From positions 107,467 to 171,466 of the forward strand of contig JBDRHA010000011.1 in assembly GCA_043817235.1 (NCBI GenBank): a stretch of 64,000 bases of DNA, given 5' to 3'. The notes beneath the pieces are model-generated. The model was not told where the DNA came from and searched no databases. It saw only the letters and a program-made list of their open reading frames with translations. Below, one piece after another: positions 1-64,000 of the stretch (within the stretch, counting starts at the first letter, position 1; the number at the start of each line of letters is the position of its first letter). This stretch comes from Candidatus Shapirobacteria bacterium. Its GTDB lineage: Bacteria > Patescibacteriota > Microgenomatia > UBA12405 > BS750m-G30. The position numbers and the translations under genes are program-made.

Positions 1-202
1 CTCCGGTATCCGCATCCAGCTTTACTTCATAGTCTGCCTCAAGATCAATATCCTCACCCTGCTCATTGGCGTCCTTTTTAAAAGCCGCTACTAAGGCAAG
101 CTTCACTGACTCAATTACAGCCTCCGGATCAATTTTTCGCTCTCCGGCTATCTGGGCGACAGCAGCGGCAAATTCAGTTTTCGGTAGCTTTCTTATAGCC
201 AT
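1..202 (-). CDS. NusA-like transcription factor, N-terminal fragment (gene continues past window start)
   Basis: Minus-strand ATG at 200-202. Translation MAIRKLPKTEFAAAVAQIAGERKIDPEAVIESVKLALVAAFKK... fits the NusA N-terminal pattern. Absent from the ORF track because it is truncated. Confidence 0.4.
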   Translation of the reverse strand, partial: MAIRKLPKTEFAAAVAQIAGERKIDPEAVIESVKLALVAAFKKDANEQGEDIDLEADYEVKLDADTG

Positions 203-310
203 TTTTTAGATAGATTATTCAAAAAAAGGGCGACCACAAGCGCCCCTCTTTCTTTAATACGATAAGTCAATAATGGATTAATTTTAGCAACTTCAGCTTA
301 GATAGTCAAC

Positions 311-628
311 TTATAAGGAGCATTCAGAGTCCGCCCGGCAATAGCCCCGACGGCATTGAGGACAAGGGTCTTGACCTTGAGATATAAGATCATCACAGGC
401 ACATGTTCCGGCTTTGTGGTTATTCCATTGATTGGCTTCTAAATAGCACATTGTACAAGCCGGCCTAATGCAACAGCGATAATCACCAGCGGCTGCTGCT
501 TCTTCAATGGCTAGCTCTATTTGTCTATTTATAGAATCTGATTTTTCTTGCGAGGAATAACTAAGGCCAAAAAACAAAATAGAAAGAGTTAGCAAAACAA
601 AAGAAGAAACAATAATCTTTTTTTTCAT
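311..628 (-). CDS. small secreted cysteine-rich protein (putative metal-binding)
   Basis: 105 aa with an N-terminal hydrophobic signal/TM and several Cys-containing motifs (CC, CxxC-like, CxC, CxxC) in the C-terminal half. Last gene of an operon with a CsoR-like sensor and DsbA. Confidence 0.5.
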   Translation of the reverse strand: MKKKIIVSSFVLLTLSILFFGLSYSSQEKSDSINRQIELAIEEAAAAGDYRCCIRPACTMCYLEANQWNNHKAGTCACDDLISQGQDPCPQCRRGYCRADSECSL

Positions 629-1341
629 TCGCTTAAATAATTCTGAATTATTTGCTCAAAAACTGAATAGGGCTGAGCACCGTTTACGAAAGTGCCACTT
701 ACTTGACCGCTCTCATCTAGCCGACCAATAACAAAAGCCGGAGTACCGTAAATTCCAGCTTTAGCCGCATCAGTTTTATCTTTTTCTACCTCCACAGCAA
801 GATCTTTATTGTCTAAACAGTTGATTAATTTTTGGCCGTCGATTCCCAAACTCTTGGCCAAATTAATTAATTTATCTTCAGCCATTCCTTGCCCGTTGCC
901 GGCAGTATTTTGGTATAGTAGATCATGATAGAGAAAATAAACCTCGTCTCCGCTTTGCTCCTGAACACATTCGCCAGCGATGGCTTCTTTTAAAGCAGCC
1001 GGGTTATGAAAATCCAGAGGCAAGTCGCGAAAAACTAAAATTGCCTTACCCGTGTGAATATAATTCTCTTTAATTTGACCAAGAGTTTGCTCGTAAAAAC
1101 GCTTGCAGTAAGGACACTCATAGTCACTAAATTCTACGATTGCTACTTTCGCCCCGGATTTATCTCCCAAGACTGGGTCATCATCCAAAGAAACTGTCTT
1201 TTGGGGAGAAGCAACAGAAGTTGGTGAAGAGCTCGATATCTGTTCGTTCTTATTCGGCCTAGAAAAACCCTGTAAGCCAAAAAAAATAGCCAAAGAAATC
1301 ATTGCCCCTACCAAAAGAAAAGTTAAAATATTCTTGTTCAT
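625..1341 (-). CDS. DsbA-family thiol:disulfide oxidoreductase (thioredoxin fold)
   Basis: CPYC active-site motif (ECPYCKRFYE), N-terminal TM anchor; 4-nt overlap with the downstream gene. Confidence 0.75.
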   Translation of the reverse strand: MNKNILTFLLVGAMISLAIFFGLQGFSRPNKNEQISSSSPTSVASPQKTVSLDDDPVLGDKSGAKVAIVEFSDYECPYCKRFYEQTLGQIKENYIHTGKAILVFRDLPLDFHNPAALKEAIAGECVQEQSGDEVYFLYHDLLYQNTAGNGQGMAEDKLINLAKSLGIDGQKLINCLDNKDLAVEVEKDKTDAAKAGIYGTPAFVIGRLDESGQVSGTFVNGAQPYSVFEQIIQNYLSE

Positions 1342-1347
1342 CTTTTA

Positions 1348-1620
1348 TTAACGATTAAAAAGATTAGCAACCTGCAGTATCTCCTTCGTCATTTTTTGCT
1401 TTCTGACTTCGTTTTTAGATTGCATGGCTTCTTTGAAACAAGTATTAAGATGATTTCTCATTAACTGCTGATGAGCTGATCGCAAAAGGCCGATAACAGC
1501 TAAATTCTGCTGCATGAGATCAATGCAATATTGATCCTCTTCCATCATCTGAATAATCTTTGCAATATGACTTTTGGCTTTTTTAAAATTAGTTAACACT
1601 TTTTGATTATCGTTTTTCAT
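1348..1620 (-). CDS. CsoR/RcnR-family metal-sensing transcriptional repressor
   Basis: 90 aa with the pattern ...QYCIDLMQQ...SAHQQLMRNHLNTC..., i.e. the Cys / His-x3-Cys ligand arrangement typical of Cu-sensing CsoR. Confidence 0.65.
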   Translation of the reverse strand: MKNDNQKVLTNFKKAKSHIAKIIQMMEEDQYCIDLMQQNLAVIGLLRSAHQQLMRNHLNTCFKEAMQSKNEVRKQKMTKEILQVANLFNR

Positions 1621-1684
1621 TAGCTTTTTCTTACCTGCACCTCAGGTCTAGGTCTCTAAAGAATACTAATTTATTAAATCTTTG

Positions 1685-2058
1685 TCAAGGGGCAAAATAT
1701 AGTAACATCTGGGAAAAATCGATTCCGTCGCCGAAAAAGAAAAACAAAGAAGGGTTTCCATCATCATGTATAGTAGCTAAACTAGTCACATATTCTATAT
1801 TTTTGATCTCAATCCCCACTTCTTCTTTAACTTCTCTTTTTAAAACTTTTTCCAAAACGTTATACCAGTAAAACTCTGTCTCTTTAGGAAGATCAATATA
1901 ATCACTAATTTCTAGCTTTCCTCCGGGTACTGTCCATTTAACCAGGAAATCTTTTTTTTGAAGGAGCCCGCCGAGTAATTAAATATTTGCCATCTCTAAT
2001 CAATCACAATCGCTGTGATTACTACCTCATGCAATCGCTCATTATTAACCTTACTCAT
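1685..2058 (-). pseudogene. NUDIX hydrolase gene disrupted by two frameshifts
   Basis: Minus-strand pieces: MSKVNNERLHEVVITAIVID*, then (frame -1) LIRDGKYLITRRAPSKKRFPG*, then a frame change inside an A8 homopolymer (1958-1965) to ...DFLVKWTVPGGKLE...REVKEEVGIEI (Nudix-box-like). None of the pieces is in the ORF track. Confidence 0.45.
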
Positions 2059-2193
2059 TTAAGAAGTCTACAAAAAAACAAGCCTGCAATTCTAATTTCT
2101 CTTTTTTGATAATTTTAATTGCCTTTTTCAAACACCAATGCTCCGGCCGACTTAATTTTTTTTAACATCTGCTGAATCTTCTTGCTTTTAATG

Positions 2194-2589
2194 CTACTTC
2201 TTTTTCGCTTTTTTGGACTTCTTAGGTTTTTCTGGTTTTTTGTTGTCTTCCAGCAAGCCTATGATCTTGGCAAGATTAGCATTAAGGGCCTCTATGTTTT
2301 GGGAAAGCTTGTTTATGCTTTGCTCATTTGGACCTCTTGGTAACGATGACCTATTTGAATCCCGGCCGCCAAAATCTCGCCTATAAGAGCCCCTGCGGTC
2401 AGGCTTTCGCTCGTCTCCTCCGCCTCTTTTTTCAAAACAGTCACTGCAGTAAATGGGCTTATCTCCACTAGGCCGAAAAGGCACTTGGCAATTTCTGCCG
2501 CATTCATCACAAACAGCATCATGCATTGCTGGCCTTCCTGAGTCTCTTCTGTTTCCTGATCTATTATTATCCCTAAAATTTCTCATCAA
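2194..2589 (-). CDS. zinc-ribbon protein with Arg/Gly- and Lys-rich tails
   Basis: CDECGRNC...FRPSGDKPIYCSDCF four-Cys ribbon, then RGG/RRD low-complexity and a KKSKKAKKK tail; start uncertain (MMRNF or MHDAV). Confidence 0.45.
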   Translation of the reverse strand: MMRNFRDNNRSGNRRDSGRPAMHDAVCDECGRNCQVPFRPSGDKPIYCSDCFEKRGGGDERKPDRRGSYRRDFGGRDSNRSSLPRGPNEQSINKLSQNIEALNANLAKIIGLLEDNKKPEKPKKSKKAKKK

Positions 2590-2688
2590 TATATCTTTCT
2601 ATTTGTATTTGTAAATTTGTAAATATAATATTCTAATAGACTGTAAGTATACGCGGTATAAGTTCCAATAGCAAGAGTAAATAGAGCA

Positions 2689-3279
2689 TTGACTTTTTTT
2701 AGTCCAACAGCTATCATATTTTTAATGAGCGAAGTTGGAGAAGCGCCTCCTCAAGAAACATTAAAAGACAGGATAGATGGAACTTGGGATAGAAGATACA
2801 GTTTTTATCATCTTTCTCCAGATTCTAGGCTCGCTTTCTTGCCGGGACGAAAAGAAGCCAAAGACAGAGAGGCAGCCGTCTATGCTAGCCAACGAGCAGC
2901 CAGAAAAATCTGGACGCTAAAAAGTACACTTCCAGAGGAGTCAAGAGACAGAAGAATAATAGAGCTTGCCGGGGATTATGGAAAGGAAACTTGGGGATTA
3001 CTCGGTTCCCCAAGCATGATTATAGCTTCAGGGAAACCAATGGCTGAAGACCTGGTAAGCCGGGGGTTTTATACTGACTCTGGCAAGGCTCTCCATGACC
3101 TTATTGACCCACATCTAGCCGAATTGTCTTTAATCGGAACAAGGCAATTACCGGAAAATTCTCTAAAAAGAAGAATCGCAATCGGAAAAAGAAGAGCCGA
3201 GCTTGTCGAAGCTTCCCGAAATCATGATTCCAGGGTTCAGGCTTGGCTTAAGGAAAAAATGAAAAAAAGAGTCCGCTGA
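2689..3279 (+). CDS. hypothetical protein
   Basis: 196-aa ORF with no recognisable motif; true start may be the internal MSEVGE. Confidence 0.3.
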   Translation: MTFFSPTAIIFLMSEVGEAPPQETLKDRIDGTWDRRYSFYHLSPDSRLAFLPGRKEAKDREAAVYASQRAARKIWTLKSTLPEESRDRRIIELAGDYGKETWGLLGSPSMIIASGKPMAEDLVSRGFYTDSGKALHDLIDPHLAELSLIGTRQLPENSLKRRIAIGKRRAELVEASRNHDSRVQAWLKEKMKKRVR

Positions 3280-3327
3280 TAAAAAACACGAGAGACATCT
3301 TTTGCCCCATAATATTAAAACAAGACG

Positions 3328-3939
3328 ATGCAAATACAGACTTTTGTCTTAGGAGAACTGCAAACTAATTGCTACTTAGTTTTTGAGGAAACAGGCGAGG
3401 CGGCTGTGATTGATCCGGCAGATGAAGCAAATTTTATTTCCGAACAAATTTTAAAGCAAAATTTAAAACTTAAGCATATTATTGCCACCCATGGACATTT
3501 TGACCATATTTTAGCGGCCTGGGAATTAACTTTAGCTTTTGATCTGTCGTTATCACTTCATCCTAAAGATAAATTTATGGCTGATTATATGCAAAAATCA
3601 GCTCAATATTGGCTCAAAAGAAAAATAATTGAAAAGCCGCCGGAAAAAGTAAAAGATTTAAAAGAAAAATATATTCAATTCGGCCGGCAGAAATTAAAAG
3701 TTATTCTTACCCCCGGCCATACACCAGGAAGTATCTGTTTGTATTCCCCAAAAGAAAAAGTTCTTTTTACCGGCGATACTCTTTTTGCCGATGGAGTTGG
3801 CCGCACTGATTTGCCTTATGGTTCGGAAAAAAACCTATCTATTTCCTTAAAAAAATTAGCAAAGCTTCCTGAAAATACAAAAATTTACTCTGGGCATGGA
3901 CCGGCAGGCGCACTAAAAGACATCACACGCCGGGCGTGA
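3328..3939 (+). CDS. MBL-fold metallo-hydrolase (glyoxalase II-like)
   Basis: THGHFDHI metal-binding motif, later GH and D residues; 203 aa. Confidence 0.75.
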   Translation: MQIQTFVLGELQTNCYLVFEETGEAAVIDPADEANFISEQILKQNLKLKHIIATHGHFDHILAAWELTLAFDLSLSLHPKDKFMADYMQKSAQYWLKRKIIEKPPEKVKDLKEKYIQFGRQKLKVILTPGHTPGSICLYSPKEKVLFTGDTLFADGVGRTDLPYGSEKNLSISLKKLAKLPENTKIYSGHGPAGALKDITRRA

Positions 3940-4077
3940 CCCAAGCCACACCTGGTGTGTGGCAATCTCTGTTTGGAATTGCTGGTTCCGCGCAGGATTG
4001 CCGCGTCAGTCGCTTCGCTTCCTTCCTCGCAATGACAATGTTAACAACTCGCGATGACATTGATATCTCTAATAACT

Positions 4078-4911
4078 CTAAAAAGTCTTTTTTAGATTAT
4101 TAATTATTCTTCTTTGTTCAGCTGTTAATCTTTGGGGTATTTTAGCTTTAATCTGAACATATTCATCTCCCAAAGATCTAAATATTCCGCCGGTTTTTAG
4201 GCCCTGACCACGCAAGCGAATTAAACTTCCGGACTGAGTTCCTGGCCTAATTCTTAATTTTAGTAAACCGCTTATGGTGGGAACTTCCACCGCTCCTCCT
4301 AGCACCAAAGTTGGGTAATCAACTTCCTTGCTCACAATAATATTCTGCCCTTCCCTTTTGAAAACCGGATGAGGCTTGACCGAAATAATTAAATTAAAAT
4401 CCGAAAAACGAATTCTCTGGCCATTATCCACTCCAGGCGGAATTTTAATTTTGCGTCTTCTTCCTTCAATGCTCACCTGCTTTTCCACTCCTTTAATAGC
4501 TTCCATAAAATCTAACTCAACTTGATAAGTAGGCTGAGCCCTTTGGCCGGAAAAAGGAGAGTCCCCGCCAAAAAATTGTTCAAAAATATCAAAAGGATTG
4601 GAAAAATCAAACCCTTCCGGCGTTCCTCCTCCAGAAGTAGAGTAGGTATAAGTAAATGGGCCTTGGCGATAAGAATGAGCCCCCTCTTGAGAAGAAGGCA
4701 CTTCTCCGAACTGATCGTAAGTTTCTCTTTTTTTGGAATCAGACAAAATCTCGTAAGCAGCGTTGATTTCCTTAAATTTATCTTCTGCTTCTTTGGTTTT
4801 ATTGCGATCCGGATGCCATTTTAAAGCCAGCTTGCGATAAGCACTCTTGATTTCTCCCAAGCTTGCTTTTTTATCAACGCCCAAGACGTTGTAATAGTCC
4901 TTTTTCATCAA
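4078..4911 (-). CDS. dnaJ: DnaJ-class co-chaperone lacking the Zn-finger (CbpA-like)
   Basis: J-domain DYYNVLGV...[14 protein letters not shown] with HPD, G/F region, no CxxCxGxG repeats; last gene of the hrcA-grpE-dnaK operon. Confidence 0.75.
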
Positions 4912-4917
4912 AAGGCT

Positions 4918-6825
4918 CTAGTTAACTATTTCTCCTTCTTCCGCTTCCTTTTTTTCTTCGCCGTTTTTTGGCTCTTCCTTCGGCGCTTCTTCGCTTGGCG
5001 CTTCTGCTTGAGACTCTGCGCTTTGGGCAGCTTGATGTGCTTTAGAACCAATAGCCTGCATCAAAGAAGACAATTCTTGACTTTTATTTTCATAGTCTTC
5101 TTTACTTGTTTCTTCGTTGGCTAAAAATTCTTTACTTTCTTTAACCGCTTTTTCCAAATTTTCTTTGTCTTTTTCTTCCAGCTTATTTTTCATATCAGAA
5201 AGCATTTTTTCCGCCGCAAAAACAGTATTATCTAAAGTATTTTTAGATTCTACCTTAGCTTTTTTCTCTTCATCTTCAGAAGCGTGCTTTTCCGCTTCCT
5301 CCTTCATTTTTTCCACTTCTTTCTCAGATAAATTAGTGGCATTTTTAATACTAATTTGCTGTTCTTTGCCGGTTGCCTTATCTTGAGCCGAAACATTTAA
5401 AATGCCATTACTGTCAATGTCAAAAGTAACCTCAATCTGCGGCATGCCGCGCGGAGCCGGAGGAATCCCGTCTAAAATAAACCGGCCCAACGACTTGTTG
5501 TCGGCCGCCATTGGCCGCTCTCCCTGAAGAACATTAATTTCTACCTGAGTCTGGTTGTCTGCCGCTGTAGAAAAAACTTGTGACTTTTTTGTTGGCACGG
5601 TAGTATTGCGGTCAATCAAAGAAGTGCGCACTCCCCCTAAAGTTTCAATTCCCAAAGTTAAAGGGGTAACATCCAAAAGCAAGACATCTCGCACTTCTCC
5701 TCCCAAAACTGCGCCCTGAATAGCTGCTCCCACCGCTACCACCTCATCCGGATTAACCGATTTATTGGGCTCTTTGCCAAAATATTCAGAAACCAGTTTT
5801 TGAATTTTGGGCATACGAGTCTGGCCACCGACCAAAATTACCTCATCAATATCACTTGGCTTTAGCTTGGCATCTTTTAAACAAGCCTCCACCGGCTTCA
5901 TTGTTCGCTCAGTCAGATCTTGGGTCATCTGTTCTAGCTTAGAGCGAGTTAACTTTTTCTCTAAGTGCAGGGCCTTATTGTCCCGCTGAACCAAGAAAGG
6001 CAAGTTAATTTCTGCTTCCTGAACGGAAGAAAGTTCAATTTTCGCTTTTTCGGCTGCTTCTCTGATTCTTTGCATCGCCTGAAGATCTTTAGATAGATTA
6101 ATGCCTTCGGCTTTTTTAAACTCTTCTACCAGCCATTCCACAATTTTTTGGTCAAAATCATCGCCTCCCAAGAAAGTGTCACCGTTGGTTGCCTTTACTT
6201 CAAAAACGCCGTCGCCAATTTCCAGTATAGAGATATCAAAAGTCCCACCGCCTAAATCATAAACAGCGATCGTCTCGTTTTTCTTTTTATCTAGGCCATA
6301 TGCCAAGGAAGCGGCCGTTGGCTCATTAATAATTCGCTTGACGTCCAAACCAGCAATTTCTCCGGCTTGCTTGGTCGCTTGGCGCTGAGAGTCATCAAAA
6401 TAAGCGGGAACAGTAATTACCGCTTCCTTAACTTCTTCGCCCAAAAAAGCCTCGGCATCTGCTTTTGCTTTTTGCAAAATTTTGGCTGATATTTCTTGAG
6501 GCGTATAGGTTTTATCGCCTACCTTAACTGCCGCCATGTTGTCCTTGCCTGAAACAACCTCGTAAGGAACCATTTCCTGTGTCTTTTGAACTTCCTTATC
6601 TTTGTAGCGGCGACCCATTAATCTTTTTATTGAATAAATCGTACTTTTGGGATTTAAGATCATCTGGCGCTTGGCCAAATCTCCTACCAAACCTTTTACC
6701 GGCTCCACTACCGAAGGAATTAAGTTTCCGCCCTCGGCCGTGGGAACAACCTTTGGCTTCCCCGCCTCCATAATGGCCACACAAGAATTAGTCGTTCCTA
6801 AATCAATACCGATTATTTTGCCCAT
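4918..6825 (-). CDS. dnaK: molecular chaperone DnaK (Hsp70)
   Basis: [31 protein letters not shown] signatures; 635 aa with an acidic C-terminal tail. Confidence 0.95.
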
Positions 6826-7299
6826 TTATTTTTTCCCTCCTTGGCCTACCCGAACTTTGGCCGGCCTAACCACCCGGCCATCAAGGGTATAGCCTTTATT
6901 TAATGTTTTAACAACTAAATTTTGTTTTCCCTCTCCCATTTCTACACAATCCATAAGCTCCGGATCAAACATTTCTCCTTTGCTTTTAATTTCCTTAACC
7001 CCCTCACTTAGCAAAACTTCTTTAAACTGGTTTACGGCTATTGCAAGTCCTTTATCCTCAAGATGAGATTCAGCTCTTTCCAAATCATCCAAAACCCCCA
7101 AAAGCTTATCTATCAACCGCAAAGCCGAATTCTTTTTAAAATGGCTAATTTCTTTTTCTATCCGACATTCTAAATTGCGATAATCAGCCAAAGCTCTTTT
7201 TAGCTGCTCTTCTAAGCCAGTCACCCTGATTTTTAAATCTTTATTATTACTTTTCATTCTTTTAATTTTACCGAGCAATATGAGAAATAATATCCGCAA
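6826..7299 (-). CDS. grpE: nucleotide exchange factor GrpE
   Basis: 157 aa, coiled-coil N-terminus, located between hrcA and dnaK. Confidence 0.85.
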   Translation of the reverse strand: MRILFLILLGKIKRMKSNNKDLKIRVTGLEEQLKRALADYRNLECRIEKEISHFKKNSALRLIDKLLGVLDDLERAESHLEDKGLAIAVNQFKEVLLSEGVKEIKSKGEMFDPELMDCVEMGEGKQNLVVKTLNKGYTLDGRVVRPAKVRVGQGGKK

Positions 7300-8002
7300 A
7301 ATAATTTACTAAAGGAACCACTTCAGAATAGCGCTGGCGGGCCGGGCCCATTACCCCAATTATTCCCTTATATGGTCCAGTTTCGTATTCTTGGAAAATA
7401 AAACCGCAGGGTTCGAGCAGAGCTTCGCCCAGGTCATGACCAATAAGCAATCTTGCCTCGCCTTCGTCAATCGGCGAAGAAACAATAGAATCCATAATTT
7501 TCAGCCAATAATCAGACCGGTCAATAAGTTCCAAAGCCATTCGGGTCACATCAATATCCATAAATTCCGGTTCATCAAGAAGGTGAGCCATACCGGAAAA
7601 ATACATGCCGCCCTGGGAAGTGGCGCTTAAAGCCATTTTTCGCGATCGTTTTGAAAGCTCTTTAGTAGCTTCTTTTAGCAAAGAATCAAAATCATGCTTT
7701 TTTTCTAACACTTTTTCTTTTACTCCCACTTCTTCGGAAACAGAAAGTTTTTTGGGAGTCATTAGTTCCCGCACGTAATACTTTAAAGCCATGGAAGTAG
7801 GCATTCTGCCCGAAGAGGCGTGAGGCTTGCTTAGGTAGCCAATCTGGGCCATCTTGGCCATTTCATTTCTTAAAGTAGCCGGGCAAACACCAAAATTATA
7901 TTTCTTTTCCAGGCTTTCCGAGCCAACTGGCTCGGCTGTATCAATAAATTCTTCTACAATCGCTTTCAAAATATTGATTTGTCTTGGTGTTAAATCGGCC
8001 AT
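7268..8002 (-). CDS. hrcA: heat-inducible transcription repressor HrcA
   Basis: N-terminal winged-HTH pattern (RQINILKAIVEEF...PVGS), 244 aa, first gene of the operon with a CIRCE-like element upstream. Confidence 0.85.
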   Translation of the reverse strand: MADLTPRQINILKAIVEEFIDTAEPVGSESLEKKYNFGVCPATLRNEMAKMAQIGYLSKPHASSGRMPTSMALKYYVRELMTPKKLSVSEEVGVKEKVLEKKHDFDSLLKEATKELSKRSRKMALSATSQGGMYFSGMAHLLDEPEFMDIDVTRMALELIDRSDYWLKIMDSIVSSPIDEGEARLLIGHDLGEALLEPCGFIFQEYETGPYKGIIGVMGPARQRYSEVVPLVNYFADIISHIAR

Positions 8003-8003
8003 A

Positions 8004-8030
8004 TTAGCAAAAGATTAACACGACTGCTAA
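8004..8030 (-). promoter_or_regulatory. CIRCE-like inverted repeat (HrcA operator) overlapping the hrcA promoter
   Basis: TTAGCAAAA-N9-GACTGCTAA matches the TTAGCA-N15-TGCTAA frame of the CIRCE consensus TTAGCACTC-N9-GAGTGCTAA. A minus-strand TTGACA (-35) at 8035-8040 lies just upstream. Confidence 0.6.
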
Positions 8031-8036
8031 TTGCTG

Positions 8037-8330
8037 TCAAGGGGTAATTTTCATTAAAGCCCAGAAAAAAGAAGCAAAAAGAATAAATAGGATAATGCTT
8101 AGCTGTTTATACCAAATAAAAAGCCCTAAAGTTAAGGTTAAAGAAAGCCATAAAGAAAGTTTAAATCTTCCCCAAATTCCAAAAAATAAGAAAAAGAAAA
8201 ACAAGAAAAAGAAAAGAAAGAAAATTAAAATTTGCCACCAAAAATCAGGAGATATTTTAACAATCCAAAACACTAAGGAAATTAAAGAAAGCAAAGATAA
8301 AAATGAAAAAAGAATTTTTCTTTTGATCAC
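8037..8330 (-). CDS. hypothetical small hydrophobic protein (doubtful)
   Basis: 97-aa Phe/Leu-rich ORF lying on an A/G-rich low-complexity tract; may not be coding. Confidence 0.2.
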   Translation of the reverse strand: MIKRKILFSFLSLLSLISLVFWIVKISPDFWWQILIFFLFFFLFFFFLFFGIWGRFKLSLWLSLTLTLGLFIWYKQLSIILFILFASFFWALMKITP

Positions 8331-8375
8331 TGTTATTATTTAAGAAGAAAAAAAGAAGAAAAGCAAACTGCTCAA

Positions 8376-8430
8376 GGGAACCGGGGGCTTGTTTGTCAAA
8401 AATCGACAAAAACAAAGCCGCCCGGCTCCC
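8376..8430. repeat. 55-bp hairpin-forming repeat, copy 1 (identical to 9851-9905)
   Basis: GGGAACCGGGGGCTTGTTTGTCAAAAATCGACAAAAACAAAGCCGCCCGGCTCCC; internal imperfect palindrome GGCTTGTTTGTC...GACAAAAACAAAGCC; at the low-GC/high-GC boundary. Confidence 0.9.
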
Positions 8431-8453
8431 CTTGCACCTAAAAATGCTACAGC

Positions 8454-9638
8454 CTATTGACTATAGCATTTCTCCCAGGAATCCATGGCCCACATGGCGT
8501 CATCTCCGCCGCATGGTTTCCAGCCGTCTATCAGCTTCTCTGCATAGACATCCGCCATCGAGCGGGCCGCGGGATCAGCGGCAGGTGAGAACGGCGCTAA
8601 AGTAATCGCGCCTTCTGCCAAGCCATGATTCCACCTGAACCCTACGAAACCTCCCTCCAGAGTTTTCCGGACGGCCCAGGTGTATATGTCCGACCAATCG
8701 ATCACCACGCTGGTGAGAATGTGGTCGTTGGGCGCCACGCGCTCGGCCCAGTTGGAATCGTAGCCGATCACCCAGACATCGGTGTCCACCAGCGCCGTAC
8801 CGGCAGCCGTGCTGTCCTGGTGCACTGCCACCACTCTCGCCCCCTCTTCTTTGAGCGCCAGCGCCCCGGCGGTCTCGTCGCCTAAGTTCTCCCAATTGTT
8901 GATATACACAGTGGAAATGCTGACCGGCAGCCCTCCCCCCTTCTCAGCCCAAGTGTCGGCGAAGCAGGCGGCGCACGCCCCGTGGTTGGAGGCTACCTGA
9001 GGATTCTCCGCATAGGCGCCCAGCATGCCAAGCTCAGGCTCATCCACAATAGCCGCCGCGGCAGCGCAGGCCGCACAGAATCCTTCCCACGATTTCGGGT
9101 ACATGGACACCAGGTTCGTGGCCACCGGCCCGCGGATGCAAGCGAAATTCACGTCGGGGTGGCTTGGCGCCACGTTTTCCTGCAGATCTTGGCACCAGTT
9201 CTCGGCGGTGACAAAGACCAGCCTGGCGCCTTTGGAAATCATGTCCTCAGCCACACGTGAAGCTTCTGTGGCGCTAAAATCCGTAGTCGCCGTCCAGGAA
9301 AGGGTGTTGACTACCACCTTACCTGTGCCATCCACAACTCTAAAGCCTTCCCCGTCCTCTTCCACCTGCATACCCTGGGATGGATCGTAGACAGCTTCCA
9401 AGGCCTGCCGCAGACCCTCCCGGTGCGCGGCCGACCAAGGGATCTGAACCGGCGAGATGTAGATCATTCCGATAGTAGTCAGATCCACAGTCTCTGCTGC
9501 ATCCGTAGGTTGCGACTGCGGCTGGGCGGTTAGCTGCACTGGCGGCGCTACTAGCGGAGCCGTGCACGCGCTGAAGACGCAGGACAGGGTGAACAAGAAA
9601 AACGTTGCGGCAAGGGCCACCAGGTGAACGCGTTTCAT
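8454..9638 (-). CDS. BMP-family (PnrA-like) ABC-transporter substrate-binding lipoprotein, probable nucleoside binding
   Basis: High-GC gene. RBS AAAGGAG plus ATG at 9638, giving MKRVHLVALAATFFLFTLSC with a lipobox; BMP-family motifs. The ORF-track start at 9728 is probably too far upstream. Confidence 0.65.
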   Translation of the reverse strand: MKRVHLVALAATFFLFTLSCVFSACTAPLVAPPVQLTAQPQSQPTDAAETVDLTTIGMIYISPVQIPWSAAHREGLRQALEAVYDPSQGMQVEEDGEGFRVVDGTGKVVVNTLSWTATTDFSATEASRVAEDMISKGARLVFVTAENWCQDLQENVAPSHPDVNFACIRGPVATNLVSMYPKSWEGFCAACAAAAAIVDEPELGMLGAYAENPQVASNHGACAACFADTWAEKGGGLPVSISTVYINNWENLGDETAGALALKEEGARVVAVHQDSTAAGTALVDTDVWVIGYDSNWAERVAPNDHILTSVVIDWSDIYTWAVRKTLEGGFVGFRWNHGLAEGAITLAPFSPAADPAARSMADVYAEKLIDGWKPCGGDDAMWAMDSWEKCYSQ

Positions 9639-9850
9639 CTTGTGTTCTCCTTTTCTTTTTTTTTGAGTACTCGGGACAACAACGCCGGCTTGCCAAGCCT
9701 TTAGGCAATTCCTCCTTTTAAGGTGCATAAAAAAAGAAAGGTTTTTTAGGGAAATCGCAATTGACTTCCCCTTGCCTTTCTTTTAATTCCTCTGTTTTTG
9801 AGAAACAAAAGAAATCCTATTATTATATACTAAGACTCATTTTACTTCTC

Positions 9851-9905
9851 GGGAACCGGGGGCTTGTTTGTCAAAAATCGACAAAAACAAAGCCGCCCGG
9901 CTCCC
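9851..9905. repeat. 55-bp hairpin-forming repeat, copy 2
   Basis: Perfect 55/55 identity with 8376-8430; lies between the two BMP genes. Confidence 0.9.
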
Positions 9906-9929
9906 AAAAGCACCTTAATCTGAAGGCTA

Positions 9930-11023
9930 CTACGGAGCGCCCACCACCCCCTCTACGAACCAACTCATGGAAAGCATGTCAGCGTCGCTCATGCACTGGC
10001 CGGAAGCGATTGCTAGAGCACCGTCCTGGCTATTGATAGGACCGCAGAAGACGTCCCACTCGCCACTGAGGATGACCTGCTCGCGCTCTTCCACCAGGTC
10101 CGCCACATCGACCGGCACACGCTCGCTCAGATCAGCCAGGGCCACGATGCCATCATTCATGCTGCCCCAGTACTGGTGCGTCTCCCAACTTCCATCGAGC
10201 ACGGCCTGCACCTGCCGCACGTAGTAGGGACCCCAATTCCACATGGGGCTGGTCAACACCGTGTCGCCCACGAACTCACGCATATCCGAGTCGTAGCCGA
10301 TGCTCAAGGCCCCGCGGTCGGCGGCGGCCTTCTGGGGTTCGGTGGTGTCCTGATGTTGAGCGATGATGTCAGCGCCCACATCGAGCAGCCCTTCGGCGGC
10401 TTCCTTCTCCAGGACCGGGTCGAACCAGGTGTTGGTCCAGACCACGCGCACCTCGGCTTCGGGATTGGCCTCGCGCACACCCAGGGTGAAAGCGTTGATG
10501 CCGCGCACAACCTCAGGGATGGGGAAGGCGGCGACATAGCCAATGATGTTGGAATGGGTCATGCGGCCAGCCACCAGACCAGAGAGGTAGCGGGGCTGGT
10601 ACATACGGCAAAGTAAGTAGCGGCGTTGTCCAGCGTCTTGTAGCCGGAGCAGTGCATGAAGACCACGTTGGGGTACTCGGCGGCGACGTTGACCGTCGGG
10701 TCCATGAACCCAAACGAGGTGGTGAAAATGACGTCGTAGCCTCGTTGGGCGAAGTCGCGGATGACCCGTTCGGCATCCGGGCCTTCGGGCACGTTTTCGA
10801 TGTAGGTGGTTTCGACTTGATCGCCGAAGGTTGCTTCGACCTGCAGTCGACCTTGCTCGTGGGCCCAGGTCCAGCCGAGGTCACCGATAGGGGCGACGTA
10901 GACGAAGGCTACTCTGAGAACCTCCGCCTCAGGGGCAGGAGCCGCGGGCTGAGCCACTGGCGGCGCGCAACCAACTATCAACGCTAGAATCACGACAACT
11001 AGCAAAGCCAAATTCTTCTTCAT
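9930..11023 (-). pseudogene. BMP-family substrate-binding lipoprotein gene split by a frameshift near 10600-10660
   Basis: N-terminal piece 10559-11023 (MKKNLALLVVVILALIVGC lipobox, RBS CTCCTT at 11032) and C-terminal piece 9930-10604 are in different frames. The concatenation reads as one BMP protein (...KTLDNAATYFA / RMYQPRYLSGLVAGRM...). Confidence 0.55.
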
Positions 11024-11095
11024 CTTTCTTCTCCTTAAGAATTATTGAGATGAGACAGAGGTGCGATGTTCTGCACCTCTGTCTTTGCGAAACTC

Positions 11096-13033
11096 CTACC
11101 GCACGACCTCCCTGCATTCCCCGGTGGTCACGTTGACGAATCCGGAGGGGCAGTCCTCGAAGGGAGCCACGAGCACCCACTTCCAAGGCTGGCAGGTCAG
11201 GGTTTGGAACCGTGCCGATTCGGCACTTTGGAGCGCGGCTGAACTATATGCCGGGCTCTCCACTGGCAGGTAGGAGAGCCATTCCAGTCCGGCGGCGGAC
11301 TCCCAGAAAGCCTCGAAATCCTCGGCTACCTCATGCGCGGGTCGCGACGACATGAGCCCGCCGATCTCCAACTGGACATAGTCCACTACCTCGCCACCCG
11401 AGACCAGGACATAGCCGCCGTTGATGGAGGCCAGGTAGTTGACGGCCTGAGCCATGGCCTCGTCGCTGGTGCCCATCACCTGGACGTTGTGATTATCGTG
11501 CGCCTCGCTCAGGGCGAAGGCCGTATCCGGCGTGGCCGGACCGACGTCGCGCCAGAACATGCAGGCCACCGGATCTGCTAGCGCATTGTAGCGGTCGACG
11601 ATGCAGAACTTGCTGACCTTGTTGGCGACGTCGCGCTGGACCGCTCCGTCTACCACCGGCAGCTCGACTTCTGGGTAGGTGGGAGCGAAGTAGAACTGGC
11701 TTAAGACGGCGGCCATGGCCGTATTGCCTTCTGCCGCCACCACGAAATCGTCTGCCGTCACCTCGCGGCCGATGTTGATGGTGTCTTGCGCCCATTCTGG
11801 CCAGTCGACGGTCGGAATCTCGTAGACCAACTGGCCATCCACGCCGACGAGCTTGCCGGAGGCCCAGACTCTGTTGATATCGACGGTCTCCGGGTTGCGC
11901 AAGAGCACGACATGGGCATACCGCCCGGGGGCGATGGAGCCCACCAGGTGCTCGAGATGCCAGTGACGTGCGGCCGTATAGGAGGCCGAGGCGTAGGCTG
12001 CCTCTACAGGGACGCCCAGCTGGATCGCCGTCCTGGTGTTGTAGTCCATGGTCCCCAGCTCCAGAGCCTCGTCCACGCTTCGGTCGTCCGTGGTCCAGGA
12101 CATGTTGGACCAGTCCTTCAGCCCCATCTTGATAAGGTAAGGAATGACCTTTCCCATGGAGCCTGTCCTGATTTGAATGAAGACCCCGTGGCGAAGCTTG
12201 TCCAAGACTTCGGCGCCTTCGCGAATCTCGTGATCGGATGACAGCCCGGCGGCTGCGAAGGCATTGATCTCATCGTAGGTGAACATGCGGCTGCCGTGGC
12301 CCTCGATCACCCCGTCTGCATCCCAGGTGGCTTGTAAGGCCTGCCACATGCGTTCGTATCCGGGCATCTCTGGGTTCCACACCGATGGCCAGTCCATGAC
12401 CTCGCCCAGTCCAATCACCCAGGGGTGGCTGTTCATGAGCTCCGTGACCGCATCGTAGTCGTAGTAACCCCCGGTGAACTCGAACGGCGTCGGCGGGATG
12501 GCCGAGCCTAGCTGTGGGAAAATGGTTAGTGGGCTGCCATTCTGGTGGGGAAGCAGCCACAATTCGGCGTTGTGGTCGCCATCCACGTTGCCAAACTCGT
12601 GCGATGCTTCTGCGATCCAGGTTGTCCCCTGCGGCAGAACCACTTCGGCTTCGCGGTCCGGCGAAAGATGGCTGGACTCGATGTGCTTGTGGGGTTCGCC
12701 GAACCCCGGCACCGCGTAGAGGCCGTAGGCGTCCACCGTTTCCGCGGCCGTTCCCGACCAGGCGCCGCGGGGACCCACCCAGGCAATCCGCTCGCCTTTG
12801 ATGACGATGTCCTGGCTGGGCATCCAGGTTAGGGTGTGGACGTCGAGGACCGTTGCACCGGAAATGATCAGGTCTGCTTCGGCCCTGCCCAGAGCGACCA
12901 GCACCAGCTCCTGGCGGACCTTCACTTCATCCGATGGGAAGTCTTGCCGGTCGAAGTCGGCTGCGGCAGGCAATGCCCCTGTCACAAGCAGTGCTGCCAA
13001 CAGCATTACACTTAGCAATGCTTTGTGTTTCAC
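11096..13033 (-). CDS. adenine deaminase family amidohydrolase with an N-terminal Sec signal peptide
   Basis: ISGATVLDVHT and PGFGEPHKHIESS and GLGEVMDWP match adenine deaminase motifs. The likely start is GTG at 13031-13033 preceded by AAGGAG, giving MKHKALLSVMLLAALLVTGALPAAADF. Confidence 0.6.
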   Translation of the reverse strand: MKHKALLSVMLLAALLVTGALPAAADFDRQDFPSDEVKVRQELVLVALGRAEADLIISGATVLDVHTLTWMPSQDIVIKGERIAWVGPRGAWSGTAAETVDAYGLYAVPGFGEPHKHIESSHLSPDREAEVVLPQGTTWIAEASHEFGNVDGDHNAELWLLPHQNGSPLTIFPQLGSAIPPTPFEFTGGYYDYDAVTELMNSHPWVIGLGEVMDWPSVWNPEMPGYERMWQALQATWDADGVIEGHGSRMFTYDEINAFAAAGLSSDHEIREGAEVLDKLRHGVFIQIRTGSMGKVIPYLIKMGLKDWSNMSWTTDDRSVDEALELGTMDYNTRTAIQLGVPVEAAYASASYTAARHWHLEHLVGSIAPGRYAHVVLLRNPETVDINRVWASGKLVGVDGQLVYEIPTVDWPEWAQDTINIGREVTADDFVVAAEGNTAMAAVLSQFYFAPTYPEVELPVVDGAVQRDVANKVSKFCIVDRYNALADPVACMFWRDVGPATPDTAFALSEAHDNHNVQVMGTSDEAMAQAVNYLASINGGYVLVSGGEVVDYVQLEIGGLMSSRPAHEVAEDFEAFWESAAGLEWLSYLPVESPAYSSAALQSAESARFQTLTCQPWKWVLVAPFEDCPSGFVNVTTGECREVVR

Positions 13034-13500
13034 GTTAATCTCCTTGTTGGTTGGTATATGGTGAATCGCGGTGTTGGCCAAGAACGCTTGGCGTTAACGC
13101 TGTCCTCTGCCTTCATCTGGTTGACTGCCAGATTAAGACAGTTCTTGCTTTTTTAAAAGCAAGACGAATATAGGAACAGCAGGAAGAAAAAACCACTAAA
13201 AATATTAATCTAATAATCTTTTTTTCCCGCTGTTCCTTTAGCCTTCAAATTGTTAAGGTGCTTTAAAAAAGTTCAGAGAAAAGCGCTTGAAAAAATCGCT
13301 TTTGATTTTTTTAGCTTTTTTCTCCAGTTTCCCTTTTTGGAAACAAAAAAACCCGGGATATATTTATCCCAGGTTCAGATTTTTTCCAAAACACAAAAAC
13401 GGTATTTGGTATGTGGCGCCCTGTTTCATTTATTTTATCTCCGGCAGGCCTTTGAGATACTATATTGTTTAAGCAAATATAGCTTTTTTCTAAAAGCTCG

Positions 13501-14061
13501 TCAAGACTCAGATTTGAAAATCGGCAAAGAAACTAGATATTCAAACGGCTCAAGTTCTTCAAATAATTTTTCTCCTTGTTTGACAATCGCCCCAAAAACG
13601 ACTATATCTGCTTCACACTTTTCCATTAATTTTTTCATCATTCGCATGGTCACACCGGTAGAAATAACATCGTCCACGATGGCTACTTTTTTTCCTTTGA
13701 TTAAATCCCGATCTAAGCCGTCAATTACTAGAGGCTTAACGTGTTTAGGAAAATGCGGCAAGGGTTTTAAAACCAAAGGATTAATCATATGCGGCTTGCG
13801 GCTTTTGCGGCAAATAACATAATGCTTATGGTTAAAAATGTTAGCCAGCTGATCAATTAAAGGTACTACTTTTACTTCCGGCCCCACTAGATAATCAAAA
13901 TCATATTTTTTTAGTTTCTTATAAAGCGCTTTGGCCGTCGCTCTAATCAGCAAAACATCTCCGGAAATGTTCAAACTGGCAATTTTAGTGTTCTTGCCAA
14001 TTCCGATTAAGGGCAATTTTCTTTGTAAACCGCAGATTGCAAGATCATAAAAATCTCTCAC
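13501..14061 (-). CDS. type I phosphoribosyltransferase (purine PRTase-like)
   Basis: PRPP-binding motif KVAIVDDVISTGVTM; 186 aa; low-GC native gene right beside the high-GC island. Confidence 0.6.
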   Translation of the reverse strand: MRDFYDLAICGLQRKLPLIGIGKNTKIASLNISGDVLLIRATAKALYKKLKKYDFDYLVGPEVKVVPLIDQLANIFNHKHYVICRKSRKPHMINPLVLKPLPHFPKHVKPLVIDGLDRDLIKGKKVAIVDDVISTGVTMRMMKKLMEKCEADIVVFGAIVKQGEKLFEELEPFEYLVSLPIFKSES

Positions 14062-14098
14062 CTAAAAGTATAACTTATTTTCTATAGTATAATAAAGA

Positions 14099-15124
14099 AT
14101 GACTCCTTGGATTCCAGTGATTATCGTGGTAATTAGTCTTGTTGGCGTAGGAATTTATATTGAAAGAAAATTTAAAAACTTAAGCTCCCAGGTTAAGCCA
14201 GACGAAACTTTAATAGAATGGCTCAAAAGCCAGCAACAAGATTGGCAAAAATCCCAGCAAGATTTTAATCAGACTTTGCGCTCTACCAACCAAAATATTC
14301 AGCAGGTTTTAACTGCCAGCACCCAATCTTTAAATAAAAGACTAGATAACGCAGCCCAATATATGTCTCAAGTAGCCAAAGAAGTCGGCCAAATGAGCGA
14401 AATTGGAAGGTCAATGAAGCAGCTCCAGGAATTCTTGCAAAGCCCAAAACTCCGAGGGAATATTGGCGAGGAAGTTTTAAAAGACTTAATTGGCCAAATG
14501 TTTCCAAAAAACAGCTTTCACTTGCAATATCAATTTAAAACCGGAGACAAAGTTGACGCCGCCCTAAACACCGAAGCCGGAATTTTGCCCATAGATTCTA
14601 AGTTTCCTATGGAAAACTTCCGCAAGTCTACTTCTGCCGAAAACAAAATAGAAAGAGCAAAATTCAAAAAAATATTCGCCTCGGACGTGAAAAAACATAT
14701 CAAGGCTGTTGCCAAAAAATATGTTCTTCCGGAAGAAGGAACTTTAGATTTTGCCCTGATGTATGTGCCTTCGGAAGCTGTTTATTATGAAGTAGTGAAT
14801 GAACCAGAAATAATAGAATTTGCCCGAAAGCTAAGAATTTATATAGTTTCCCCCAGTACCTTATATGCCGTTTTGCAAACTATTTTACTTTCTTTTGAAG
14901 GAAAGAGAATTGAGCAAGAAGCAAGGCAAGTTTTTCGCTTATTGCGCGCTATTCAGCAGGATTATCAGAAAACCGAAACGGAAATGTCGGTTCTTGGAAA
15001 ACATATTGGCAATGCTTACTCGAAAATGAACGAGGTCTTCCAAAGATTTTCTTTGCTGGGCCAAAAAATCAGCAGCGCTACTCAGCTTCCCCAAACAAAA
15101 GAAACCAAAAAGATTAAGAGCTGA
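14099..15124 (+). CDS. rmuC: DNA recombination protein RmuC
   Basis: N-terminal TM, Gln-rich coiled coil, C-terminal LKDLIGQMFPKNSFHLQYQFKTGDKVDAAL...LPIDSKFPMENF typical of RmuC. Confidence 0.7.
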   Translation: MTPWIPVIIVVISLVGVGIYIERKFKNLSSQVKPDETLIEWLKSQQQDWQKSQQDFNQTLRSTNQNIQQVLTASTQSLNKRLDNAAQYMSQVAKEVGQMSEIGRSMKQLQEFLQSPKLRGNIGEEVLKDLIGQMFPKNSFHLQYQFKTGDKVDAALNTEAGILPIDSKFPMENFRKSTSAENKIERAKFKKIFASDVKKHIKAVAKKYVLPEEGTLDFALMYVPSEAVYYEVVNEPEIIEFARKLRIYIVSPSTLYAVLQTILLSFEGKRIEQEARQVFRLLRAIQQDYQKTETEMSVLGKHIGNAYSKMNEVFQRFSLLGQKISSATQLPQTKETKKIKS

Positions 15125-15139
15125 TGATAAAATTAGCTG

Positions 15140-18100
15140 ATGACAATTAAGTTAAACCCTACCCAGAAAGAGGCGGTCAAACATGAAAAAGGCCCGCTTT
15201 TGATTATTGCCGGAGCCGGAACTGGAAAAACAACAGTAATTACCGAGCGAATCAAATGGCTTATTACCAAAAAAAACATTCTTCCTTCTCAAATCCTAGC
15301 TCTTACTTTTACTAATAAAGCCGCTTTGGAAATGGAAGAGAGGGTGGACTTAGCTTTACCCCTGGGCTATTCTAATATGTGGATTTCTACTTTTCATTCT
15401 TTTGGCGATAGAGTGTTGCGAGATGAGGCAGTGCATATCGGTCTTGATCCGAATTTTAAGCTCCTCTCCCAAGCCGAATCTCTGCTTTTTTTGCGAAAAA
15501 ATTTATTTAAGCTAAAACTAAATTACTTTAGGCCGGCCACTAACCCGACCAAGTTTTTAGACGCCTTACTTACCCATTTTGCCCGGCTGGCAGATGAATA
15601 CATCAGCCCTCAAGAATATTTAAATTTTGCCCAAAAACAAAAAGATAAAGCCGACACCAAGGAAGAGAAACTGGAAGCAAAAAAAAGCTTGGAGCTGGCT
15701 AATTGTTTTGCCCAATGCCAAATCTTGAAAGAAAAAAACGGATTTATGGACTTTAGTGACCTGATCAGCAACACCTTAGCTTTATTTAATAAGAGGCCAA
15801 ATATTTTGCGAAATTATCAGGAAAAATTTAAGCATGTTTTGGTGGACGAATTTCAAGATACAAATATTGCCCAAAACGAACTAATCAGTTTGCTTACCCT
15901 AAAGAAAGGAAATATTACAGTGGTAGCTGACGATGACCAATGTTTACCTGCCAATACTCTCATCGAAACCCCACAGGGACGAAAAAATATCAAAAATATT
16001 AAGACAGGAGATATGGTAATAACAGGCGTTGGTAAAGGCTATGTTTCTGCTAAAAAAGTAACTAAAAAATTTACTTCTAAAAAAACAGCAGACTTTCTGT
16101 CAGTAACAATGGAATGTGGAAAAAACCTAACATTAACAGCAAATCATCTAGTCTTCTGCTATACTCCACGTTTTTATACTAACAAAAAATGGTATTACAT
16201 CTATCTAATGGAAAATAAAGATTTGGGCTGGCGATTAGGAGTAACTCATGATCTTGTCCAAAGGCTTAAGTTGGAAAGAAGCGCGGATAGGATTATTGCG
16301 ATTAAAGCCTGTAAAACTAATCAGGAAGCTCATTATTGGGAATCTTACTATTCATTAAAATATAAAATACCTACCGTTTGCTTTAAAGAAAGAGGAAATC
16401 TTATCGCCGGCGAATGGCTTAAAAAGCTTTATTCGGCAATTGACAGCAAAAAGGGAGCAATTAATTTAGCAAATGATCTTCAAATTGAACTTAGCAGACA
16501 TCATTATTGCCTAGATGCAGTGAATCGAGGAAGCAAGAAAAGAACGAAAGTAAATCTCTATTTATGCCTGAGAAAACATCGAATTAAGAAACATTTAAAA
16601 AATAATATTCTCATCAATCCCAAGATAGTTCATCAAGTCGGAATCACCACCTCAAATAAAAGAGTCATTAATATTGTCAGATCTTTAGGACTAGATATGA
16701 CGAAAGGCAAAAAGAACACCAAAGCCTTTAGAAAGCAGTTTAGCTCCTTCATTGAAGCCGGAAAATTTGCGCGATATCTTGCAGACAGCACTAAGGCAAT
16801 TTTGGACATTAAAACTGCAATCGCAACTAAAAACGGTATTTCTAAACAAGCAAGAGTTATGCCTGCAAGCAATCTCGTCGAGGGCATATATTTACCCATA
16901 TTAAAAAATAATAATATTGTTTACGACGAAATCGTCGCAATCTCTAGAAAAAGAAAAACACAAACTGTTTATGATTTAGAGATAGAAGACAGCCATAATT
17001 TCATCGCCAATCAAATCGTTGTTCATAATTCTATTTATAAGTGGCGCGGAGCAGCAATTTCCAATGTGCTTCAATTTAAAAAGAATTTTCCAAAAACTAA
17101 GATAATTACCCTTAATCAAAACTATCGCTCTACTCAGGAAATTTTAGATCGCGCTTATCAGCTCATCCAGAACAATAACCCGGACCGGCTGGAAGTTAAA
17201 GAAAGAATCAATAAAAAACTCAAAGCAGTTCGCCCAATTAAAGGAAAACCAATAGAACTTATTTTTACTCCCAGAGCAGAGCAGGAGGCAGAAGAGGTGG
17301 CTATAAGAATTAAAAAACTAGTTAGCCGGAAATATGAGCCAAGAGATGTTGCTATTTTAGTCAGAGCCAACAGCCAAGCCGAATCTTTTACTCGCGCCCT
17401 TTCCCGTAACAATATTCCCTATCAATTTTTAGGCCCAGGCCAGCTTTTTCGCCAGCCGGAAATTAAAAACTTGATTTCTTATCTTAAGATTCTTACTAAT
17501 CCGGAAGATAATGTAGCCCTTTTTCGCTTAAGCAATTTGCCTGTTTTTAAAATCTGGGCACGCGATTTAGCTTTTAGCAATAGCTTTGCTAAAAAGAATA
17601 ACCTATCCCTTTTTGAAGCCTTTGAAAAAATTAGTCAAAAAAAGAAAAAAAATGAGGAATTAAATCTCCCTTCATTTGCCAAGGTTAGCCAGAACGGAAT
17701 AAAAAAATTGGTCAAAATAGTTTATCGCCATTGGAAACTTGTTTCCAAAGAGTCGGGCGGCCAGCTGCTTTACTATTTTTTAGAACAAACCAAGCTCTTA
17801 GAACAGTATTTAAAACCGGAAACAGAAAATCAACAGCTGGCCGCCCTAAATATTGCCAAATTTTTCGATAAAATAAAAAGCTTTGAAGCTCAAAATAAGG
17901 AAACCCTAGCAGGGGATTTATTAGACTGGATTACCCTAAGAATGGAAATGGGAGAAAGCCCGCAGGCCTCAGAAATTGATTGGACAAACTATAATGCTGT
18001 AAATATTATCACTATTCACTCGGCCAAAGGCCTTGAGTTTCCGATTGTCTTTCTGGTTAACCTGGTCAACCGCCGCTTTCCCACTGATAAAAGAAGGGAA

Positions 18101-19147
18101 GCTATTCCCATCCCCCAGCCACTAATCAAGGAAATCCTACCTAAGGGAGATTACCACCTACAAGAAGAGCGCCGGCTTTTTTATGTCGGGCTTACCCGAG
18201 CCAAAGACCAAGTCTTTTTAACTGCTGCCAAAGTGTATCCAGAAAGAAAGCTGGAAAAGAAACTTTCAATTTTTGTGAACGAAACCCTAGGCGATCAAAA
18301 AGAAAGGTCAATATTAAACGAGAAAAGCTCATCCTTAGCCGAATGGGAAAAAGAAAAGCAAGTGGAAAAAGCACCTGTTCTAAATCCACCCGTGAGCTTT
18401 CTTTCCTATTCTCAAATTGATGCTTTTGACATTTGTCCCCGGCAATATCAATATAAATACGCCCTAAGAATAACTACTCCCCCTTCGGCTACCCAAACCT
18501 TTGGCAGTATCGTCCACCAAACCTTAAAAGCTTTCTGCCAAAAACAAATTGCCGCAAACCACAAGCTTAAGCAGGAAGAATTATTAAAATTACTTTCCCA
18601 AAGCTGGATTTCCCGGGGATTTAAAAGCAAACTGGAAGAAAAAAAAGCCAAGCAAAATGCGGCTAAGATGTTAAAAAATTACTATCAAAAGGGCTTTAAT
18701 TATCAAAACGTAGACCAGGTTATGGCCCTAGAACAGTCCTTTAATTTTAAAATCACACCCGGTTTAAAAATTGGGGGGATTATTGACCGAGTAGACAATT
18801 TGAAAAACAATCAAATAGAAATTATTGATTATAAAACAGGAGCCAGAATACCCAAGCAAAAAGACGTTGACGGAAACGACCAGCTTACTCTTTATGCTTT
18901 AGCGGCCAGCTCGCTTAAAGATCTAAGCTTTTATCGGCCCTTAAACAAAATTATTCTTTCTCTATATTTTTTGGATCAAGGGAAAAAACTAAGCAGTAAG
19001 CGCACACCCAGCCAAATTGGTAAATTTAAGGAAAAAATAATTAACCTGGCTAAAGAACTGGAAAAAACCAACTTCCCTTCCCAGCCGAACACGCCTTTTC
19101 CTTGTGATTTCTGTGAATACAAGCTTCTTTGCGACGCCTGGCACTAA
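15140..19147 (+). CDS. UvrD-family helicase fused to a C-terminal Cas4/AddB-like PD-(D/E)xK FeS nuclease; intein-interrupted
   Basis: Walker A AGAGTGKTT, motif II VLVDEFQDTN, motif III split as VVADDDQ/.../SIYKWRGA. C-terminus has DICPRQY...IDYKTG...CDFCEYKLLC (Cas4-like nuclease with a 4-Cys cluster). Confidence 0.8.
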   Translation: MTIKLNPTQKEAVKHEKGPLLIIAGAGTGKTTVITERIKWLITKKNILPSQILALTFTNKAALEMEERVDLALPLGYSNMWISTFHSFGDRVLRDEAVHIGLDPNFKLLSQAESLLFLRKNLFKLKLNYFRPATNPTKFLDALLTHFARLADEYISPQEYLNFAQKQKDKADTKEEKLEAKKSLELANCFAQCQILKEKNGFMDFSDLISNTLALFNKRPNILRNYQEKFKHVLVDEFQDTNIAQNELISLLTLKKGNITVVADDDQCLPANTLIETPQGRKNIKNIKTGDMVITGVGKGYVSAKKVTKKFTSKKTADFLSVTMECGKNLTLTANHLVFCYTPRFYTNKKWYYIYLMENKDLGWRLGVTHDLVQRLKLERSADRIIAIKACKTNQEAHYWESYYSLKYKIPTVCFKERGNLIAGEWLKKLYSAIDSKKGAINLANDLQIELSRHHYCLDAVNRGSKKRTKVNLYLCLRKHRIKKHLKNNILINPKIVHQVGITTSNKRVINIVRSLGLDMTKGKKNTKAFRKQFSSFIEAGKFARYLADSTKAILDIKTAIATKNGISKQARVMPASNLVEGIYLPILKNNNIVYDEIVAISRKRKTQTVYDLEIEDSHNFIANQIVVHNSIYKWRGAAISNVLQFKKNFPKTKIITLNQNYRSTQEILDRAYQLIQNNNPDRLEVKERINKKLKAVRPIKGKPIELIFTPRAEQEAEEVAIRIKKLVSRKYEPRDVAILVRANSQAESFTRALSRNNIPYQFLGPGQLFRQPEIKNLISYLKILTNPEDNVALFRLSNLPVFKIWARDLAFSNSFAKKNNLSLFEAFEKISQKKKKNEELNLPSFAKVSQNGIKKLVKIVYRHWKLVSKESGGQLLYYFLEQTKLLEQYLKPETENQQLAALNIAKFFDKIKSFEAQNKETLAGDLLDWITLRMEMGESPQASEIDWTNYNAVNIITIHSAKGLEFPIVFLVNLVNRRFPTDKRREAIPIPQPLIKEILPKGDYHLQEERRLFYVGLTRAKDQVFLTAAKVYPERKLEKKLSIFVNETLGDQKERSILNEKSSSLAEWEKEKQVEKAPVLNPPVSFLSYSQIDAFDICPRQYQYKYALRITTPPSATQTFGSIVHQTLKAFCQKQIAANHKLKQEELLKLLSQSWISRGFKSKLEEKKAKQNAAKMLKNYYQKGFNYQNVDQVMALEQSFNFKITPGLKIGGIIDRVDNLKNNQIEIIDYKTGARIPKQKDVDGNDQLTLYALAASSLKDLSFYRPLNKIILSLYFLDQGKKLSSKRTPSQIGKFKEKIINLAKELEKTNFPSQPNTPFPCDFCEYKLLCDAWH
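15941..17029 (+). mobile_element. intein (363 aa) inserted in helicase motif III
   Basis: Starts with Cys (CLPANTLIETPQGRKNIKNIKTGDMV, block A) right after DDDQ. Ends ...VYDLEIEDSHNFIANQIVVHN followed by Ser (block G, HN+S). The host motif SIYKWRGA resumes in frame. Confidence 0.75.
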
Positions 19148-19935
19148 ATTGATGCCCCAGAATATCTTTTTAACGAAAAGTTCCAAAATTTATGGGAGAG
19201 CCAAAGGGAGAGAATCGCAAAAACAAAAATATAGAGTATCCAATTCCAGGAAAATATTTTTAAGAGCACCCGGGCAGGAGTAGTCACAATAGCCACTACC
19301 GGAAAAAATATCCATAAAAAATAACCAATCAATCCGTAATAGATATTACCTGGCTTATCAGCAAAATCAATAAGATGAGTAAAAAGATGATTGGCATTGG
19401 ATAAGCGATCAGTATAAAAAGTCATACAAACAATCATAAACCAAAGACTGTAGCAAACAATAACTCCCCCTGCTAATAAAGCGATAAAAATGAAAACCTG
19501 ACCAAGAGATACGGATAAGCCCTGTCGCATCAGTCCAGTTACTATTAAGATAGGAGAAAATAGGAGTCCAGAAAGAGAATTATTTAAGTTAAATCGATTT
19601 ATTGAGGCCAAAAACTGGGAAGAAACAGGCTTAAGCAAGATTAGATCAAGCTGGCCCTTATTAATCATTCTGATTAGCTCGCCAAAATTGGAATAAAAAG
19701 CACTGTATAAAACTGATTGAATCAAATTATGAACGCCTAATAAGACTAATACTTGATTGATATTCCAACCCCCAACAAGATTTGTATGGCCATAGAGAAT
19801 GTCAAAAAATATTAGGGTAACAAGAAGCCAGCCTAAATTAACTAAAGTCCAGACAAAAAAATTAGAGCGATATCCCATTTCTCTGGCTAAATTAATCTTA
19901 AAATAGTGTAAAAATAGTTTTATAAATCGCTTCAT
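19144..19935 (-). CDS. ABC-2 family transporter permease
   Basis: Six-TM protein with the INKGQLDLILLKPVSSQFL motif typical of ABC2_membrane_6 permeases. Confidence 0.55.
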   Translation of the reverse strand: MKRFIKLFLHYFKINLAREMGYRSNFFVWTLVNLGWLLVTLIFFDILYGHTNLVGGWNINQVLVLLGVHNLIQSVLYSAFYSNFGELIRMINKGQLDLILLKPVSSQFLASINRFNLNNSLSGLLFSPILIVTGLMRQGLSVSLGQVFIFIALLAGGVIVCYSLWFMIVCMTFYTDRLSNANHLFTHLIDFADKPGNIYYGLIGYFLWIFFPVVAIVTTPARVLLKIFSWNWILYIFVFAILSLWLSHKFWNFSLKRYSGASI

Positions 19936-19967
19936 TTTTTTTTATATTCCTACCCCAGAAAATTTCT

Positions 19968-20723
19968 TCAGTCCCCTTTTCCATAGAAAAAAAGCCAAAA
20001 AACAACTCCCATAAGTTCGGCTCGACAATTTTTAAGTTCTCCAGTTAAGATTTGAATAGGAACATAAATTAAATACTTAAAAGGTAAGAAACCGGCAAGG
20101 GCTTGCATTTTTTGGGGCATGATAAATAAGGGGAACATTTGGCCGGAGAACAAAGCTCCCGTCCACCAACGCAGATTAATAAGGCTGGTTGCTTCTTGAA
20201 GCCAAAAAGCAAAAGCGCTGGTAATAAAATTTATCATTACCGATAGGCAAAAACCTAAAAAAACAAAAATCAGATATAGGGGCAAATTTTTGAAGCTTAC
20301 TTGAGAAAGCGGCATAAAACCGGAAATAAGGAACAAGACCAGAACTGAAAATAAAAAAGCCAAAGGATTGCGAATTAACTTATAAGACAGTTCTTCTATA
20401 GAAAAACGAGTAAAAATACTTATCGGCTTCGTTAGTTGGCTTGCCAATTCGCCATCTTTGATATAGTTAATCAGCCAAGTATCAAAATGCGCTCCTGTCG
20501 CGCTGTCCGTAAAAATCATAATAAAATAATAAGTTACCATTTGAGCTAAGCTTATTCCTGCTATTGAGGTCTTATTCTGATAAATAGCTTGCCAAACAAA
20601 AATAACAGAGAGCACAGGAATGGAATCCATAATTACCCATAAAAAAGCTTCTGTTCTGTAAGTAACAGCATCTTGCCAGCCAATAACCAAATAAGCCCAG
20701 GCTTTACGAAGCTCTTTTAACAT
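19968..20723 (-). CDS. ABC-2 family transporter permease (paralogous partner)
   Basis: Multi-TM protein of similar architecture, adjacent to the other permease; no ATPase gene in the window. Confidence 0.5.
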   Translation of the reverse strand: MLKELRKAWAYLVIGWQDAVTYRTEAFLWVIMDSIPVLSVIFVWQAIYQNKTSIAGISLAQMVTYYFIMIFTDSATGAHFDTWLINYIKDGELASQLTKPISIFTRFSIEELSYKLIRNPLAFLFSVLVLFLISGFMPLSQVSFKNLPLYLIFVFLGFCLSVMINFITSAFAFWLQEATSLINLRWWTGALFSGQMFPLFIMPQKMQALAGFLPFKYLIYVPIQILTGELKNCRAELMGVVFWLFFYGKGD

Positions 20724-20727
20724 GGAG

Positions 20728-21777
20728 TTATCTTTTTCTAAGCCTTAGTATTTTCCACCGAGCTTTTTCCGCCAAGTTATACAAACCATAAAGTGGCTTA
20801 TTGATCACCAAATCCCAAGAACCGACCATTTTTACCAAATCCCCTCCATAGCCCTGCTTAAAACGATGGAAGCCATACCAGGGGTGAGAAGAAGGCGCGC
20901 TTGGCGGCAGCCCTCCCCACATGTCAAATTTCTGGCAACCCTCCCTTTTTCCAATTTTAATCGCTTCCCAGCAAATTAAGTTAGAGGCCATTAAGTTCCG
21001 AAATTGACTTGAAGAAGCGCCGTAAGGATAGTAAAGGGTATCTTTCCAGAAAAAGAGCATCCAGGCCGCTAAAACATTGCCCTTATATTTTGCCAGCAAA
21101 ATCTTCGCTGCTTTCCCATTGCCCAACTGATCCCAAAGTTTTTTAAAATAATCGGGACTATGCATATAAAAGCCCTGTCTCTTTACTGTTTCTTCAAAAA
21201 GAAGTTTCGTGAAGATTGTTAATCCAATAGGAGAGCTATCTTCACTCACTCTTACCCCCCTTTTTTTCGATAAACGAATATTGTAACGAGTTTTATTATG
21301 AAAACTTTCAAGAAGCTCACTCTCGCTATTTTTAATATTTAGAATAAAAGTATAAGGATCAAAAGTTGTTTTTGCCGATGGGCTTAGGCCTAGTTTAGCA
21401 AAGTTAAATTTTGTTTCCCGAACCCTATCTTCCTGAATTCTTCCCTTGTTGTTTTTCCAAATTTTTTCAATTTGATTCGGTTCAAATTTAACAAAAATCG
21501 CCTTTTTCTCCAGAGCTATTTTTTTTATTGCCCGAATCATAGCCTTATTTGGCTTTTCTCCCCGAGGAAAATAGCCAATGGTAAATTTACTTTTAGGCAC
21601 AGGGTGGAAAAAAACCTGAAAAGCGGAAACTAATCGTTCCTTTTGCCAAACCCCGAAACGCTCAACCTGCACGCCGTAACTTTCTCGCAATTCACCCCAT
21701 TCAAAGCTCTGCAAGGGATGGCTAACCCGCTGATTATATTGATTTTTACTAACTTTGCTTAAAACCTTTATTGTCAT
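20728..21777 (-). CDS. FemAB-family peptidoglycan-bridge aminoacyltransferase
   Basis: 349 aa with a FemAB-like GNAT-fold pattern (FEWGELRESYG..., YYPYGASS..., WEAIKIGKREGCQKFDMWG). Confidence 0.6.
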   Translation of the reverse strand: MTIKVLSKVSKNQYNQRVSHPLQSFEWGELRESYGVQVERFGVWQKERLVSAFQVFFHPVPKSKFTIGYFPRGEKPNKAMIRAIKKIALEKKAIFVKFEPNQIEKIWKNNKGRIQEDRVRETKFNFAKLGLSPSAKTTFDPYTFILNIKNSESELLESFHNKTRYNIRLSKKRGVRVSEDSSPIGLTIFTKLLFEETVKRQGFYMHSPDYFKKLWDQLGNGKAAKILLAKYKGNVLAAWMLFFWKDTLYYPYGASSSQFRNLMASNLICWEAIKIGKREGCQKFDMWGGLPPSAPSSHPWYGFHRFKQGYGGDLVKMVGSWDLVINKPLYGLYNLAEKARWKILRLRKR

Positions 21778-21804
21778 TCTTATAATAACCCTAAAAATAT
21801 TCTA

Positions 21805-23730
21805 TCACTCTGTATCTAAATCCCAGCTATCATCAAAAACTTCCGTCCCTTCAAAGCAAAGCAAATTCTCTGATATATCCAGTAAAAAGCGAGAAGGTTC
21901 ATTAAAACTCATTTGGCCAAAATAAAGCCGCTTGCTGGCAAAACTCAAAAAAAGCCGCTTTCTGGCCCGGGTTAAGCCAACATAACAAAGCCGGCGCTCT
22001 TCTTCTAATCTTTCTTCTTCTTCTAAGGAACGGGCATGAGGGAGCAGGCCTTCCTCTAAGCCTACAATAAACACAGCCTCAAACTCTAATCCTTTACTGG
22101 CATGCAAGGTCATTAAACGAATGGCTTGGCTGGCCCAATCTTTTTTTTCTTTTTCCTGGACAAAATATTCTTGCTGAACTAAAGTCACATTTTCTAAAAA
22201 TTCACCTATGTCAGGAAAAGACTCGGCTACAGACAAGAGTTCATTAATATTTTCTAATCTCCGGCTGTCTTCCTCCTCGTCCGGATCATACTTTTCTAAA
22301 TAAGTACTCTTTTCTAAAAGGGCGCTAAGCAGACTTTTGCTCTCCCATGTCTCTTTTCTTTTTTCTTTAATAAAATCTTTAACCTTATTCGTTCTTCTTA
22401 TGCCCATATTTTTTACTAATCTTTCCAAAGAAACATCATCTTTAGGGTTATAAAAAAACCGAAGCAAAGATAAGGCGTCTTTTACTTCTTGCCTTTCATA
22501 AAAGCGCACCCCACCAATTAGTATATAGGGCAAGCCCCGCCTAATTAAAACCTCTTCAATTACCCGCGATTGAGCATTAGTTCGATACAAAATAGCAATT
22601 TTCGTCGGGTCTGTACCTTTAAAATCCACCAGGGTCTTAATTTTATCTGCTACCCAAGCCGCCTCACCGCCTTCGGAAAGTGCCTGATAAACTACAGCTT
22701 TTTCTCCACCTTTATTCTCTGTTCTCAATCTTAAAACCGGGTGCTTGCTATTTTGCCGAATAACTTCAAAAGCTATGTCCAAAATATTTTGAGTAGAACG
22801 ATAATTAACCTCCAAATTAACGGTCTTGATTTTTGGAAAATCAGATTTTAAATTAAGCAAATTCCGGTAATCAGCTCCTCGCCAAGAATAAATCGCTTGA
22901 GAGGCATCGCCAACTACGGTTAGATTTTGATATTTTTGAGCCAGCAGCTTGGTAAGCAGATACTGAGGACGATTGGTATCCTGATACTCATCTACCAATA
23001 TATACTTATACCTTTCCTGAAATATTTTTAATACATTTTCTTTTTCTTCCAAAAGACGCACTGCTTGACAAAGTAAATCTGTAAAATCTAAAGCATTCAT
23101 TTCCTGCAGCTTTTTTTCATATTCAAGATATACTTTAGCCACTACCTTTCGATAAGGATCATAAGCCTTTTTGCCAAAACTTTTGGCGTCCAGAAGTTCG
23201 TTTTTTGCTTGCTCGATAATCGCTTTTAAAACCACTGGCTTAAAACGTTTATCAGATAAATCAAATTTCTTTAAAATATTTTTAAGTAAAGATTGTGAAT
23301 CTCCCTCGTCAAAAATCACAAAATTGGGAGATAAATTGATTGCTTTGCCAAAAGAACGAAGCGAATATCCACCAAAAGAGTGGAAGGTTCCGGCAAATAA
23401 ATTCGCCTTCTTATTTTCGCCCAAAAGACTCAAAAGCCTTTGCTTCATTTCTCCGGCCGCCTTATTGGTAAAAGTTAAGAGCAAGAGCTCATTTATTTTT
23501 GCTTTTCCGGCGGCCACCAGCCAAGCCGCCCGATGAGTTAAAACCCGGGTCTTGCCGCTGCCAGCACCGGCCAAAACCAAAAGCGGCCCCCTGTCATGCG
23601 TCACCGCTTGCTTTTGAGCCGTATTTAAATCTTTGAATAAATCTTCCACTCTATTATTGTAACAGTAAATTAGGTTTTTAATTGGCAGTTTATTGATACT
23701 ATGTTTCGATGTATCGATACATCGAAACAT
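21805..23730 (-). CDS. UvrD/PcrA-family DNA helicase (start uncertain)
   Basis: LVLAGAGSGKTRVLTHR, VDEYQDTN, VVGDASQAIYSWRGA, no intein. The ORF-track N-terminus MFRCIDTSKHS is a translation of the palindrome at 23701-23730, so the real start is probably downstream (non-ATG). Confidence 0.75.
   Translation of the reverse strand: MFRCIDTSKHSINKLPIKNLIYCYNNRVEDLFKDLNTAQKQAVTHDRGPLLVLAGAGSGKTRVLTHRAAWLVAAGKAKINELLLLTFTNKAAGEMKQRLLSLLGENKKANLFAGTFHSFGGYSLRSFGKAINLSPNFVIFDEGDSQSLLKNILKKFDLSDKRFKPVVLKAIIEQAKNELLDAKSFGKKAYDPYRKVVAKVYLEYEKKLQEMNALDFTDLLCQAVRLLEEKENVLKIFQERYKYILVDEYQDTNRPQYLLTKLLAQKYQNLTVVGDASQAIYSWRGADYRNLLNLKSDFPKIKTVNLEVNYRSTQNILDIAFEVIRQNSKHPVLRLRTENKGGEKAVVYQALSEGGEAAWVADKIKTLVDFKGTDPTKIAILYRTNAQSRVIEEVLIRRGLPYILIGGVRFYERQEVKDALSLLRFFYNPKDDVSLERLVKNMGIRRTNKVKDFIKEKRKETWESKSLLSALLEKSTYLEKYDPDEEEDSRRLENINELLSVAESFPDIGEFLENVTLVQQEYFVQEKEKKDWASQAIRLMTLHASKGLEFEAVFIVGLEEGLLPHARSLEEEERLEEERRLCYVGLTRARKRLFLSFASKRLYFGQMSFNEPSRFLLDISENLLCFEGTEVFDDSWDLDTE
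23703..23728. promoter_or_regulatory. perfect 26-bp palindrome GTTTCGATGTATCGATACATCGAAAC, copy 1 (putative operator)
   Basis: 40 bp upstream of the YerC/TrpR-like gene; identical copies at 24228-24253 and 62677-62702. Confidence 0.6.
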
Positions 23731-23767
23731 AGTACTTGCATGTTTAAAATTCTCATGATTAAATGTT

Positions 23768-24217
23768 TTGATGACTCAAATTTCCAAAAAATTCGTAAAG
23801 CCAGAAACTCTTGAAAAAACTTTTGACCTTCTGTTGGCTTCTTTACTAAAAAGCGGGGGCAAAGCAGATACCAAAGAATTTCTTGAGGACCTCTTAACAC
23901 CGACAGAAAAAGTCATGATTGCCAAAAGAATTGCAATCGCTTATCTTCTCCTCCAGGAAGTTGATCATAGAACTATTTCTGAAATGCTTAAAGTAAGCAC
24001 GTCTACAATAAATCGGATATCGTTTGTTCTTAATAGGCAAGGAGCTGGTTTCAAAAGAGTTCTGAAGAGATTACTAAGAGAAAAGAAAATTAATAATATT
24101 CTTGAAGAAGTCGGCGAACTGCTGTTTAATTCATTACCGCCTAAATACGGCGATAAAAGAGCCTGGGCCAAAGAAAAATTTGTCAGAAAAATGACCCGCC
24201 AATCACCCTTGAGCTAA
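23768..24217 (+). CDS. YerC/YecD-family TrpR-like DNA-binding protein
   Basis: LTPTEKVMIAKRIAIAYLL...ISEMLKVSTSTINRIS matches the TrpR-related YerC family HTH. Confidence 0.7.
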   Translation: MMTQISKKFVKPETLEKTFDLLLASLLKSGGKADTKEFLEDLLTPTEKVMIAKRIAIAYLLLQEVDHRTISEMLKVSTSTINRISFVLNRQGAGFKRVLKRLLREKKINNILEEVGELLFNSLPPKYGDKRAWAKEKFVRKMTRQSPLS

Positions 24218-24227
24218 AAATTCATCT

Positions 24228-24253
24228 GTTTCGATGTATCGATACATCGAAAC
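24228..24253. promoter_or_regulatory. 26-bp palindrome copy 2
   Basis: Identical to 23703-23728; 10 bp past the YerC-like stop, in the convergent gap with the DUF2298 gene. Confidence 0.6.
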
Positions 24254-24258
24254 GGGAA

Positions 24259-26322
24259 TTAGAGCTTTAGCTTATATAATCTCGTTCCGCCGTTGGAGAA
24301 AACGATCTTGCCCCAATCGTTAAATCTATTTTCATCCAGCTGGGGATATTTTTCTTTTTCCAGTTCTCCGACAACAACATATTCTACCTGATACTCTTCT
24401 AGCAAGTCCTTTGCTAAAATTAAGTTTTGACCTTGATAAATCTTTTCAACTTCAGCGGCTCGAGAACCGGGAAGATCATAGCCGCCCCGCCAAAGCCATT
24501 CATGCACCAACCACCCTTCTATGGTGGGCAACCCCGTCAAGGCAGAAACCCGATCGTATAAGGTATAACTATCACCTACCGCTTCTAAGATATTAGGTTG
24601 ATTTTTAATATTTTTCTTAATCCATAAAACCAGCTGAAAATCTCCCGGATACTGTATTTTTAAAAAATTTAAACCAAAAAGACCCTGATAACGAGAAGCT
24701 TTTAGCTCACCATAGTATCCACGGACGGCAAAAAAAGGATAGATCATTTGCGCGCTAAATCCTAAAAGAAAAAACAAAAGGAATAAACGAGAAAGCCAGT
24801 AGAGCTTACTGTCCTCTAAAAAGCCTTTTACCTTTAGAACAATAAAGCCGGACATTGAGGCAAAAAGGACAAAAGACTGATAGACCAGCTTAAACATTGT
24901 GTTGGCCCGGTGGTATTCAAAAATATAGATATCTTTTACATAAATAATCTCCGGAATAATAATCAAAATCAAAGCCCAAAAGGAAGCCGAGAAAGTCAGC
25001 CACTCTGCCGGACCCCGATAGGGACTTTTAATAAAGATGAGCCAAAAACAAATACTCAAAAACCAGAAAAAACCCCATAAAACAAAAAACTGCCACCACA
25101 ATGTATGAGCATTTACCAACCCTATTCCCTGAGTCATCGGCGAAAAGCTGCGGGCAAAAAGCAAGGAGGTCAGCCCGGTAATTAGCAAAGAAATAATTCC
25201 CCAGCCAATTATTTCTTTTAAAGCCTTTAACCTTTGGGTAGATTTTAGCTTTCTCCCCAGCAACCAAAAGCCAAGCAAAAAAAGAGCCAGAAAAACCCCA
25301 TAAATAGGCAAATCCCAAGAATTAGTCATGTACATTAATCCCAGCAAAAAACCGGGCAAAATAAAATTTTTAATTTTTCTTTCTTTTAAAACCAACCCCA
25401 AGGCCAAAAGGCTGGCCAAAAAAAGCAAAACCGCAGGCAGGTTATTCAAGTGCCCGTGCAGATCGGCTACTACAAATGAGTAAGAAGGAAATTCGTGTAT
25501 TGTTTTGTCGTTGGGATTATTGGGGTTGTATCCTATAAAACGAGTAGCGTCAGGGTACCAGTAACGAGAAGCCCCATTTTTCAAGATGTAAGTTACAGCA
25601 TGCAGGTTTCCTCCAAGCGCAAGCAAAAAAGCAGAAATAAATGCCGCTCCTATAATCGCTTTCTCTTTTATTTTTCTGCTTCCTTTTTTACTTTGGAAAA
25701 AGACCAAGTTCGCTGTCAAGCAAAAGCCGCTCCCGAAAGTAAGGGCAAAAAGGGTAGCAATCATCAGATTATAGGTAGTCGCCGAATCTAAGCCCGAAAG
25801 CTTGGTTAATACAGCTGCCTGAAGATGGCCAAAATAATAATAATTGATTGCCCCACCGCTAAACCACATGTCCTTGGGTGGAAAAAACTGGGAACGGAGC
25901 AAGGAGTTTACAAAACCATAGTCCATAAATTTCTCCAAGCCCTCAATATTGGGCTGAAAAGCACGAATAAAAGACCAAAAAAGCAGGGCTGCCAAAAATA
26001 TTCCTTCTTCCAATAAAATTGTTTTTTTGATCTTCAAAAGTGCTTTTTTGTATTTAGGCAGTTCTTTTCTTAAGCGCCAGTAAAATGCTCCCGCCCAAGC
26101 AATCAAAATTAAGAAAATCGTTTCTTGATAAAAAGGAAGAAGATGAAAACTTGCCAAAAGAAAAACACTAAAAGACAAAACTAATATTCCTAAGGTTTTA
26201 GCTAAAATCCAACCCTTGTCCCAAAAACTAGCAAAGACTTTTAAAGCTAGGGGCAAGAATAGGATCCCCAAAAAAAGTAAAATCAGCCACCAGTAAATAA
26301 TCGTAAAAAAGTCAATAAGCAT
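24259..26322 (-). CDS. DUF2298 (Chlor_Arch_YYY) large integral membrane protein
   Basis: 687 aa, many TM segments, signature GGAINYYYFGH. Confidence 0.6.
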   Translation of the reverse strand: MLIDFFTIIYWWLILLFLGILFLPLALKVFASFWDKGWILAKTLGILVLSFSVFLLASFHLLPFYQETIFLILIAWAGAFYWRLRKELPKYKKALLKIKKTILLEEGIFLAALLFWSFIRAFQPNIEGLEKFMDYGFVNSLLRSQFFPPKDMWFSGGAINYYYFGHLQAAVLTKLSGLDSATTYNLMIATLFALTFGSGFCLTANLVFFQSKKGSRKIKEKAIIGAAFISAFLLALGGNLHAVTYILKNGASRYWYPDATRFIGYNPNNPNDKTIHEFPSYSFVVADLHGHLNNLPAVLLFLASLLALGLVLKERKIKNFILPGFLLGLMYMTNSWDLPIYGVFLALFLLGFWLLGRKLKSTQRLKALKEIIGWGIISLLITGLTSLLFARSFSPMTQGIGLVNAHTLWWQFFVLWGFFWFLSICFWLIFIKSPYRGPAEWLTFSASFWALILIIIPEIIYVKDIYIFEYHRANTMFKLVYQSFVLFASMSGFIVLKVKGFLEDSKLYWLSRLFLLFFLLGFSAQMIYPFFAVRGYYGELKASRYQGLFGLNFLKIQYPGDFQLVLWIKKNIKNQPNILEAVGDSYTLYDRVSALTGLPTIEGWLVHEWLWRGGYDLPGSRAAEVEKIYQGQNLILAKDLLEEYQVEYVVVGELEKEKYPQLDENRFNDWGKIVFSNGGTRLYKLKL

Positions 26323-26365
26323 TCCAGGTGAGGTTTTTTTTCATCTCTATTTAAATTAAGCAAGC

Positions 26366-26842
26366 TTAGCAGAAATTAATTAATAATAAACCAATTGAAA
26401 AACCACCAACAATATCTACTGGATAGTGAAGAGAGAAAACAAGCCGAGAAAAAACACTTAAAAAGAGACCAGGTGCCAATATCCAGGCAATGCTGACATT
26501 TATTTGAGCCAAAAAATAAAAAATGATCACTGCCCGCAAGGCATGGCCGGAAGGGAAGCTTCCCTTTGAATAGCCAAAAATACTTTTTGGTACTTTTGCC
26601 CCGGATTTTAAATAGGGCCTTGGCCAGGGAGAAAAAAACTTACCTGCCTGGTGAATAGCTTCCGAAAAAAGCATTATCTTCCAAAAACAAAATAACTGAG
26701 GGTAATTATTGCTAGCAACCCACCAAAGATTAAGCAAAAAAATGACTGCAAGAAAAAAATAAAATGAAAAAAAATGCCAAAAGCGAAAACAAAATCCTAA
26801 ACATGACCTTGAAGGAGTCCAAAAAAATATTTTTTTAAACAC
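26366..26842 (-). CDS. PAP2-family lipid phosphatase
   Basis: PAP2 motifs PSGHA and SLHYPVDIVGG; membrane protein, 158 aa. Confidence 0.6.
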   Translation of the reverse strand: MFKKIFFWTPSRSCLGFCFRFWHFFSFYFFLAVIFLLNLWWVASNNYPQLFCFWKIMLFSEAIHQAGKFFSPWPRPYLKSGAKVPKSIFGYSKGSFPSGHALRAVIIFYFLAQINVSIAWILAPGLFLSVFSRLVFSLHYPVDIVGGFSIGLLLINFC

Positions 26843-26898
26843 AGTAAATTATACCAGGCGACTTCATTAAAAACTGAATTCTGTTATAATTTTTTCCC

Positions 26899-27459
26899 AT
26901 GACTCAAAAAATAATCAGGGTCGGGCTTGATCTTGATGGCGTAATTATTAACAAACCCCCAGCTATTCCTAAAAGTGTTATTGAATGGCTAATCCAATCC
27001 CACACTAATCATCAAAAAAAATATCGCTTCCCAAAAACCAAGCTAGAGCAATGGGTAAGAATTAAAAGCCATCATTGGAAGCTGCGTCGGCCCTTAAATC
27101 AGAATCTTAAAATGGTCCAAAATTTAGCTAAAAGTAAAAAACATGATATTTATTTTGTTTCCAGCCGTTTTAGCTTTTTAAAACAGCAAACTAAAAACTG
27201 GTTTGAGCATTATTTTCCTAAGTTTAATTACAAAAAAGTTTATATTAACTTAAAAGATCAACAACCTCATTTGTTTAAAGAAGAAATGATTAAAAAACTA
27301 AAATTAGATTGCTATTTGGAAGATGATCCACGCACTATCAGCTACCTTAAAAGTAAATCCAGGTGCTTAATTATTCGCGTTTTTCAAGACGAAGATATCA
27401 ATCTTTTTTTAGATAATCTAAAAAAAGCTTCCCCCAGCTTGAAGCAAAATACCGCTTAG
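26899..27459 (+). CDS. HAD-like hydrolase (tentative)
   Basis: N-terminal GLDLDGVI (HAD motif I-like) and late LEDDP; 186 aa. Confidence 0.35.
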   Translation: MTQKIIRVGLDLDGVIINKPPAIPKSVIEWLIQSHTNHQKKYRFPKTKLEQWVRIKSHHWKLRRPLNQNLKMVQNLAKSKKHDIYFVSSRFSFLKQQTKNWFEHYFPKFNYKKVYINLKDQQPHLFKEEMIKKLKLDCYLEDDPRTISYLKSKSRCLIIRVFQDEDINLFLDNLKKASPSLKQNTA

Positions 27460-28477
27460 CTCTTCGTTGCCCAAATCGCCGATACCAATAATAGTCATAA
27501 TATAAACGAGAAGCTAAATAAGACCAGGGAACAATAAAGCTTTGCAACAATAGCTTTTCTAAACTCCAAGGCAATTTATGATAAATAAATCTCTGGCCCA
27601 AAGAAGCAAAGTTATCCGTTTTTTTAAACTTAAACTTGGGCAATTTCTTAATCCCCAAAATCTTAATTTTAGCAGGATCATTCTCTCCTAGTTCTAATTT
27701 CTTCCCTAATTGTAAATACTTTATCCCCAGCGGATTAAGGCCAATAATTTTGGCGGCCACTGAATCTAGAGCCACCTGGTCCTGGCTTCCTAAAATTAAA
27801 TTCGCTTCTTTCCATTCCATCGCCCGCGGCCCCGAACCAAAACCTACTACCGAACCATCCATAAGGGCCAAAATTTGAGGATGAGTTTCTTTCTGAATAG
27901 AAAGAAGATCGATTATTGTTTCGTGAATAAAACGGTGAGCATGATGTCTTTTAGTGTTGAGCATACCAAAATAGTTTTTTATCGCTCCCGTATTTTGAGT
28001 AAAAACATGAGTTTTAAGAGTGCATAGGCTAATTAGATCCTTATTGAGTAAAATTTTCGGGAGCAAAATTCCCTGAGTAAATATTTTGTTCATAGCTAAC
28101 ATGCCTGCTTTTGGTTGATATCGAATATATTTTTCTTCTGTCAGGTAATGAAATTTTATTCCGTACTTTTTGCACACTTTATCCCAGCCATGATTTTTGA
28201 CTCCTCTCTTAACATTAGTTACCACCGTTCGGTTTTCTACCGGAATAATTTCTTTTTTAGAATAGCCCAAGTCCAAAAGTGCTTTGATTGCCCCCTCTAG
28301 CTGCCAAGGAGGAGACGAGCAAGCAGGATAAACTTTGGTCCAAGATAAATTTAATTTAAGAACTACTGGTCTCCTTTTTTTTACCCATAATTTCTTAACC
28401 ATTAGAGCACAGTCGTCTATTGCAGTATCGGGAGAAGTTTTTTTAATTAAAACCCAGCTCTTTTTCATTAATAGCAT
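27398..28477 (-). CDS. DUF362 domain protein
   Basis: KTHVFTQNTGAIKNYFG, LMDGSVVGFGSGP, DQVALDSVAA resemble DUF362 conserved blocks; the ORF-track start overlaps the convergent gene, so the true start is probably an internal Met. Confidence 0.5.
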   Translation of the reverse strand: MLLMKKSWVLIKKTSPDTAIDDCALMVKKLWVKKRRPVVLKLNLSWTKVYPACSSPPWQLEGAIKALLDLGYSKKEIIPVENRTVVTNVKRGVKNHGWDKVCKKYGIKFHYLTEEKYIRYQPKAGMLAMNKIFTQGILLPKILLNKDLISLCTLKTHVFTQNTGAIKNYFGMLNTKRHHAHRFIHETIIDLLSIQKETHPQILALMDGSVVGFGSGPRAMEWKEANLILGSQDQVALDSVAAKIIGLNPLGIKYLQLGKKLELGENDPAKIKILGIKKLPKFKFKKTDNFASLGQRFIYHKLPWSLEKLLLQSFIVPWSYLASRLYYDYYWYRRFGQRRAKRYFASSWGKLFLDYLKKD

Positions 28478-28488
28478 TCTAGCAATAA

Positions 28489-30165
28489 TTATTGCTTTTG
28501 AAAAATTAAAACGCGGGGATGATCATAAACCGTAAAAGATTCATCTGCGCTTTGGTCATTAACCTCAAATTTCCAACTGCCAATTCTTAAGCTAGGATAA
28601 GAGGTAAATTCGGCAATTAAATTAAAACCCAGCTCTCCGGAAAATAAATCCCGGTAATATTGAGCAGTTTTGGGATAGCAACGCGCATATTTTTCACAAT
28701 CTTCCAGTCGCGGCAAAGGCGTAAATAAGCGATTACTGGCCAAAATCAGATAGTCAGCCTTTTTTAGATTGTTATTTATAAGCTCCCACTTTTTCAAGCT
28801 ATTATCCGATTCGTACAAAGGCATTTCTAGATATTGATATTTTTGCGCGCCAAACAAAGGCAGGCGATCATCCCAATGCTCCACGGCTATAACCGATCCA
28901 GGTGGGATATTTTCTTGAATCCAGTAACTGGCCTGAACCCGAGAGTGAGGACGAGAATAAATAGAGGCAAAAGCCAGCAGCCAACCTAGGTGAAAAACAA
29001 ATAAAATTCCCAAAATAATTTTTCCCCAAATATTTTTAAAAACTTCCAAAATCTTGCTTAAAAAAACTACTCCCATAAAAATAAACCAAGGATACAAAGG
29101 CAAAAAATAGCGCATGAATTTTACGGCGAATCTGCCTACAACTAAAAAATATATCAGGCCGAAAATAACTACTATTAATTCTAAAGCTTCTTGATCATAG
29201 TCCCCTTTTGTTTTTAATCTCTTGCCAAAATCAATAAAATAAAAAACTGAGCCTATTATTGTCAGAATCCCCAAGCCCAACCCCATTCCCCAAAAAAACA
29301 TGTTTTTTAAATAGTAAAAATAAGGTGTAGTGCCTACATACTGGAGTGTATATGGAAAAACATAGGCATTCTTCGTCATCTGTTCTTGAGCCAAAATCTG
29401 CTTTTTAAACTCGAAGAAGTCCAGCAGAGCATAGGGTTCAAAAAAAGCGAAAGTTAACATGGTTACCAATAAAACGAACCCTCCCCAAATTAATACTCCT
29501 TTGGCAATTCTCGTTTGAATTTTTCTTTGGGCTGTTTTCCTTAAAAACAAATCAGCGAGCAGGGCAACCCCCATACCCACCAGCAGTAAACCGGCGCTAA
29601 TTTTAGTAGCCAAACTTAAGCCAAAAGCAAAACCAATTTTTAAAGCATTTTTATAATTTGGCTCCTGGTAAAAAATCAGAAAAAAATAAACGGTCAACCA
29701 GATAAAGAAGTTTAAGGTCGTATCCACAGCATAAAAATGGCTAAGCTGCAAGGGAAAAACACAGCTAGCATAAAAAAGGGCTGACCAAAGTCCTACTTTC
29801 TTGCCCCACACTTTTTGGCCGATTTTAAAAATTACGACTATTGTTCCTAAATCAAAAAAAATGGAAATAGCTCGGCCTAAAATGGGCAGATAAGAATAAG
29901 TAACCCAAAAAGGCCCGAAAAATATACTAATCAGCCAGGAAAAAAATTTCAGTAAATATAAAGGGAGGCTTCCATACGCAAAAAAATGAGGATTAAGCTT
30001 ATCCGGAAAATGTAATTTCTCTATGACCATTACGATCATTCGCTCGTCCGGATGCAAATGAAAACCTTGATCCCAATTGAAGCCGCAAACTCTTACCAAA
30101 AACCCTAAAAGCAAAATTGCCAATAAAATATATTTTGTTCTGATTTTTGCTCTTTTAATTTTCAT
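28489..30165 (-). CDS. GT-C fold membrane glycosyltransferase (ArnT/PMT-like)
   Basis: 558 aa, more than 10 TM segments, a periplasmic-loop FHLHPDE motif, soluble C-terminal domain; tandem paralog of the next gene. Confidence 0.5.
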   Translation of the reverse strand: MKIKRAKIRTKYILLAILLLGFLVRVCGFNWDQGFHLHPDERMIVMVIEKLHFPDKLNPHFFAYGSLPLYLLKFFSWLISIFFGPFWVTYSYLPILGRAISIFFDLGTIVVIFKIGQKVWGKKVGLWSALFYASCVFPLQLSHFYAVDTTLNFFIWLTVYFFLIFYQEPNYKNALKIGFAFGLSLATKISAGLLLVGMGVALLADLFLRKTAQRKIQTRIAKGVLIWGGFVLLVTMLTFAFFEPYALLDFFEFKKQILAQEQMTKNAYVFPYTLQYVGTTPYFYYLKNMFFWGMGLGLGILTIIGSVFYFIDFGKRLKTKGDYDQEALELIVVIFGLIYFLVVGRFAVKFMRYFLPLYPWFIFMGVVFLSKILEVFKNIWGKIILGILFVFHLGWLLAFASIYSRPHSRVQASYWIQENIPPGSVIAVEHWDDRLPLFGAQKYQYLEMPLYESDNSLKKWELINNNLKKADYLILASNRLFTPLPRLEDCEKYARCYPKTAQYYRDLFSGELGFNLIAEFTSYPSLRIGSWKFEVNDQSADESFTVYDHPRVLIFQKQ

Positions 30166-31753
30166 GCTTTTGATAAAGCCTTAAAGTTGGGTGGTCAAAA
30201 ACTGTCCAGGTTTCTTCACTATTTAAATCACTCCCGACAACTAACCGCTCCCATCTAGAAAAAAGATTAAATTCTCTTATTAGGGAAAAACCGGATTTTC
30301 CGGAAAGCAGGTCTTGATAAAAGTCTTGAGTATAGGGAAGCTTTTGTTGCTGTAAGTTGGCAAATACTCGCCGCGAAGGAGAAAGAAAATAATCCGCTTT
30401 GGCTAAATAACTGGTTAATTTTTCCTGCTGACCAAAAGACTCTTCTAAGGTATAAAAATTAAAGCCTATGGTTGTAAATTTATTTTGATCTAAAGAAGGC
30501 AAGTCCACAATATTACCATTTTCAAACAAAATAACCGAGTTTGGAGCTAAATTTTGATTGATCCAATCCGTTGCTCTTAATCTGATATCAGTTGTCCAGT
30601 ATATTTTGCTAAAAATCAAGCCGGGAATAAGGCTGATAAGCACCATAAAATAAGCTAATTCTTTTTTTGTTATTCGAGTAATCCGCCAAAAGGCTAAAAT
30701 TACCCAAAAAGGCAAAACAGGAATCATAAAGCGCACCCACTTGGTATAAAGAAAAATATTAAAAAGAAAGTACGGCCACCAGCCAAGATGAAATAACCAC
30801 CATTGTTTTTTAATTTTCCTTTTAATCAGCAAAAATATATTTAAAATTAGACCCCAGATGCCCAAGATAAAAAGCGGCCATCCTAAAACCCAAGGAAATA
30901 TTCTTTGTAGTTGAAAAACCAATGGTTTAGTTAGCCAAAATTGGCGAGTATAAAAAGCCGTCAACTGGCCAGAAGCTAATTTGCTTTCATAAATCAAAAT
31001 TCTTAGCGCTTCAGGCCAATTTAGAAAATAATAAGGGCAGAAGATAAAAAAGAAAATTAACGTTAAAATTATTAGGCTCCCAATCTTAACGAGCCAGATT
31101 TCTTTCCTTTTTTCTCTTATCCAGCTCGCAATTGAAGCCAAGGCTACGGGCAAAATAAAAAAAAGAGCGGTAACTTTGCTAGCCAAACCAATTGCCAATA
31201 AAAAAGCACTGACTAAAACATATTTATTTTTAAAGCCGTTTTGAAAAATTAAAAGAGACAGATAAACTAACCCTAAACAAATAAAAGTTAAAAGCGATTC
31301 AGTTGTGCCAAAGTGAGCGGATTGAATTAATCCGGGAACAAAAGCTAAAAGAGGAATAAGGAGCCAATTCATTTTTTGCCTTTCTTTTTCAAACAATGAA
31401 TCAACGAGAAAATAAGCAAGGTAAATCGCGGCCAAGGAAAAAAGGGCGCTAAAAAATCTCAGTAAATAAACCGCTTGCACATAAGAAACGGTCCCGGAAA
31501 TTCCCCCACTAATAAAATTTAGCAGAAGACCGGAAAAATAGGCTAAGTATAAGGGAAATTGACCATAAGCAAAAAAACGCGGGTTTAGATCAAAAACTCG
31601 CATTTGAGTAATGCTTCTGGCCATATTGCCCTCATCAGGATGGAAAAAATATCCCCCTCCCCAATTAAAACCCTGAAAACGGATTAACAATACGACTAAA
31701 AACAAAAGGAGCGCCAGTGAAATTTTCTTTTTTTTCTTAAACAAATCTTTCAT
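30155..31753 (-). CDS. GT-C fold membrane glycosyltransferase (ArnT/PMT-like), paralog
   Basis: FFHPDEGNM motif, multi-TM. Start set at the internal MKDLFKKKKK (31753), because the ORF-track start at 31933 would overlap the UbiA gene by 175 nt. Confidence 0.5.
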   Translation of the reverse strand: MKDLFKKKKKISLALLLFLVVLLIRFQGFNWGGGYFFHPDEGNMARSITQMRVFDLNPRFFAYGQFPLYLAYFSGLLLNFISGGISGTVSYVQAVYLLRFFSALFSLAAIYLAYFLVDSLFEKERQKMNWLLIPLLAFVPGLIQSAHFGTTESLLTFICLGLVYLSLLIFQNGFKNKYVLVSAFLLAIGLASKVTALFFILPVALASIASWIREKRKEIWLVKIGSLIILTLIFFFIFCPYYFLNWPEALRILIYESKLASGQLTAFYTRQFWLTKPLVFQLQRIFPWVLGWPLFILGIWGLILNIFLLIKRKIKKQWWLFHLGWWPYFLFNIFLYTKWVRFMIPVLPFWVILAFWRITRITKKELAYFMVLISLIPGLIFSKIYWTTDIRLRATDWINQNLAPNSVILFENGNIVDLPSLDQNKFTTIGFNFYTLEESFGQQEKLTSYLAKADYFLSPSRRVFANLQQQKLPYTQDFYQDLLSGKSGFSLIREFNLFSRWERLVVGSDLNSEETWTVFDHPTLRLYQKHEN

Positions 31754-31758
31754 CTTTA

Positions 31759-32679
31759 TCAGATGATATACATGATGAATACGAGCATTGCCCCCCAAAG
31801 AAGTACTGTTCCAAGAAGGGTATAGTCGCCAGTAAGCGCTTTTTCTGGCTGTTCTCCATCGCGGGAAGAAAAAATTAGATAGGCATAGCGCATAAAGCCC
31901 ATTAAAACCGGAATTAAGGTAAGCATCAACCATTTCCGCCCCACCAGGCTATCCCAAGAAGGACCAAGACGGTCGGCTAAACGAGTACCAAAATCTTCCC
32001 CGGGCGCAAAATAAGTAAAAAGGGCATAAGAAATTAAAGTTGAAACAGAAAAAATAGAAACATAAAAATTAAGCAAACTCTTTTGGTACTTATCTAAAAC
32101 GGGTCGGGTTCTGTCGCCCTCAGTAACTAACTCCGACCTTCTTTTGCCGGCCGCCACAAAAAGAGAGAGAAAGATAACCGTGAAGCTAAGCCAAATTGAT
32201 AAGTGATATCCCGTCGCCACTTCTCCAGCAAAAGCCCTGATAGAAAAAGATGCAGCGATAGTCAAGATATCCCACAACACTAACTTTTTTAACAAAAAAG
32301 AATAACCAACATGCAAAAGATAAAAACTTCCCGCCATTAGGAAAACACCCATGCTTAAAAAAGAAGCTAGTCCTAGGCCCAGAAAAAGAAGTCCCAAAGA
32401 AATAATAACAGCTGAAGAAATAGGCAAATCGCCGCGGGCAACAGGGCGGTTTTTTTTAAGTGGATGAAGACGATCTAGAGGTGCATCAACTATATCGTTT
32501 AATAAATAAGAAGAGGAGGAAAGGAAGCAAAAGACCACAAAAACCCAAAAACTGACCCAAAAGAGAGAAGGGTCAAAAAGATTACCGGTAAACAAAATAG
32601 GCGCAAAAACAGCCAAATTTTTAGTCCACTGGTTAATTCTTAAAGAACGAAGAACTATCTTTATTTTCTTAACTTTCAT
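31759..32679 (-). CDS. UbiA-family prenyltransferase (decaprenyl-phosphate phosphoribosyltransferase-like)
   Basis: NDIVDAPLDRLHP (the NDxxDxxxD motif), 8-9 TM segments, 306 aa. Confidence 0.65.
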   Translation of the reverse strand: MKVKKIKIVLRSLRINQWTKNLAVFAPILFTGNLFDPSLFWVSFWVFVVFCFLSSSSYLLNDIVDAPLDRLHPLKKNRPVARGDLPISSAVIISLGLLFLGLGLASFLSMGVFLMAGSFYLLHVGYSFLLKKLVLWDILTIAASFSIRAFAGEVATGYHLSIWLSFTVIFLSLFVAAGKRRSELVTEGDRTRPVLDKYQKSLLNFYVSIFSVSTLISYALFTYFAPGEDFGTRLADRLGPSWDSLVGRKWLMLTLIPVLMGFMRYAYLIFSSRDGEQPEKALTGDYTLLGTVLLWGAMLVFIMYII

Positions 32680-32718
32680 CTATCTACCTATTTTATGAGA
32701 AAAAGAAGCAAATTTCAA

Positions 32719-34140
32719 TCAAAGAAGAAAGATGAAAAATAAGCCACTCGCTAAAACCGCAATGCCCAAGAATAGGCCAGCGTTTGCAAAAATTCCTTGC
32801 CCTGTTTGGGGAATTTGGGTGGGAGAAGAAAAAGTCGGCGAAGCCGCGGGAACACTGGGCGTAGAAGTGGGAGCTGAAGGCGTCAGGGTCGGAGTTAGGA
32901 TCGGAGTTGTAGTTGGAGCCCGAGTTGTAGTTGGAGTGGGAGTAAAAATTGGGCTGGGAGTAAGCGACACCTGACCACCGGAGGGGGTAGCTGTGAAAGC
33001 AGTATCGTTGTCTGCCGCCAAAACCGTAAAATTCCTTTTTAAAGTAATTTTCTCTCCCAAAACACTGGTAAACACGGCCGTTAAAGTATGCTCTCCGGGT
33101 TCCAAATTGCCCGGCGGGGCATAACGCCAAAAACCTTGCTCGTCAACGTCCACTTTTCCCTGATAAATAGTGTCTGATTCAATAGTAACTTCCACTTGGC
33201 CATCCAGCGGACCAGTGCCAAAAACCTCCGGCCGAAATGTGGCTACTCCCTCCCCATTTTCAGGATTAATAATAGTAAATTCTTCACCCGCCCGCTGATA
33301 GTCTTGATCTTCAAGAGAAATTCGGCCGGAAGAAGCGGTTGGTGTAGCTTGTGCTTGGCTTGCTCCGCTTAGATCACGAAAATCATCGTTACGTCCTAAA
33401 GTAATGGGCAAAACCGGTTTATTATTTCGAGTGAAATTAAGCACTTCAGACTGGCCGAAAGGCCCACCTTCGACCCTAATTTCCTCCTCAACCTCCCCTT
33501 CTTGATAATTGGCGAGGTTTGTTAGGTCGGGAGCATAGGCAAAGGCAAAAGGAACCATCCAATAGCCGGAATCCGAAGTTAAACTAGATAAAGGGGCAAC
33601 CTCGGGAATATTCAAATAAACGACTACACCACCAACAGCCTGATTCTGGAAATCTATAATTTGGCCATAAGCTAATCTATTTTCTAAAGAAGGGTCAGCT
33701 TTAAAAGGGGCAGTCCGGGTTAAAAAAGGCCTGCCTTTCTCTTTTCCATCTTGCCCATATGTCCGGCCATTACTGGTAATCATAAACTCGTATTCGGCAC
33801 TAATTTGCAGGTTATTTATTTTTATATAGTGGGTATAAAACTCCCTTTTTTCCTGATCCTGATCAAAACGAATATCGTTATAAATTGCTTTTTGGGGAGA
33901 AACTAAATCAAGTGTTACATAAGCCGCTTGGGAGGTAGTAAAAGAAACCGTAAAGGAATCTCCGCTAATATTAGTTACCTGAACTCCTTGAGGAACAGCT
34001 TGAGTACCGGCAATTGAACCCCAGATAAATTTTTGGCCAAAAAAATTAATAATCAGTAAAAGCGCCAGCAAGCTTGCTATTCCTACAAACGTCGGAAAGC
34101 GCAAGGAGCCGGCGAATCTATTCTTGATTAGCTTCTTCAT
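32719..34140 (-). CDS. secreted cell-surface protein with a Pro/Thr-rich stalk and a C-terminal IPQTG plus TM segment
   Basis: N-terminal signal/TM, beta-rich domains, PT-rich linker (PTPTTTRAPTTTP), C-terminal IPQTGQG followed by a hydrophobic helix. Confidence 0.45.
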   Translation of the reverse strand: MKKLIKNRFAGSLRFPTFVGIASLLALLLIINFFGQKFIWGSIAGTQAVPQGVQVTNISGDSFTVSFTTSQAAYVTLDLVSPQKAIYNDIRFDQDQEKREFYTHYIKINNLQISAEYEFMITSNGRTYGQDGKEKGRPFLTRTAPFKADPSLENRLAYGQIIDFQNQAVGGVVVYLNIPEVAPLSSLTSDSGYWMVPFAFAYAPDLTNLANYQEGEVEEEIRVEGGPFGQSEVLNFTRNNKPVLPITLGRNDDFRDLSGASQAQATPTASSGRISLEDQDYQRAGEEFTIINPENGEGVATFRPEVFGTGPLDGQVEVTIESDTIYQGKVDVDEQGFWRYAPPGNLEPGEHTLTAVFTSVLGEKITLKRNFTVLAADNDTAFTATPSGGQVSLTPSPIFTPTPTTTRAPTTTPILTPTLTPSAPTSTPSVPAASPTFSSPTQIPQTGQGIFANAGLFLGIAVLASGLFFIFLL

Positions 34141-34453
34141 TAATTTCTCCGCTCGGCGAACTATTTAAACTGCTAAAATAAGCTTCTATCCGGCTCATTT
34201 CAAAATATTCCTTGTTTTTAATTTCCTCTAAAACCTCCACCTGAAGCTGGGGATTTAAAGTTTTAATTAGATAAGCAGACTCCTCAATCATCTGCCGAGA
34301 AATTAAGCGATGATAGCCATCAACACTAATCCAAACAAGGCAAGCCAAAAGAATAGCTAAGGCCACTCTTTTCCCTAAAAACAAAAAACGCTGGTAACGA
34401 ATTAAAGCCTGCTTTTTTTTAAATTCGCTCGCTTGTTTTATTTCATTTTTCAT
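34118..34453 (-). CDS. hypothetical single-TM protein
   Basis: 111-aa ORF, one TM; overlaps the upstream gene, suggesting an operon. Confidence 0.3.
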   Translation of the reverse strand: MKNEIKQASEFKKKQALIRYQRFLFLGKRVALAILLACLVWISVDGYHRLISRQMIEESAYLIKTLNPQLQVEVLEEIKNKEYFEMSRIEAYFSSLNSSPSGEINEEANQE

Positions 34454-35072
34454 TTTTGGGCGAACTATTAAAAAAAAGCAGGCTTCCGTTTATTTTAGTG
34501 TTAATCAGCTCTCCCTGAGCCTCCTCATCCTGCTCCATCTGATAATTGTCGATAGTTGTTCCTCTTCTTATTTGGAAAAGAGAGGATAAAAAATTACGGC
34601 TCTGGCTGTAATTACCTTGAAGACTAAAACTGAACTCAAAACCCTCGGGTAAGTTTTTAAAATCTGCCTGAGATAGCCTAAGATTGTTTATCTTCAATCC
34701 TTCTTGCTGAGCTAAGCCAGTCAATTGCACCAGTCCCTCTGTAAGTTGGGGAAGGTAAGGGTAATATTGATCTATTAAAAATACTTCTTGTTGTACCTGG
34801 GCATAAGTTGTTTGAGCCTCAATCATCTGGTCTATTTTCTTTTTCATTTTCAAAGACAATTCCTCCTTGTTGCGAATTTCTGAAACCAGGCCGGAAATAG
34901 CCTGCACTGTCGGCCTAATGGCAAAAATAGATAGCAAAATAACTGTACTTAAAGTTAGCAGCGCCTCCAACGAGCGCCAAATTTCTTCCTGATAACGATA
35001 CTTCTCGTAAGTTCTGCTTACCTGGATCAGCAAACTCTTGCTGCCTTTAGTTAATTTATTTTCCTTTTTCAT
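34443..35072 (-). CDS. PilO-like inner-membrane pilus assembly protein (tentative)
   Basis: N-terminal TM, coiled coil, ~200 aa; translationally coupled to the PilN-like gene. Confidence 0.35.
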   Translation of the reverse strand: MKKENKLTKGSKSLLIQVSRTYEKYRYQEEIWRSLEALLTLSTVILLSIFAIRPTVQAISGLVSEIRNKEELSLKMKKKIDQMIEAQTTYAQVQQEVFLIDQYYPYLPQLTEGLVQLTGLAQQEGLKINNLRLSQADFKNLPEGFEFSFSLQGNYSQSRNFLSSLFQIRRGTTIDNYQMEQDEEAQGELINTKINGSLLFFNSSPKNEK

Positions 35073-35619
35073 CTTTTTTAAAATTAACCATCAACCCAAT
35101 TTCAATTCCGGTGGCAATTTTCTCTTTTTTAATTGATCCTACTTGAACTGACTCTATCTCTTCTTCTTTCAAAAGCTGATTAATAAAATAAGACAAGCCT
35201 TGTTCTGAGTAAACACCGATACTCAAGTTAGCGCTTGCTCCCTTCTCTTTGTTGGTAAAAGAAATATTGTGAAGAATTACCCCATCCGGTAAAGAACGAG
35301 CAACTGTAGTAAGCGGAAATACCAGGTCTTGTTCGCCATTTACTAGGTTTGCCGCTTGACTCAATCTTGTTTGAAACCGACGAAATTCCTCCTCAAACTC
35401 TAACGTGCTTTCTAAAATAGCCCTTTTTTGCCTTAAATCATCGGAAAGGTCAGAATTTTTCCTATCCAGCCAAAAACGAGAAAAAAAGGCGGCAACAACT
35501 ACCAGCTCTACTAAAACCAAAATAGCCCGTCCCCAAGTAGTAAGCCAATTTACAATTCGTCCTTGAGGAGTTAAGTCAAAAGGAGCGGCCGAGAGCAGGG
35601 AAATCTGTTTTTTAGCCAT
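35056..35619 (-). CDS. PilN-like inner-membrane pilus assembly protein (tentative)
   Basis: Short cytoplasmic N-terminus, TM, coiled coil (RQKRAILESTLEFEEEFRRFQ), 187 aa. Confidence 0.35.
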   Translation of the reverse strand: MAKKQISLLSAAPFDLTPQGRIVNWLTTWGRAILVLVELVVVAAFFSRFWLDRKNSDLSDDLRQKRAILESTLEFEEEFRRFQTRLSQAANLVNGEQDLVFPLTTVARSLPDGVILHNISFTNKEKGASANLSIGVYSEQGLSYFINQLLKEEEIESVQVGSIKKEKIATGIEIGLMVNFKKDEKGK

Positions 35620-35655
35620 TTACTAATTTCAGTATAATTAATCAAGCTCAGAGAG

Positions 35656-37341
35656 TCAAAGTTCTTTTGTAAGTGAGGCAGAAATAAGCTCCTTTGGCTT
35701 TTCAAGTTGTTCCTGACTAAGCTGAAAAATAGAGGGAAGGTGGCCCATTTTTTTTATTAAACTCAAAAGTATTTTTGCCTCTCTAACATCCAATTTAAAC
35801 GACAGCCAAAGATAGCTCAAGCTCCCTCCTAAAAGCGAAAGCGCAGTCAAAAGCAAAAGCCCCCAAACCCGAGTTGTATTAAAATACATGTCTCCAAAGC
35901 GCATCAAAAACCAAAAAACCGGAGCAGAAATTAAACTAATAATTAATATTTTTAAAGTAAAACCTCCCAAGCGCTGCCAAGAGAATCCAGATAACTTTCT
36001 GGAAATAGCAAAAAGCAAGACCCCGAAACGAACAATAGCGGCCAAGGAGATGGCCATAACCAAAGCCGCAATGCCCCAGCCAAAAACATAAATACCGAAT
36101 AAGCTAACCAGTAAGGTAACAGCCAAAGACAACAAGGAAATATACAGTGGCCGGCGCGTATCCTGGAGAGAATAATAACCCCGAGTAACAATTTGTGAAC
36201 CTGACTGGGCAATCACAGCCGGAGATAAAATAGCTAGCACTCGCCCTGTTTGCAGCGTCGCCTCCCAAGGAAAACCTTTTGCCCCAAAAGCCAGGCGAAC
36301 CAAGGGGATACGCAAGACCAGGAGGACAATGGCCGCCCAAACACTTAAATATAAAGACTGGAGCAAGGAATCCATAAACACCTTATTGAATTCTTCGCTC
36401 TTTTGGGAAGCATTTAAAGAAGATAAAGAAGGCAGAGCTGCCTGACCAATAGTTGCGCCAAATATTCGAGAAAAAAGCTGGCTTAGATGTTCAGCCAAAT
36501 AAAGCAGAGAAAGGGAGCCAGCGGCAAAACCGGTGGCGAAAAACAAAATAACTGTAGACTCAATTTGAGACAAGCCCAAGGTCAAGCTACGGGGCAGCAT
36601 TAACCTTAAAATTCGTTTAAATTCAGGAAAATGGAAAGAAAAATTGGGTTTTAGCCGAAAGCCCAATTGCCTAGTCAGCGGGTACTGAATCAGGAAATGG
36701 CCAGCCGCGCCAAACAAAACGCCAATAGCCGGACCATAAATCCCCAGCCACCCGGAAAGCAAAAGCACCCCCAAAATAATTCCTAGATTATAAATCAAAG
36801 GCGAAAGCGCCGGAATAATAAAGCGTCTATGAGCCTGTAAAATTCCTGTAGTTAAATTAGAAAAAAGAAAAAAAGCCTGAGCGAAGATCATTATTCGGGT
36901 TAAGTCAGCCATCACCATCAACTGCTGATAATTAAAGCCGGCTGTAATTAAAGAGGAAAGGAAAGGGGCAAAAATAAAAATGATCAGGGCCAAAGGAATA
37001 AAGGCTAAAAATAAAAAGGTTCCCAAAGAACGGGCAATTAAAAAGGCTTCACTCTCATCTTCTAGAAGTTTTTGAGAAAAGATAGGAATAAAAGCAGCTG
37101 ACAATGCCCCAATTACCAACAGCTGGAAAACCAAGTCAGGAAGGCGAAAAGCTGCGTTGTAGGCGTCTAAATCAGAAGCGCAGCAAGCATAAAAGCGAGC
37201 ATAGAGGAGCCGGTCACGTAAAATTCCCAAAAGAGCGGACAGACCAAAAGCAATTGCCAGAATTAGAGCGGCCGAAAAAATATTGCTTTGGCGTCGGGAA
37301 AGTAAATTACGACCATTAGCCAGTAGGTTCTTCAATCCCAT
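35656..37341 (-). CDS. murJ: lipid II flippase MurJ (MviN)
   Basis: LLSRRQSNIFSAALILAIAFGLSALLGILRDRLLYARF...DAYNAAFRLPDL...FIPIFS N-terminal signature; 561 aa, ~14 TM. Confidence 0.75.
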   Translation of the reverse strand: MGLKNLLANGRNLLSRRQSNIFSAALILAIAFGLSALLGILRDRLLYARFYACCASDLDAYNAAFRLPDLVFQLLVIGALSAAFIPIFSQKLLEDESEAFLIARSLGTFLFLAFIPLALIIFIFAPFLSSLITAGFNYQQLMVMADLTRIMIFAQAFFLFSNLTTGILQAHRRFIIPALSPLIYNLGIILGVLLLSGWLGIYGPAIGVLFGAAGHFLIQYPLTRQLGFRLKPNFSFHFPEFKRILRLMLPRSLTLGLSQIESTVILFFATGFAAGSLSLLYLAEHLSQLFSRIFGATIGQAALPSLSSLNASQKSEEFNKVFMDSLLQSLYLSVWAAIVLLVLRIPLVRLAFGAKGFPWEATLQTGRVLAILSPAVIAQSGSQIVTRGYYSLQDTRRPLYISLLSLAVTLLVSLFGIYVFGWGIAALVMAISLAAIVRFGVLLFAISRKLSGFSWQRLGGFTLKILIISLISAPVFWFLMRFGDMYFNTTRVWGLLLLTALSLLGGSLSYLWLSFKLDVREAKILLSLIKKMGHLPSIFQLSQEQLEKPKELISASLTKEL

Positions 37342-37418
37342 GCAAAACTATATCACAAGCTAGTACTGACCAACAATAATAATTTGCCCTCTTGCCATTT
37401 TGCTGATAAAATAGCTCC

Positions 37419-37697
37419 ATGCCAATTACCGAATCAGCAAAAAAGTTTTTGCGCCAGTCTAAAAAAAAGGCGAAGATAAACAAACTGCGCCGGGAAAAAG
37501 TAAAAAAGGCGATCAAAGAACTAGAAAAAAAACCAATTCCAGCTAACCTAAAAAAAGCCTTTTCTGAAATTGATAAAGCCGTGAAAAAAAAGATTGTTCA
37601 TCAAAATAAGGCTAGTAGATGGAAAAGCCGACTTTCAAAGCTGGTAAAGGAAAAAACTCCTCGTGCTAAAATGGAGAAGAAAAAGAGCAAAAAATAA
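37419..37697 (+). CDS. rpsT: 30S ribosomal protein S20
   Basis: SAKKFLRQSKKKAKINKLRR...IVHQNKASRWKSRLSKLV matches the S20 pattern; extended -10 TGATAAAAT upstream. Confidence 0.75.
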   Translation: MPITESAKKFLRQSKKKAKINKLRREKVKKAIKELEKKPIPANLKKAFSEIDKAVKKKIVHQNKASRWKSRLSKLVKEKTPRAKMEKKKSKK

Positions 37698-37722
37698 TTT
37701 TGCTTTTATTTCTGACTAGCGG

Positions 37723-39135
37723 ATGAACAAAAAGTATTATCTAACTACGCCAATTTATTATGTTAATGACGTTCCCCATATTGGGCATTTGAGCACCACC
37801 TTGGCTGCTGACTTTTTGGCCCGCTATCATCGACTTAAAAACTATCAAGTGTTTTTTTTAACCGGTACTGATGAGCACGGCCAGAAAGTAGCTCAAGCAG
37901 CCGAACAAAAGAAACTTTCCCCGCAAGAATTTACTAATCAAGTTTCTGCCCGTTTTCGCCAAGCCTGGAAAGAGCTTTATATCAGCAACGACTTTTTCAT
38001 TCGCACTACTGATCCTCGCCATAAAAAAATTGCCAGCCAAATTATCCAGAAAATTTATGATCAGGGCGATATCTATCAAGATACCTATGAAGGATTATAT
38101 TGTATTGGCTGTGAAAAATTCTTAACTGAATCAGATTTGGTAGATGGACATTGTCCTTTTCACCCGCCAGAAAAAACAGTTTCGCAAAAAGAAACAAACT
38201 GGTTTTTTAAGCTGTCAAAATATGTTCCTCAAATAATAGAACTTTTAGAAAATAAAAAAACTAATTACGCCTTTCCCGAATCCAAAAGAAAAGAGGTTTT
38301 GGCTAAATTAAAAACAGGCGTTCACGATATTTCTTTTTCTCGAGCCAATGTGGAATGGGGCGTTCCTGTTCCTTGGGATAAAACACAGACTGTTTATGTT
38401 TGGGTAGAAGCGCTACTCAATTATTATACCGCTACCCAATTTTTACCTAGAAAAAAGAATTATTGGCCGGCCGATTTGCATTTATTGGGCAAAGAAATTA
38501 TTTGGTTTCATATGGTGATTTGGCAAGCCATGCTTCTTTCGGCTAAACTGCCTCTTCCCAAAAAAGTTTTTGCTCATAGCTTTTATATTATTGACGAAAA
38601 AAAAATTTCTAAGTCTTTGGGCAATATGATCAGCCCCCGAGAATTAATTGACCAATTTGGAGCAGAAGGCACTCGCTATTTAATTGCCAGTTCTTTTCCG
38701 GACAAAAATGACACCAATGTCAGCTTAAGAAAATTCAAAGAAAAATATAACGCTGATTTGGCTAATAATTTTGGCAACTTAGTTTCGCGGGTGGCCAAAC
38801 TTACCAAAGATCTTAAAATTACTAATCCTAAAATTAAACTAAACTTCTATCCTCAAGTAGAAAACAATCTTAAAAAAGTTGACTTTAACAAGGCGCTAGA
38901 ATTTATCTGGCTAAAAAAAATAGATAAACTTAATTTAATTCTTAATCAAGAAAAACCCTGGCAGCAAAAAGAAACAAAAGCGAAAGCTATCTTAATCAAA
39001 ATAATTAAAGAAATTCAGTTAATAAATTATAATCTAAAGCCATTTTTGCCGGAAACGAGCAGCAAGATAGAAAAAATCTTTCGCCCGGGAAAACTAACTT
39101 CTTTACCTCAAAATCCCCTTTTCCCAAGAATTTAA
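37723..39135 (+). CDS. metG: methionine--tRNA ligase (minimal form, no C-terminal tRNA-binding extension)
   Basis: HIGH motif (TTPIYYVNDVPHIGH), KMSKS variant KISKSLGN, CIGCEKF...GHCPFH zinc knuckle. Confidence 0.9.
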   Translation: MNKKYYLTTPIYYVNDVPHIGHLSTTLAADFLARYHRLKNYQVFFLTGTDEHGQKVAQAAEQKKLSPQEFTNQVSARFRQAWKELYISNDFFIRTTDPRHKKIASQIIQKIYDQGDIYQDTYEGLYCIGCEKFLTESDLVDGHCPFHPPEKTVSQKETNWFFKLSKYVPQIIELLENKKTNYAFPESKRKEVLAKLKTGVHDISFSRANVEWGVPVPWDKTQTVYVWVEALLNYYTATQFLPRKKNYWPADLHLLGKEIIWFHMVIWQAMLLSAKLPLPKKVFAHSFYIIDEKKISKSLGNMISPRELIDQFGAEGTRYLIASSFPDKNDTNVSLRKFKEKYNADLANNFGNLVSRVAKLTKDLKITNPKIKLNFYPQVENNLKKVDFNKALEFIWLKKIDKLNLILNQEKPWQQKETKAKAILIKIIKEIQLINYNLKPFLPETSSKIEKIFRPGKLTSLPQNPLFPRI

Positions 39136-39204
39136 TTCCAAAAATTTATTTCGAGCCTTGCCCAGGGAATAAATACCCTATATTTTATTATAATATACTT
39201 CGGC

Positions 39205-39522
39205 ATGTATAGTAAAATCGAAGGACAAAATTCAGCCCCCTTTATTCAAAAAGCAATGGAAGTAGCAGATACCGCCAATGGGATGATTAGTTCAGGCGCT
39301 AGACTAGAAGAAGATCCCAATGATCTTGAGGCACTTTTTACTCAAGCCGTATGCCAAGCAAAAGTAAGAAACGACCAGGAATTGGCAAAAGGAATTGTTG
39401 TATATAAAGAGCAGCTGCTATTTAGACTGACTAAGATAATAGAAATCCTAGAAACCGAGGGCGAAGATGCTCTATCTAATCTAAATCTAATAATGATTGG
39501 GTATTCTTGGGGAGTATTTTGA
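39205..39522 (+). CDS. hypothetical protein
   Basis: 105-aa ORF, no recognisable motif. Confidence 0.3.
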   Translation: MYSKIEGQNSAPFIQKAMEVADTANGMISSGARLEEDPNDLEALFTQAVCQAKVRNDQELAKGIVVYKEQLLFRLTKIIEILETEGEDALSNLNLIMIGYSWGVF

Positions 39523-39636
39523 GAAACACTAACCCCGAGCTAGGTTTATAGACAATCCCTTCCTATAATAAAAGTCCGAAAATCGTCCCTATCCTACTTT
39601 AAAACTTCAGGGTAATAAATATCCGGCGAGCAAATT

Positions 39637-39975
39637 CTAAGAAGACCAGAAAACAATCAAGCTACTTTTATGCTGGTAAAGCTGATAATCCTTTAAAACC
39701 CTGTCAAATAATACCAGCCAATCTTTTTTAGGGAGAGTCTTGCCTGCATCAAACAAAGCATGATACAAATCTTTTACTGGCTCGCGCAAAAAGAGGTATT
39801 TAAAATTTCTGACTACTTCATTTAATACATTTTCCTTATCATCTAAGTGGTGGAGGGCAAAAGTAAAAGTGGCCATTTCTCCCTTAGGTATTTTCTTATT
39901 TAAGTCCATTTTCTTAACTCTTAACCCTTTTTCTCTAGCTCCTTTCAAAAGAAAATCGTTGCGTTCATAGCCCAA
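39637..39975 (-). CDS. hypothetical protein, possibly a truncated methyltransferase remnant
   Basis: FTFALHHLDDKENVLNEV resembles the post-motif-I region of SAM methyltransferases; no N-terminal SAM-binding motif. Confidence 0.3.
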   Translation of the reverse strand: MGYERNDFLLKGAREKGLRVKKMDLNKKIPKGEMATFTFALHHLDDKENVLNEVVRNFKYLFLREPVKDLYHALFDAGKTLPKKDWLVLFDRVLKDYQLYQHKSSLIVFWSS

Positions 39976-40149
39976 AACGCTCTTAGGTTGAAAGGTCTTC
40001 TTAATTCTTAAAGTATTTGAGCCGCAGGATTATACAGACTAAGCCGGTCCTAAAACCGTCCACGCCGGTAAATTAAATGGTACCCAATTTAACCAAGATA
40101 TTTCTTGCATTTTATCAGGTTTAGAATTATTTAACCTGAAGGGTGGACA

Positions 40150-41067
40150 CTAAAATCCTATAGGCTTAAAAGGCTTTTGGGCAATTATTTCGTACCAAAC
40201 TCTGGGAAGAGCAGAAATACTAAGTTCACTGATTGCTTGTTTAAATGCCCTGCTTTTTTCTATGTCCGAAACGCTTTCTTGTCCCAGCACATCCTCAAGC
40301 GCTCCTCTAAAAAAAGCTGGATATTCTGCGATAGCTGCTAATGCCCTTGTTGTCAAATTTACAACTTTTTTTGCTTCATGAATGACTTCAAGACCAGTAT
40401 TTTTTATCATTTGTCTATATGTTTCAGGGGAATGGATTTGCATTACTTGAATCTGTCTATCTCTCTTTCCTCCCAATATTCTCATTACTCGCAATTTCAA
40501 TTTCCCCCATGACATAGGATCTTCTGAAATTCCTTCAGTTGTAAAAGCGCTATTAAAAGCTAGTAGTCCTCCTGGTTTTAAAATATTTGCCATGCTTCCA
40601 ATAATCTTAATTTTATCCTCATCCTCTCTAATTTCATGAAGAGCATCATGTATACTAACCCCATCAACCCCCCTTGGTTGAATTCTTTCGCTAAGTAATT
40701 GCATAAGATCCTGGCCCAAGCCGGCGATAAATTCTATAGAGATATCTCTTGAGCCTAGAACCTTTCTCATGGCTATACTCAGAGAGGTTTCATTGGGATC
40801 TATACCTATAATTGCCCCTCTTTTATTTTTTTTAGACGCTTCTTCTTTAATAAGTTCAGGAACAAGTCCTGTGCCAGTAGCGACATCAACATGGTAAAAG
40901 ACTGGCGGAAGCTCCGATACCAACTGCCTGACGAGATCTCTGTTAACTTCTCTATATTCTGATTGCCTGCTGAAATTTTCAAAATTTAAGCCATTGCCTA
41001 CGGGAGGCTGTTCTTCTGACATTTTTTCTTGGTAGCCTACTGACGAACTCGCTCTTTCGGGGCTCAT
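40150..41067 (-). CDS. class I SAM-dependent methyltransferase
   Basis: Motif I-like VDVATGTGLV; later ILKPGGLLAF. Confidence 0.55.
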   Translation of the reverse strand: MSPERASSSVGYQEKMSEEQPPVGNGLNFENFSRQSEYREVNRDLVRQLVSELPPVFYHVDVATGTGLVPELIKEEASKKNKRGAIIGIDPNETSLSIAMRKVLGSRDISIEFIAGLGQDLMQLLSERIQPRGVDGVSIHDALHEIREDEDKIKIIGSMANILKPGGLLAFNSAFTTEGISEDPMSWGKLKLRVMRILGGKRDRQIQVMQIHSPETYRQMIKNTGLEVIHEAKKVVNLTTRALAAIAEYPAFFRGALEDVLGQESVSDIEKSRAFKQAISELSISALPRVWYEIIAQKPFKPIGF

Positions 41068-41511
41068 TAAAATTAATTATATACTTGTCTCGCTCAAATT
41101 TGTAATTTTTAAGCTATTCGCATGCCCCAATTTATCACATAGGGTAATTTAGAGAATGGTTTTAATGTGTTCTAAAATCGCTCCATCCGACAAATCAATA
41201 TCAGCTGACAAGGGGATCGGGAAAACCCTATCTGTCCTCATTCTTTGAATCACTGGTATTATAAACCAAGCTTTTTCCCCAGAATTGTCTAATCTTCTTG
41301 CTTCTAAAAGACTTTGGAAGTAAAATATCGCATGTCAGCAGAAAAAAATCCAGGCAGCCAAGATGAAATTATAAGGTTTATGAGTGAACACTATAGAGGG
41401 CGGACTCCCCCCTCCGGCTCTTTAGATGCTTTAATCCAAGCCCAAGAAAAGGAAATATCTACTAAAGACGATCCAGGCAATCAACAAGATAAACTCCTGC
41501 TATAATTTTGC

Positions 41512-42405
41512 ATGATTGACGCTCATGCTCATCTTAGTTTTCCAGACTATCAATCTGATTTAGACTTGATAATTGCCCGAGCAAAAGAAGCGGGAGTAAA
41601 AAAAATAATTTGCGCTTCCAGTAATTTAGAAGAAAGCCAGCGAGCAGTAGAAATTGCCCAAAAATATCCGGGTGTTGTTTTTGCGGGCATTGGGATTCAC
41701 CCTCAACAGACTGACCCAGAAAACAAAATGCCTCTTGATAAGCAAATAAAAGCTCTCGAGTCGCTGGCTTCTCAAAAAGAAGTGGCTTGCCTTGCCGAAT
41801 GCGGTTTAGATTACGCGCCCGCTCCCCCTCCAGAAAAAGATCGAAGTAAAAAAAATCAATATTATCTTTTTGAAGCCCAGCTGAAAATCGCCCAAAAACT
41901 AAACCTGCCAGTTCAAATTCACTCCCGCCAAGCTTATTTAGACACCTTAGCTATACTCAAAAGTTATCCCAAAATAAGAGGACTTTGGCATTGCTATTCT
42001 GAAGGAAAAAAAGGTATTGAAGCAATTATTAATCTTGGTTTATATTTTGGCGTGGACGGCAACTTAACCTACGACCCGGGCTTGCAAAATGTTTTTAAGC
42101 TTATCCCCCTGAATAAAATAATTTTAGAAACAGATTCCCCTCTTTTAACTCCGCTTCCTTTTCGCGGCCAAAGAAACGAGCCAGCATATTTATTTTATCT
42201 AGCAAAAACCCTAGCCAAAATGAAGCCTCTGCGCAGCAAGCTGCGCAGTTTCTTCTTTTGCTCGCTTTGCGAGGATTATAGCTTTCATCCACGGAGCAAG
42301 CTCCGAGGTTTTCCCGCTCGCAAAATAAAAAATGTCCCTTTGGCTAAAATCGACCAAATTACTTCCCGTAACACCAAAAATCTCTTTACTAAGCTAGCAC
42401 AATAA
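41512..42405 (+). CDS. TatD-family metal-dependent hydrolase with a C-terminal insertion
   Basis: MIDAHAHLSFPDY, ...ECGLDY..., LNLPVQIHSRQA, ILETDSPLL TatD blocks; extra ~35 aa before the C-terminal end. Confidence 0.7.
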   Translation: MIDAHAHLSFPDYQSDLDLIIARAKEAGVKKIICASSNLEESQRAVEIAQKYPGVVFAGIGIHPQQTDPENKMPLDKQIKALESLASQKEVACLAECGLDYAPAPPPEKDRSKKNQYYLFEAQLKIAQKLNLPVQIHSRQAYLDTLAILKSYPKIRGLWHCYSEGKKGIEAIINLGLYFGVDGNLTYDPGLQNVFKLIPLNKIILETDSPLLTPLPFRGQRNEPAYLFYLAKTLAKMKPLRSKLRSFFFCSLCEDYSFHPRSKLRGFPARKIKNVPLAKIDQITSRNTKNLFTKLAQ

Positions 42406-42422
42406 GTTAATCTAATATTAGA

Positions 42423-45400
42423 GTGAAACAGATCGCCAGATTATTATTTTTTGTTGTTCTTGGTTTAATTTTTTTCGCTAAGTCAGCTTCAGCCGCAAAC
42501 CGCTACTGGGTTGGAGGATCAGATGGCGCCAACACCAATAATACAGCCAACTGGTCAGCTTCTTCGGGCAATGCCTGCGGACTGGGCGGCGGGGCATCTG
42601 TTCCCGGTTCTTCAGATGTAGCTATTTTTAACCCAGACTGCACTAATGGCGCAACTATTAATTCTGCTCTTAATGTCGCCGGAATGGATATCAACACAGG
42701 CTATACAGGAACGATTGCCCAAGCTTCGGGGATAACTATTACTGTTGGATCAAGTGATTGGATCCAGGATGCCGGTGATTTTAACGGGGGAGATGCCTAT
42801 ATTGACGTTAATGACGACTTTACCTTAAATTCTGGGGCCGATTTTACTTCTACTTCAAATGAGTTAAAAGTAAGCGGCAATTTGACAATTAATTCCGCTG
42901 CTATTTTTACTCACAACTCCGGCATCATTACTTTTGACGGCAGTTTTTCAAAAGCCATGGCTTGCGGTGGTAAAACATTTAATGCCATTAATTTCAGTAA
43001 GGGCATCTACACTATGACTGTAGGAAGCGACTGCACTCTTCCTGTTGCCGGCACTGATCCGACTTCGTCCGGTATTGTTAACAATGGCTCTATTATAGTT
43101 ACCGGTGATTGGACCATTAACGGTAATTACACCAGTAACACTGGTTGTAGTTTGACCATGTCTGGCAATACTCTTGATGTTCAGGCCTTGGTGCTTAACG
43201 CGGGCACTTTTCCGACGGGAATAACGACTCTTTATTTATCAGGCAATCTTGATAATAGCGGCAACCTTTTACCAAATAATATTGATCTGACCTTAGACGG
43301 CTTATCGAACACCATCTTAACAAGTTGCGGGACTGCTACTTTTAATTCGGTTAATATCGACAAAGGCAGTTTAGGTTACACGGTGACCGTTGCCAGCAAC
43401 TGTACCCTGCCTATTGCCGGTACCGATCCTTCAAACACCGGCAAGGTGGTCAATAACGGGGAAATTATCATTGATGGTAATTGGAATATTGATGGCTATA
43501 CGGCCAACAGCGGTTCTGTTTTAACAATGACCGGTGACATTCTTGATATTGATGGCGATTTAACACTGAATGCCGGTACCTTTCCTCAAGGGATTACCAC
43601 TTTGTTTGTTGGGGCCAATTTGGACAATACCGGTAATCTTTTACCCAATAATCTTGATTTAAGCTTTGACTCATCAAATCACACTGCAGTTACCTGCGGC
43701 AATGCTACTTTTAATTCGGTTAATATTAGCAAAGGCAGCACCGTTTACACCGTGACTGTTGGCAGTGACTGCACTTTACCGTTGGCTGGAAGCAATCCTA
43801 TTTCTGTAGGCAGGGTTATTAACAATGGTCAAATTGATGTCACCGGCACCTGGTCGATTACTGCTTTTACCAGCAACGCTAATTCGACTTTAACAATGAC
43901 CGGCAATACTTTAGCGACCGTGGCTGACAGTCTTGTCTTAACCGCTGGCACTTTTCCCCAGGGAATTACCACCCTTTCGGTGGCAGGTAGTCTTGACAAC
44001 AGCGGCAGCCTTTTGCCTGATGGAATTGATTTAACTTTATCTTTTGGCCACGGTAATTTAAACTGTGGTAATGCGGCCTTTAATTCCATTACCGTAAATA
44101 AATCCATTATTTATACTACTACCCCTGTCAGCAGCTGCAGCACGGGTAATTTTAATTTAATCTCAGGTAGTTTTGCCAATCCGGCTTTGGCTTACACTTA
44201 TAATCTTACGGGTAATTACTCGCAAACAAATAATATTACCACTGCGGGTGGTAATTTGACTTTTAACTTTACCGGTACCGGCGCTCAGGCATTGTCCATG
44301 ATTGCCGGTACTTTTGCTTCTGTTTTTAATGTTAACAAGTCCAATAGTACCTTGTCTTTGTCCACTGCGTTTAGTACCTCGGCCCAAGCCTGCACGGTTC
44401 AGGAAGGCACTTTTGATATCAATGGCAATGCTTTTACCTGCGGTTCGGCTTTTACGATTGAAGACGGCGGTATTTTTCAATTTGAAGGCGATGAGTCTAC
44501 CACCACGCCCACTTTAAATTCCGGTTCAAAAGTAGTTTACAAAGGCAATGGCGACTCTAGCCCTGATTCTTACTCATTGCTTGAATGGGATTATCATCAC
44601 TTAACTATTAATATGACGGATAGTGATGATATAGTGACTGGCAACGGAATAGACGAGATTAACGTAATTGGCAATTTAGCCCTTGACGGCGGTATTTTTA
44701 CTGGCCCGATTCTTTTAAACGTGACCGGAGATTGGAATGACGGCTCGGGTAGTTTTAGCCACAACTCCGGTACCGTGGTTTTAAACGGCTCCAGCCAGGC
44801 AATTACTGGCACTACGACTTTTAACAACTTTACCAAAGCAGCTTCTGCAGCAGACACCCTGATTTTTCCGGCCTCTAGCCGCCAAACTTTTATGGGAACC
44901 ATGACTTTAACCGGACAAGAAGACAACTTGCTTTCTTTGCGCTCTTCTACGCCTGAAACTCAGTGGGAAATAGATCCTCAATCAGCCCGAACTATTCAGT
45001 ATTTAGACGTGCAGGATTCTAACAATGTTAGCGCTACTCCTATCACTACCTCCGGATTAAACATTACTGACTCGGATCGCAATACTGGCTGGACTTTTAA
45101 TTCTGCCCCGGAAGCAACCGCTCCTTCATCTGTCTTTCAGTCTACAGATGGAAGTGGACATATTACTTTCTCTACCGCAATTTCTGACTCGGATAGCAAT
45201 GATACTAAGCTCAGGATAGAATATTCGGACGACGGCGGGAGTAATTGGCATGACCCGGATTTAGTTTCTGCTACTCCTTCTTCAGGAACAGTAGACCTTG
45301 ATGATGATAATGCTTACCAGGTCGGCAGCGTTGACAATATAGATACTTCTGGAGGAAATATTACCTTGACCATTGTTTGGGATACTCAGTCGGCTAATAA

Positions 45401-47780
45401 TGAAAATGGAAGTTTAGATGATACTTCTCAAGACGATATTCAAATTAAAGTAATTGCCAATGATGGAATTATTGATAGTTCAGCTGCAACTAGCAATTCT
45501 TTTTCCGTGGACAACCAAGATCCTTCGGGTGGAAGTCTTAGTATAAACGCGGGGGCAGTATATGCAACTTCTACTGCGGCTACTTCAATCATTGCCGCTA
45601 CCGGCGCTTCCCAAATGATAGTTTCAGAAAGCAGTAACTTTACTGACGCCTCTTGGGAAGATTACAATACAAGTAAAGCTTTTACTTTATCTTCCGGCAA
45701 CGGCACTAAAACTGTTTACGCGAAATTTAAAGATGCTGTCGGCAACGAATCTGGAACAGTTTCCGATAACATCATCTTAGATACCATTGCTCCCCAAGAT
45801 TCCAACTCCATTAATGATGGAGCGGCTTATACTAACTCCACTAGTATTACTTTAACGATCAGCGCTTTTGATGCTACTTCCGGTTTAAATCAAATGATAA
45901 TCTCTGAGAACGCTGATTTTACTGGTGCTTCTTGGGAAGACTACGCTATGAGCAAAAGTTTAACTATTTCTTCAACCGAAGGAGCAAAAACCGTCTACTT
46001 GAAGTTTAAAGATAACGCCGGCAATGAATCAGAAGTTTTTTCTGATACTATTACTTTGGACAGTACGGCTCCGACCGGAACAATAAACATCAATAATGGA
46101 GCTGCCTACACCGGCTCCGTTAGTATTACTTTGGCTATTTCCGCCAACGATACTCTTTCGGATGTAGCCCAAGTTATAGTTTCTGAAGATAGCAGTTTTA
46201 CTGGCAATTCCTGGGAATCGTACACTACCAGCAGATCTTTTACCCTTTCCGGTGCTCCTGGTCAAAAAACTGTGTATTTAAAAGCAAAAGACAATGCCGG
46301 CAATGAATCCGGCACATATTCAGATACTATAATCTTGGACGATGCTCCACCTTCGAGTCTTTATCTAGATTCCCCCAGTCCTGACGGTTTTACCAATTCC
46401 GAGCGGCCTACTTTTAAATGGAAAGCTGCTTCGCCAGCAGATTCTGATCTATCAGAGTATCAGCTAGAAATAGATAATGGCGATAATGGCAGTTTTAGTC
46501 TAGACGGCATCCCCACTAACCGAACAACAAATTACGAAACTAGCAAATATTATGTTCGATATGAGGGGTTTTCTGACGAAAACGATGACAATAACTATCT
46601 TTATTTGCAAACTAAATCTACAGACTTTTGGACTAGCTCCCAAAATGATGGCAAACTAAGAGAGGGGAGAAGGGCTTGGAAAATAAAAGCGATTGACCAA
46701 GCAGGCAATGTTCGGGAAAATTCTGCTAAGCTGTATGTAGATTTCACCTCTCCTGGTCTTTCAGTTTTTTTAAACCAAACTAGAGTGAACGACAATCAAA
46801 CACTAGCCGCCCTAGATACTGCTCCTTTGCTTTCTTTAAGCTTAACGGATAGCAGAAGCGGCAGCAATGCTAATGACAGAATCCGCTCTGATCCTCAAAA
46901 AATTATCATTACCCTAACCAAGATCGGCAGCTTAATAGATAAAGTTTCTCAAACTATTACCATTGCCGACTTAAGTTACGATACCTCCCGATGCAGCTCG
47001 GGCATTGACCCTTTTTCGGCAGATGACGATTGCTCTGCTTTCTTTAATTACGACTTAGAAGACTTAGATTGCGACAGCAATTACCAAATCAAGATTGAGG
47101 GAAACGATTGGGCCGGAAACAAGAAAATTATCAGCTTTAATCTAAATCAGGTTTCCCAACTCTCTTTACCCCAAGAGCTGAAAGAGGAAATAGAAAAAGA
47201 AATAGAGAAAATAGAAGAAGAGAAAAATATTTCTTTAAGTCCCAAAGAAAAAGAAGAAATTAAAGAAAAAATTATTAAAGATTTTCCTCAAGTCTCTGCT
47301 CTTACTCAGTCTCCCTCAAAAATTACGAAATTGACCAAAAACATTTTTCGAGCTCTTCTGACAACCTTGAGAAAAGCCGGAAAAATTGTAAATAGCGCCA
47401 AACCCTCGATAAATCCTCCTTCAATTGCAATCTTTCAGTCTATCTTTAAAATAGGCCAAGGAATAAAAATCGCATATCAGTCTTTTGTAGCTACAGTTTT
47501 TGACAGTGAACCGACGAAAATTATTGGGGTTAAAATTAAGAACACAGAGCCGAATCAGGCAATCCTGACTTTTTCTACTAACCATCCGGCGACTATAAAA
47601 GTCAATTACGGCAAATCTACTGCTTACGGCCAGGAAAAATTCATTGATCAAAAAGGAAAAGAGCATCTAATAATTTTAGATAGTTTAGAAGCAGAAACAG
47701 AATACTTTTTTGAAATCATCGCTCAAGGAAAAAACACAGCCATTGATGCTTACCGCACATTTGAAACGCCGACCGAATAA
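42423..47780 (+). CDS. giant (1785 aa) secreted repeat-containing surface protein / putative adhesin
   Basis: Signal peptide, N-terminal RYWVGGSDGANTNNTANWS motif (autotransporter-associated beta-strand-repeat-like), 4 tandem ~130-aa units, 4 tandem ~91-aa units (...SENADFTGASWEDY...KTVYLKFKDNAGNES...), a charged EKEIEK segment, C-terminal FN3-like domain. Confidence 0.8.
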   Translation: MKQIARLLFFVVLGLIFFAKSASAANRYWVGGSDGANTNNTANWSASSGNACGLGGGASVPGSSDVAIFNPDCTNGATINSALNVAGMDINTGYTGTIAQASGITITVGSSDWIQDAGDFNGGDAYIDVNDDFTLNSGADFTSTSNELKVSGNLTINSAAIFTHNSGIITFDGSFSKAMACGGKTFNAINFSKGIYTMTVGSDCTLPVAGTDPTSSGIVNNGSIIVTGDWTINGNYTSNTGCSLTMSGNTLDVQALVLNAGTFPTGITTLYLSGNLDNSGNLLPNNIDLTLDGLSNTILTSCGTATFNSVNIDKGSLGYTVTVASNCTLPIAGTDPSNTGKVVNNGEIIIDGNWNIDGYTANSGSVLTMTGDILDIDGDLTLNAGTFPQGITTLFVGANLDNTGNLLPNNLDLSFDSSNHTAVTCGNATFNSVNISKGSTVYTVTVGSDCTLPLAGSNPISVGRVINNGQIDVTGTWSITAFTSNANSTLTMTGNTLATVADSLVLTAGTFPQGITTLSVAGSLDNSGSLLPDGIDLTLSFGHGNLNCGNAAFNSITVNKSIIYTTTPVSSCSTGNFNLISGSFANPALAYTYNLTGNYSQTNNITTAGGNLTFNFTGTGAQALSMIAGTFASVFNVNKSNSTLSLSTAFSTSAQACTVQEGTFDINGNAFTCGSAFTIEDGGIFQFEGDESTTTPTLNSGSKVVYKGNGDSSPDSYSLLEWDYHHLTINMTDSDDIVTGNGIDEINVIGNLALDGGIFTGPILLNVTGDWNDGSGSFSHNSGTVVLNGSSQAITGTTTFNNFTKAASAADTLIFPASSRQTFMGTMTLTGQEDNLLSLRSSTPETQWEIDPQSARTIQYLDVQDSNNVSATPITTSGLNITDSDRNTGWTFNSAPEATAPSSVFQSTDGSGHITFSTAISDSDSNDTKLRIEYSDDGGSNWHDPDLVSATPSSGTVDLDDDNAYQVGSVDNIDTSGGNITLTIVWDTQSANNENGSLDDTSQDDIQIKVIANDGIIDSSAATSNSFSVDNQDPSGGSLSINAGAVYATSTAATSIIAATGASQMIVSESSNFTDASWEDYNTSKAFTLSSGNGTKTVYAKFKDAVGNESGTVSDNIILDTIAPQDSNSINDGAAYTNSTSITLTISAFDATSGLNQMIISENADFTGASWEDYAMSKSLTISSTEGAKTVYLKFKDNAGNESEVFSDTITLDSTAPTGTININNGAAYTGSVSITLAISANDTLSDVAQVIVSEDSSFTGNSWESYTTSRSFTLSGAPGQKTVYLKAKDNAGNESGTYSDTIILDDAPPSSLYLDSPSPDGFTNSERPTFKWKAASPADSDLSEYQLEIDNGDNGSFSLDGIPTNRTTNYETSKYYVRYEGFSDENDDNNYLYLQTKSTDFWTSSQNDGKLREGRRAWKIKAIDQAGNVRENSAKLYVDFTSPGLSVFLNQTRVNDNQTLAALDTAPLLSLSLTDSRSGSNANDRIRSDPQKIIITLTKIGSLIDKVSQTITIADLSYDTSRCSSGIDPFSADDDCSAFFNYDLEDLDCDSNYQIKIEGNDWAGNKKIISFNLNQVSQLSLPQELKEEIEKEIEKIEEEKNISLSPKEKEEIKEKIIKDFPQVSALTQSPSKITKLTKNIFRALLTTLRKAGKIVNSAKPSINPPSIAIFQSIFKIGQGIKIAYQSFVATVFDSEPTKIIGVKIKNTEPNQAILTFSTNHPATIKVNYGKSTAYGQEKFIDQKGKEHLIILDSLEAETEYFFEIIAQGKNTAIDAYRTFETPTE

Positions 47781-47797
47781 TGTGCTAAACTAAAAAA

Positions 47798-49099
47798 ATG
47801 CTCACTCTTTTTAATTGCAGTCTTTGGGGAGATGAGGCTTTTTCTGCCTTGCTGGCTCAAAAATCTTTTTGGCCAATGATTCAGATTGTGGCCAAAGACA
47901 CTTCTCCGCCTCTTTTTTATATAATTTCCTGGATCTGGTTTAGAATCTTTGGCTCCTCGGAAATAGCGATTCGCTCTCTTTCTTTTATTTTTTACCTGGC
48001 TACCGCCTATGTTATTTATCTTATCGGAAAAACTCTTTACAGTAAAAAAGCAGGTGTTTGGGCAGCCTTGCTTTCTTTTTTTAACCCCTTTTTATTTTTA
48101 TACGCTTTTGAAGGTCGAATGTATTATTGCCTGCTTTTTTTTACCGTTCTTTCTTTTTACTTTCTTATTAAGAAAAATAAATTAGGCTATATTTTGGCCG
48201 CCACGGCGGCCCTTTATTCCCATCACTTTGCTATCTTTCCTCTGCTTTCCCAATTTATCTGGAAAGCCATTCAAATCAAAAAGATAAGCTTAAAAAACAT
48301 ATTCTTGTTAGTTAAGCCTTATTCACTTATTGCTTTTCTTTATCTGCCCTGGATTTATCCTCTTTATCTGCAAACCACTTTAGTTTCTACTGGATTCTGG
48401 CTGGGAAAACCAAAAACGAAAGACCTAATTAATATTTTTCTAAATTTTCTTACCGGGGAAAAAATTTATTTTTTTCAAAAATACCTTCCTCTTGCTGCCC
48501 TTTTGATTGTTGTTTTTAGACGATGGAGCAAGAAATATATTAAAAGTGACCTTCTTCTCTTCTTCTGGGCAGTTATCCCGCCAATTTTTACTTTTCTTGT
48601 TTCTCAAACTAAAGTATCCATCTTTTACGAACGCTATCTTCTTTATAGCATCGTCCCTATCATGATTCTCCTTGCTTCTAGGCAAAGAAAACTCTCTTTT
48701 CTGCCCTTGGGCATTATCTTGGTTATTTATTTATTGGCAAGTTCTTACCAATTTACCCACCCCTTTAAAAAGCCCTTCCGGTCTTTTTCTTTATGGATTA
48801 GAAACAATGTTCCCTCTGATGCCTATTTAATAAACTATAACGGCAGCGCTCATCATCTTTGGGAAACTAAATATTACGGAATTCAGTCGCCCATTTACTC
48901 GCCGGGTGGGCCATTGCCTTACTTTGTTGGCACAGCGCAAATGGAAGAGAATGACGTCGTCTACACACTGCCCCAGAAAGATACTATTGGGCTAATTAGC
49001 AGCGATTCTCCCGATAAAATTTCGGTCGCTGGTTTTGAGCCAGATAGCGACCACAAAGAAGGCCCACTTTATTTCATCTGGCTCAAAAAAAAGCCCTAA
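47798..49099 (+). CDS. GT-C fold membrane glycosyltransferase (ArnT/GT39/GT83-like)
   Basis: N-terminal GDEAFSALLAQ...DTSPPLFY motif typical of ArnT/PMT-like enzymes; multi-TM. Confidence 0.55.
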   Translation: MLTLFNCSLWGDEAFSALLAQKSFWPMIQIVAKDTSPPLFYIISWIWFRIFGSSEIAIRSLSFIFYLATAYVIYLIGKTLYSKKAGVWAALLSFFNPFLFLYAFEGRMYYCLLFFTVLSFYFLIKKNKLGYILAATAALYSHHFAIFPLLSQFIWKAIQIKKISLKNIFLLVKPYSLIAFLYLPWIYPLYLQTTLVSTGFWLGKPKTKDLINIFLNFLTGEKIYFFQKYLPLAALLIVVFRRWSKKYIKSDLLLFFWAVIPPIFTFLVSQTKVSIFYERYLLYSIVPIMILLASRQRKLSFLPLGIILVIYLLASSYQFTHPFKKPFRSFSLWIRNNVPSDAYLINYNGSAHHLWETKYYGIQSPIYSPGGPLPYFVGTAQMEENDVVYTLPQKDTIGLISSDSPDKISVAGFEPDSDHKEGPLYFIWLKKKP

Positions 49100-49102
49100 A
49101 TC

Positions 49103-50617
49103 ATGAAGAGGATAAAAGCAGCTGCCGAAGATTTATTTACGGATAAGATATATTTAGTTTTAATTTTTCTTCTTTTCTTTCTTTGGCTGCCTAGTTTTTT
49201 TGAACCAATATCTTATGGAGATGAGTGCATTTACTTGACATTAGGTCAAGCTTTTCGCCGAGGATTGGTATTTTATCGAGATATTCATGATAATAAACCT
49301 CCTATTTTATACTTAATAGCCGCTCTAAGCTTTGGCAAGCTTATCTATCTTCGGTTTTATAATTTCCTCTGGAATTTTATTCATCTGACCATTATTTACC
49401 TTTTAGCCAAAAGTTTAACTAAAAACAAACTAGTTATTTTACTGAGCTTGGTTGGATTTTTGCTTCTTTTTATTCTTTTTGAAGGCAGGGTCGCCAATGG
49501 TGAAACATTTATGATGATGCCTGTTACTTTAGCTGCTTACCTGCTTTTAAAAAAGAGGATTTTTGTAAACAAATATATTTTCGGCTTAATTGTCGGATTT
49601 CTTTTTTCTTTTGGATTTTTAGTCAAAATACCAGTGATTTTTGATTTCTTTGGAATCACTCTTGCTTATTTTTTCTTCCCGATAAAAAAGTTAAATACAA
49701 AAAATATTTTAAATATTCTTAAGAATAAAATCTTGTTGGGAGCCTTGGCAGGCTTTAGCTTGCCCATCTTGCTGAGCATCATTTATTATGGGAGCAAAGG
49801 TGCCTTTACGCCTTATGTTCGCTCAGCTCTTTTTCAAAATATTGGCTATCTTTCCTCTTGGCAGGGAAGCAGCTTAGGACTATTTTTCCGCTTTTTTCTC
49901 CTTATTTTCTTTTGCCTTGTTGTTTTCCTAAAAAGAAAAGAGATTCCCGCAAAAATGATGTTAATCTCAGTCTGGTTCTTGTTTTCCCTTTTTGGTGCGC
50001 TTCTCTCTGCTCGCCCCTATCCTCATTATTTAATTGAAGTTGTTCCCAGTTTAACACTACTATTGGTGGCAGGGCTTGGAAAAAAAAGCAATAACTATTT
50101 AGTTATTGCTCCTTTAGTCGCTATTATTCTCACTATCATTTCTTTTGGCTATTATCATTTCTGGTATTATCCCCAATCAAAATACTACAAAAATTTTTTT
50201 AATTTAGTTAGCAAAAAAATAAGCTCTGAAGAATATCTCTCTTTTTGGGGACAAAGAGTAAAAGATAATTATAGTCTGGCCCAATTTGTTCAAGAAACAG
50301 TCTTGCCACAGGAAAGAATATTTGTCTGGGGCGATGCGGCTTGCGTTTACGCCACCAGCAAACGCCTCCCTCCCGGCCGATTTACAGTAAACTACCATAT
50401 TTTTGACTTCAATGGCTACAAAGAGACACTGGAAGCAATCCAAAAAGAAAATCCAAAAATCATTATCAAGATGGAAAATGAAAGCCGCCAATGGCCGGAG
50501 CTTGATTTTCTCCTCCAAAGCAAATATGTTCCTCTCAAGCTTCCGGAAATAAAACTCCCGGAGATAAAAGACCAAATTTTTCTTCTTCAAGAGGAGCAGG
50601 CCGCTGTAAAATGGTAG
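49103..50617 (+). CDS. GT-C fold membrane glycosyltransferase, paralog
   Basis: YGDECIYLTLGQAF...DNKPPILYLIAA; multi-TM plus a soluble C-terminal domain. Confidence 0.5.
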   Translation: MKRIKAAAEDLFTDKIYLVLIFLLFFLWLPSFFEPISYGDECIYLTLGQAFRRGLVFYRDIHDNKPPILYLIAALSFGKLIYLRFYNFLWNFIHLTIIYLLAKSLTKNKLVILLSLVGFLLLFILFEGRVANGETFMMMPVTLAAYLLLKKRIFVNKYIFGLIVGFLFSFGFLVKIPVIFDFFGITLAYFFFPIKKLNTKNILNILKNKILLGALAGFSLPILLSIIYYGSKGAFTPYVRSALFQNIGYLSSWQGSSLGLFFRFFLLIFFCLVVFLKRKEIPAKMMLISVWFLFSLFGALLSARPYPHYLIEVVPSLTLLLVAGLGKKSNNYLVIAPLVAIILTIISFGYYHFWYYPQSKYYKNFFNLVSKKISSEEYLSFWGQRVKDNYSLAQFVQETVLPQERIFVWGDAACVYATSKRLPPGRFTVNYHIFDFNGYKETLEAIQKENPKIIIKMENESRQWPELDFLLQSKYVPLKLPEIKLPEIKDQIFLLQEEQAAVKW

Positions 50618-50630
50618 AATAAATCGTTCC

Positions 50631-52127
50631 ATGAGAATTATCGGGCCGCGCGCTTATCGTTTTTTGGAAATGATTCCAGGTTTGCTTTCCTGGAGCATTA
50701 TTTTATTCCCCATTTGGGGATCTTTTATTGTTCCTCGAGCTGTTGCCTATTTTACTATTGCCTTTATCGTTTATTGGTTTTACCAGTCTTTAAAAACAGC
50801 CATTTTGGGTTTTAAGGGCTACCACATTATTCAAAAAGCCACCAAAACAGACTGGCAAAAAAAATATAAGAAAGAGAAAAAAGACGGCTGGCTTGAATGG
50901 GATAAAATAAAGCATATTATCATTATTCCTAATTACAACGAAACTGCGGAGAAAATCAGCGACAGCTTGCAAGCACTGGCCAAACAAAAGAAAATTGATA
51001 AAAAAAAGCTGATTGTTGTTTTGGCCATGGAAGAAAGATTCGCTGGTGCCCAAAAAAAGGCCAGGGTTCTTCTTTCTCAATATAAAGGGAAATTCGGAGA
51101 ACTACTGGCTACCTATCACCCAGCCAGCATTGAAGGTGAGGTTATTGGCAAGGCTTCTAATGAATCTTGGGCAGCAAAACAAGTAAAAAAAGAGCTCATT
51201 GAAAAAAGAAACTGGGATATTAAATATCTGACTGTTACCAGCTGCGATTCTGATGCTCGTTTCAATCCTCTTTATTTTGCCTCTTTAACTTATCATTTTG
51301 CCAAAAATCCCCAGCGCCACTTAAGATTTTGGCAAGCCCCAATATTCTGGCACAACAATCCAAACAAAGTGCCTGCACCAATAAGGATTGTGGGCATTTT
51401 GGGCAATGTTTCTCATATCGCTGATATCCAACAGCCGGATGGAATATTTTTTAACTATTCAGCCTACTCTCTTTCTTTGGCCCTTTTAGATGACATAGGC
51501 TACTGGGACACTGATATCATTCCTGAAGATTGGCATATTTTCCTGCAAGCCTTTTTTGCTAAACAGGGCCAGGTAACCGTGGAGCCAATGTTTATACCAA
51601 CCAGCATTGATGCTCCGGAAGGAAAAACTTTTTTTGAAGCCTTAAAAAATCGCTACTTGCAATGCCAGCGCCATGCTTGGGGAGCAACAGATATTCCCTA
51701 TGCCATTGCTCAATCGTTTGCCCATCCGGAAATTCCTTTTGCCTTAAGATTTTTCAGAGTTTATAAAATTATTAAAACTCACCTGGTCTGGTCAACCAAC
51801 TGGTTCATTCTTACCCTTGGGGCATCCCTGCCTGCCTTTCTTAACCCCAAGTTTTTTCAAACATCGCTGGGCTATAATCTTCCCCGCTTTTCCCAAACTG
51901 TATTGACCATTTGCTTGCTCTTTTTATTCATCGTTATTAGCTTAGATATGAGACTGCGGCCAAAAGAGGTTAAAATAAGAGGAATTAAGGGCTGGGCCAT
52001 TCATTGGGGCCAATGGATTCTTATGCCTTTGGCTACTTTATTTATGGCCGTAATACCAGGATTACACGCCCAAACTAAATTAATGCGCGGCAAAAGACTA
52101 GAATATTTTGTTACTAAAAAATATTAG
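50631..52127 (+). CDS. membrane-bound family 2 glycosyltransferase (processive, CesA-like)
   Basis: IIIPNYNE, TVTSCDSDARF, DTDIIPEDWH, LQCQRHAWG (QxxRW-like); flanking TM segments. Confidence 0.6.
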   Translation: MRIIGPRAYRFLEMIPGLLSWSIILFPIWGSFIVPRAVAYFTIAFIVYWFYQSLKTAILGFKGYHIIQKATKTDWQKKYKKEKKDGWLEWDKIKHIIIIPNYNETAEKISDSLQALAKQKKIDKKKLIVVLAMEERFAGAQKKARVLLSQYKGKFGELLATYHPASIEGEVIGKASNESWAAKQVKKELIEKRNWDIKYLTVTSCDSDARFNPLYFASLTYHFAKNPQRHLRFWQAPIFWHNNPNKVPAPIRIVGILGNVSHIADIQQPDGIFFNYSAYSLSLALLDDIGYWDTDIIPEDWHIFLQAFFAKQGQVTVEPMFIPTSIDAPEGKTFFEALKNRYLQCQRHAWGATDIPYAIAQSFAHPEIPFALRFFRVYKIIKTHLVWSTNWFILTLGASLPAFLNPKFFQTSLGYNLPRFSQTVLTICLLFLFIVISLDMRLRPKEVKIRGIKGWAIHWGQWILMPLATLFMAVIPGLHAQTKLMRGKRLEYFVTKKY

Positions 52128-52508
52128 ATGACTGAACCAAGATCATTAACTAAAATTATCATTGGCTTTGGTAAAATCTGGCTAAAGCCAAAAAGAAGCA
52201 AAGGAATTCGTATAATTCTTATTTTAATCGCCCTGCAAATACTAACTATCGTTTATTTTTTTACTAAGCTCCCCCCCCAAATACCTCTTTATTTTTCCCT
52301 TCCCTGGGGAGAATCTCAGCTTACTTCTTCCTTTTCACTTTTGCTCCTTCCGCTTTTTTCTTTAATCGTCCTGTTTTTCAATCTTTTTCTGGCTAGCTCT
52401 TTAATAGAAAACAGCGACTTTCTCGCTGATTTTTTAATCATTGGAAGCCTTATTTTCTCTCTTTTCTCCTTAATGGCTATTTTAGAGTCCATTAATCTCG
52501 CCTTATGA
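52128..52508 (+). CDS. small membrane protein
   Basis: 126 aa, 3-4 TM; translationally coupled between the GT2 and GT4 genes. Confidence 0.3.
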   Translation: MTEPRSLTKIIIGFGKIWLKPKRSKGIRIILILIALQILTIVYFFTKLPPQIPLYFSLPWGESQLTSSFSLLLLPLFSLIVLFFNLFLASSLIENSDFLADFLIIGSLIFSLFSLMAILESINLAL

Positions 52509-53551
52509 CCAATCTGCTTACCCAGCCGCTAATCTTATCTTTTCTTATTTCTCTTTTGGCCACTCCTCTAGTAATTAAAATATTCAAAAAAAATAATTGG
52601 CTGGATGATCCGAAAAAAAATAAACATCCTAAGGTAATCCATCAAAAACCATTGCCAAGAGGCGGAGGAATAAGCGTTTTTCTGGCTGTTTTGCTTACAG
52701 CTACTTTTTTTCTTCCTTTAGACAAACATCTTGCAGCTATTTTGCTGGCGGCCCTTTTAACTACCATCGTCGGAGTAATTGACGATCTTAAAGACCTTAG
52801 CCCTTACTGGCGCTTCCTTACTAATTTATTAGCCGCTCTAATAATAATTTTAGGCGGAATCGGAATTAGTTATATTACCAACCCCTTTGATACTGTTTTT
52901 CACCTAGACCAGTTTTACATAGGATCAGTGCCCATACTAAAAATCGGCCTTACTCTTTTTTGGCTAGTCTGGTGCATGAATATTGTCGGCTGGTCCGGCG
53001 GGGTAGATGGCCAACTGCCCGGTTTTGTAAGCATTAGCGCAGTTATTATTGGCTTGCTTTCCCTAAGATTTTCTCAAGATATTACTCAATGGCCCGTGAT
53101 CGCTCTTTCTGGAACTGTAGCCGGAAGTTATTTAGGCTTGCTTGTTTTTAACGCTTATCCCCAGAAAATTATCCCGGGATATTCGGGAAAGAGCTTAGCT
53201 GGGCTAATGCTGGGAACTTTAGCTATTCTGTCAGGCGCTAAACTTAATACGGCCATTCTTGTTCTGGCCCTTCCGATGATTGACGGCGGATTTATTATTA
53301 TCCGCCGAATCTTAAAGAAAAAATCCCCGGTTTGGGGGGATGCTCAGCATCTTCACCATCTGCTCCTAAAAATCGGCGTTCCCAAGCCAAGAATTGCTCT
53401 TTTCTACTGGATCTTCTCCCTAATTTTAGGATTAATAGTTCTGAATCTTAATAGCAAACAAAAGCTCTATTTTTTAGCCATGGCTATTATTGCTATTGGC
53501 GCAGGAGTTCTGGTATTAGAAGGATTAATCAAGAAAAAAAGGCTAGGGTAA
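52505..53551 (+). CDS. GT4-family polyprenyl-phosphate sugar-1-phosphate transferase (MraY/WecA-like)
   Basis: 10-11 TM segments, IDDLKDL, NAYPQKIIPGYSGKS motifs. Confidence 0.6.
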   Translation: MTNLLTQPLILSFLISLLATPLVIKIFKKNNWLDDPKKNKHPKVIHQKPLPRGGGISVFLAVLLTATFFLPLDKHLAAILLAALLTTIVGVIDDLKDLSPYWRFLTNLLAALIIILGGIGISYITNPFDTVFHLDQFYIGSVPILKIGLTLFWLVWCMNIVGWSGGVDGQLPGFVSISAVIIGLLSLRFSQDITQWPVIALSGTVAGSYLGLLVFNAYPQKIIPGYSGKSLAGLMLGTLAILSGAKLNTAILVLALPMIDGGFIIIRRILKKKSPVWGDAQHLHHLLLKIGVPKPRIALFYWIFSLILGLIVLNLNSKQKLYFLAMAIIAIGAGVLVLEGLIKKKRLG

Positions 53552-54361
53552 TTCTGTTTTCGTTGCATACTGACCAGAAATCCAACCCTCTTCTCCTTGC
53601 TCATATTCAATTTTGTACCAGCCATTGTCTTCGTCCAAAATTTCATATTCATCATCAGGGTCAACTCTCCCCACTTCTTTTCCGACAGTAGAAGCTTTAT
53701 CTCTAACTCTTAGCCAGCCGGTGGGCGTTTCATTAATAACAATTTTAGGAACGACAATCATTTCCTCTTCTTGCTCTTGCTGGATTTCGGAAACCTCTCC
53801 GCTTGCAGCTAGCTTTGCTTCTACAACCAATCGGTAATCAGATAGGGTTTTGACTATTATTTCTTCACTTTTATAGTCCGGATGAGTTAAGAGCAATTTA
53901 TGCTCACCGCTACCAATATCATCTAAATTAAGCGGGGCAAAACCCCGCATCTGTCCGTCAACGGAAACAGCCACACCATTGGGAATAGAAGTCAATACCA
54001 AGCCTGCCTTTTTTTTATCGCCGGTTCTTTCCCAATAAAGTATTTGGCTAAATTCATCATCAGAGAAAACAGCAAATTGTTTGCGAATCACCACGCGGGT
54101 ATTGGGGGTAATAGTTAACCTTCTTTCCCAAGCAATAGCCCCATCAACACCCTGGGGCTCCAAGCGCAGATCCAAGTCACCGGAAACAACCGCATCATCT
54201 TTGTAGGGCGCTTCTCCAACTAAATCTCCATTTATAAATACTTTTGCCCCAGGTATGGCATTAATTTCTATTGCTCCAGTTTTCTTGGAACCAAAGCGAA
54301 TAACTAAAAATACACCTAGGGAAATTAACAGCGCCGGAAGAACAATTCGTAATATTTTCAT
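53543..54361 (-). CDS. secreted PEGA-domain plus SH3b-domain protein
   Basis: N-terminal TM/signal, PEGA-like GAKVFINGDLVGEAPY, C-terminal SH3b-like ...WLRVRDKASTVGKEVGRV...GWYKIEY...GWISGQY. Confidence 0.5.
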   Translation of the reverse strand: MKILRIVLPALLISLGVFLVIRFGSKKTGAIEINAIPGAKVFINGDLVGEAPYKDDAVVSGDLDLRLEPQGVDGAIAWERRLTITPNTRVVIRKQFAVFSDDEFSQILYWERTGDKKKAGLVLTSIPNGVAVSVDGQMRGFAPLNLDDIGSGEHKLLLTHPDYKSEEIIVKTLSDYRLVVEAKLAASGEVSEIQQEQEEEMIVVPKIVINETPTGWLRVRDKASTVGKEVGRVDPDDEYEILDEDNGWYKIEYEQGEEGWISGQYATKTELP

Positions 54362-54440
54362 TTTTAAAGTTTAGCAAACAGCTTTAGGCTTGGCAAGACC
54401 AAGCTGTTTTTGATAAAATTAAGAAGTCTTAGATTTTCGC

Positions 54441-54514
54441 GGGCCGTTAGCTCAGTTGGCTAGAGCACTGTCCTGATAAGACAGGGGTCTCAGGTTCGAG
54501 TCCTGAACGGCCCA
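54441..54514 (+). tRNA. tRNA-Ile (anticodon GAT)
   Basis: 74 nt; acceptor stem GGGCCGT/ACGGCCC, D-arm GCTCAGTTGGCTAGAGC, anticodon loop CTGATAA, T-arm TCAGGTTCGAGTCCTGA; no encoded CCA. Confidence 0.85.
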
Positions 54515-54551
54515 CAATTCTAGATATAGTTTCTGGAGCGGGTTCCCTCCT

Positions 54552-54605
54552 GGCCGCGCCCGCACACGCAAGCGATTTTCATTTAATACAAGATTAAGTT
54601 TCTCC
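54552..54605. repeat. modular intergenic element, copy E (module 3 only)
   Basis: GGCCGCGCCCGCACACGCAAGCGATTTTCATTTAATACAAGATTAAGTTTC is shared with copies at 56490-56560 and 57990-58040; followed by an extended -10 TGGTAGAAT at 54622-54630. Confidence 0.75.
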
Positions 54606-54636
54606 TTTAAGTAAGTGATTTTGGTAGAATTAATCA

Positions 54637-55791
54637 ATGAAAATCCGTAGCTTTACTAAACTATTTTACATTTTTCAATTTTTCACTGATTTTGTTTTCA
54701 TATACGCTGTTGAAAAGTTATTTATGCTAAATAGAGGCCTTAATCTTTCTCAAATCGGTATCTTGCTTTTTCTCTGGTCAGCTATGACTTTATTACTAGA
54801 AGTGCCTAGCGGCGCAATTGCTGATCGTTGGAGCCGAAGAAAAATGCTAATTTTGTCAGGCATCTCTTACTCCCTATGTTACTTTCTTTGGATTTTTAGC
54901 CACTCTTTTTGGCTCTTTTTATTTGGCTTTTTGCTAAGAACCATTGGCAGTACTTTTTCTTCCGGAACCCTTCAGGCTTATGTTTATGATTTTTTAAAAA
55001 CAAAAAAAGCAGAAAACCACTTTGAAATAATCTGGGGAAAAGGTAACGCTCTAAGGACTTTGGGCATTGGAATTGCAGTTGCTCTGGGTGGTTTTATTAG
55101 TGAAATTTCTTTTACGATAACCGTCTTTCTTTCTGCCTTGCCAGTGTTAACAACTGCCATTATTGCTTTTATTTGGCCAGAAGTGGAAATAGCTCAATCA
55201 ACCCAAGAAACCAAGTACTGGCAGTTTGTCAAAAACTCATTTAAAACCATTAAAGAGAGCAAGGTACTTCTTAGACTAATGATTTATCTAGCCATTGTCC
55301 TAGCTTGGTTAGCTAGTTTAGAAGAATTTAATGATATTTATTTAAATTCCCTAGGATTTTCAAGATCAATAATTGGTCTTATTTTTGCTCTAGCTGCTGC
55401 AGGTCAAGCTCTAGCCAGCAGCCTAGCTCATAAGTTTAAAAAACACTCTTGGCTAATAATTAATTTGTCAGTAATAATCACTGCCCTGATTATGTTCACA
55501 GCCGCAATTATCAAACACCCAATAATGGCAATAGGAATTTTGTTTCTAGGAGTAATGATGGAATTTGTTTCCGTTATTAAAGAAAGTATTGTCCAAAAAG
55601 AAACCAAATCTTACCAGCGGGCCACTGTTTCTTCAATGAGTGGTTTAATCATGAATCTTATTCCCCACCAACTTGCTTTTGGCTTTATTGCTAATTACTA
55701 TAGCTTTCAAGTCGGCTATGGTTTTTTTGGAATATTCGTCTTGTTATACTTTTTAATTACTCTTTTTGTCCCCAATAATAAAAACCGCTAA
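54637..55791 (+). CDS. MFS transporter
   Basis: 12 TM; GAIADRWSRRKML (MFS motif A). Confidence 0.7.
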   Translation: MKIRSFTKLFYIFQFFTDFVFIYAVEKLFMLNRGLNLSQIGILLFLWSAMTLLLEVPSGAIADRWSRRKMLILSGISYSLCYFLWIFSHSFWLFLFGFLLRTIGSTFSSGTLQAYVYDFLKTKKAENHFEIIWGKGNALRTLGIGIAVALGGFISEISFTITVFLSALPVLTTAIIAFIWPEVEIAQSTQETKYWQFVKNSFKTIKESKVLLRLMIYLAIVLAWLASLEEFNDIYLNSLGFSRSIIGLIFALAAAGQALASSLAHKFKKHSWLIINLSVIITALIMFTAAIIKHPIMAIGILFLGVMMEFVSVIKESIVQKETKSYQRATVSSMSGLIMNLIPHQLAFGFIANYYSFQVGYGFFGIFVLLYFLITLFVPNNKNR

Positions 55792-56360
55792 TGAATAGCC
55801 TAATTTCAAGAAAACTAAAAATAATCATAATTGATGCCCCTAGCTTAACAAAAAAACAGATAAAAGATAAAAAAGGGCTGCAAGCGCTTTGTTTTGGCAG
55901 CCTTGACCCTCAAGAAATAGAAGAAGATTTTTGCCATCCAGAAACTGCCCATGTTTTAGCTTACCTTAATAAACAACTGTCAGGTTGGGCAGGAATTCAC
56001 CTTGAAAACACAATTTACAACAACAAGAAAATTAAACTAGGCGGCTTTGGTATTTGCACCCATCCAAAACATCGGCAAAAAGGAATCGCCAGCAAAGTAT
56101 CTCAAAAAGCAATGGGGTATTTAAAACAACAAAAGTGTGATTTGGCATTTTTATCGATTGATCCTTCCAAAAAAGGTCCAAAAGAACTTCACCAAAAAAC
56201 CGGATTTGTTAGTCTGCCCAATAATTTTTCTTGGATAAGTAGATCAGGAAAAAGAAAACTAGGAAAGGAAGGAATGATTGCTCCCCTTTCTTCTCCAAAA
56301 ATATTTAAGCAAATACTCAATGGAAAAGAAATTCTCCATATAGCCAAAGGATATTGGTAG
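55791..56360 (+). CDS. GNAT-family N-acetyltransferase
   Basis: ...GGFGICTHPKHRQKGIASKV... GNAT motif A-like; start codon overlaps the MFS stop. Confidence 0.55.
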   Translation: MNSLISRKLKIIIIDAPSLTKKQIKDKKGLQALCFGSLDPQEIEEDFCHPETAHVLAYLNKQLSGWAGIHLENTIYNNKKIKLGGFGICTHPKHRQKGIASKVSQKAMGYLKQQKCDLAFLSIDPSKKGPKELHQKTGFVSLPNNFSWISRSGKRKLGKEGMIAPLSSPKIFKQILNGKEILHIAKGYW

Positions 56361-56369
56361 TTAACCCTA

Positions 56370-56560
56370 CTCGCCCAAGGGGCGAGAAAATCGCGCGCCC
56401 TAAAAAAGCGAGGGCCAAGGGCCCGAGCTTAACCGTTGTTCGGGGAGGTTCGGATTTGTTGGTAAAGATCCACCACTGAAGAAATCACAAGGGGATCAGG
56501 AAAATGCTGGGCCGCGCCACCCTTCGTGACTTTCAATTAATACAAAATTAAGTTTCTTTT
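56370..56560. repeat. modular intergenic element, copy A (modules 1+2+3)
   Basis: CTCGCCCAAGGGGCGAG hairpin, AAAATCGCGCGCC, ...AAAAAAGCGAGGGCC..., TTAACCGTTGTTCGGGGAGGTTCGGATTTGTTGGTAAAGATCCACCA, then GGCCGCGCC...TTCAATTAATACAA..TTAAGTTTC. Confidence 0.8.
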
Positions 56561-56741
56561 CTTCAGGTAAATTCTGGTAAAATCAAGAATAATTTTAAAT
56601 TACTTAAGAGCTGGCTTTGCTGTCTATTTTCTCGGCTTATTCGCCTTCCTCATAAGCCACAAAGGTGCTTTTGGCGATTTATCCTTCTACTATCTTTCTT
56701 ACTTTATCCAGCTCTTTCTTCTTTTAGAAGTCGCTAGGGTA

Positions 56742-57161
56742 GTGACTTACAAACTGAAGCTAAAACTAAAATTCAAAGGTGTGTATTTACTTTTACTTTT
56801 CTACACCATTATTAATTCTTTAGTTTTAGCCTTTTTCCCTAATTTAAGAAACTTAATTTTCAATCGCTTCGGCCATCTGCTTTCCGGGATTATTTTTTCA
56901 ATACTTGCCCACAATATTCTTAAAGCCACCAAAACAACAAGGCAACTCTCAAAACCCCTGTTTTATTTCTTTGTTTTCTGCTTTGCCAGCACCGCCGGAG
57001 TTTTTAACGAAATTATTGAGTTAATTCTAGATCTTACTGCCAGGAGCCAAAGACTCGGGCCCACTCCCGATACAGCTACTGATTTACTAATGAATACCCT
57101 TGGAATCAGTGCTTATCTTCTCTTTAAAAAAAACAATGACCAAAAAAGAAAAACTAATTGA
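56742..57161 (+). CDS. hypothetical membrane protein (start uncertain; frame is open back to 56571)
   Basis: GTG start in the ORF track; the in-frame upstream stretch is hydrophobic (AGFAVYFLGLFAFLI), so the gene may be longer. Confidence 0.35.
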   Translation: MTYKLKLKLKFKGVYLLLLFYTIINSLVLAFFPNLRNLIFNRFGHLLSGIIFSILAHNILKATKTTRQLSKPLFYFFVFCFASTAGVFNEIIELILDLTARSQRLGPTPDTATDLLMNTLGISAYLLFKKNNDQKRKTN

Positions 57162-57789
57162 GCTAGCTAAAGTCCTGCTGGTAATTATAATTCTATCAGT
57201 TGCCTTGCGCTACTTAATCCCTACTTTAACCTCGGAGGAGTTTAAGCTGTTTGTGCAAAAACTAGGACCATTAGGCCCTTTAGTAATCATTATCTACACT
57301 ACCCTTTCTCATGTCTTGGCTCCTTTAGCAGGAACGCCAGGAATTTTACTGAGCGTGGCAGTATTTGGAATATTTAAAACGATGTTTTACATCTACCTTG
57401 GAAGCATGATTAGCGCTGCTCTCAATTTCTATATCAGTCGCAAATTTGGAAGAGGCTGGGTAACCAGATTAGTAGGAAAAAGAACCATGAAGGAAGTTGA
57501 TGATTTTGTTAAAGCTTCAGGAGAAAAAGTTTTAATTTTAAGTCGAATCTTTGGCTTTTCCCTTTTTGAAATTATTTCCTACGCTGCCGGTCTAACTAAT
57601 ATTAATTTCAAAAGATATCTTATGATCACCCTATTATTTACCTTAATTCCCAATCTCTTTTTTACTTACCTCTTTAGAAACATGGACTTTTCCTCAAATC
57701 TAAATCTAGTTATCTGGCTAGCAACTCTCATTATCACTGGACTAATCTTTTCCTTTTTCATTAAAAAAGCAATTAACAAAAAGAAGTAG
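57100..57789 (+). CDS. DedA / TVP38-TMEM64 family membrane protein
   Basis: ...LILSRIFGFSLFEIISYAAGLTNINFKRYL... characteristic of the SNARE-associated/DedA family. Confidence 0.6.
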   Translation: MESVLIFSLKKTMTKKEKLIELAKVLLVIIILSVALRYLIPTLTSEEFKLFVQKLGPLGPLVIIIYTTLSHVLAPLAGTPGILLSVAVFGIFKTMFYIYLGSMISAALNFYISRKFGRGWVTRLVGKRTMKEVDDFVKASGEKVLILSRIFGFSLFEIISYAAGLTNINFKRYLMITLLFTLIPNLFFTYLFRNMDFSSNLNLVIWLATLIITGLIFSFFIKKAINKKK

Positions 57790-57817
57790 GTCTTTTTGTT
57801 TTTAATAAAAACCAAAA

Positions 57818-58040
57818 CTCGCCCAAAGGGCGAGAAAATCGCGCGCTTCTTTCTTAAAAAAAGCGAGGGCCAAAGGGAGTTTAAAACTCTTTTTTCAATA
57901 CAGCTTAACCGTTGTTCGGGGAGGTTCGGATTTGTTGGTAAAGATCCACCATCCACAAAATGGATTTGGGATTTGGCCTGATTTTGGCCGCGCCCCCGCT
58001 CGCAAGCGATCTTCAATTAATACAAGGCTAAGTTTCCTTC
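57818..58040. repeat. modular intergenic element, copy B (modules 1+2+3, with an extra GAGTTTAAAACTC hairpin)
   Basis: CTCGCCCAAAGGGCGAGAAAATCGCGCGC...; its module 2 (57905-57950) is 45/45 identical to copy A; module 3 is followed by an extended -10 TGATAAAAT. Confidence 0.8.
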
Positions 58041-58136
58041 CTTGAAAAAGCGATTTTTGATAAAATATCCTTAATATATAAACCCTACTTAATCCCCATT
58101 TCAGTTAAAGGCATTGTTTTTCGAAAAAATAGTGTT

Positions 58137-58490
58137 TGGCTAAGAAAAAATGAAAGGAATGAGTGGGAATTGCCCGGTGGGAAAATGGACAAAGGAGAAC
58201 AGCCTGAACAAACAATAGTAAGAGAGCTGGAAGAAGAGCTAGGTTTTAAAACTAAAGTAGTAAACATTATTCAGGCTTACCTTTACACTATCAAAACTTC
58301 TACCGACGAAGCGAGAGGAGTTTTAGTTGTTTCATATCTTTGTGAATTATTAGAAAAAACAGGAAATTTTGAAACCGAAGGAGAAGCTGGCCCAGCTCAA
58401 TTTAAAAAGTTCCCCATCAAAAACATTCCTTCTTTAAAAATGCCTCAGTTTTACAAAAAAGCTATTCTTAAAGCTTCAAGGCAAAAATAA
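58137..58490 (+). CDS. NUDIX hydrolase (non-ATG start; exact start uncertain, frame open from 58032)
   Basis: Nudix box GGKMDKGEQPEQTIVRELEEELGF; upstream in-frame VKGIVFRKNSVWLRKNERNEWELPGGK indicates a TTG/other start before the ORF-track position 58170. Confidence 0.6.
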   Translation, partial: WLRKNERNEWELPGGKMDKGEQPEQTIVRELEEELGFKTKVVNIIQAYLYTIKTSTDEARGVLVVSYLCELLEKTGNFETEGEAGPAQFKKFPIKNIPSLKMPQFYKKAILKASRQK

Positions 58491-58528
58491 TTATGTCAAA
58501 AAAATTAAGTTTTACGTGATTTACAACA

Positions 58529-59185
58529 TTAAACTACCCTCATTATTGAGCCTTCTTTCCCCTTCTGCTCAACAATAATTAGAGCATGGAAATTTTGATA
58601 GACTTTTACTTTTTTTGGCAATGACTTTTCAAAAAGCTCTTTAAGATTGTCATAACTCAGCTGTTTTGATATTTTTTCTCTACTAACCAATCTTTTGGTA
58701 TATTCATCAATAATAAAAGTCCGCTGGTCAGTAGCGTATAGAAGAATCGTGTCCGCGGTTTCTGGACCAATACCATAAAGACTAAGTAATTTTTCCCGAG
58801 CAGGAACCAAATCCTCCTTAGAAAAATTGTTTAGATCTTTATAATTATCAACAATAAAAGAAGCAAGGCCAAAAAGACGCCTTGGTTTTGTTTGATAAAA
58901 ACCAGCTGGCCTAATTAATTCTATTAATTTGTTAAGTTTTTTCAAAGAAGCAATGCTTTTTAAACTAAGCAGTTTTTCTTTTTTCAAATTCCTTAAGGCT
59001 AAATCAGCATTATGCCAACTAGTTCTTTGAGTTAAAATAGCACCAATAGCAATTAAGTCTCTTAACCTGGGAGTCTTTTTTTTAGCACACCACTGGGGCC
59101 AAAACTTTTCTGGGTCACCATGTCTTTTGTAAAGCTCTATATAAAGCTTATGGATTTTGTTTCTACTTCTCATCTTTTCTAGCAC
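58529..59185 (-). CDS. HhH-GPD superfamily base-excision repair protein (endonuclease III-like, no FeS cluster)
   Basis: Helix-hairpin-helix LLSLYGIGPETADTILLYA followed by a catalytic D; 218 aa. Confidence 0.6.
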   Translation of the reverse strand: MLEKMRSRNKIHKLYIELYKRHGDPEKFWPQWCAKKKTPRLRDLIAIGAILTQRTSWHNADLALRNLKKEKLLSLKSIASLKKLNKLIELIRPAGFYQTKPRRLFGLASFIVDNYKDLNNFSKEDLVPAREKLLSLYGIGPETADTILLYATDQRTFIIDEYTKRLVSREKISKQLSYDNLKELFEKSLPKKVKVYQNFHALIIVEQKGKEGSIMRVV

Positions 59186-59218
59186 TGATGAATATATTTT
59201 ACCCTAATTTTGCGAAGC

Positions 59219-59364
59219 AAAAAAATCGCGCGCCTTCTTCCTAAAAAAGCGAGGGCTAGGGGCCCGAGCTTAATCACTGTTCGGGGAGGTTCGGATTTGT
59301 TGGTAAAGATCCACCATTTCCAATATGCTCTCTGACTCGGGCGGATTTTGGGCCGCACCCGCAA
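59219..59364. repeat. modular intergenic element, copy C (modules 1+2, partial 3)
   Basis: AAAATCGCGCGCC...AAAAAAGCGAGGGCTAGGGGCCCGAGCTTAATCACTGTTCGGGGAGGTTCGGATTTGTTGGTAAAGATCCACCA...GGGCCGCACCCGCAA. Confidence 0.8.
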
Positions 59365-59863
59365 ATATACCTATAAGGGAAAATGTTTAGGAGGGTGTTG
59401 AAAAACGCTGTACAACATGCGCACCGCTGGGCGGATGTACCACATTCGCACCCGAGAGTAGCGTCAAAGCGGGACGGCGCTCCAAAATCGGGACTATTTG
59501 ATGCACTTCAGCCCACCAACAACATGCGAACTCACTTTTTCGACACCCTCTTTGTGACACATTTGACAAGATTTGGAGTCTGTGGCACATTTGTATTAGT
59601 TGGCAATATGCATCGGCGGAGAGGCTTCATTCAGGAACCAAGTCCGCCGATAGTTTCTGCTATTCTTCGTCTCGACCGATTCTCGAACGATCTTCCCTTC
59701 TCCATTGTCATGAGAGTCGAGCGTGGTGGCGTTCTATTGCCGGTTTCCACGTCTGGCTCATGGAGGTCCCCAGTTGCCGCGTTGATTCGCGGCTTGCGGT
59801 TTTCTACGATGTCTGAAACGGGCGCGTCATGCCCTTGCTCAACCCCAATCTGGAGCGATAAGC

Positions 59864-60400
59864 TTATCTGGTGTTGCTCACTTTGCCACGTGGGTAGCTC
59901 AAGAGTGATCTTCGGTGGTAAAGCGTGATGCGAGCCGCAAGAGCGGCGTTGCCCAGGAACAGCAAAGCTAGCAGCAGAAGATTGATCGTAAATTCGAGTC
60001 CGGGCGATAAGGTGCGTTGAACACCGTCGCCCAAAAATGGAACCATGTACAGCAATGCTAAGATAGTAAACAGGAGCATGTTGACAAGTGTCGCAAGAAA
60101 TCCAAATGCGACAGATATCCACAGGTAAGTTCTTGAGATTCGTGCTTGCTTTCTGCAAAAAGTCCAAACCGAAAAACCGATGACCGCTAATACGGCAGCC
60201 AGAAGCAACACGGCGGCTTGCCATATGACCCCTTCGACAAAATGAGAGATGCCACTCATTTCTCGAAAGGAGTCAAAAGCTGGCCAATACATGTAGCCTA
60301 TAAGGTAGCTCACGGGGGCAGAGAAGGCCATCAGGAGTACGCCGATGAGTGCCCCGAGGCTACAGATTGGTTTACGTAGCGTCAGCTTTTCATCGTCCAT
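59864..60400 (-). CDS. hypothetical 4-TM membrane protein encoded in a higher-GC islet
   Basis: 178 aa, hydrophobic helices, ~50+% GC unlike neighbouring genes; the overlapping ORFs 59383-59928 and 59631-60224 look non-coding. Confidence 0.4.
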   Translation of the reverse strand: MDDEKLTLRKPICSLGALIGVLLMAFSAPVSYLIGYMYWPAFDSFREMSGISHFVEGVIWQAAVLLLAAVLAVIGFSVWTFCRKQARISRTYLWISVAFGFLATLVNMLLFTILALLYMVPFLGDGVQRTLSPGLEFTINLLLLALLFLGNAALAARITLYHRRSLLSYPRGKVSNTR

Positions 60401-60440
60401 AACGTATTCTCAAGCTTGAGTATAATCCTTACCTTCATGT

Positions 60441-60980
60441 TTAGGCCTCTTGCTCAACAAAGTCAGAAAGATAGACCCCACTATCTTCATCAATTACTAA
60501 TCCTGGAAAATAATCACTAAGCACCCTAACTTCCAAAATACCCCTGATAACCGGTTGGTGCAAAACCATCGGAGGAATTACTATTGTCTCTCCCAGCTCT
60601 AATTCAACCCTTCTAATCTCGCCTTTTCTCTCCTTAATTACTTGTCTTAATATTTCTGGATCTTTTAGTTGTTTAAAAGGAATGCCTGATTCTCTTAGAT
60701 CCAAAAGATAGACATGTCCCTCCCCATTAACCCAAATTTCCTCCTTTTCATCATCTTGACCAATTTCTACTTTGCCACTCTTAAGAGCATAACGCTTCTC
60801 TCCTTTTCGATTAACGCAAGTAGGCCCCTGTCCTACCTCTAGAGATTCTGCTGAAAAAACATCTCCCCAATATTTTCCCTCGGGAACTTCATAGTCTATC
60901 CCATACGCTAGCAATGGTTCCTGGCCTTCTTCATCAAAACTTACCCGTGCTCCTGGTGGTCTTTCGGCATTAATTGACAT
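60441..60980 (-). CDS. hypothetical protein (possibly cupin-like beta-barrel)
   Basis: 179-aa ORF, low-GC codon usage, no firm motif. Confidence 0.3.
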   Translation of the reverse strand: MSINAERPPGARVSFDEEGQEPLLAYGIDYEVPEGKYWGDVFSAESLEVGQGPTCVNRKGEKRYALKSGKVEIGQDDEKEEIWVNGEGHVYLLDLRESGIPFKQLKDPEILRQVIKERKGEIRRVELELGETIVIPPMVLHQPVIRGILEVRVLSDYFPGLVIDEDSGVYLSDFVEQEA

Positions 60981-61023
60981 TAATTTATTTTATCATTAAT
61001 CACGAAAATGATATAATTTAACC

Positions 61024-61548
61024 ATGAATATTCTTGAAGAAATACGTCAAGCAAATAAAAAGCCAAAAGAGATGGCGCTTTTTTTAACCAAAAAGTTCCA
61101 ACAACAAAAACCAACTCCGAAGGAGTATCGCACTGCTCTAGAAAACGCTTCTAAAGTAGAGCAAGGAGTTTTAATTGAAACCATGGAATTTATTACCCAA
61201 GAAAACCCTTCTTTTGCCAAGCCCTTTCTGGGCATTATCATCGAATATATAGCCAGCCCGATTCCCAAGGCAAAATGGGAAGCTGCCCGCATAATCGGTA
61301 ATGTAATTAAAGAGTTACCCACTCAAGCTGAAAAAGGAATTCCCAATCTTTTGGTCAATACTAATGACCAAGGAACAGTTGTTCGTTGGAGTGCTGCCTT
61401 TGCTCTAGGAGAAATTATCAAGCATCACTCCAAAATCCGCCCTAAGCTGATGCCGAAAATAGAAAAAATCATCAAAAAAGAGCAAAACAGCGGAGTAAAA
61501 AACGTCTATCTCAAGGCCTTTAAAGAAATCGAAAAGCAATCAAGTTAA
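61024..61548 (+). CDS. HEAT/ARM-repeat protein (tentative)
   Basis: Repeated alpha-helical units (...AARIIGNVIKELP..., ...VRWSAAFALGEIIKHH...). Confidence 0.35.
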   Translation: MNILEEIRQANKKPKEMALFLTKKFQQQKPTPKEYRTALENASKVEQGVLIETMEFITQENPSFAKPFLGIIIEYIASPIPKAKWEAARIIGNVIKELPTQAEKGIPNLLVNTNDQGTVVRWSAAFALGEIIKHHSKIRPKLMPKIEKIIKKEQNSGVKNVYLKAFKEIEKQSS

Positions 61549-61625
61549 TAACTTGAAATATTTACCCTAAAACCAGCAAAGTTGGCTAAAAACGCGTACG
61601 CTTTAAAAAAGCGAAGCAAAAAAAT

Positions 61626-61886
61626 TTAGCCAAAAACAGCTTTTTTTAGGTAACCCTTAATTAAAGATTGATAGGGCACATTAATTTCATTAGCTTGCTC
61701 TTTAATCCGGTTAATCAAATATTCAGGCAAACGAATAGAAATCGCCCTCGTGGTTGGTTTCAGATTAGGAAAAGAGACTCTTTGGAAGTCACTAGACTCA
61801 AAATAATCAGCTAAATTAATTTTAGCCCAAAACTCTCTTTCTTTATCTTCGTCTTTAAACTTTGGCAGTTTAAGTGGCTTTTTCAT
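61626..61886 (-). CDS. brnA: BrnA-family antitoxin
   Basis: MKKPLKLPKFKDEDKEREFWAKINLADYFESSDF... plus a C-terminal RHH-like region; start placed at the internal Met, overlapping the BrnT stop by ~17 nt. Confidence 0.55.
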   Translation of the reverse strand: MKKPLKLPKFKDEDKEREFWAKINLADYFESSDFQRVSFPNLKPTTRAISIRLPEYLINRIKEQANEINVPYQSLIKGYLKKAVFG

Positions 61887-62166
61887 GTAATTTCCTTTCT
61901 TTTTTATTAACATCTCGGCCAGAAATAACCCTGACCTTTTTGCCCCTAAGGGTAAAAACAACAAATAATAATCTATTTCTTTTTGTTTCTCCTAATAAAA
62001 TGAATCTCTCCTCTTTTTCCGAGTGAAACCGGTCTTTACCAATTACCTTGCTTTCATCAAAAAAAACTTCTTCGCATTCCTTATTAGTTACTTTATGCTT
62101 AATCCAGTTTTTTTCTCTATTCCCTTTATCCCAAATAAACTCGACCGAATTTCCTATTAATAACAT
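61870..62166 (-). CDS. brnT: BrnT-family (DUF497) toxin
   Basis: FIWDKGNREKNWIKHKVTNKECEEVFFD...RFILLGETKRNRLLFVVFTLRGKKVRVISGRDVNKKERKLH matches the BrnT/DUF497 pattern. Confidence 0.65.
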   Translation of the reverse strand: MLLIGNSVEFIWDKGNREKNWIKHKVTNKECEEVFFDESKVIGKDRFHSEKEERFILLGETKRNRLLFVVFTLRGKKVRVISGRDVNKKERKLHEKAT

Positions 62167-62219
62167 TTCTGTATCTCTTTATTGTATATACTGTGTTATA
62201 CCTTGTCAAGGGTAATTTC

Positions 62220-62326
62220 AAAATCGCGCGCTTTCCTTTAAAAAAAGCGAGGGCTAAAGGCCTGACCCGCCTGCCGGCAGGCGGGGCTTCCATCGTTAGG
62301 CGGGATTGAGCGAGGTTCGGATTTTT
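62220..62326. repeat. modular intergenic element, copy D (module 1, degenerate module 2, with a 20-bp GC palindrome)
   Basis: AAAATCGCGCGCTTTCCTTTAAAAAAAGCGAGGGCTAAAGGCC..., CCCGCCTGCCGGCAGGCGGG (62266-62285), ...GAGGTTCGGATTTTT. Confidence 0.7.
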
Positions 62327-62353
62327 CTATAAGCTTTTGTTAAAATATAATTT

Positions 62354-62599
62354 ATGCCCAAATGGTCGCTAAATATTTTGACTGATAATGCTCTGGCCAA
62401 AATGAAAAAGCACGGATTAAGCCAGGGAGAAATCCAGGGCGCTTTTGAAAGATATCAAAAAAAGGAAAATGGCCCTATTTCTGGTTGTACTAGTTTTATA
62501 AGAATCTTGAGGAGCCGGGAAATCGGGGTTATTGCCCGGCAAAAAGAAAATGGCTTGTGGTGTATAGTCAGCGTCTGGCAAAGAAAGCTTTATAAATGA
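62354..62599 (+). CDS. hypothetical small protein
   Basis: 81-aa ORF directly downstream of element copy D. Confidence 0.3.
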   Translation: MPKWSLNILTDNALAKMKKHGLSQGEIQGAFERYQKKENGPISGCTSFIRILRSREIGVIARQKENGLWCIVSVWQRKLYK

Positions 62600-62676
62600 T
62601 CAGCTTAAAAAATATAAGAGTTATTTTTATCCTATCTTAATCTACTTATGAACACTCTGGGAATCGGTTTTTATCT

Positions 62677-62702
62677 TGTTTCGATGTATCGATACATCGA
62701 AA
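62677..62702. promoter_or_regulatory. 26-bp palindrome copy 3
   Basis: GTTTCGATGTATCGATACATCGAAAC is identical to the copies flanking the YerC-like gene; ~75 bp upstream of the 62780 ORF. Confidence 0.6.
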
Positions 62703-62779
62703 CATAAAAGGGCAATATGTCTTGGCATATTACATTTTCTCCTTGACACCAGAGAGAATAAATATTATCCTAGTTTCAC

Positions 62780-63409
62780 ATGGATACTGAATCTGTAATC
62801 CAAACCCCTGCTCCCCAATCTGCCCGCGAAGCATCTGAGAATAAGGGCCGGGAGCGGCGTGAACGTTTTTCCAAAAGACTTTCCGAAACAAGAGTCGGCC
62901 AAACAATCAATAAGTTTAAAAACTCTGTTAGCACGGGAATTGATGTTTTATTTAGATCTCCGGAGATAATGTCAAATGCGTATGATAAGCTAACTAGCAA
63001 ATTGGAAAAACCTAAAAACAATGCGATTGCCAAAGTGACTAATTTAACTAGAAGAGCTGCGGTTTGGGGTTTAACAAGTATTGCTGAACCAATAGAAAAC
63101 AGAATCAGGTCCATATACGAGATCCCTGCTGGTATTCAAGATTGGAAAGCTGATAGGGTTGCCGGTAGAGCAGAAATGCTAGAGCAAGAGGCATATAAAA
63201 AACAGGAACGCATAACTCAACTTCGTAATTTATTAGCGATGATGGAAAAAGAGGCAACAGGTAGTTACTCTGAGGCTTTATCTGCCGCTTCTACAGCTCA
63301 GGCTGAATCCGAAAAGCTACGCGATCAAGCTGACGGAAGAAGATATGATGCCAAAAATAAATTTAGCAAAGCAAGAAATGCTGTGGCCGCTATTAATGCA
63401 ACAGCTTAA
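62780..63409 (+). CDS. hypothetical coiled-coil protein
   Basis: 209 aa, charged alpha-helical sequence; preceded by palindrome copy 3. Confidence 0.35.
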   Translation: MDTESVIQTPAPQSAREASENKGRERRERFSKRLSETRVGQTINKFKNSVSTGIDVLFRSPEIMSNAYDKLTSKLEKPKNNAIAKVTNLTRRAAVWGLTSIAEPIENRIRSIYEIPAGIQDWKADRVAGRAEMLEQEAYKKQERITQLRNLLAMMEKEATGSYSEALSAASTAQAESEKLRDQADGRRYDAKNKFSKARNAVAAINATA

Positions 63410-63427
63410 AATTTTTAAAAATTAATC

Positions 63428-63727
63428 ATGGACTTACAACAATTAAAAGAAACTCTAAATAAAGCCGGATTTTCCGAAGAATCTACTAAAGTAATAAATG
63501 AGATTCTTGATCAAGCTATTGCGCGCGGCTCGATTAAAGCTGAGGAAAAAGAAAAATTATTAGGAATTGTAGACATTGAAACTGAAGCGGCCAATATTGA
63601 AGCGGATGCTTTAGAAGAAGTCGCCGACAGCTTAACTGCCTTTGCCCAAGAAGTTGAGCAAGCCACCGAACAGGCGCTGAAAGAAACAGAAAAAGCGGCA
63701 GATCAAGCTACTTCTGGTCAAAGTTAA
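63428..63727 (+). CDS. hypothetical acidic coiled-coil protein
   Basis: 99 aa, E/A-rich. Confidence 0.3.
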   Translation: MDLQQLKETLNKAGFSEESTKVINEILDQAIARGSIKAEEKEKLLGIVDIETEAANIEADALEEVADSLTAFAQEVEQATEQALKETEKAADQATSGQS

Positions 63728-64000
63728 TTACTTTAGCCTCGTCCATGGGCAAGCCTTCATCATCTAAGGCCGCCTGGTAAACCTGCTTCATATCGGAATG
63801 AACGATTTCTTTTTCGTCAAGACCTAAAAACTCTTTCTTGGTGAACCAGCGGCCCTCTTGAACATCCGAATCAGTCACTTTTTTCCGTTCTTCACTTTTC
63901 AGGCGCACTTCAAGAACAATAAACATCCAAGAGGCACTATTTTTAGTACCCTGATACAGACCCAATATTGATTTGGGCTCAACCTTATAGCCTGTTTCTT
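63708..64000 (-). CDS. hypothetical protein, C-terminal part (gene continues beyond window end)
   Basis: Minus-strand frame stays open from 63708 through 64000; the TTG start in the ORF track is probably internal. Confidence 0.3.
   Translation of the reverse strand, partial: ETGYKVEPKSILGLYQGTKNSASWMFIVLEVRLKSEERKKVTDSDVQEGRWFTKKEFLGLDEKEIVHSDMKQVYQAALDDEGLPMDEAKVINFDQK

Follow-up and report, generated by a model that had tools for sequence, protein, structure and literature searches.

A perfect palindrome that brackets a TrpR-like gene of Candidatus Shapirobacteria is probably the operator of the encoded protein

The stretch of DNA analysed here (64,000 nucleotides of contig JBDRHA010000011.1 of a Candidatus Shapirobacteria bacterium, in the following referred to as the window) contains a long perfect palindrome in three copies, two of which enclose the gene of a small HTH protein of the Trp repressor family. 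This raises the question whether the palindrome is the binding site of this protein or an element of another kind. As judged from the sequence, the TrpR-family protein of 148 aa that is encoded at 23771-24217 probably has its cognate operator in this palindrome, and autoregulation of the TrpR-like gene is likely. The observations behind this reading are the sequences, a bracketing architecture conserved between lineages, a shared ATG-N8-CAT geometry and a co-variation of site and recognition helix. To our knowledge, gene regulation in Patescibacteria (CPR) is almost uncharted; these bacteria are mostly uncultured, and few regulators have been predicted in them. The features of the window are the following.

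21805 to 23652, minus strand: UvrD/PcrA-like helicase (Pfam), divergent from the putative operator, likely start GTG 23652
23697 to 23734, no strand: copy 1, upstream putative operator, 38-bp perfect palindrome tactatGTTTCGATGTATCGATACATCGAAACatagta between the divergent uvrD and trpR-like genes
23736 to 23764, plus strand: predicted promoter of the TrpR-like gene, TTGCAT, 17 nt, TGaTTAAAT (extended -10), read from the sequence
23771 to 24217, plus strand: TrpR-like gene, 148-aa Trp-repressor-family HTH protein, PF01371
24228 to 24253, no strand: copy 2, downstream putative operator, 26-bp perfect palindrome between convergent genes
24259 to 26322, minus strand: DUF2298 membrane protein, convergent with the TrpR-like gene, stop 5 nt from copy 2
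62677 to 62704, no strand: copy 3, third putative operator, 28-bp perfect palindrome in a 180-bp intergenic region
62780 to 63409, plus strand: 209-aa ORF downstream of copy 3, without family match

The 26-mer GTTTCGATGTATCGATACATCGAAAC shared by all copies occurs exactly three times in the window (23703-23728, 24228-24253 and 62678-62703), and no match was obtained in 100 dinucleotide-preserving shuffles. This confirms the starting observation of a sequence-only reading of this DNA, that an identical palindrome is present thrice and far beyond chance. Further copies with up to three mismatches were not detected in the window, and a window scan for weaker sites with the minimal core CGATG-N8-CATCG at up to one mismatch returned the same three sites only. 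Some details of that reading had to be corrected. The third copy had been placed one position too low (62677-62702), and an extension of one copy to 30 bp had been given, where perfect symmetry was measured over 38 bp in copy 1 and 28 bp in copy 3. The apparent overlap of copy 1 with the annotated start of uvrD is an artefact of choosing the longest ORF. Since the Pfam helicase domain begins at residue 9 from GTG 23652 and the orthologue in lineage L081 (61% identity) starts at the equivalent place, copy 1 is intergenic.

Copy 1 ends 2 bp before the -35-like TTGCAT of the predicted promoter, and 15 bp separate its left edge from the -35-like hexamer in a minus-strand promoter-like site, which was found in the promoter scan. 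This position beside a predicted promoter fits the autoregulation that had been proposed from the sequence alone. The same scan gave an alternative promoter that overlaps the operator (TCGAAA-17-TAAAAT, 23722-23750). From the promoter listed above (23736-23764), the implied transcription start of the TrpR-like gene coincides with the ATG at 23771 or falls close to it, which would make the mRNA leaderless. Copy 2 begins 10 nt past the TAA stop codon with which the TrpR-like gene closes (24215-24217); at its other end, the stop of the convergent DUF2298 gene is 5 nt away. From the end of the 26-mer in copy 3 to the ATG of ORF 62780-63409 the distance is 76 bp.

The encoded protein matches Pfam PF01371 over residues 17-101 with 57 bits (gathering cutoff 27, E 2e-15). 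Its AlphaFold model (pLDDT 80) has the TrpR fold, all-helical and with helices D and E forming the HTH. Over about 92-100 residues, the best PDB matches of Foldseek (3frw, 3g1c, 3kor and E. coli TrpR) reached a target-normalised TM of 0.7-0.86; 3frw, 3kor and 3g1c were also matched in a profile search at about 1e-9. A catalytic domain was found neither by Pfam nor in the structure model. The earlier assignment to YerC/YecD does not hold at the level of the equivalog, as the score for TIGR02531 (YerC/YecD = HisR equivalog) was 34.3 bits and thus below the cutoff of 42.2; for TrpR proper (TIGR01321) it was 30.6 bits at a cutoff of 67.25. The protein belongs to a Patescibacteria-specific subfamily with a C-terminal helical extension of about 45 aa, for which 285 homologues of 140-176 aa were found, and 144 homologue clusters at 50% identity reached E<=1e-30. 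No descriptions of this subfamily or of its sites were found in a full-text literature search.

Gene and palindromic site occur together in other lineages as well. In 11 of 11 lineage comparisons (homologues with 31-48% identity) an inverted repeat precedes the homologous gene at a short distance, and in 10 of the 11 lineages a second one follows 3-77 bp past the stop codon, while the sequence of the repeat varies from lineage to lineage. Motif conservation beside orthologues, proposed earlier as a check, is therefore seen as conservation of lineage-specific repeats at these places. Bracketing sites were found in L027, L040/L048, L049, L074, L089, L090, L091, L092 and L094. The homologue in L081 (48% identity, same synteny) is enclosed by a different palindrome, GACTCAATGTTTTAAAACATTGAGTC, on both sides; in L093 three sites lie upstream and two downstream, and L095 has the upstream site only. 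In eight lineages (window, L049 and L090-L095) the distance from the end of the upstream site to the start codon is 1-36 bp. All sites seen in the lineages of the window, L081, L092, L093 and L095 are intergenic and mostly promoter-proximal.

The uvrD gene is orthologous and syntenic in L081-L084, with the lineage's own putative operator 181 bp upstream of it. In the L081 lineage the variant putative operator recurs before uvrD, AlaRS and a further gene, as part of an oriented cassette that resembles a promoter; these copies sit within a repeat of about 300 bp. The UvrD-like helicase gene is a candidate for co-regulation. ORF 62780-63409 is likewise a candidate regulated gene, although the earlier inclusion of this ORF in a regulon found no backing, as no homologue of it, beside a site or otherwise, turned up in any related locus retrieved.

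A further link between protein and DNA comes from the geometry of the sites. Nine motif types with 36 sites were compared, and in 33 of these sites ATG-N8-CAT is centred on the axis; in the window the core is CGATG-N8-CATCG. E. coli TrpR operators consist of 5-bp half-sites with an 8-bp spacer (PMC9413887), and inverted half-sites of this geometry, a feature of the TrpR family, were found in the window and in most of the lineage sites compared. In the lineage comparison, residues 2-3 of the recognition helix co-vary with the two bases 5' of ATG: TS occurs with CG, TG with CT, TA with CA, F(S/T) with (C/T)C and RG with CC. S76 and T79 of the protein and the ATG of the site are invariant. Geometry and co-variation together point to recognition of duplex DNA, and the earlier link between HTH protein and palindrome is upheld across lineages by both. 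They also provide a read-out code between helix residues 2-3 and the bases next to ATG that is testable with purified protein. With a widespread regulator subfamily and predicted operators for nine lineages, a first testable pair of regulator and site would be available for these uncultured ultra-small bacteria.

In the scheme that we infer, which comprises DNA binding, repression, looping and any small-molecule co-repressor, the protein would bind as a symmetric dimer by analogy with TrpR. Each recognition helix (K-V-S-T-S-T-I-N-R) would read one CGATG half-site, the outer symmetric positions GTTT/AAAC would provide lineage-specific contacts, and the three TCGA cores, 8 bp apart, might accept tandem or overlapping dimers. 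The upstream operator abuts the -35 of the own gene and would lie between this promoter and the divergent uvrD promoter. When it is occupied, the gene would be repressed and uvrD probably influenced. The downstream site might reinforce repression by looping over 525 bp, possibly via the C-terminal extension. Towards the convergent gene it might also function as a roadblock or terminator. ORF 62780 would come under the same control by the third site.

With E. coli TrpR (operators of trpEDCBA, aroH and trpR) the protein shares Pfam family and fold. TrpR also autoregulates its own gene. The palindrome of inverted 5-bp half-sites 8 bp apart is common to both systems (PMC9413887). Both also have repeated 4-bp cores at 8-bp spacing (CTAG for TrpR, TCGA in the window), on which dimers can bind in tandem; the fold matches included PDB 1trr, an entry whose title names tandem binding. 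In contrast, TrpR has about 108 aa and the window protein 148 aa with the C-terminal extension, the score for TIGR01321 is below the cutoff, the half-site is GNACT in TrpR and CGATG in the window, and no tryptophan genes lie near the window gene. In both sequence and fold, the solved structures closest to the window protein (3frw, 3kor, 3g1c) are those of HisR (B. subtilis YerC / S. aureus YerC-like). The view that the function of YerC/YecD is essentially unknown is outdated, since B. subtilis YerC is the histidine repressor HisR, for which a defined 20-bp operator was validated in vitro (PMC9413887). HisR proteins use 20-bp palindromic operators and are frequently autoregulated (PMC9413887). 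However, the HisR operator cacTTTA-N6-TAAAgtg is unlike the window palindrome, his genes were found neither in the window region nor in any of 11 related loci, and the window protein falls below the TIGR02531 cutoff and carries the extra C-terminal region.

A further difference from TrpR is that the window gene has a second site past its stop codon and that relatives have many intragenic sites. We know of no operator just past a stop codon in TrpR or HisR systems. A gene bracketed by its own putative operators is unexpected from the biology of these repressors, as are exact, conserved sites inside housekeeping genes, and both features may indicate a second, non-classical use of a repressor family.

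Such intragenic sites became apparent when the 20-bp core was counted among the matches listed in a collection scan, in which per-genome figures are lower bounds taken from contigs. Up to at least nine copies per genome were found (28 Patescibacteria genomes of about 1 Mb each), and exact cores often occur about once per contig of 30-145 kb. In 27 other genomes, 61 of 83 cores (73%) among the matches listed are intragenic, in all three frames and at conserved positions in diverse, functionally unrelated housekeeping genes, and intergenic placement is 3.6-fold enriched (p 9e-8). Pfam analysis of 29 gene clusters assigned the site-bearing genes to translation, cell-wall, repair, cofactor and sugar functions and revealed no common pathway. 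The small regulon of the sequence-only reading is thus only partly supported. Its own counter-indication, occurrence at dozens of loci without link to the gene, applies as far as the number is concerned; the lack of a link does not, as sites bracket or precede every gene seen. For the operator reading, the promoter-operator model leaves these 61 of 83 sites (among the matches listed) unexplained, and sites of this unusual length and exactness are atypical for the regulon of a repressor.

The sites are of an all-or-none type. Related loci totalling about 560 kb contained 86 exact cores, no core with one mismatch and only three real degenerate copies, and copies inside one genome are identical. 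Between orthologous intragenic pairs the sites stay exact after gain, and the flanks fall to about 65-75% identity; both members of these pairs were found by exact match, so that the identity profile is partly circular and carries little weight. In murC the site was gained abruptly in a small clade by in-frame replacement of an unrelated 38-nt segment, and a comparison of 120 MurC orthologues showed the proteins with the site to be 2-3 residues shorter than the others. Alignments of RsmI, MurC and Nnr with solved homologues run across the site without extra residues, and insertion of a mobile palindrome into these genes was therefore rejected. A second, GC-rich palindrome family was observed as in-frame insertions into genes of the same genomes.

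The segment replacement in murC suggests a copying process beyond selection for binding. Tentatively, and in addition to autoregulation, protein and palindromes might form a genome-wide cis-element system of Patescibacteria, in which perfect sites of 20-28 bp are written into coding sequence by in-frame segment replacement and long kept exact. The sites would serve as chromosomal landmarks or roadblocks, in a TrpR-family counterpart of the parS/NBS/matS systems, or site and binder would propagate themselves as a pair. Should this be true, the lineage-wise re-tuning of helix and site would amount to a specificity switch of the whole system.

It is unlikely, yet worth considering, that the protein binds the palindromes with a mainly structural role in chromosome organisation, segregation or division control, so that the cluster at its gene would be a nucleation or autoregulation point. 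The sites of parS/ParB, NBS/Noc, SBS/SlmA and matS/MatP are likewise near-exact palindromes in a handful to tens of copies per genome, many of them intragenic and conserved across species; parS sites commonly lie near the gene of their binder, and SlmA is a case of a repressor family (TetR) recruited to a chromosomal-site role. The at least nine exact sites in some genomes of about 1 Mb, their frequent occurrence about once per contig of 30-145 kb and their all-or-none nature agree with such a role. The same is true of the 73% intragenic share (among the matches listed) in all frames at conserved positions of unrelated genes, and of the intergenic enrichment, which would follow if the place of a site is what counts and its presence in coding sequence is no more than tolerated. 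However, these binders are of unrelated protein families, we know of no TrpR family member with a chromosome-structural role, and the exclusively intergenic, mostly promoter-proximal sites of the five lineages named above do not fit. The 16-bp parS consensus TGTTNCACGTGAAACA is absent from the window at up to two mismatches, and the adjacent protein is of the TrpR family and not ParB. No origin or terminus signal was found in the window, where the GC skew is negative throughout.

Quite improbable is the interpretation of the palindromes as small selfish or mobile repeats (like REP, MITEs or Rickettsia palindromic elements), with the TrpR-like gene as an associated or domesticated binder or a frequent neighbour. 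REPs and RPEs are also short palindromic repeats in several copies, RPEs even in frame inside genes, and the layout palindrome-gene-palindrome resembles terminal inverted repeats. In L090 and L091 an asymmetric centre is inverted between the two copies, and the identity of copies within a genome, the 300-bp repeat in the L081 lineage, the abrupt murC replacement and the in-frame insertion of the GC-rich family would fit as well. Against this, no residues were added compared with the solved RsmI, MurC and Nnr homologues, the protein lacks a catalytic domain and the sites co-vary with it, and sites stay exact while flanks diverge (with the ascertainment caveat given above). Gene synteny between window and L081 is stable while the palindrome differs at all copies. 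REPs are extragenic and of high copy number, whereas here 61 of 83 sites among the matches listed are intragenic and the maximum is at least nine per genome; a GTAG/CGTC head as in REPs and viral matches are missing, and no RAYT-type signature or Y1 transposase gene was noticed among the ORFs examined. A phage or defence origin was likewise rejected, with no 20-mer in viral contigs, no PHROG match and insignificant PADLOC matches.

Highly improbable, finally, is a function as RNA hairpins (terminators or stabilisers of mRNA ends) independent of the protein, with an incidental proximity to its gene. The palindromes fold strongly (-17 to -27 kcal/mol, z -4 to -7). Among the matches listed for other genomes, 13 of the 22 intergenic sites follow a stop codon at a distance of up to 35 bp and four are placed between convergent genes, and the downstream site of the TrpR-like gene always follows just past its stop. 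Nevertheless, the symmetry is perfect through the would-be loop without asymmetry of the G-U type, sites also occur upstream of promoters and within genes, and the ATG-N8-CAT geometry and the helix co-variation favour duplex DNA. Intrinsic terminators, in which a U-tract directly follows a GC-rich hairpin, were rejected, as both strands are free of T-runs within 2 nt and the terminator scan gave no report, and Rfam matches in the window and five related loci were tRNAs only. The operator reading leaves room for an RNA form in addition: copy 2 could form a hairpin of -26.7 kcal/mol (z -7.2, no adjacent U-tract), and a dual DNA/RNA role of this downstream copy is possible.

The 26-mer GTTTCGATGTATCGATACATCGAAAC occurs three times in the window, and the sequence-only reading was right to regard this as beyond chance: no further copies were found there even when three mismatches were allowed, and 100 shuffles contained none. 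A search with the minimal core CGATG-N8-CATCG alone yielded no weaker sites in the window. When the flanks are read, the symmetry of two copies extends further (the third 26-mer had been placed one base off, at 62677-62702):

23697-23734: copy 1, perfect palindrome of 38 bp around the exact 26-mer at 23703-23728
24228-24253: copy 2, palindrome of 26 bp, the exact 26-mer itself
62677-62704: copy 3, palindrome of 28 bp around the exact 26-mer at 62678-62703
23771-24217 (+): gene of a TrpR-like protein of 148 aa

Copy 2 is separated by 10 nt from the TAA stop of the TrpR-like gene, which it follows, and by 5 nt from the stop of a convergent DUF2298 gene on its other side. The overlap of copy 1 with the start of uvrD, as previously described, applies only to the longest ORF. 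Since the helicase domain starts at residue 9 counted from the GTG at 23652, and the uvrD orthologue of L081, a related locus, starts at the equivalent position, copy 1 lies intergenically between divergent genes. The 26-mer of copy 3 precedes ORF 62780 by 76 bp; this ORF showed no family match and no homologue among the fetched loci. A BrnT toxin/CopG-type antitoxin pair (61626-62166, minus strand) is located just upstream of this palindrome.

The earlier label of the protein, YerC/TrpR-like, holds with regard to the Pfam family Trp_repressor (57 bits), but the NCBIfam cutoff for YerC/YecD was not reached (34.3 vs 42.2), nor was that for TrpR (30.6 vs 67.25). A profile from 44 homologues matched the HisR-like structures 3frw, 3kor and 3g1c at ~1e-9 and E. 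coli TrpR at ~1e-3. The AlphaFold model (pLDDT 80) comprises a TrpR fold (residues ~10-105), followed C-terminally by two additional helices of lower confidence. Judging by the source names, this large subfamily, with 285 homologues of 140-176 aa and 144 clusters (50% identity) at E<=1e-30, is confined to Patescibacteria. The function of YerC/YecD proteins had been called essentially unknown; however, YerC of B. subtilis is already established as HisR, and the palindromic 20-bp operators of this histidine-dependent repressor have been validated in vitro (PMC9413887).

Species-representative genomes contain at least 80 loci that match the 20-bp core TCGATGTATCGATACATCGA exactly, the ones listed coming from 27 genomes. 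Among these, nearly all are named Roizman-, Gottesman- or Shapirobacteria, 'Patescibacteria group' or 'Gammaproteobacteria', the last label probably being wrong; one is labelled Saprospiraceae. The TrpR-like gene is present at five of these loci (TBLASTN, 31-34% identity), each with one site ~7-10 bp past the stop codon and another upstream. Among homologues on usable contigs, the closest (P0002 at L081, 48% identity) shares the order FemAB-UvrD-TrpR-like-DUF2298 with the window and is flanked on both sides by a different perfect palindrome, GACTCAATGTTTTAAAACATTGAGTC. At seven further loci, inverted repeats of lineage-particular sequence surround the gene:

L089: three sites
L090, L091: an upstream site with its end 7 bp from the ATG, and the reverse complement of this site 3 bp past the stop
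L092: both sides, and a third site directly upstream of folD
L093: three sites upstream, two downstream
L094: both sides
L095: upstream side only, plus a site pair 4.7-5.5 kb off

With the sites aligned on their axis of symmetry, ATG-N8-CAT is retained in 33 of 36, the same arrangement as in TrpR operators, which possess 5-bp half-sites and an 8-bp spacer (PMC9413887). S76 and T79 of the recognition helix do not vary, and helix residues 2-3 co-vary with the two bases 5' of ATG:

Helix residues 2-3 and bases 5' of ATG
TS: CG
TG: CT
TA: CA
F(S/T): (C/T)C
RG: CC

Because the gene is bracketed, ATG-N8-CAT is shared and helix and bases co-vary, there is strong comparative evidence from which we infer that the TrpR-like protein binds these sites. 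The sequence-only reading had proposed an operator with autoregulation, and these comparisons across lineages support it: quite likely, the palindrome is the cognate operator of this TrpR-family protein specific to Patescibacteria; it brackets the protein's gene, which is probably autoregulated.

The end of copy 1 is located 2 bp before a -35-like TTGCAT, with TGaTTAAAT placed 17 nt further on; the implied transcription start is the ATG of the TrpR-like gene. At the other edge of copy 1, the distance to the -35-like hexamer of a promoter-like site aimed at uvrD is 15 bp. Occupation of copy 1 should repress the TrpR-like gene and could affect uvrD. Copy 2 may cooperate with copy 1 via looping across 525 bp, and might also form a hairpin or a roadblock where the convergent genes meet; its RNA folds strongly, without an adjoining U-tract.

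The surprising part is the scattered, mostly intragenic sites of relatives and the manner of their acquisition. The small regulon proposed earlier does not fit these: 61 of the 83 exact cores listed from other genomes lie within long ORFs, in all three frames (peptides SMYRYIE, LRCIDTS or FDVSIHR), and the genes concerned are of many kinds (GT4 and GT2 glycosyltransferases, AddA-like helicase, RsmI, Nnr, MurC-MurB, Sua5-TsaE, PheS, AlaRS, TrmD, Fmt, QueA, KsgA, RecG, Alr and others). Intergenic cores are nonetheless 3.6-fold enriched among the 83, given a non-coding fraction of 7% (p 9e-8), and all sites seen in the lineages of the window, L081, L092, L093 and L095 are intergenic, unlike the majority elsewhere. 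Intragenic sites occupy identical positions in orthologues of several genomes, and alignment of RsmI, MurC and Nnr to solved structures revealed no residues added at the site. In ~560 kb of loci, 86 exact cores and none at one mismatch were found; three real degenerate copies exist, two of them adjoining the TrpR-like gene. The core flank consensus differs by genome (ACT/AGT, TGTA/TACA or GTT/AAC).

Among 120 MurC orthologues the site is confined to a small clade. The nearest site-less orthologue (81% identical) carries an unrelated segment of 38 nt, vs 29 nt in site-bearers, between flanks that align well; an abrupt in-frame exchange of segments therefore introduced the site, which was conserved thereafter. 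A second, GC-rich palindrome family (CCTGCCTGCCGGCAGGCAGG) forms in-frame insertions in coding genes of Roizmanbacteria-type genomes:

L097 2190-2225: within the AT-rich operator in murC, +7 codons
L019 3422-3439 and 4388-4405
L013 6940-6957

In other orthologues, the same MurC loop carries inserts rich in P/A/R/S.

In the L081 lineage, the variant operator is part of an intergenic, oriented ~300-bp repeat, which also includes an extended -10 (TGGTAGAAT) and ~170 nt of leader containing many GATAAATGG-like motifs. This repeat precedes uvrD, AlaRS and a 269-aa gene and showed no Rfam match:

L084 1-320
L086 3150-3540
L087 1585-1945
L088 5680-6075

This repeat and the abrupt gain in murC would suit mobile repeats, but the sites bring no net insertions and stay exact in the long term, synteny is stable, the TrpR-like protein has no catalytic domain, and no viral matches to the palindrome were found. 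An RNA-only hairpin or terminator is contradicted by symmetry that is perfect even at the centre, by sites within genes and ahead of promoters, and by the helix/site co-variation. A candidate role as chromosomal landmarks was also considered; it would explain intragenic, all-or-none sites at conserved positions.

Beside operators in other genomes, further elements were observed. The interval from the downstream operator to thrS contains a conserved leader without Rfam match (L090 10486-10677, L091 10484-10772; catgagacgtaac..cctcaaagagaagcgc..cagcgtaaaga..aagtcacc..ggatggaacc), which could be a thrS leader not recognised so far. The TrpR-like gene is followed by thrS-infC-rpmI-rplT-pheST in three other genomes, and it adjoins one-carbon/folate genes in two distant lineages (SHMT, FolD, FTCD_C; L089 8425-10441, L092 9313-13019). 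Two L090-type operators in inverted orientation, 788 bp apart (L095 4537-5352), enclose a single plausible ORF (4880-5077); it has a good ribosome-binding site and encodes a Cys-rich peptide of 65 aa.

Additional features of the window are:

15140-19147 (+): AddA-like UvrD-helicase/PD-(D/E)XK nuclease, 1335 aa, with an in-frame intein (residues ~263-630; Hint and Intein_splicing domains); Roizmanbacteria orthologues lack it and have an intragenic operator palindrome instead
~8000-14000: GC-rich island (56% vs ~38% GC) with Bmp/PnrA-like binding proteins and adenine deaminase
8376-8430, 9851-9905: exact 55-nt direct repeat, itself an inverted repeat, flanking one Bmp gene
56369-56475, 57817-57951, 59222-59316, 62220-62265: GC-rich intergenic repeat of ~110 nt, without Rfam match, separating small gene cassettes that follow a tRNA gene (54441-54514)
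43199-44039, 45707-46340: coding tandem repeats (periods 372 bp and 279 bp, 67-75% identity), probably of repeat-domain surface proteins

Follow-up and report, generated by a model that had tools for sequence, protein, structure and literature searches.

In a 64-kb stretch from the metagenome-assembled genome of an uncultured Candidatus Shapirobacteria bacterium (64,000 nucleotides, hereafter the window), we identified what is probably a tandem array of four integrase-less gene cassettes beside the 3′ end of a tRNA-Ile gene (54516–62334; we put the probability of this reading at about 0.6). The repeats that punctuate the array are best read as cassette boundary sequences at a recombination hotspot, so termed because the cassettes found at this site differ between related species, and not as a family of RNA genes. 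A sequence-only reading of the same DNA had suggested that the tRNA adjoins a cassette array or a hotspot of recombination. This proposal is supported by the insertion of the interval relative to one relative (L020), by varied cargo between conserved modules in five related species, and by homology breakpoints at CCAC(C)A; in addition, the tRNA end is duplicated in L020 and L061.

Organization of the proposed array

All five element copies (E, A, B, C and D) described in the sequence-only reading are present. They are built from three conserved modules, M1, M2 and M3, which recur within 54516–62334 against a chance expectation of about zero in shuffled sequences. From left to right, the locus reads:

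54441–54515 (+), tRNA-Ile(GAT), the anchor of the array (ARAGORN and Rfam)
54516–54636 (+), copy E, attL-like: tRNA 3′ end, cassette-specific spacer 54516–54551, M3 54552–54604, extended −10 TGGTAGAAT 54622–54630
54637–56360 (+), cassette 1: MFS transporter and GNAT acetyltransferase (Pfam), absent from relatives
56361–56590 (+), copy A, full junction: hairpin 56370–56386, M1b 56387–56415, M2 56427–56475 (ending in CCACCA), unique spacer 56476–56509, M3 56510–56558, extended −10 56575–56583
56600–57789 (+), cassette 2: DUF2238-like membrane protein and DedA/VTT protein (Pfam)
57790–58075 (+), copy B, full junction: hairpin 57818–57834, M1b 57835–57870, variable hairpin 57877–57889, M2 57903–57951 (CCACCA), spacer 57952–57985, M3 57986–58038, extended −10 58058–58066
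58032–59185, cassette 3: convergent NUDIX (+) and HhH-GPD glycosylase (−) genes (Pfam, sequence reading)
59186–59364 (+), copy C: hairpin 59208–59222, M1b 59222–59256, M2 59268–59316 (CCACCA), spacer
59365–62219, cassette 4, a composite: high-GC islet (about 59365–60420) with a 178-aa membrane-like ORF (−), 179-aa ORF of no known family (−), HEAT-like gene (+), degenerate M1b, brnA and brnT (−)
62220–62346 (+), copy D, attR-like: M1b 62220–62254, GC hairpin 62266–62285, M2 variant 62306–62334
62354–62599 (+), orf81, the right-hand flank, with a homologue in L020 (63% amino-acid identity)

The four cassettes measure 1.4–3.0 kb each, and the composite junctions 150–290 bp. The gene content proposed earlier matched Pfam families (MFS, GNAT, DUF2238, DedA/VTT, NUDIX, HhH-GPD, HEAT-like, BrnA and BrnT), except that the “cupin” assigned to 60441–60980 had no Pfam or NCBIfam match. 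By sequence reading, the NUDIX gene of cassette 3 lacks a canonical start codon. The high-GC islet was borne out (50–56% GC versus about 36%); it cuts off the M3 of copy C, of which only the initial part is present (GGCCGCACC, 59351–59359). Copy D carries a distinct M2 variant, TTGAGCGAGGTTCGGATTTTTCTATAAGC, rather than a truncated copy; this variant lacks CCACCA and recurs in L056 and L061.

The 38-nt M2 core occurs exactly at 56438–56475, 57914–57951 and 59279–59316. The two-box motif M1b (AAAATCGCGCGC ... AAAAAAGCGAGGGC) is found at 56387–56415, 57835–57870, 59222–59256 and 62220–62254, and M3b (TTCAATTAATACAAGNNTAAGTTTC, with at most one mismatch) at 54578, 56532 and 58012; for each of the three, shuffles gave 0.00 expected occurrences. 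With copy A as query, nhmmer recovered B (E = 1e-27) and C (E = 6e-21), and with B as query it recovered E (E = 9e-9) and D (E = 1e-4). No further copy was found in the other 56 kb of the window, all copies being confined to 54.5–62.4 kb.

The identity of A and B across M2, previously given as 45 of 45 positions, holds over a longer stretch of 49 nt (GCTTAACCG...CCACCA), and copy C shares the final 38 nt. The earlier argument that identity at synonymous positions excludes coding is weak alone, since recent copies are identical anyway, but the non-coding conclusion stands because of the indel-rich mosaic structure of the elements. Modules also occur separately, as in copies E and D and as M1b alone. 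The BrnTA pair has an M1b on both sides, because a sixth, degenerate M1b sits at 61589–61617, just past the brnA stop; this copy falls under the nhmmer threshold and was called from its position and its alignment to L056 and L057. That M1b is also found to either side of BrnTA with no M2 speaks against the array reading.

The locus in related species

We compared the locus across only about six genomes; in all relatives, tRNA-Ile is syntenic with PEGA/SH3 and GT4 genes. In L020, whose GT4 is 80% identical, the orf81 homologue lies 123 nt past tRNA-Ile, and nucleotide homology with the window ends at 54539 and resumes at 62335. Because the L020 tRNA-Ile almost adjoins the orf81 homologue, the whole 7.8 kb (54516–62334) is an insertion relative to L020. 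Five other related species proved to hold different cargo at the same locus between the same bounding modules: NUDIX, a Gp49-HTH toxin-antitoxin pair (HigBA-like), two GH130 genes and a VapBC-like pair in L021/L054; BrnTA and NUDIX in L056; a nucleotidyltransferase, BrnTA and NUDIX in L057; Ser_hydrolase in L060; and a 255-aa ORF in L061. Placement of the BrnTA cassette varies: it closes the row in the window, opens it in L056 and comes second in L057, bounded by M1b each time. Its nucleotide identity to L056 and L057 is 81–83%, versus 65–73% for core genes. In L061, the entire tRNA-plus-cassette segment is inverted. Module profiles matched at the orthologous locus only (E from 1e-5 to 1e-11), with one weaker match each in L056 and L060 (E of about 2–4e-4). 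They had no significant match among about 27 more distant Microgenomates loci, and the viral contigs searched gave no match.

The CCAC(C)A of the tRNA 3′ end is a recurrent site of homology breakpoints. Copies A, B and C are identical as far as CCACCA, after which about 34 nt are unalignable, and this end of M2 corresponds to the position of the tRNA 3′ end in relatives. For example, 59 nt of copy B (57946–58004) are 91.5% identical to the L056 flank that follows the CCACCA of tRNA-Ile, against 65–73% for core genes. Similarly, a 28-nt stretch of the window (54512–54539), including the first 24 nt of copy E, matches L020 at 100%; the matching L020 sequence comes after a decayed tRNA 3′-end copy, 57 nt beyond the L020 tRNA itself. 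Compared with L021, L061 has part of the tRNA 3′ end in duplicate, over 26 nt. M2 itself does not resemble the tRNA 3′ end significantly: global alignments set against shuffled sequences gave p = 0.015–0.59. The two have only AGGTTCG and CCACCA in common, and the window therefore lacks a classic long direct repeat. A single crossover point does not suit every junction: copy D is without CCACCA, and the left breakpoint between the window and L020 lies 24 nt downstream of CCACA. Neither excised circles nor empty sites turned up in the sequences compared.

Other readings of the repeats

An “additive” flexible genomic island, kept by homologous recombination alone with no dedicated site-specific recombinase, is an unlikely account of the locus. 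The junctions would then be promoter/terminator linkers acting as homology arms for DNA taken up from relatives, and gene conversion would maintain copy identity. Consistent with this, no recombinase was detected near the locus: 20 mid-size ORFs from positions 1–50 kb of the window (about half of those there) were housekeeping genes or had no match, and no recombinase was listed in the 10-kb flanks of L054–L061. M2 is identical at 38 of 38 positions in three copies, as expected of concerted evolution, promoter-like and terminator-like signals are present in the junctions, and type IV pilus parts (PilO) encoded in the window would be consistent with DNA uptake. However, homologous recombination alone does not make a tandem series in which a non-tRNA M2 replaces the tRNA end with a sharp CCACCA boundary. 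It also leaves unexplained the partial tRNA 3′ duplications of L020 and L061, as well as the primary-sequence boxes kept across species whose core genes are 65–73% identical.

We hold it improbable that the units are transposon-like or dif-module-like, with imperfect inverted-repeat ends (left, M3a, GGCC...GCGATTTTC; right, M1b, GAAAATCGC...GGCC), M2 as spacer or target, and movement by a transposase or Xer-type recombinase. GCGATTTTC (54572) and GAAAATCGC (56386, 57834) flank cassette 1 as perfect reverse complements of each other, yet the inverted 9-mers match at just 7 of 9 positions for cassettes 2 and 3. M1b pairs with M3 in the minimum free energy fold, AAAATCGC is the most widely conserved 7–8-mer of the junctions (five of six genomes), and M3b has, by inspection, a dif-like layout (TTAAT-ACAAG-ATTAA). 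BrnTA-type and HigBA-type toxin-antitoxin pairs are likewise carried by the pdif modules of Acinetobacter plasmids, but here M1b flanks BrnTA in direct rather than inverted orientation. Neither target-site duplications nor a transposase were found, and the breakpoints lie at CCACCA within the junction instead of at the outer edges of M1b or M3.

The sequence-only reading had also raised leader RNAs or ribozymes, and a structured non-coding RNA family (leader, sRNA or ribozyme), each member transcribed from its junction, now seems very improbable. GC hairpins do exist in the elements and copy B folds with z-scores of −2.3 (plus strand) and −2.5 (minus strand), but copy A reaches only −1.2 (overall range −1.2 to −2.5). 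The elements had no Rfam match at the gathering score or even at E ≤ 10, the tRNA being the sole match, and RNAalifold returned 0 consensus pairs for eight M2 copies from five genomes. In the one plausible candidate hairpin, 72% of cells are paired, versus 74% in shuffles, and covariation does not exceed that of the shuffles. Promoter-like boxes do lie close by, but downstream of the conserved blocks and directed away from them, and the modules are found apart from each other. Finally, mere tandem duplication of a single intergenic region, local and without further meaning, would fit copies that all lie inside 8 kb with some blocks identical, but it has almost no chance of being correct, as the genes between the copies are mutually unrelated and, in five other species, the same modules surround other cargo at the orthologous locus.

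Known cassette arrays, and proposed mobility and expression

Tandem islands and integrase-less cis-mobilizable elements (CIMEs) bounded by tRNA/tmRNA 3′-end repeats are well documented (PMC3146451, PMC5704250, bioRxiv 10.1101/2020.12.28.424599), including the Dehalococcoides ssrA islands and streptococcal ICESt1/CIME accretion (PMC3146451, PMC5704250). Like these, the present array lies directly downstream of a single tRNA-type gene, is delimited by a repeat at the position of that gene's 3′ end with extra conserved bases beside it, contains strain-specific accessory genes, retains both att ends in integrase-less members, and is accompanied by 3′-end duplication in some genomes (here L020 and L061). 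It differs in its small units (1.4–3 kb, against about 10–20 kb or more), in that no integration module was found in any of the six genomes, in an M2 that shares only 6–7-nt blocks with the tRNA end, in composite 150–290-bp junctions with their own outward predicted promoter, and in its host, a CPR bacterium. The tycheposons of Prochlorococcus and their remnants are also found in streamlined genomes with few classical mobile elements, where tRNA genes seed islands, older elements are displaced inward as new ones integrate, past events leave partial tRNAs, and inversions are associated; tycheposons possess a tyrosine recombinase together with replication genes, and their boundaries are true partial tRNAs about 40 nt long (bioRxiv 10.1101/2020.12.28.424599). 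None of these last features was found here.

Other repeat systems resemble the array in part. The arrays of sedentary chromosomal integrons have attC sites that are homogeneous; the Vibrio VCRs are an example. They share with our locus small cassettes in a row with a near-identical repeat between them, cargo in which toxin-antitoxin pairs, GNAT and Nudix genes abound, and, presumably, reliance on a recombinase encoded outside the cassettes. Unlike them, the array has no IntI, attI or Pc, and its repeat lacks both R″/R′ core sites (RYYYAAC/GTTRRRY) and an attC-type single imperfect hairpin. Its cassettes hold two to five genes in both orientations with their own predicted promoter, and its breakpoints lie mid-repeat. 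Acinetobacter pdif modules are likewise small and discrete, often toxin-antitoxin pairs (BrnTA, HigBA) with short conserved bounding sites, and are moved by a recombinase encoded elsewhere, as we would propose here; however, the pdif sites are plasmid-borne, 28-bp XerC/XerD sites that lie in inverted orientation, whereas our array is chromosomal and tRNA-anchored, its dif-like layout being seen by inspection only. BOX, BIME/REP and ERIC sequences are similar intergenic mosaics of conserved boxes, variable insertions and hairpins, but those are dispersed genome-wide independently of gene content, whereas the present modules sit at one locus (in the window and at the relatives' loci) and co-vary with cassette gain and loss.

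As no recombinase was found, a mechanism for the cassette array can only be inferred: recombination would be site-specific, with a recombinase encoded elsewhere and acting in trans. The five elements would be cassette junctions. Copy E would form the attL-like left junction, in which the tRNA 3′ end meets the right arm M3, and A, B and C would be hybrids of one cassette's left arm (M1–M2) and the next one's right arm (spacer–M3). In copy D, the attR-like right junction, M1 and the M2 variant would meet the resident flanking DNA that precedes orf81. With M2, ending in CCACCA, standing in for the tRNA 3′ end, strand exchange at or near the CCAC(C)A core would add, remove or invert cassettes, and homologous recombination among multiple copies, once present, could reshuffle them further.

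The junctions may also govern expression. Extended −10 motifs follow copies E, A, B and D; those proposed earlier are present as sequences at 54622, 56575 and 58058, and that of copy D (TGTTAAAAT, 62338–62346), directly after the M2 variant, belongs to orf81. Of the five matches to TTTKGNTANAAT in the 64 kb, four sit at the array locus. Terminator-like sites on the minus strand lie within M1, whose GC hairpin and two-box motif we read as putative terminators on that strand. M3 would be followed by a predicted extended −10 promoter firing into the next cassette, with start codons 7–8 nt downstream; in cassette 1, the MFS ATG (54637) lies 7 nt past the extended −10 of copy E, a gap that suggests a leaderless mRNA. 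Judging from these predicted promoters and terminators, each junction appears to be an expression boundary.

A modular repeat family beside tRNA-Ile

The sequence-only reading had described five intergenic elements assembled from shared modules next to the tRNA-Ile(GAT) gene, and this repeat family is real: all of the described blocks are present in 54300-64000. The copies, designated E, A, B, C and D in order from the tRNA, combine three modules: M1 (a GC hairpin and the two-box motif M1b), M2 and M3 (divided into M3a and M3b). A complete junction begins with a GC hairpin and M1b, continues through a variable hairpin and M2, whose last bases are CCACCA, and, after a unique spacer of ~34 nt, closes with M3 and an extended -10 box. 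The 38-nt M2 core (GTTCGGGGAGGTTCGGATTTGTTGGTAAAGATCCACCA) has three exact copies, one each in A, B and C (0.00 occurrences expected in shuffles), while M1b is present in A, B, C and D, and M3b (TTCAATTAATACAAGNNTAAGTTTC) in E, A and B. Searching with nhmmer, copy A recovered B (E=1e-27) and C (E=6e-21), and copy B recovered copies E (E=9e-9) and D (E=1e-4). Across A, B and C, identity extends through CCACCA, is absent for ~34 nt and returns as similarity at GGCCGCGCC.

Two copies consist of one arm. Copy E comprises only spacer, M3 and -10 box, and copy D consists of M1b and a variant M2 (GAGCGAGGTTCGGATTTTTCTATAAGC), followed immediately by the promoter-like box of orf81, TGTTAAAAT. Thus, the right arm stands alone at the tRNA (E, attL-like), left and right arms occur together within the array (A, B and C), and the left arm stands alone at the distal end (D, attR-like). 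From this layout, we interpret the five elements as att-type junctions that delimit four mini-cassettes:

54441-54515 (+), tRNA-Ile(GAT)
54516-56475, mini-cassette 1: MFS and GNAT genes
56476-57951, mini-cassette 2: DUF2238-like and DedA/VTT genes
57952-59316, mini-cassette 3: NUDIX and HhH-GPD genes
59317-62334, mini-cassette 4: high-GC islet, "cupin", HEAT-like gene and BrnTA
62354-62599 (+), orf81, the right-hand flank

Pfam bore out the cargo genes named in the sequence-only reading, with the exception of the "cupin". The high-GC islet ORF, the "cupin", orf81, orf209 and orf99 gave no informative Pfam or NCBIfam match. The islet itself (59365-60420, 50-56% GC compared with ~36% for the genome) starts exactly where the M3 of copy C is cut (after GGGCCGCACCCGCAAAT; C keeps only the first 14 nt of M3), and holds one membrane-like ORF of 178 aa (59864-60400, -). 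Either a recent foreign acquisition or a chimeric assembly could account for it.

M1b is capable of occurring alone, and a sixth, degenerate M1b lies at 61589-61617, directly downstream of brnA. A whole-window repeat scan and module profiles found no module outside 54.5-62.4 kb, which leaves the remaining 56 kb of the window free of copies, and ~35 related loci had 0 copies in their non-orthologous parts; over this sequence, the family does not behave as a dispersed repeat of the MITE, REP or BOX type. Other repeats do occur in the window. The 30-nt palindrome TGTTTCGATGTATCGATACATCGAAACATA is found three times, with two copies (23702-23731 and 24227-24256) flanking a Trp-repressor-like gene (23768-24217) and the third (62677-62706) between orf81 and orf209. 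Two tandem genes for Bmp/PnrA-like substrate-binding proteins are each followed by one copy of a perfect 55-nt repeat (8376-8430 and 9851-9905) that is itself a long hairpin, and a 1785-aa ORF (42423-47780) harbours tandem repeats within its sequence, with repeat lengths of 372 nt at 43199-44039 and 279 nt at 45707-46340 (67-75% identity).

The same locus in related genomes

The sequence-only reading had likened the array to a cassette array or recombination hotspot, a view that gained support from comparison with relatives, which revealed different cargo between the same flanks and the same modules. The closest relatives of the GT4 gene on the left flank (52505-53551) are Candidatus Shapirobacteria MAGs, and an NCBI Shapirobacteria MAG with locus tags ABIB61_ encodes proteins 100% identical to both orf81 and PEGA/SH3. 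An orf81 paralogue (P0002, NCBI ABIB61_01535; 69% identical) is encoded in the same MAG on another contig (238,659 bp), and its locus could be the site of a second array.

The synteny of tRNA-Ile(GAT) with the PEGA/SH3 and GT4 genes is kept in relatives, and this tRNA is the common anchor of the related loci L020, L021/L054, L056, L057 and L061. In our window, the array begins at 54516, one base past the 3' end of an intact tRNA gene. In L020 (GT4 80% identical), the tRNA is followed by 123 nt and then by the orf81 homologue. Since nucleotide homology between the window and L020 stops at 54539 and starts again at 62335, the whole 7.8-kb interval is an insertion relative to L020. Between the same conserved flanks, the other relatives hold other cargo.

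Cargo at the corresponding locus in relatives, with PEGA identity
L021/L054: 75%; NUDIX, Gp49-HTH toxin-antitoxin pair, two GH130 genes, VapBC-like pair
L056: 71%; BrnTA, NUDIX
L057: 66%; nucleotidyltransferase, BrnTA, NUDIX, second NUDIX
L060: 58%; Ser_hydrolase
L061: 57%; 255-aa ORF

Profiles of M1b, M2 and M3 matched L054, L056, L057, L060 and L061 at the tRNA-Ile locus only, mostly with E-values of 1e-5 to 1e-11 (one weaker match each in L056 and L060, E ~2-4e-4), and gave no significant match in more distant Microgenomates loci. The presence of the modules at the same junctions in these five loci rules out a private local duplication. Moreover, the M2 variant of copy D matches the distal-end copies of L056 and L061 (GAGAGAGGTTCAAATTTTTCTATAAAGTTCCACCA and GAGAGGTTCGGATTTTTCTATAAATCCCCACCA).

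The BrnTA cassette is shared between arrays. The window's brnTA (61626-62166) is 81-83% identical at the nucleotide level to L056 7702-8319 and L057 8521-9138, compared with 65-73% for the flanking core genes, and it occupies a different rank in each of the three arrays, with M1b on both sides as direct repeats. A more distant brnTA (65%) is located elsewhere on the same contig in L021/L054. M1b is not an intrinsic part of BrnTA, as BrnTA loci of other CPR lineages (L074-L079, BrnT 71-74% identical) are without it. Taken together, we estimate a probability of roughly 85% that the repeats are the cassette boundaries of a conserved cassette hotspot.

Breakpoints at the tRNA 3' end and the probable mode of integration

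Comparison of breakpoints points to the 3' terminus of the tRNA. The L056 tRNA ends in ...GCGCCCACCA and continues with TCCACAAAATGGATTTGGAAGTTGGCCTGATTTTGGCCGCGCC; in copy B, M2 ends in ...AGATCCACCA and is followed by the same 59 nt, at 91.5% identity, when coding core genes of the window and L056 are only 65-73% identical. M2 therefore occupies the exact place of the tRNA 3' end, and the homology switch falls within CCACCA. The 28 nt that span the end of the window's tRNA and its flank (CCACAATTCTAGATATAGTTTCTGGAGC) are found again in L020, this time downstream of a decayed tRNA 3' end (ACGAGTCTAAAAACTTCCACA) that lies 57 nt past L020's own tRNA. Relative to L021, L061 carries a 26-nt insertion directly after the tRNA that partly duplicates the tRNA 3' end, arranged as the new 3' end, 8 nt and the displaced end CGAGTCCTGACACGCCCACCA. 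Also in L061, the whole segment of tRNA-Ile and one cassette (8726-10000) is inverted relative to the PEGA/GT4 block, as compared with the window, and bears an M2 variant at its far end. In L057, CCCACCA is followed 5 nt later by CCCCCACCA.

The arm layout would be the expected product of serial integration of circular units at one attachment site, and the partner switches at CCAC(C)A, together with the inversion and the duplicated tRNA 3' ends, would place recombination at or near the tRNA 3' terminus. We thus lean towards site-specific recombination at the CCACCA/M2 core as the mechanism. The window contains no long direct repeat of the usual kind, and any core would measure just ~6 nt. Copy D is without CCACCA and the left breakpoint against L020 falls 24 nt past CCACA, which means that one or more junctions have undergone remodelling. 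M2 and the tRNA 3' end have CCACCA and AGGTTCG in common; their overall similarity is not significant (p = 0.015-0.59) and a T-arm is impossible, and we therefore rejected M2 as a degenerate tRNA 3' half, retaining only that it stands in for the tRNA end.

No recombinase was detected in the array genes or in 20 screened mid-size ORFs, which make up roughly half of all ORFs in the upstream 54 kb, and no integrase or recombinase in the 10-kb flanks of the six related loci. Specifically, Phage_integrase had no match among the array genes, the right-flank ORFs and the 20 upstream ORFs. A pattern search for M1b gave 0 matches in a collection of genome contigs and 18 in metagenome contigs, all 18 of them chance matches in high-GC contigs (43-67% GC) with no other module. 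In viral contigs, the patterns for M2, an M2 variant, M1b and M3b gave 0 or AT-rich chance matches only, and no phage or plasmid with the site was found.

Homologous recombination between the repeats surely acts as well, and could explain part of the pattern. A less probable reading is that of cassettes bounded by inverted repeats, resembling dif modules or transposons: M1b and M3a are partly inverted-complementary (GAAAATCGC / GCGATTTTC), M1b and M3 carry inverted AAAATCGC boxes, and M3b has a short palindrome (TTAAT-5-ATTAA); BrnTA, however, is flanked by direct rather than inverted repeats. In pdif/Xer modules, each module is enclosed by an inverted pair of 28-bp XerC-spacer-XerD sites. To our knowledge, there is no dif consensus for the Shapirobacteria clade.

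In its layout, the array resembles tRNA/tmRNA tandem islands with integrase-less CIMEs as well as tycheposon arrays; it would work like a CIME/IME array at a tRNA gene and, functionally, like a sedentary integron. Unlike classical tRNA islands, its units are only 1.4-3 kb, its core is non-tRNA, no integrase is found at any of the six loci, and the conserved composite junction (150-290 bp) carries a predicted outward promoter. Tycheposons encode a tyrosine recombinase and replication hallmark genes and are bounded by ~40-nt partial tRNAs, whereas the array genes include neither, and M2 does not qualify as a partial tRNA; we rejected this assignment. We likewise rejected integron attC sites, since the array has no IntI, attI or Pc (its left neighbour is the PEGA/SH3 protein) and no attC architecture. 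attC sites are 55-141 nt long with inverted R''/L''-L'/R' core sites (RYYYAAC ... GTTRRRY) that form one imperfect hairpin, whereas the junctions here are ~145-290 nt; an inverted-repeat scan of them found short local hairpins and the weak M1b/M3 complementarity only, and GTTAGGC is present in D only. Furthermore, integron cassettes are mostly single, promoterless, co-oriented ORFs, whereas those of the array contain 2-5 genes on both strands and extended -10 boxes. Full-text literature searches found no description of such arrays in Patescibacteria.

The suggestion that the elements are leader RNAs or ribozymes found no support: Rfam 15 yielded only tRNA (RF00005), at gathering score and at E<=10, with the best non-tRNA matches (E = 0.7-9) all outside the junctions; RNAalifold found 0 consensus pairs in eight M2-region copies from five genomes; pairing in the one recurrent hairpin (GGATTT/AAATCC) was no commoner than in shuffles and showed no excess covariation; and single-sequence folds beat shuffles by only 1.2-2.5 sd on either strand.

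Expression signals and implications

Extended -10 boxes follow copies E, A, B and D. The motif TTTKGNTANAAT has five matches in the 64 kb, of which four are at the tRNA-Ile locus (54408-54419, 54619-54630, 58055-58066 and 62335-62346), the tRNA's own promoter among them. The ATGs of the MFS gene (54637) and orf81 (62354) lie 7-8 nt past the -10, a spacing that suggests leaderless mRNAs for both genes. M1 forms terminator-like hairpins when read on the minus strand. Judging by these predicted promoter and terminator roles, the junctions look like expression boundaries. In the NUDIX gene (58032-58490), none of the start codons ATG, GTG and TTG precedes the Nudix fold: the frame is open from 58032, and the Pfam match begins, at profile position 33, with the first residue of the TTG ORF at 58170. 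From its -10 box (58061-58066), transcription is predicted to start close to an in-frame AUA (58074), and the gene could have a leaderless mRNA with a non-canonical start or be 5'-truncated.

CPR/Patescibacteria genomes are ~1 Mb in size with few recognised mobile elements, and their gain of accessory genes is poorly understood. The array represents a compact, sequence-defined hotspot at tRNA-Ile, where the same boundary sequences enclose, in each of six related species, a different set of small cassettes for defence, repair, transport and toxin-antitoxin functions. This offers a concrete handle on gene flow in the clade, as the boundary motifs can be used for mining metagenomes, recombinase co-occurrence analyses and excision tests, and the junctions are a source of candidate native promoters and terminators for a group that is uncultured. 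More speculatively, and in our view doubtfully, Shapirobacteria-clade CPR may own an integron-like gene-capture platform, in which an unlinked recombinase would pair the M2 core (~35-50 nt, ending in CCACCA) with the tRNA-Ile 3' terminus and insert and excise mini-cassettes of 1-3 kb, each of which, unlike an integron cassette, would have its own leaderless promoter (M3) and a terminator/insulator (M1). If such a recombinase is dedicated, the array would fill the role of integrons in a lineage unrelated to theirs. Were the platform real, both its recombination site and its cassette system would form a new class, in a phylum in which mobile elements are thought to be scarce.

Follow-up and report, generated by a model that had tools for sequence, protein, structure and literature searches.

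Positions 59392-60436 of the 64,000-nucleotide stretch analysed here (the window), which lies on a contig of 336 kb in a CPR/Patescibacteria MAG assigned to Candidatus Shapirobacteria, are on balance probably a discrete 1,045-bp segment of recently acquired foreign DNA resembling a non-autonomous transposable cassette. This reading was made from the nucleotide sequence and is suggested by an exact 9-bp direct repeat at the composition step on both sides, which supports and sharpens the insertion idea put forward in the preliminary description of this DNA. The segment contains one intact membrane-protein gene, the remainder showing no coding signal, and a single copy of it is known.

Composition and boundaries of the islet

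The higher-GC islet of about 1 kb described earlier was readily found, with 50.5% GC across 59392-60436 as compared with about 38% in the host and 36-38.5% in the flanks; its non-coding part (59392-59863, about 470 nt) reached 52.5%, and the window outside its two islets has about 38%. When GC content was followed in 30-nt steps, it changed within about 20 nt of positions 59390 and 60440. The span had to be corrected, because the right limit lies at 60436 instead of 60400 and a 9-bp direct repeat is present on both sides. The features of the segment and of the gene that it adjoins are the following:

59383-59391, no strand: left copy of the direct repeat ATGTTTAGG, a putative target-site duplication and the sole 9-mer common to both boundary zones
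59391-59405, plus strand: left inverted-repeat arm GAGGGTGTTGAAAAA, putative left terminus of the insertion (14/15 match)
59406-59535, no strand: 130-nt interior, 56.9% GC, with direct repeats TGTACAACATGCGCACC, TGTACCACATTCGCACC and ACAACATGCGAAC
59536-59550, minus strand: internal partner arm (reverse complement GAGGGTGTCGAAAAA); the left arm and this one delimit a MITE-like unit of 160 nt
59551-59863, no strand: 313-nt non-coding spacer downstream of the four-TM gene, with no protein similarity in any frame
59864-60400, minus strand: passenger gene for a 178-aa protein with four transmembrane helices (NCBI ABIB61_03970), recognised from its ORF, homolog, model and GC3
60401-60436, minus strand: 36-nt leader and putative right terminus of the insertion, with a near-perfect palindrome inside and a weak mirror of the left end
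60437-60445, no strand: right copy of the direct repeat ATGTTTAGG, overlapping 60441-60443, where the 179-aa host gene has its stop codon
60441-60980, minus strand: target host gene, a 179-aa ORFan (ABIB61_03975), taken from the ORF list; GC3 0.29

The two exact copies of ATGTTTAGG (59383-59391 and 60437-60445) coincide with both GC steps, and only one further occurrence was found on both strands of the 64 kb, giving three in all. The left copy abuts the left inverted-repeat arm. Deletion of 59392-60445, that is, the insert plus one repeat copy, restored a plausible site (...GCAAATATACCTATAAGGGAAA-ATGTTTAGG-CCTCTTGCTC...), and the empty site predicted before insertion would be TATAAGGGAAAATGTTTAGGCCTCTTGCTCAAC, containing ...GGGAAAATGTTTAGGCCTCTTGC.... 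When zones were paired at random at a distance of 1,050 nt, a 9-mer was shared in 2.5% of the cases for zones of 50 nt and in 8% for zones of 91 nt, so that the direct repeat, taken by itself, is suggestive. Since the repeat is found at both GC steps, the arm abuts it and the right end weakly mirrors the left one, a coincidence of repeat, arm abutment and right-end mirroring appears unlikely, as judged by criteria that were chosen after the data had been seen.

The inverted repeat and the two ends

The inverted arms GGAGGGTGTTGAAAAA and TTTTTCGACACCCTCT, reported before as matching at 14/16 positions, were recovered and could also be delimited as 59391-59405 and 59536-59550 (14/15), with 130 nt between them. 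This inverted repeat is real and uncommon, since an equally good one appeared in 1/300 dinucleotide shuffles of the 498-nt segment and the 64 kb as a whole has only four of this kind, although chance alone should give about 0.4 per window. Further copies of the arms, allowing up to two mismatches, were not found in the 64-kb window.

The suggestion that the arms represent the terminal inverted repeat of an inserted element was upheld for the left arm, which is placed at the exact end of the insertion beside the direct repeat, but not for its good partner, which is internal, 160 nt in. The true right end is located 1,045 bp from the left one and matches it weakly: the reverse complement of the right terminus (GAAGGTAAGGATTATA) agreed with the left end (GAGGGTGTTGAAAAAC) at 8/16 positions, including 5 of the first 6, and only 0.14% of the 16-mers in the window match the left end as well on both counts. 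The terminal repeat of the insertion would be GAGGGTGTYGAAAAA. Different sequences flank the 160-nt unit (ATGTTTAG at the left and TTTGTGAC at the right), and it has no target duplication of its own.

Short repeats were also observed inside the islet. The direct repeats of the interior are located at 59409-59425 (TGTACAACATGCGCACC), 59436-59452 (TGTACCACATTCGCACC) and 59519-59531 (ACAACATGCGAAC); two copies of TGTACMACATKCGCACC occur within them at a distance of 27 nt, and a third, incomplete one adjoins the internal arm (59409-59452 and 59519-59531). The spacer bears the pair TGTGACACATTTG / TGTGGCACATTTG at 59553-59565 and 59581-59593, as well as TGTGRCACATTTG twice, 28 nt apart (within 59553-59593), and hairpins at 59613-59650 and 59776-59793. 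The short direct repeats could be candidate protein-binding sites. A near-perfect 20-nt palindrome, TATTCTCAAGCTTGAGTATA, occupies 60405-60424, flanked by the right end of the insertion on one side and the start codon of the four-TM gene on the other.

The same foreign DNA could have arrived by illegitimate or other recombination involving no dedicated mobility machinery, in which case the 9-bp repeat would have arisen by chance or reflect microhomology, and the inverted repeat would be either an incidental hairpin or something left over from the donor, for example a solo MITE or terminator. The composition contrast is real under this explanation too, and it would agree with the 2.5-8% expectation for a 9-mer repeat by chance, with the want of a good terminal inverted-repeat pair, with the fact that neither enzyme nor second copy was found, and with the presence in the same window of another foreign-looking segment, islet 1, that has no such border repeat. 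We nevertheless consider it rather unlikely, given that three independent features fall at the same two points (the repeat at the GC steps, the arm abutment and the partial mirror at the far end), and we retain the insertion of a cassette as the preferred reading.

Islet 1 (8454-13081, about 60% GC) contains genes for a Bmp/PnrA-like binding protein, a second Bmp protein and an adenine-deaminase-like protein. No non-trivial direct repeat was found at its borders, and the border signature of 59392-60436 was absent there. The second Bmp gene is split in two overlapping ORFs (9930-10604 and 10559-11023), indicating a frameshift or a pseudogene, and two perfect copies of a 55-nt imperfect palindrome (8376-8430 and 9851-9905) flank the first Bmp gene. 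Elsewhere in the window, a perfect 27-30-nt palindrome, TGTTTCGATGTATCGATACATCGAAACA, was observed in three copies (23700-23731, 24227-24256 and 62677-62706), the first two separated by 500 nt and the third at a distance of 38 kb.

The passenger gene and its surroundings

The gene previously proposed at 59864-60400 on the minus strand, encoding a 178-aa protein with four transmembrane helices, was confirmed by four hydrophobic segments, an all-helical AlphaFold2 model (pLDDT 68) and an end-to-end homolog. This homolog, P0002 (167 aa), aligned with 36% identity (E 1.6e-16) and was the one true relative obtained when 1.84 billion cluster representatives were searched exhaustively with HMMER; in a word-indexed search of 5.8 billion proteins, the 178-aa ORF matched itself alone. 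Comparison of the model with the PDB by Foldseek gave no match at E<=0.001, and Pfam and NCBIfam returned sub-threshold noise alone (DUF7471, E 0.012). GC3 was 0.55, versus 0.27-0.37 in the neighbouring host genes, suggesting that the gene has not yet drifted to host composition. It follows the 179-aa gene on the same strand after 40 nt and we saw no convincing promoter for it, so that its expression probably depends on read-through from the 179-aa gene.

P0002 is encoded next to PolA, Fpg and a VWA protein, in unrelated contigs of 54-57% GC (L001-L010), within which its own gene has 44.6% GC. The ten contigs listed, out of 14 read, all end 170-370 nt downstream of the P0002 gene, as would be expected if that region, too, were variable or repeated. 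The DNA downstream of P0002 had no similarity to the non-coding part of the islet and no flanking repeats.

The 179-aa gene, whose stop codon is touched by the right repeat copy, lies upstream of the four-TM gene. In the stretches 60441-61548 and 61626-62166, both the 179-aa protein and the HEAT-repeat protein encoded nearby were singletons among 5.8 billion proteins, and they adjoin a BrnT/BrnA toxin-antitoxin pair. The genes around the islet have mixed orientations. When synteny was followed through relatives of the HhH-GPD gene (L011-L019, 48-66% aa identity), the HhH-GPD gene was the only one in common and no empty site was visible. The tRNA-Ile-adjacent region as a whole clearly varies and shows little conservation.

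The non-coding part of the islet

About 460 bp of the islet had been described as having no convincing ORF. This was correct in that we detected no other coding sign, but one open frame of 181 codons fills the stretch (59383-59928, plus strand). An open frame of 183 codons was reached in 0.7% of dinucleotide shuffles (p ~0.007), the observed length thus exceeding 99.3% of them, and an AAGGGA motif is found just upstream of the ATG; both would favour an unannotated gene for a 181-aa protein. Such a gene is very doubtful, however, because the use of codon positions is flat (GC1/2/3 = 0.51/0.52/0.52), the ATG is supplied by the left copy of ATGTTTAGG and so lies inside a duplicated host 9-mer, the AlphaFold2 model of the ORF has a pLDDT of 33, and the ORF overlaps the four-TM gene antisense by 65 nt. 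No homolog was obtained in any frame: the six-frame concatenation of 59372-59875 matched nothing at E<=10 among 5.8 billion proteins, and Pfam and NCBIfam gave no match. PGAP also argues against it, since the accessions MFH1602084 (HhH-GPD) and MFH1602087 (HEAT) bracket exactly two genes, implying that no CDS was called in the non-coding part.

A structured ncRNA, the other possibility that had been raised for this stretch, was not borne out, since Rfam gave no match at E<=10 over 59150-59900 and the interior of the inverted repeat folded no better than shuffles. At the gathering threshold, Rfam recognised tRNA-Ile alone in the whole window, and an E-value search of 54400-62400 gave the same result. 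We considered 59391-59550 as an ncRNA gene or a 3' untranslated RNA element closed by the inverted-repeat stem, and judged this very unlikely. In its favour, with the arms included, 59385-59556 folded with z = -3.0 on the plus strand (-2.1 on the minus strand), and both mismatches of the 16-nt arms turn into G-U pairs on the plus strand only. The 130-nt interior alone, in contrast, gave z values of -0.43 and +0.79, like shuffles, which indicates that the fold signal of 59385-59556 comes entirely from the stem. Moreover, searches of plasmids, phages, JGI metagenomes and IMG/VR gave no homolog, leaving no covariation to assess, and a convincing flanking promoter or terminator was not found. The spacer (59551-59863) had fold z values of -2.0 on the minus strand and -0.3 on the plus strand.

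The modular repeat elements

To the left of the insertion there is a copy of a lineage-specific modular repeat. The elements of this kind in the window, all on the plus strand, are the following:

54507-54591, plus strand: 3' half of the modular repeat, after tRNA-Ile (54441-54515)
56366-56563, plus strand: intergenic modular repeat of about 190 nt
57814-58043, plus strand: intergenic modular repeat
59210-59363, plus strand: copy C, intergenic, outside the insertion, delimited by comparison of the elements
62220-62326, plus strand: intergenic modular repeat

Copies A, B and C and the partial copy D are real. Each begins with a GC hairpin, followed by AAAATCGCGCGC and AAAAAAGCGAGGGC; then come a core of 39 nt, identical among them, and the closing stem GCGCGCC/GGCCGCGC. 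The modular repeat had no Rfam match, and nothing like it was found in GTDB representative genomes, JGI metagenomes, IMG/VR or related CPR loci; these scans, made by exact pattern, gave 0 matches for the core in the GTDB representatives, 0 for the 5' motif in JGI and 0 for the core in IMG/VR.

The position of the islet right after element C had been taken as support for a cassette, and this argument was not sustained. Element C ends at about 59363-59365, and some 20 nt of AT-rich host DNA precede the insertion, which has its own direct repeat and whose target was the stop-codon region of the 179-aa gene. Copy C is without the 3' tail present in A and B; according to the reconstructed pre-insertion site, the insertion is not the cause of this difference. 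An attC reading of the modular elements was discarded, as core sites of the attC type are missing from them and there is no integrase nearby, and a tRNA-derived origin, considered by eye, was unsupported.

The repeat tail TTCAATTAATACAA..TAAGTTTC is shared at 54578-54640, 56532-56600 and 58012-58080, and is followed by extended -10-like motifs, recognised by eye (TGGTAGAAT, TGGTAAAAT and TGATAAAAT), which shortly precede the MFS, DUF2238/VTT and NUDIX genes. The modular repeats may be predicted to act as promoter carriers.

The assembly of the region

As the source of the sequence is a MAG, the islet could come from another organism and have been joined into the contig during assembly. The left flank adjoins a repeat at which an independent Logan assembly breaks, and none of three genes to the right of element C (0/3) had a copy in the Logan assemblies. 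This chimera is highly improbable, because it needs two chimeric joins at junctions that share 9 bp only, presumably too short for a k-mer join, and because, ahead of the junction, element C continues into about 50 nt of copy-specific sequence and then 20 nt that are AT-rich. The genome is covered patchily throughout in Logan, about half of the window genes checked being missing, so that absence of a gene from Logan is uninformative. The sole independent assembly of the locus, a 1,071-bp Logan contig (L029, SRR27458547), is identical to 58237-59307 of the window; it ends within the repeated core of element C, before the islet, and is therefore silent on the junctions.

Comparison with known mobile elements

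MICs and MITEs are both transposase-less derivatives of insertion sequences, told apart by the presence of coding sequence (PMC5444012). One example, the qnrS2 cassette of the Aeromonas plasmid pAC3, has no transposase, a passenger gene and a MITE inside (PMC5444012). Mobile insertion cassettes (MIC/MICE) and MITEs appear to be the closest known kinds to the inserted segment, judging from its arrangement. Like a MIC, the islet has no transposase, a passenger coding sequence, a length of about 1 kb, a short flanking direct repeat and a MITE-like unit. Described MICs differ in their clear pair of left and right inverted repeats (22 bp in pAC3), whereas the terminal pair of the islet matches at 8/16 positions and its good partner arm is internal; MICs are also related to an insertion sequence, whereas neither a related insertion sequence nor a second copy is known for the islet. 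The 160-nt unit resembles a MITE in its 15-nt terminal inverted repeats (14/15) and in having no coding capacity, but it has no flanking target duplication and is single-copy in the 64 kb.

ISEcp1-type units mobilise adjacent DNA by means of one good end and a weak alternative end; they hold their own transposase and make 5-bp duplications. One strong end, a weakly similar distal end, adjacent cargo and a duplication around the whole unit are likewise found in the islet, but it has no transposase and its repeat is 8-9 bp. A 9-bp target duplication is made by IS903B, of the IS5 family (PMC9769513, PMC13618097). The islet shares with the IS903 group this duplication size and a length of about 1.05 kb, unlike which it has no transposase homology in any frame. 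The IS903 terminal repeat presumably contains TGTTGAA, as does the islet arm, which we take as a lead only. An autonomous insertion sequence would have a transposase ORF between its ends, and there is none in the islet.

We also considered an integron-like cassette, made up of a promoterless ORF with an attC-like imperfect inverted repeat at its 3' end and a short core site. On the minus strand the order is indeed core repeat, ORF, spacer, inverted-repeat structure and core repeat, the end of the inverted repeat coincides with the boundary, and GTT is present in the repeat. The attC consensus has RYYYAAC (R'') in the 5' arm and GTTRRRY (R') in the 3' arm, and attC sites are 57-141 nt long. The arms of the islet show the reverse arrangement, GTYGAAA (5') and TTTCRAC (3'), on which ground an attC reading of the inverted repeat was rejected, and the unit, at 160 nt, exceeds the attC length. 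In addition, ORF and site are 313 nt apart, no intI-like gene or recombinase domain was found in the ORFs tested within the 64 kb, and instead of an array of cassettes in the same orientation the neighbouring genes have mixed orientations. We consequently hold this explanation to be exceedingly improbable. There is also a slim chance that the inverted-repeat unit, placed 3' of one promoterless gene and stopping right at a short repeated core, might be the recombination site of an undescribed single-gene cassette system in CPR bacteria.

A model for the insertion

According to the insertion model that we prefer, the segment would be composed of the 160-nt MITE-like unit at the left, the 313-nt spacer, one passenger gene and a poor distal end. 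A DDE-type transposase acting in trans would recognise the good left end together with a cryptic right end lying beyond the MITE-like unit's own right arm, and the whole segment would have been inserted at a staggered 8-9-bp cut, duplicating ATGTTTAG(G). The four-TM gene would thereby have landed 40 nt downstream of the 179-aa host gene, in the same orientation; in the 3' untranslated region, a stem of 15-17 bp would result from the inverted repeat. A variant with the same footprint would be a small circular molecule recombining at an 8-9-bp core; integration of a circle and transposition would leave identical traces here and would be inseparable.

Mobilisation in trans would be needed because no transposase or recombinase was found inside the insertion or among the window ORFs tested. 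The window, the GTDB representative genomes, the JGI metagenomes and IMG/VR yielded no second copy, no empty site and no partner insertion sequence or its transposase, so that the mechanism is one that we infer. Comparison of the islet with plasmids and phages by blastn gave no match, and exact-pattern scans gave 0 matches both for a 24-mer from the islet in the JGI metagenomes and for the paired inverted-repeat arms in IMG/VR. Several points count against the cassette model: the two termini match poorly (8/16), the well-matched partner arm being internal; the 160-nt unit has no duplication of its own; the direct repeat, taken alone, has a chance expectation of 2.5-8%; the statistics were combined only once the data had been seen; and the 181-codon open frame on the plus strand (p ~0.007) is left as a coincidence.

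Significance

The insertion of the islet would be an ordinary kind of event that leaves the general picture unchanged. It would give a sequence handle, namely the terminal repeat GAGGGTGTYGAAAAA and the 8-9-bp duplication, for the partner transposase and sister copies. If the inverted-repeat unit did belong to a CPR cassette system, such a system would be a functional analogue of attC with different core motifs, in a tRNA-Ile-adjacent variable region that holds the repeats A-D. CPR symbionts have reduced genomes, for which reason documented examples of gene gain are useful and, if the proposed reading is true, this locus would be a clean and recent case, resolved to the base pair, in which a Shapirobacteria genome acquired a membrane-protein gene on a transposase-less cassette.
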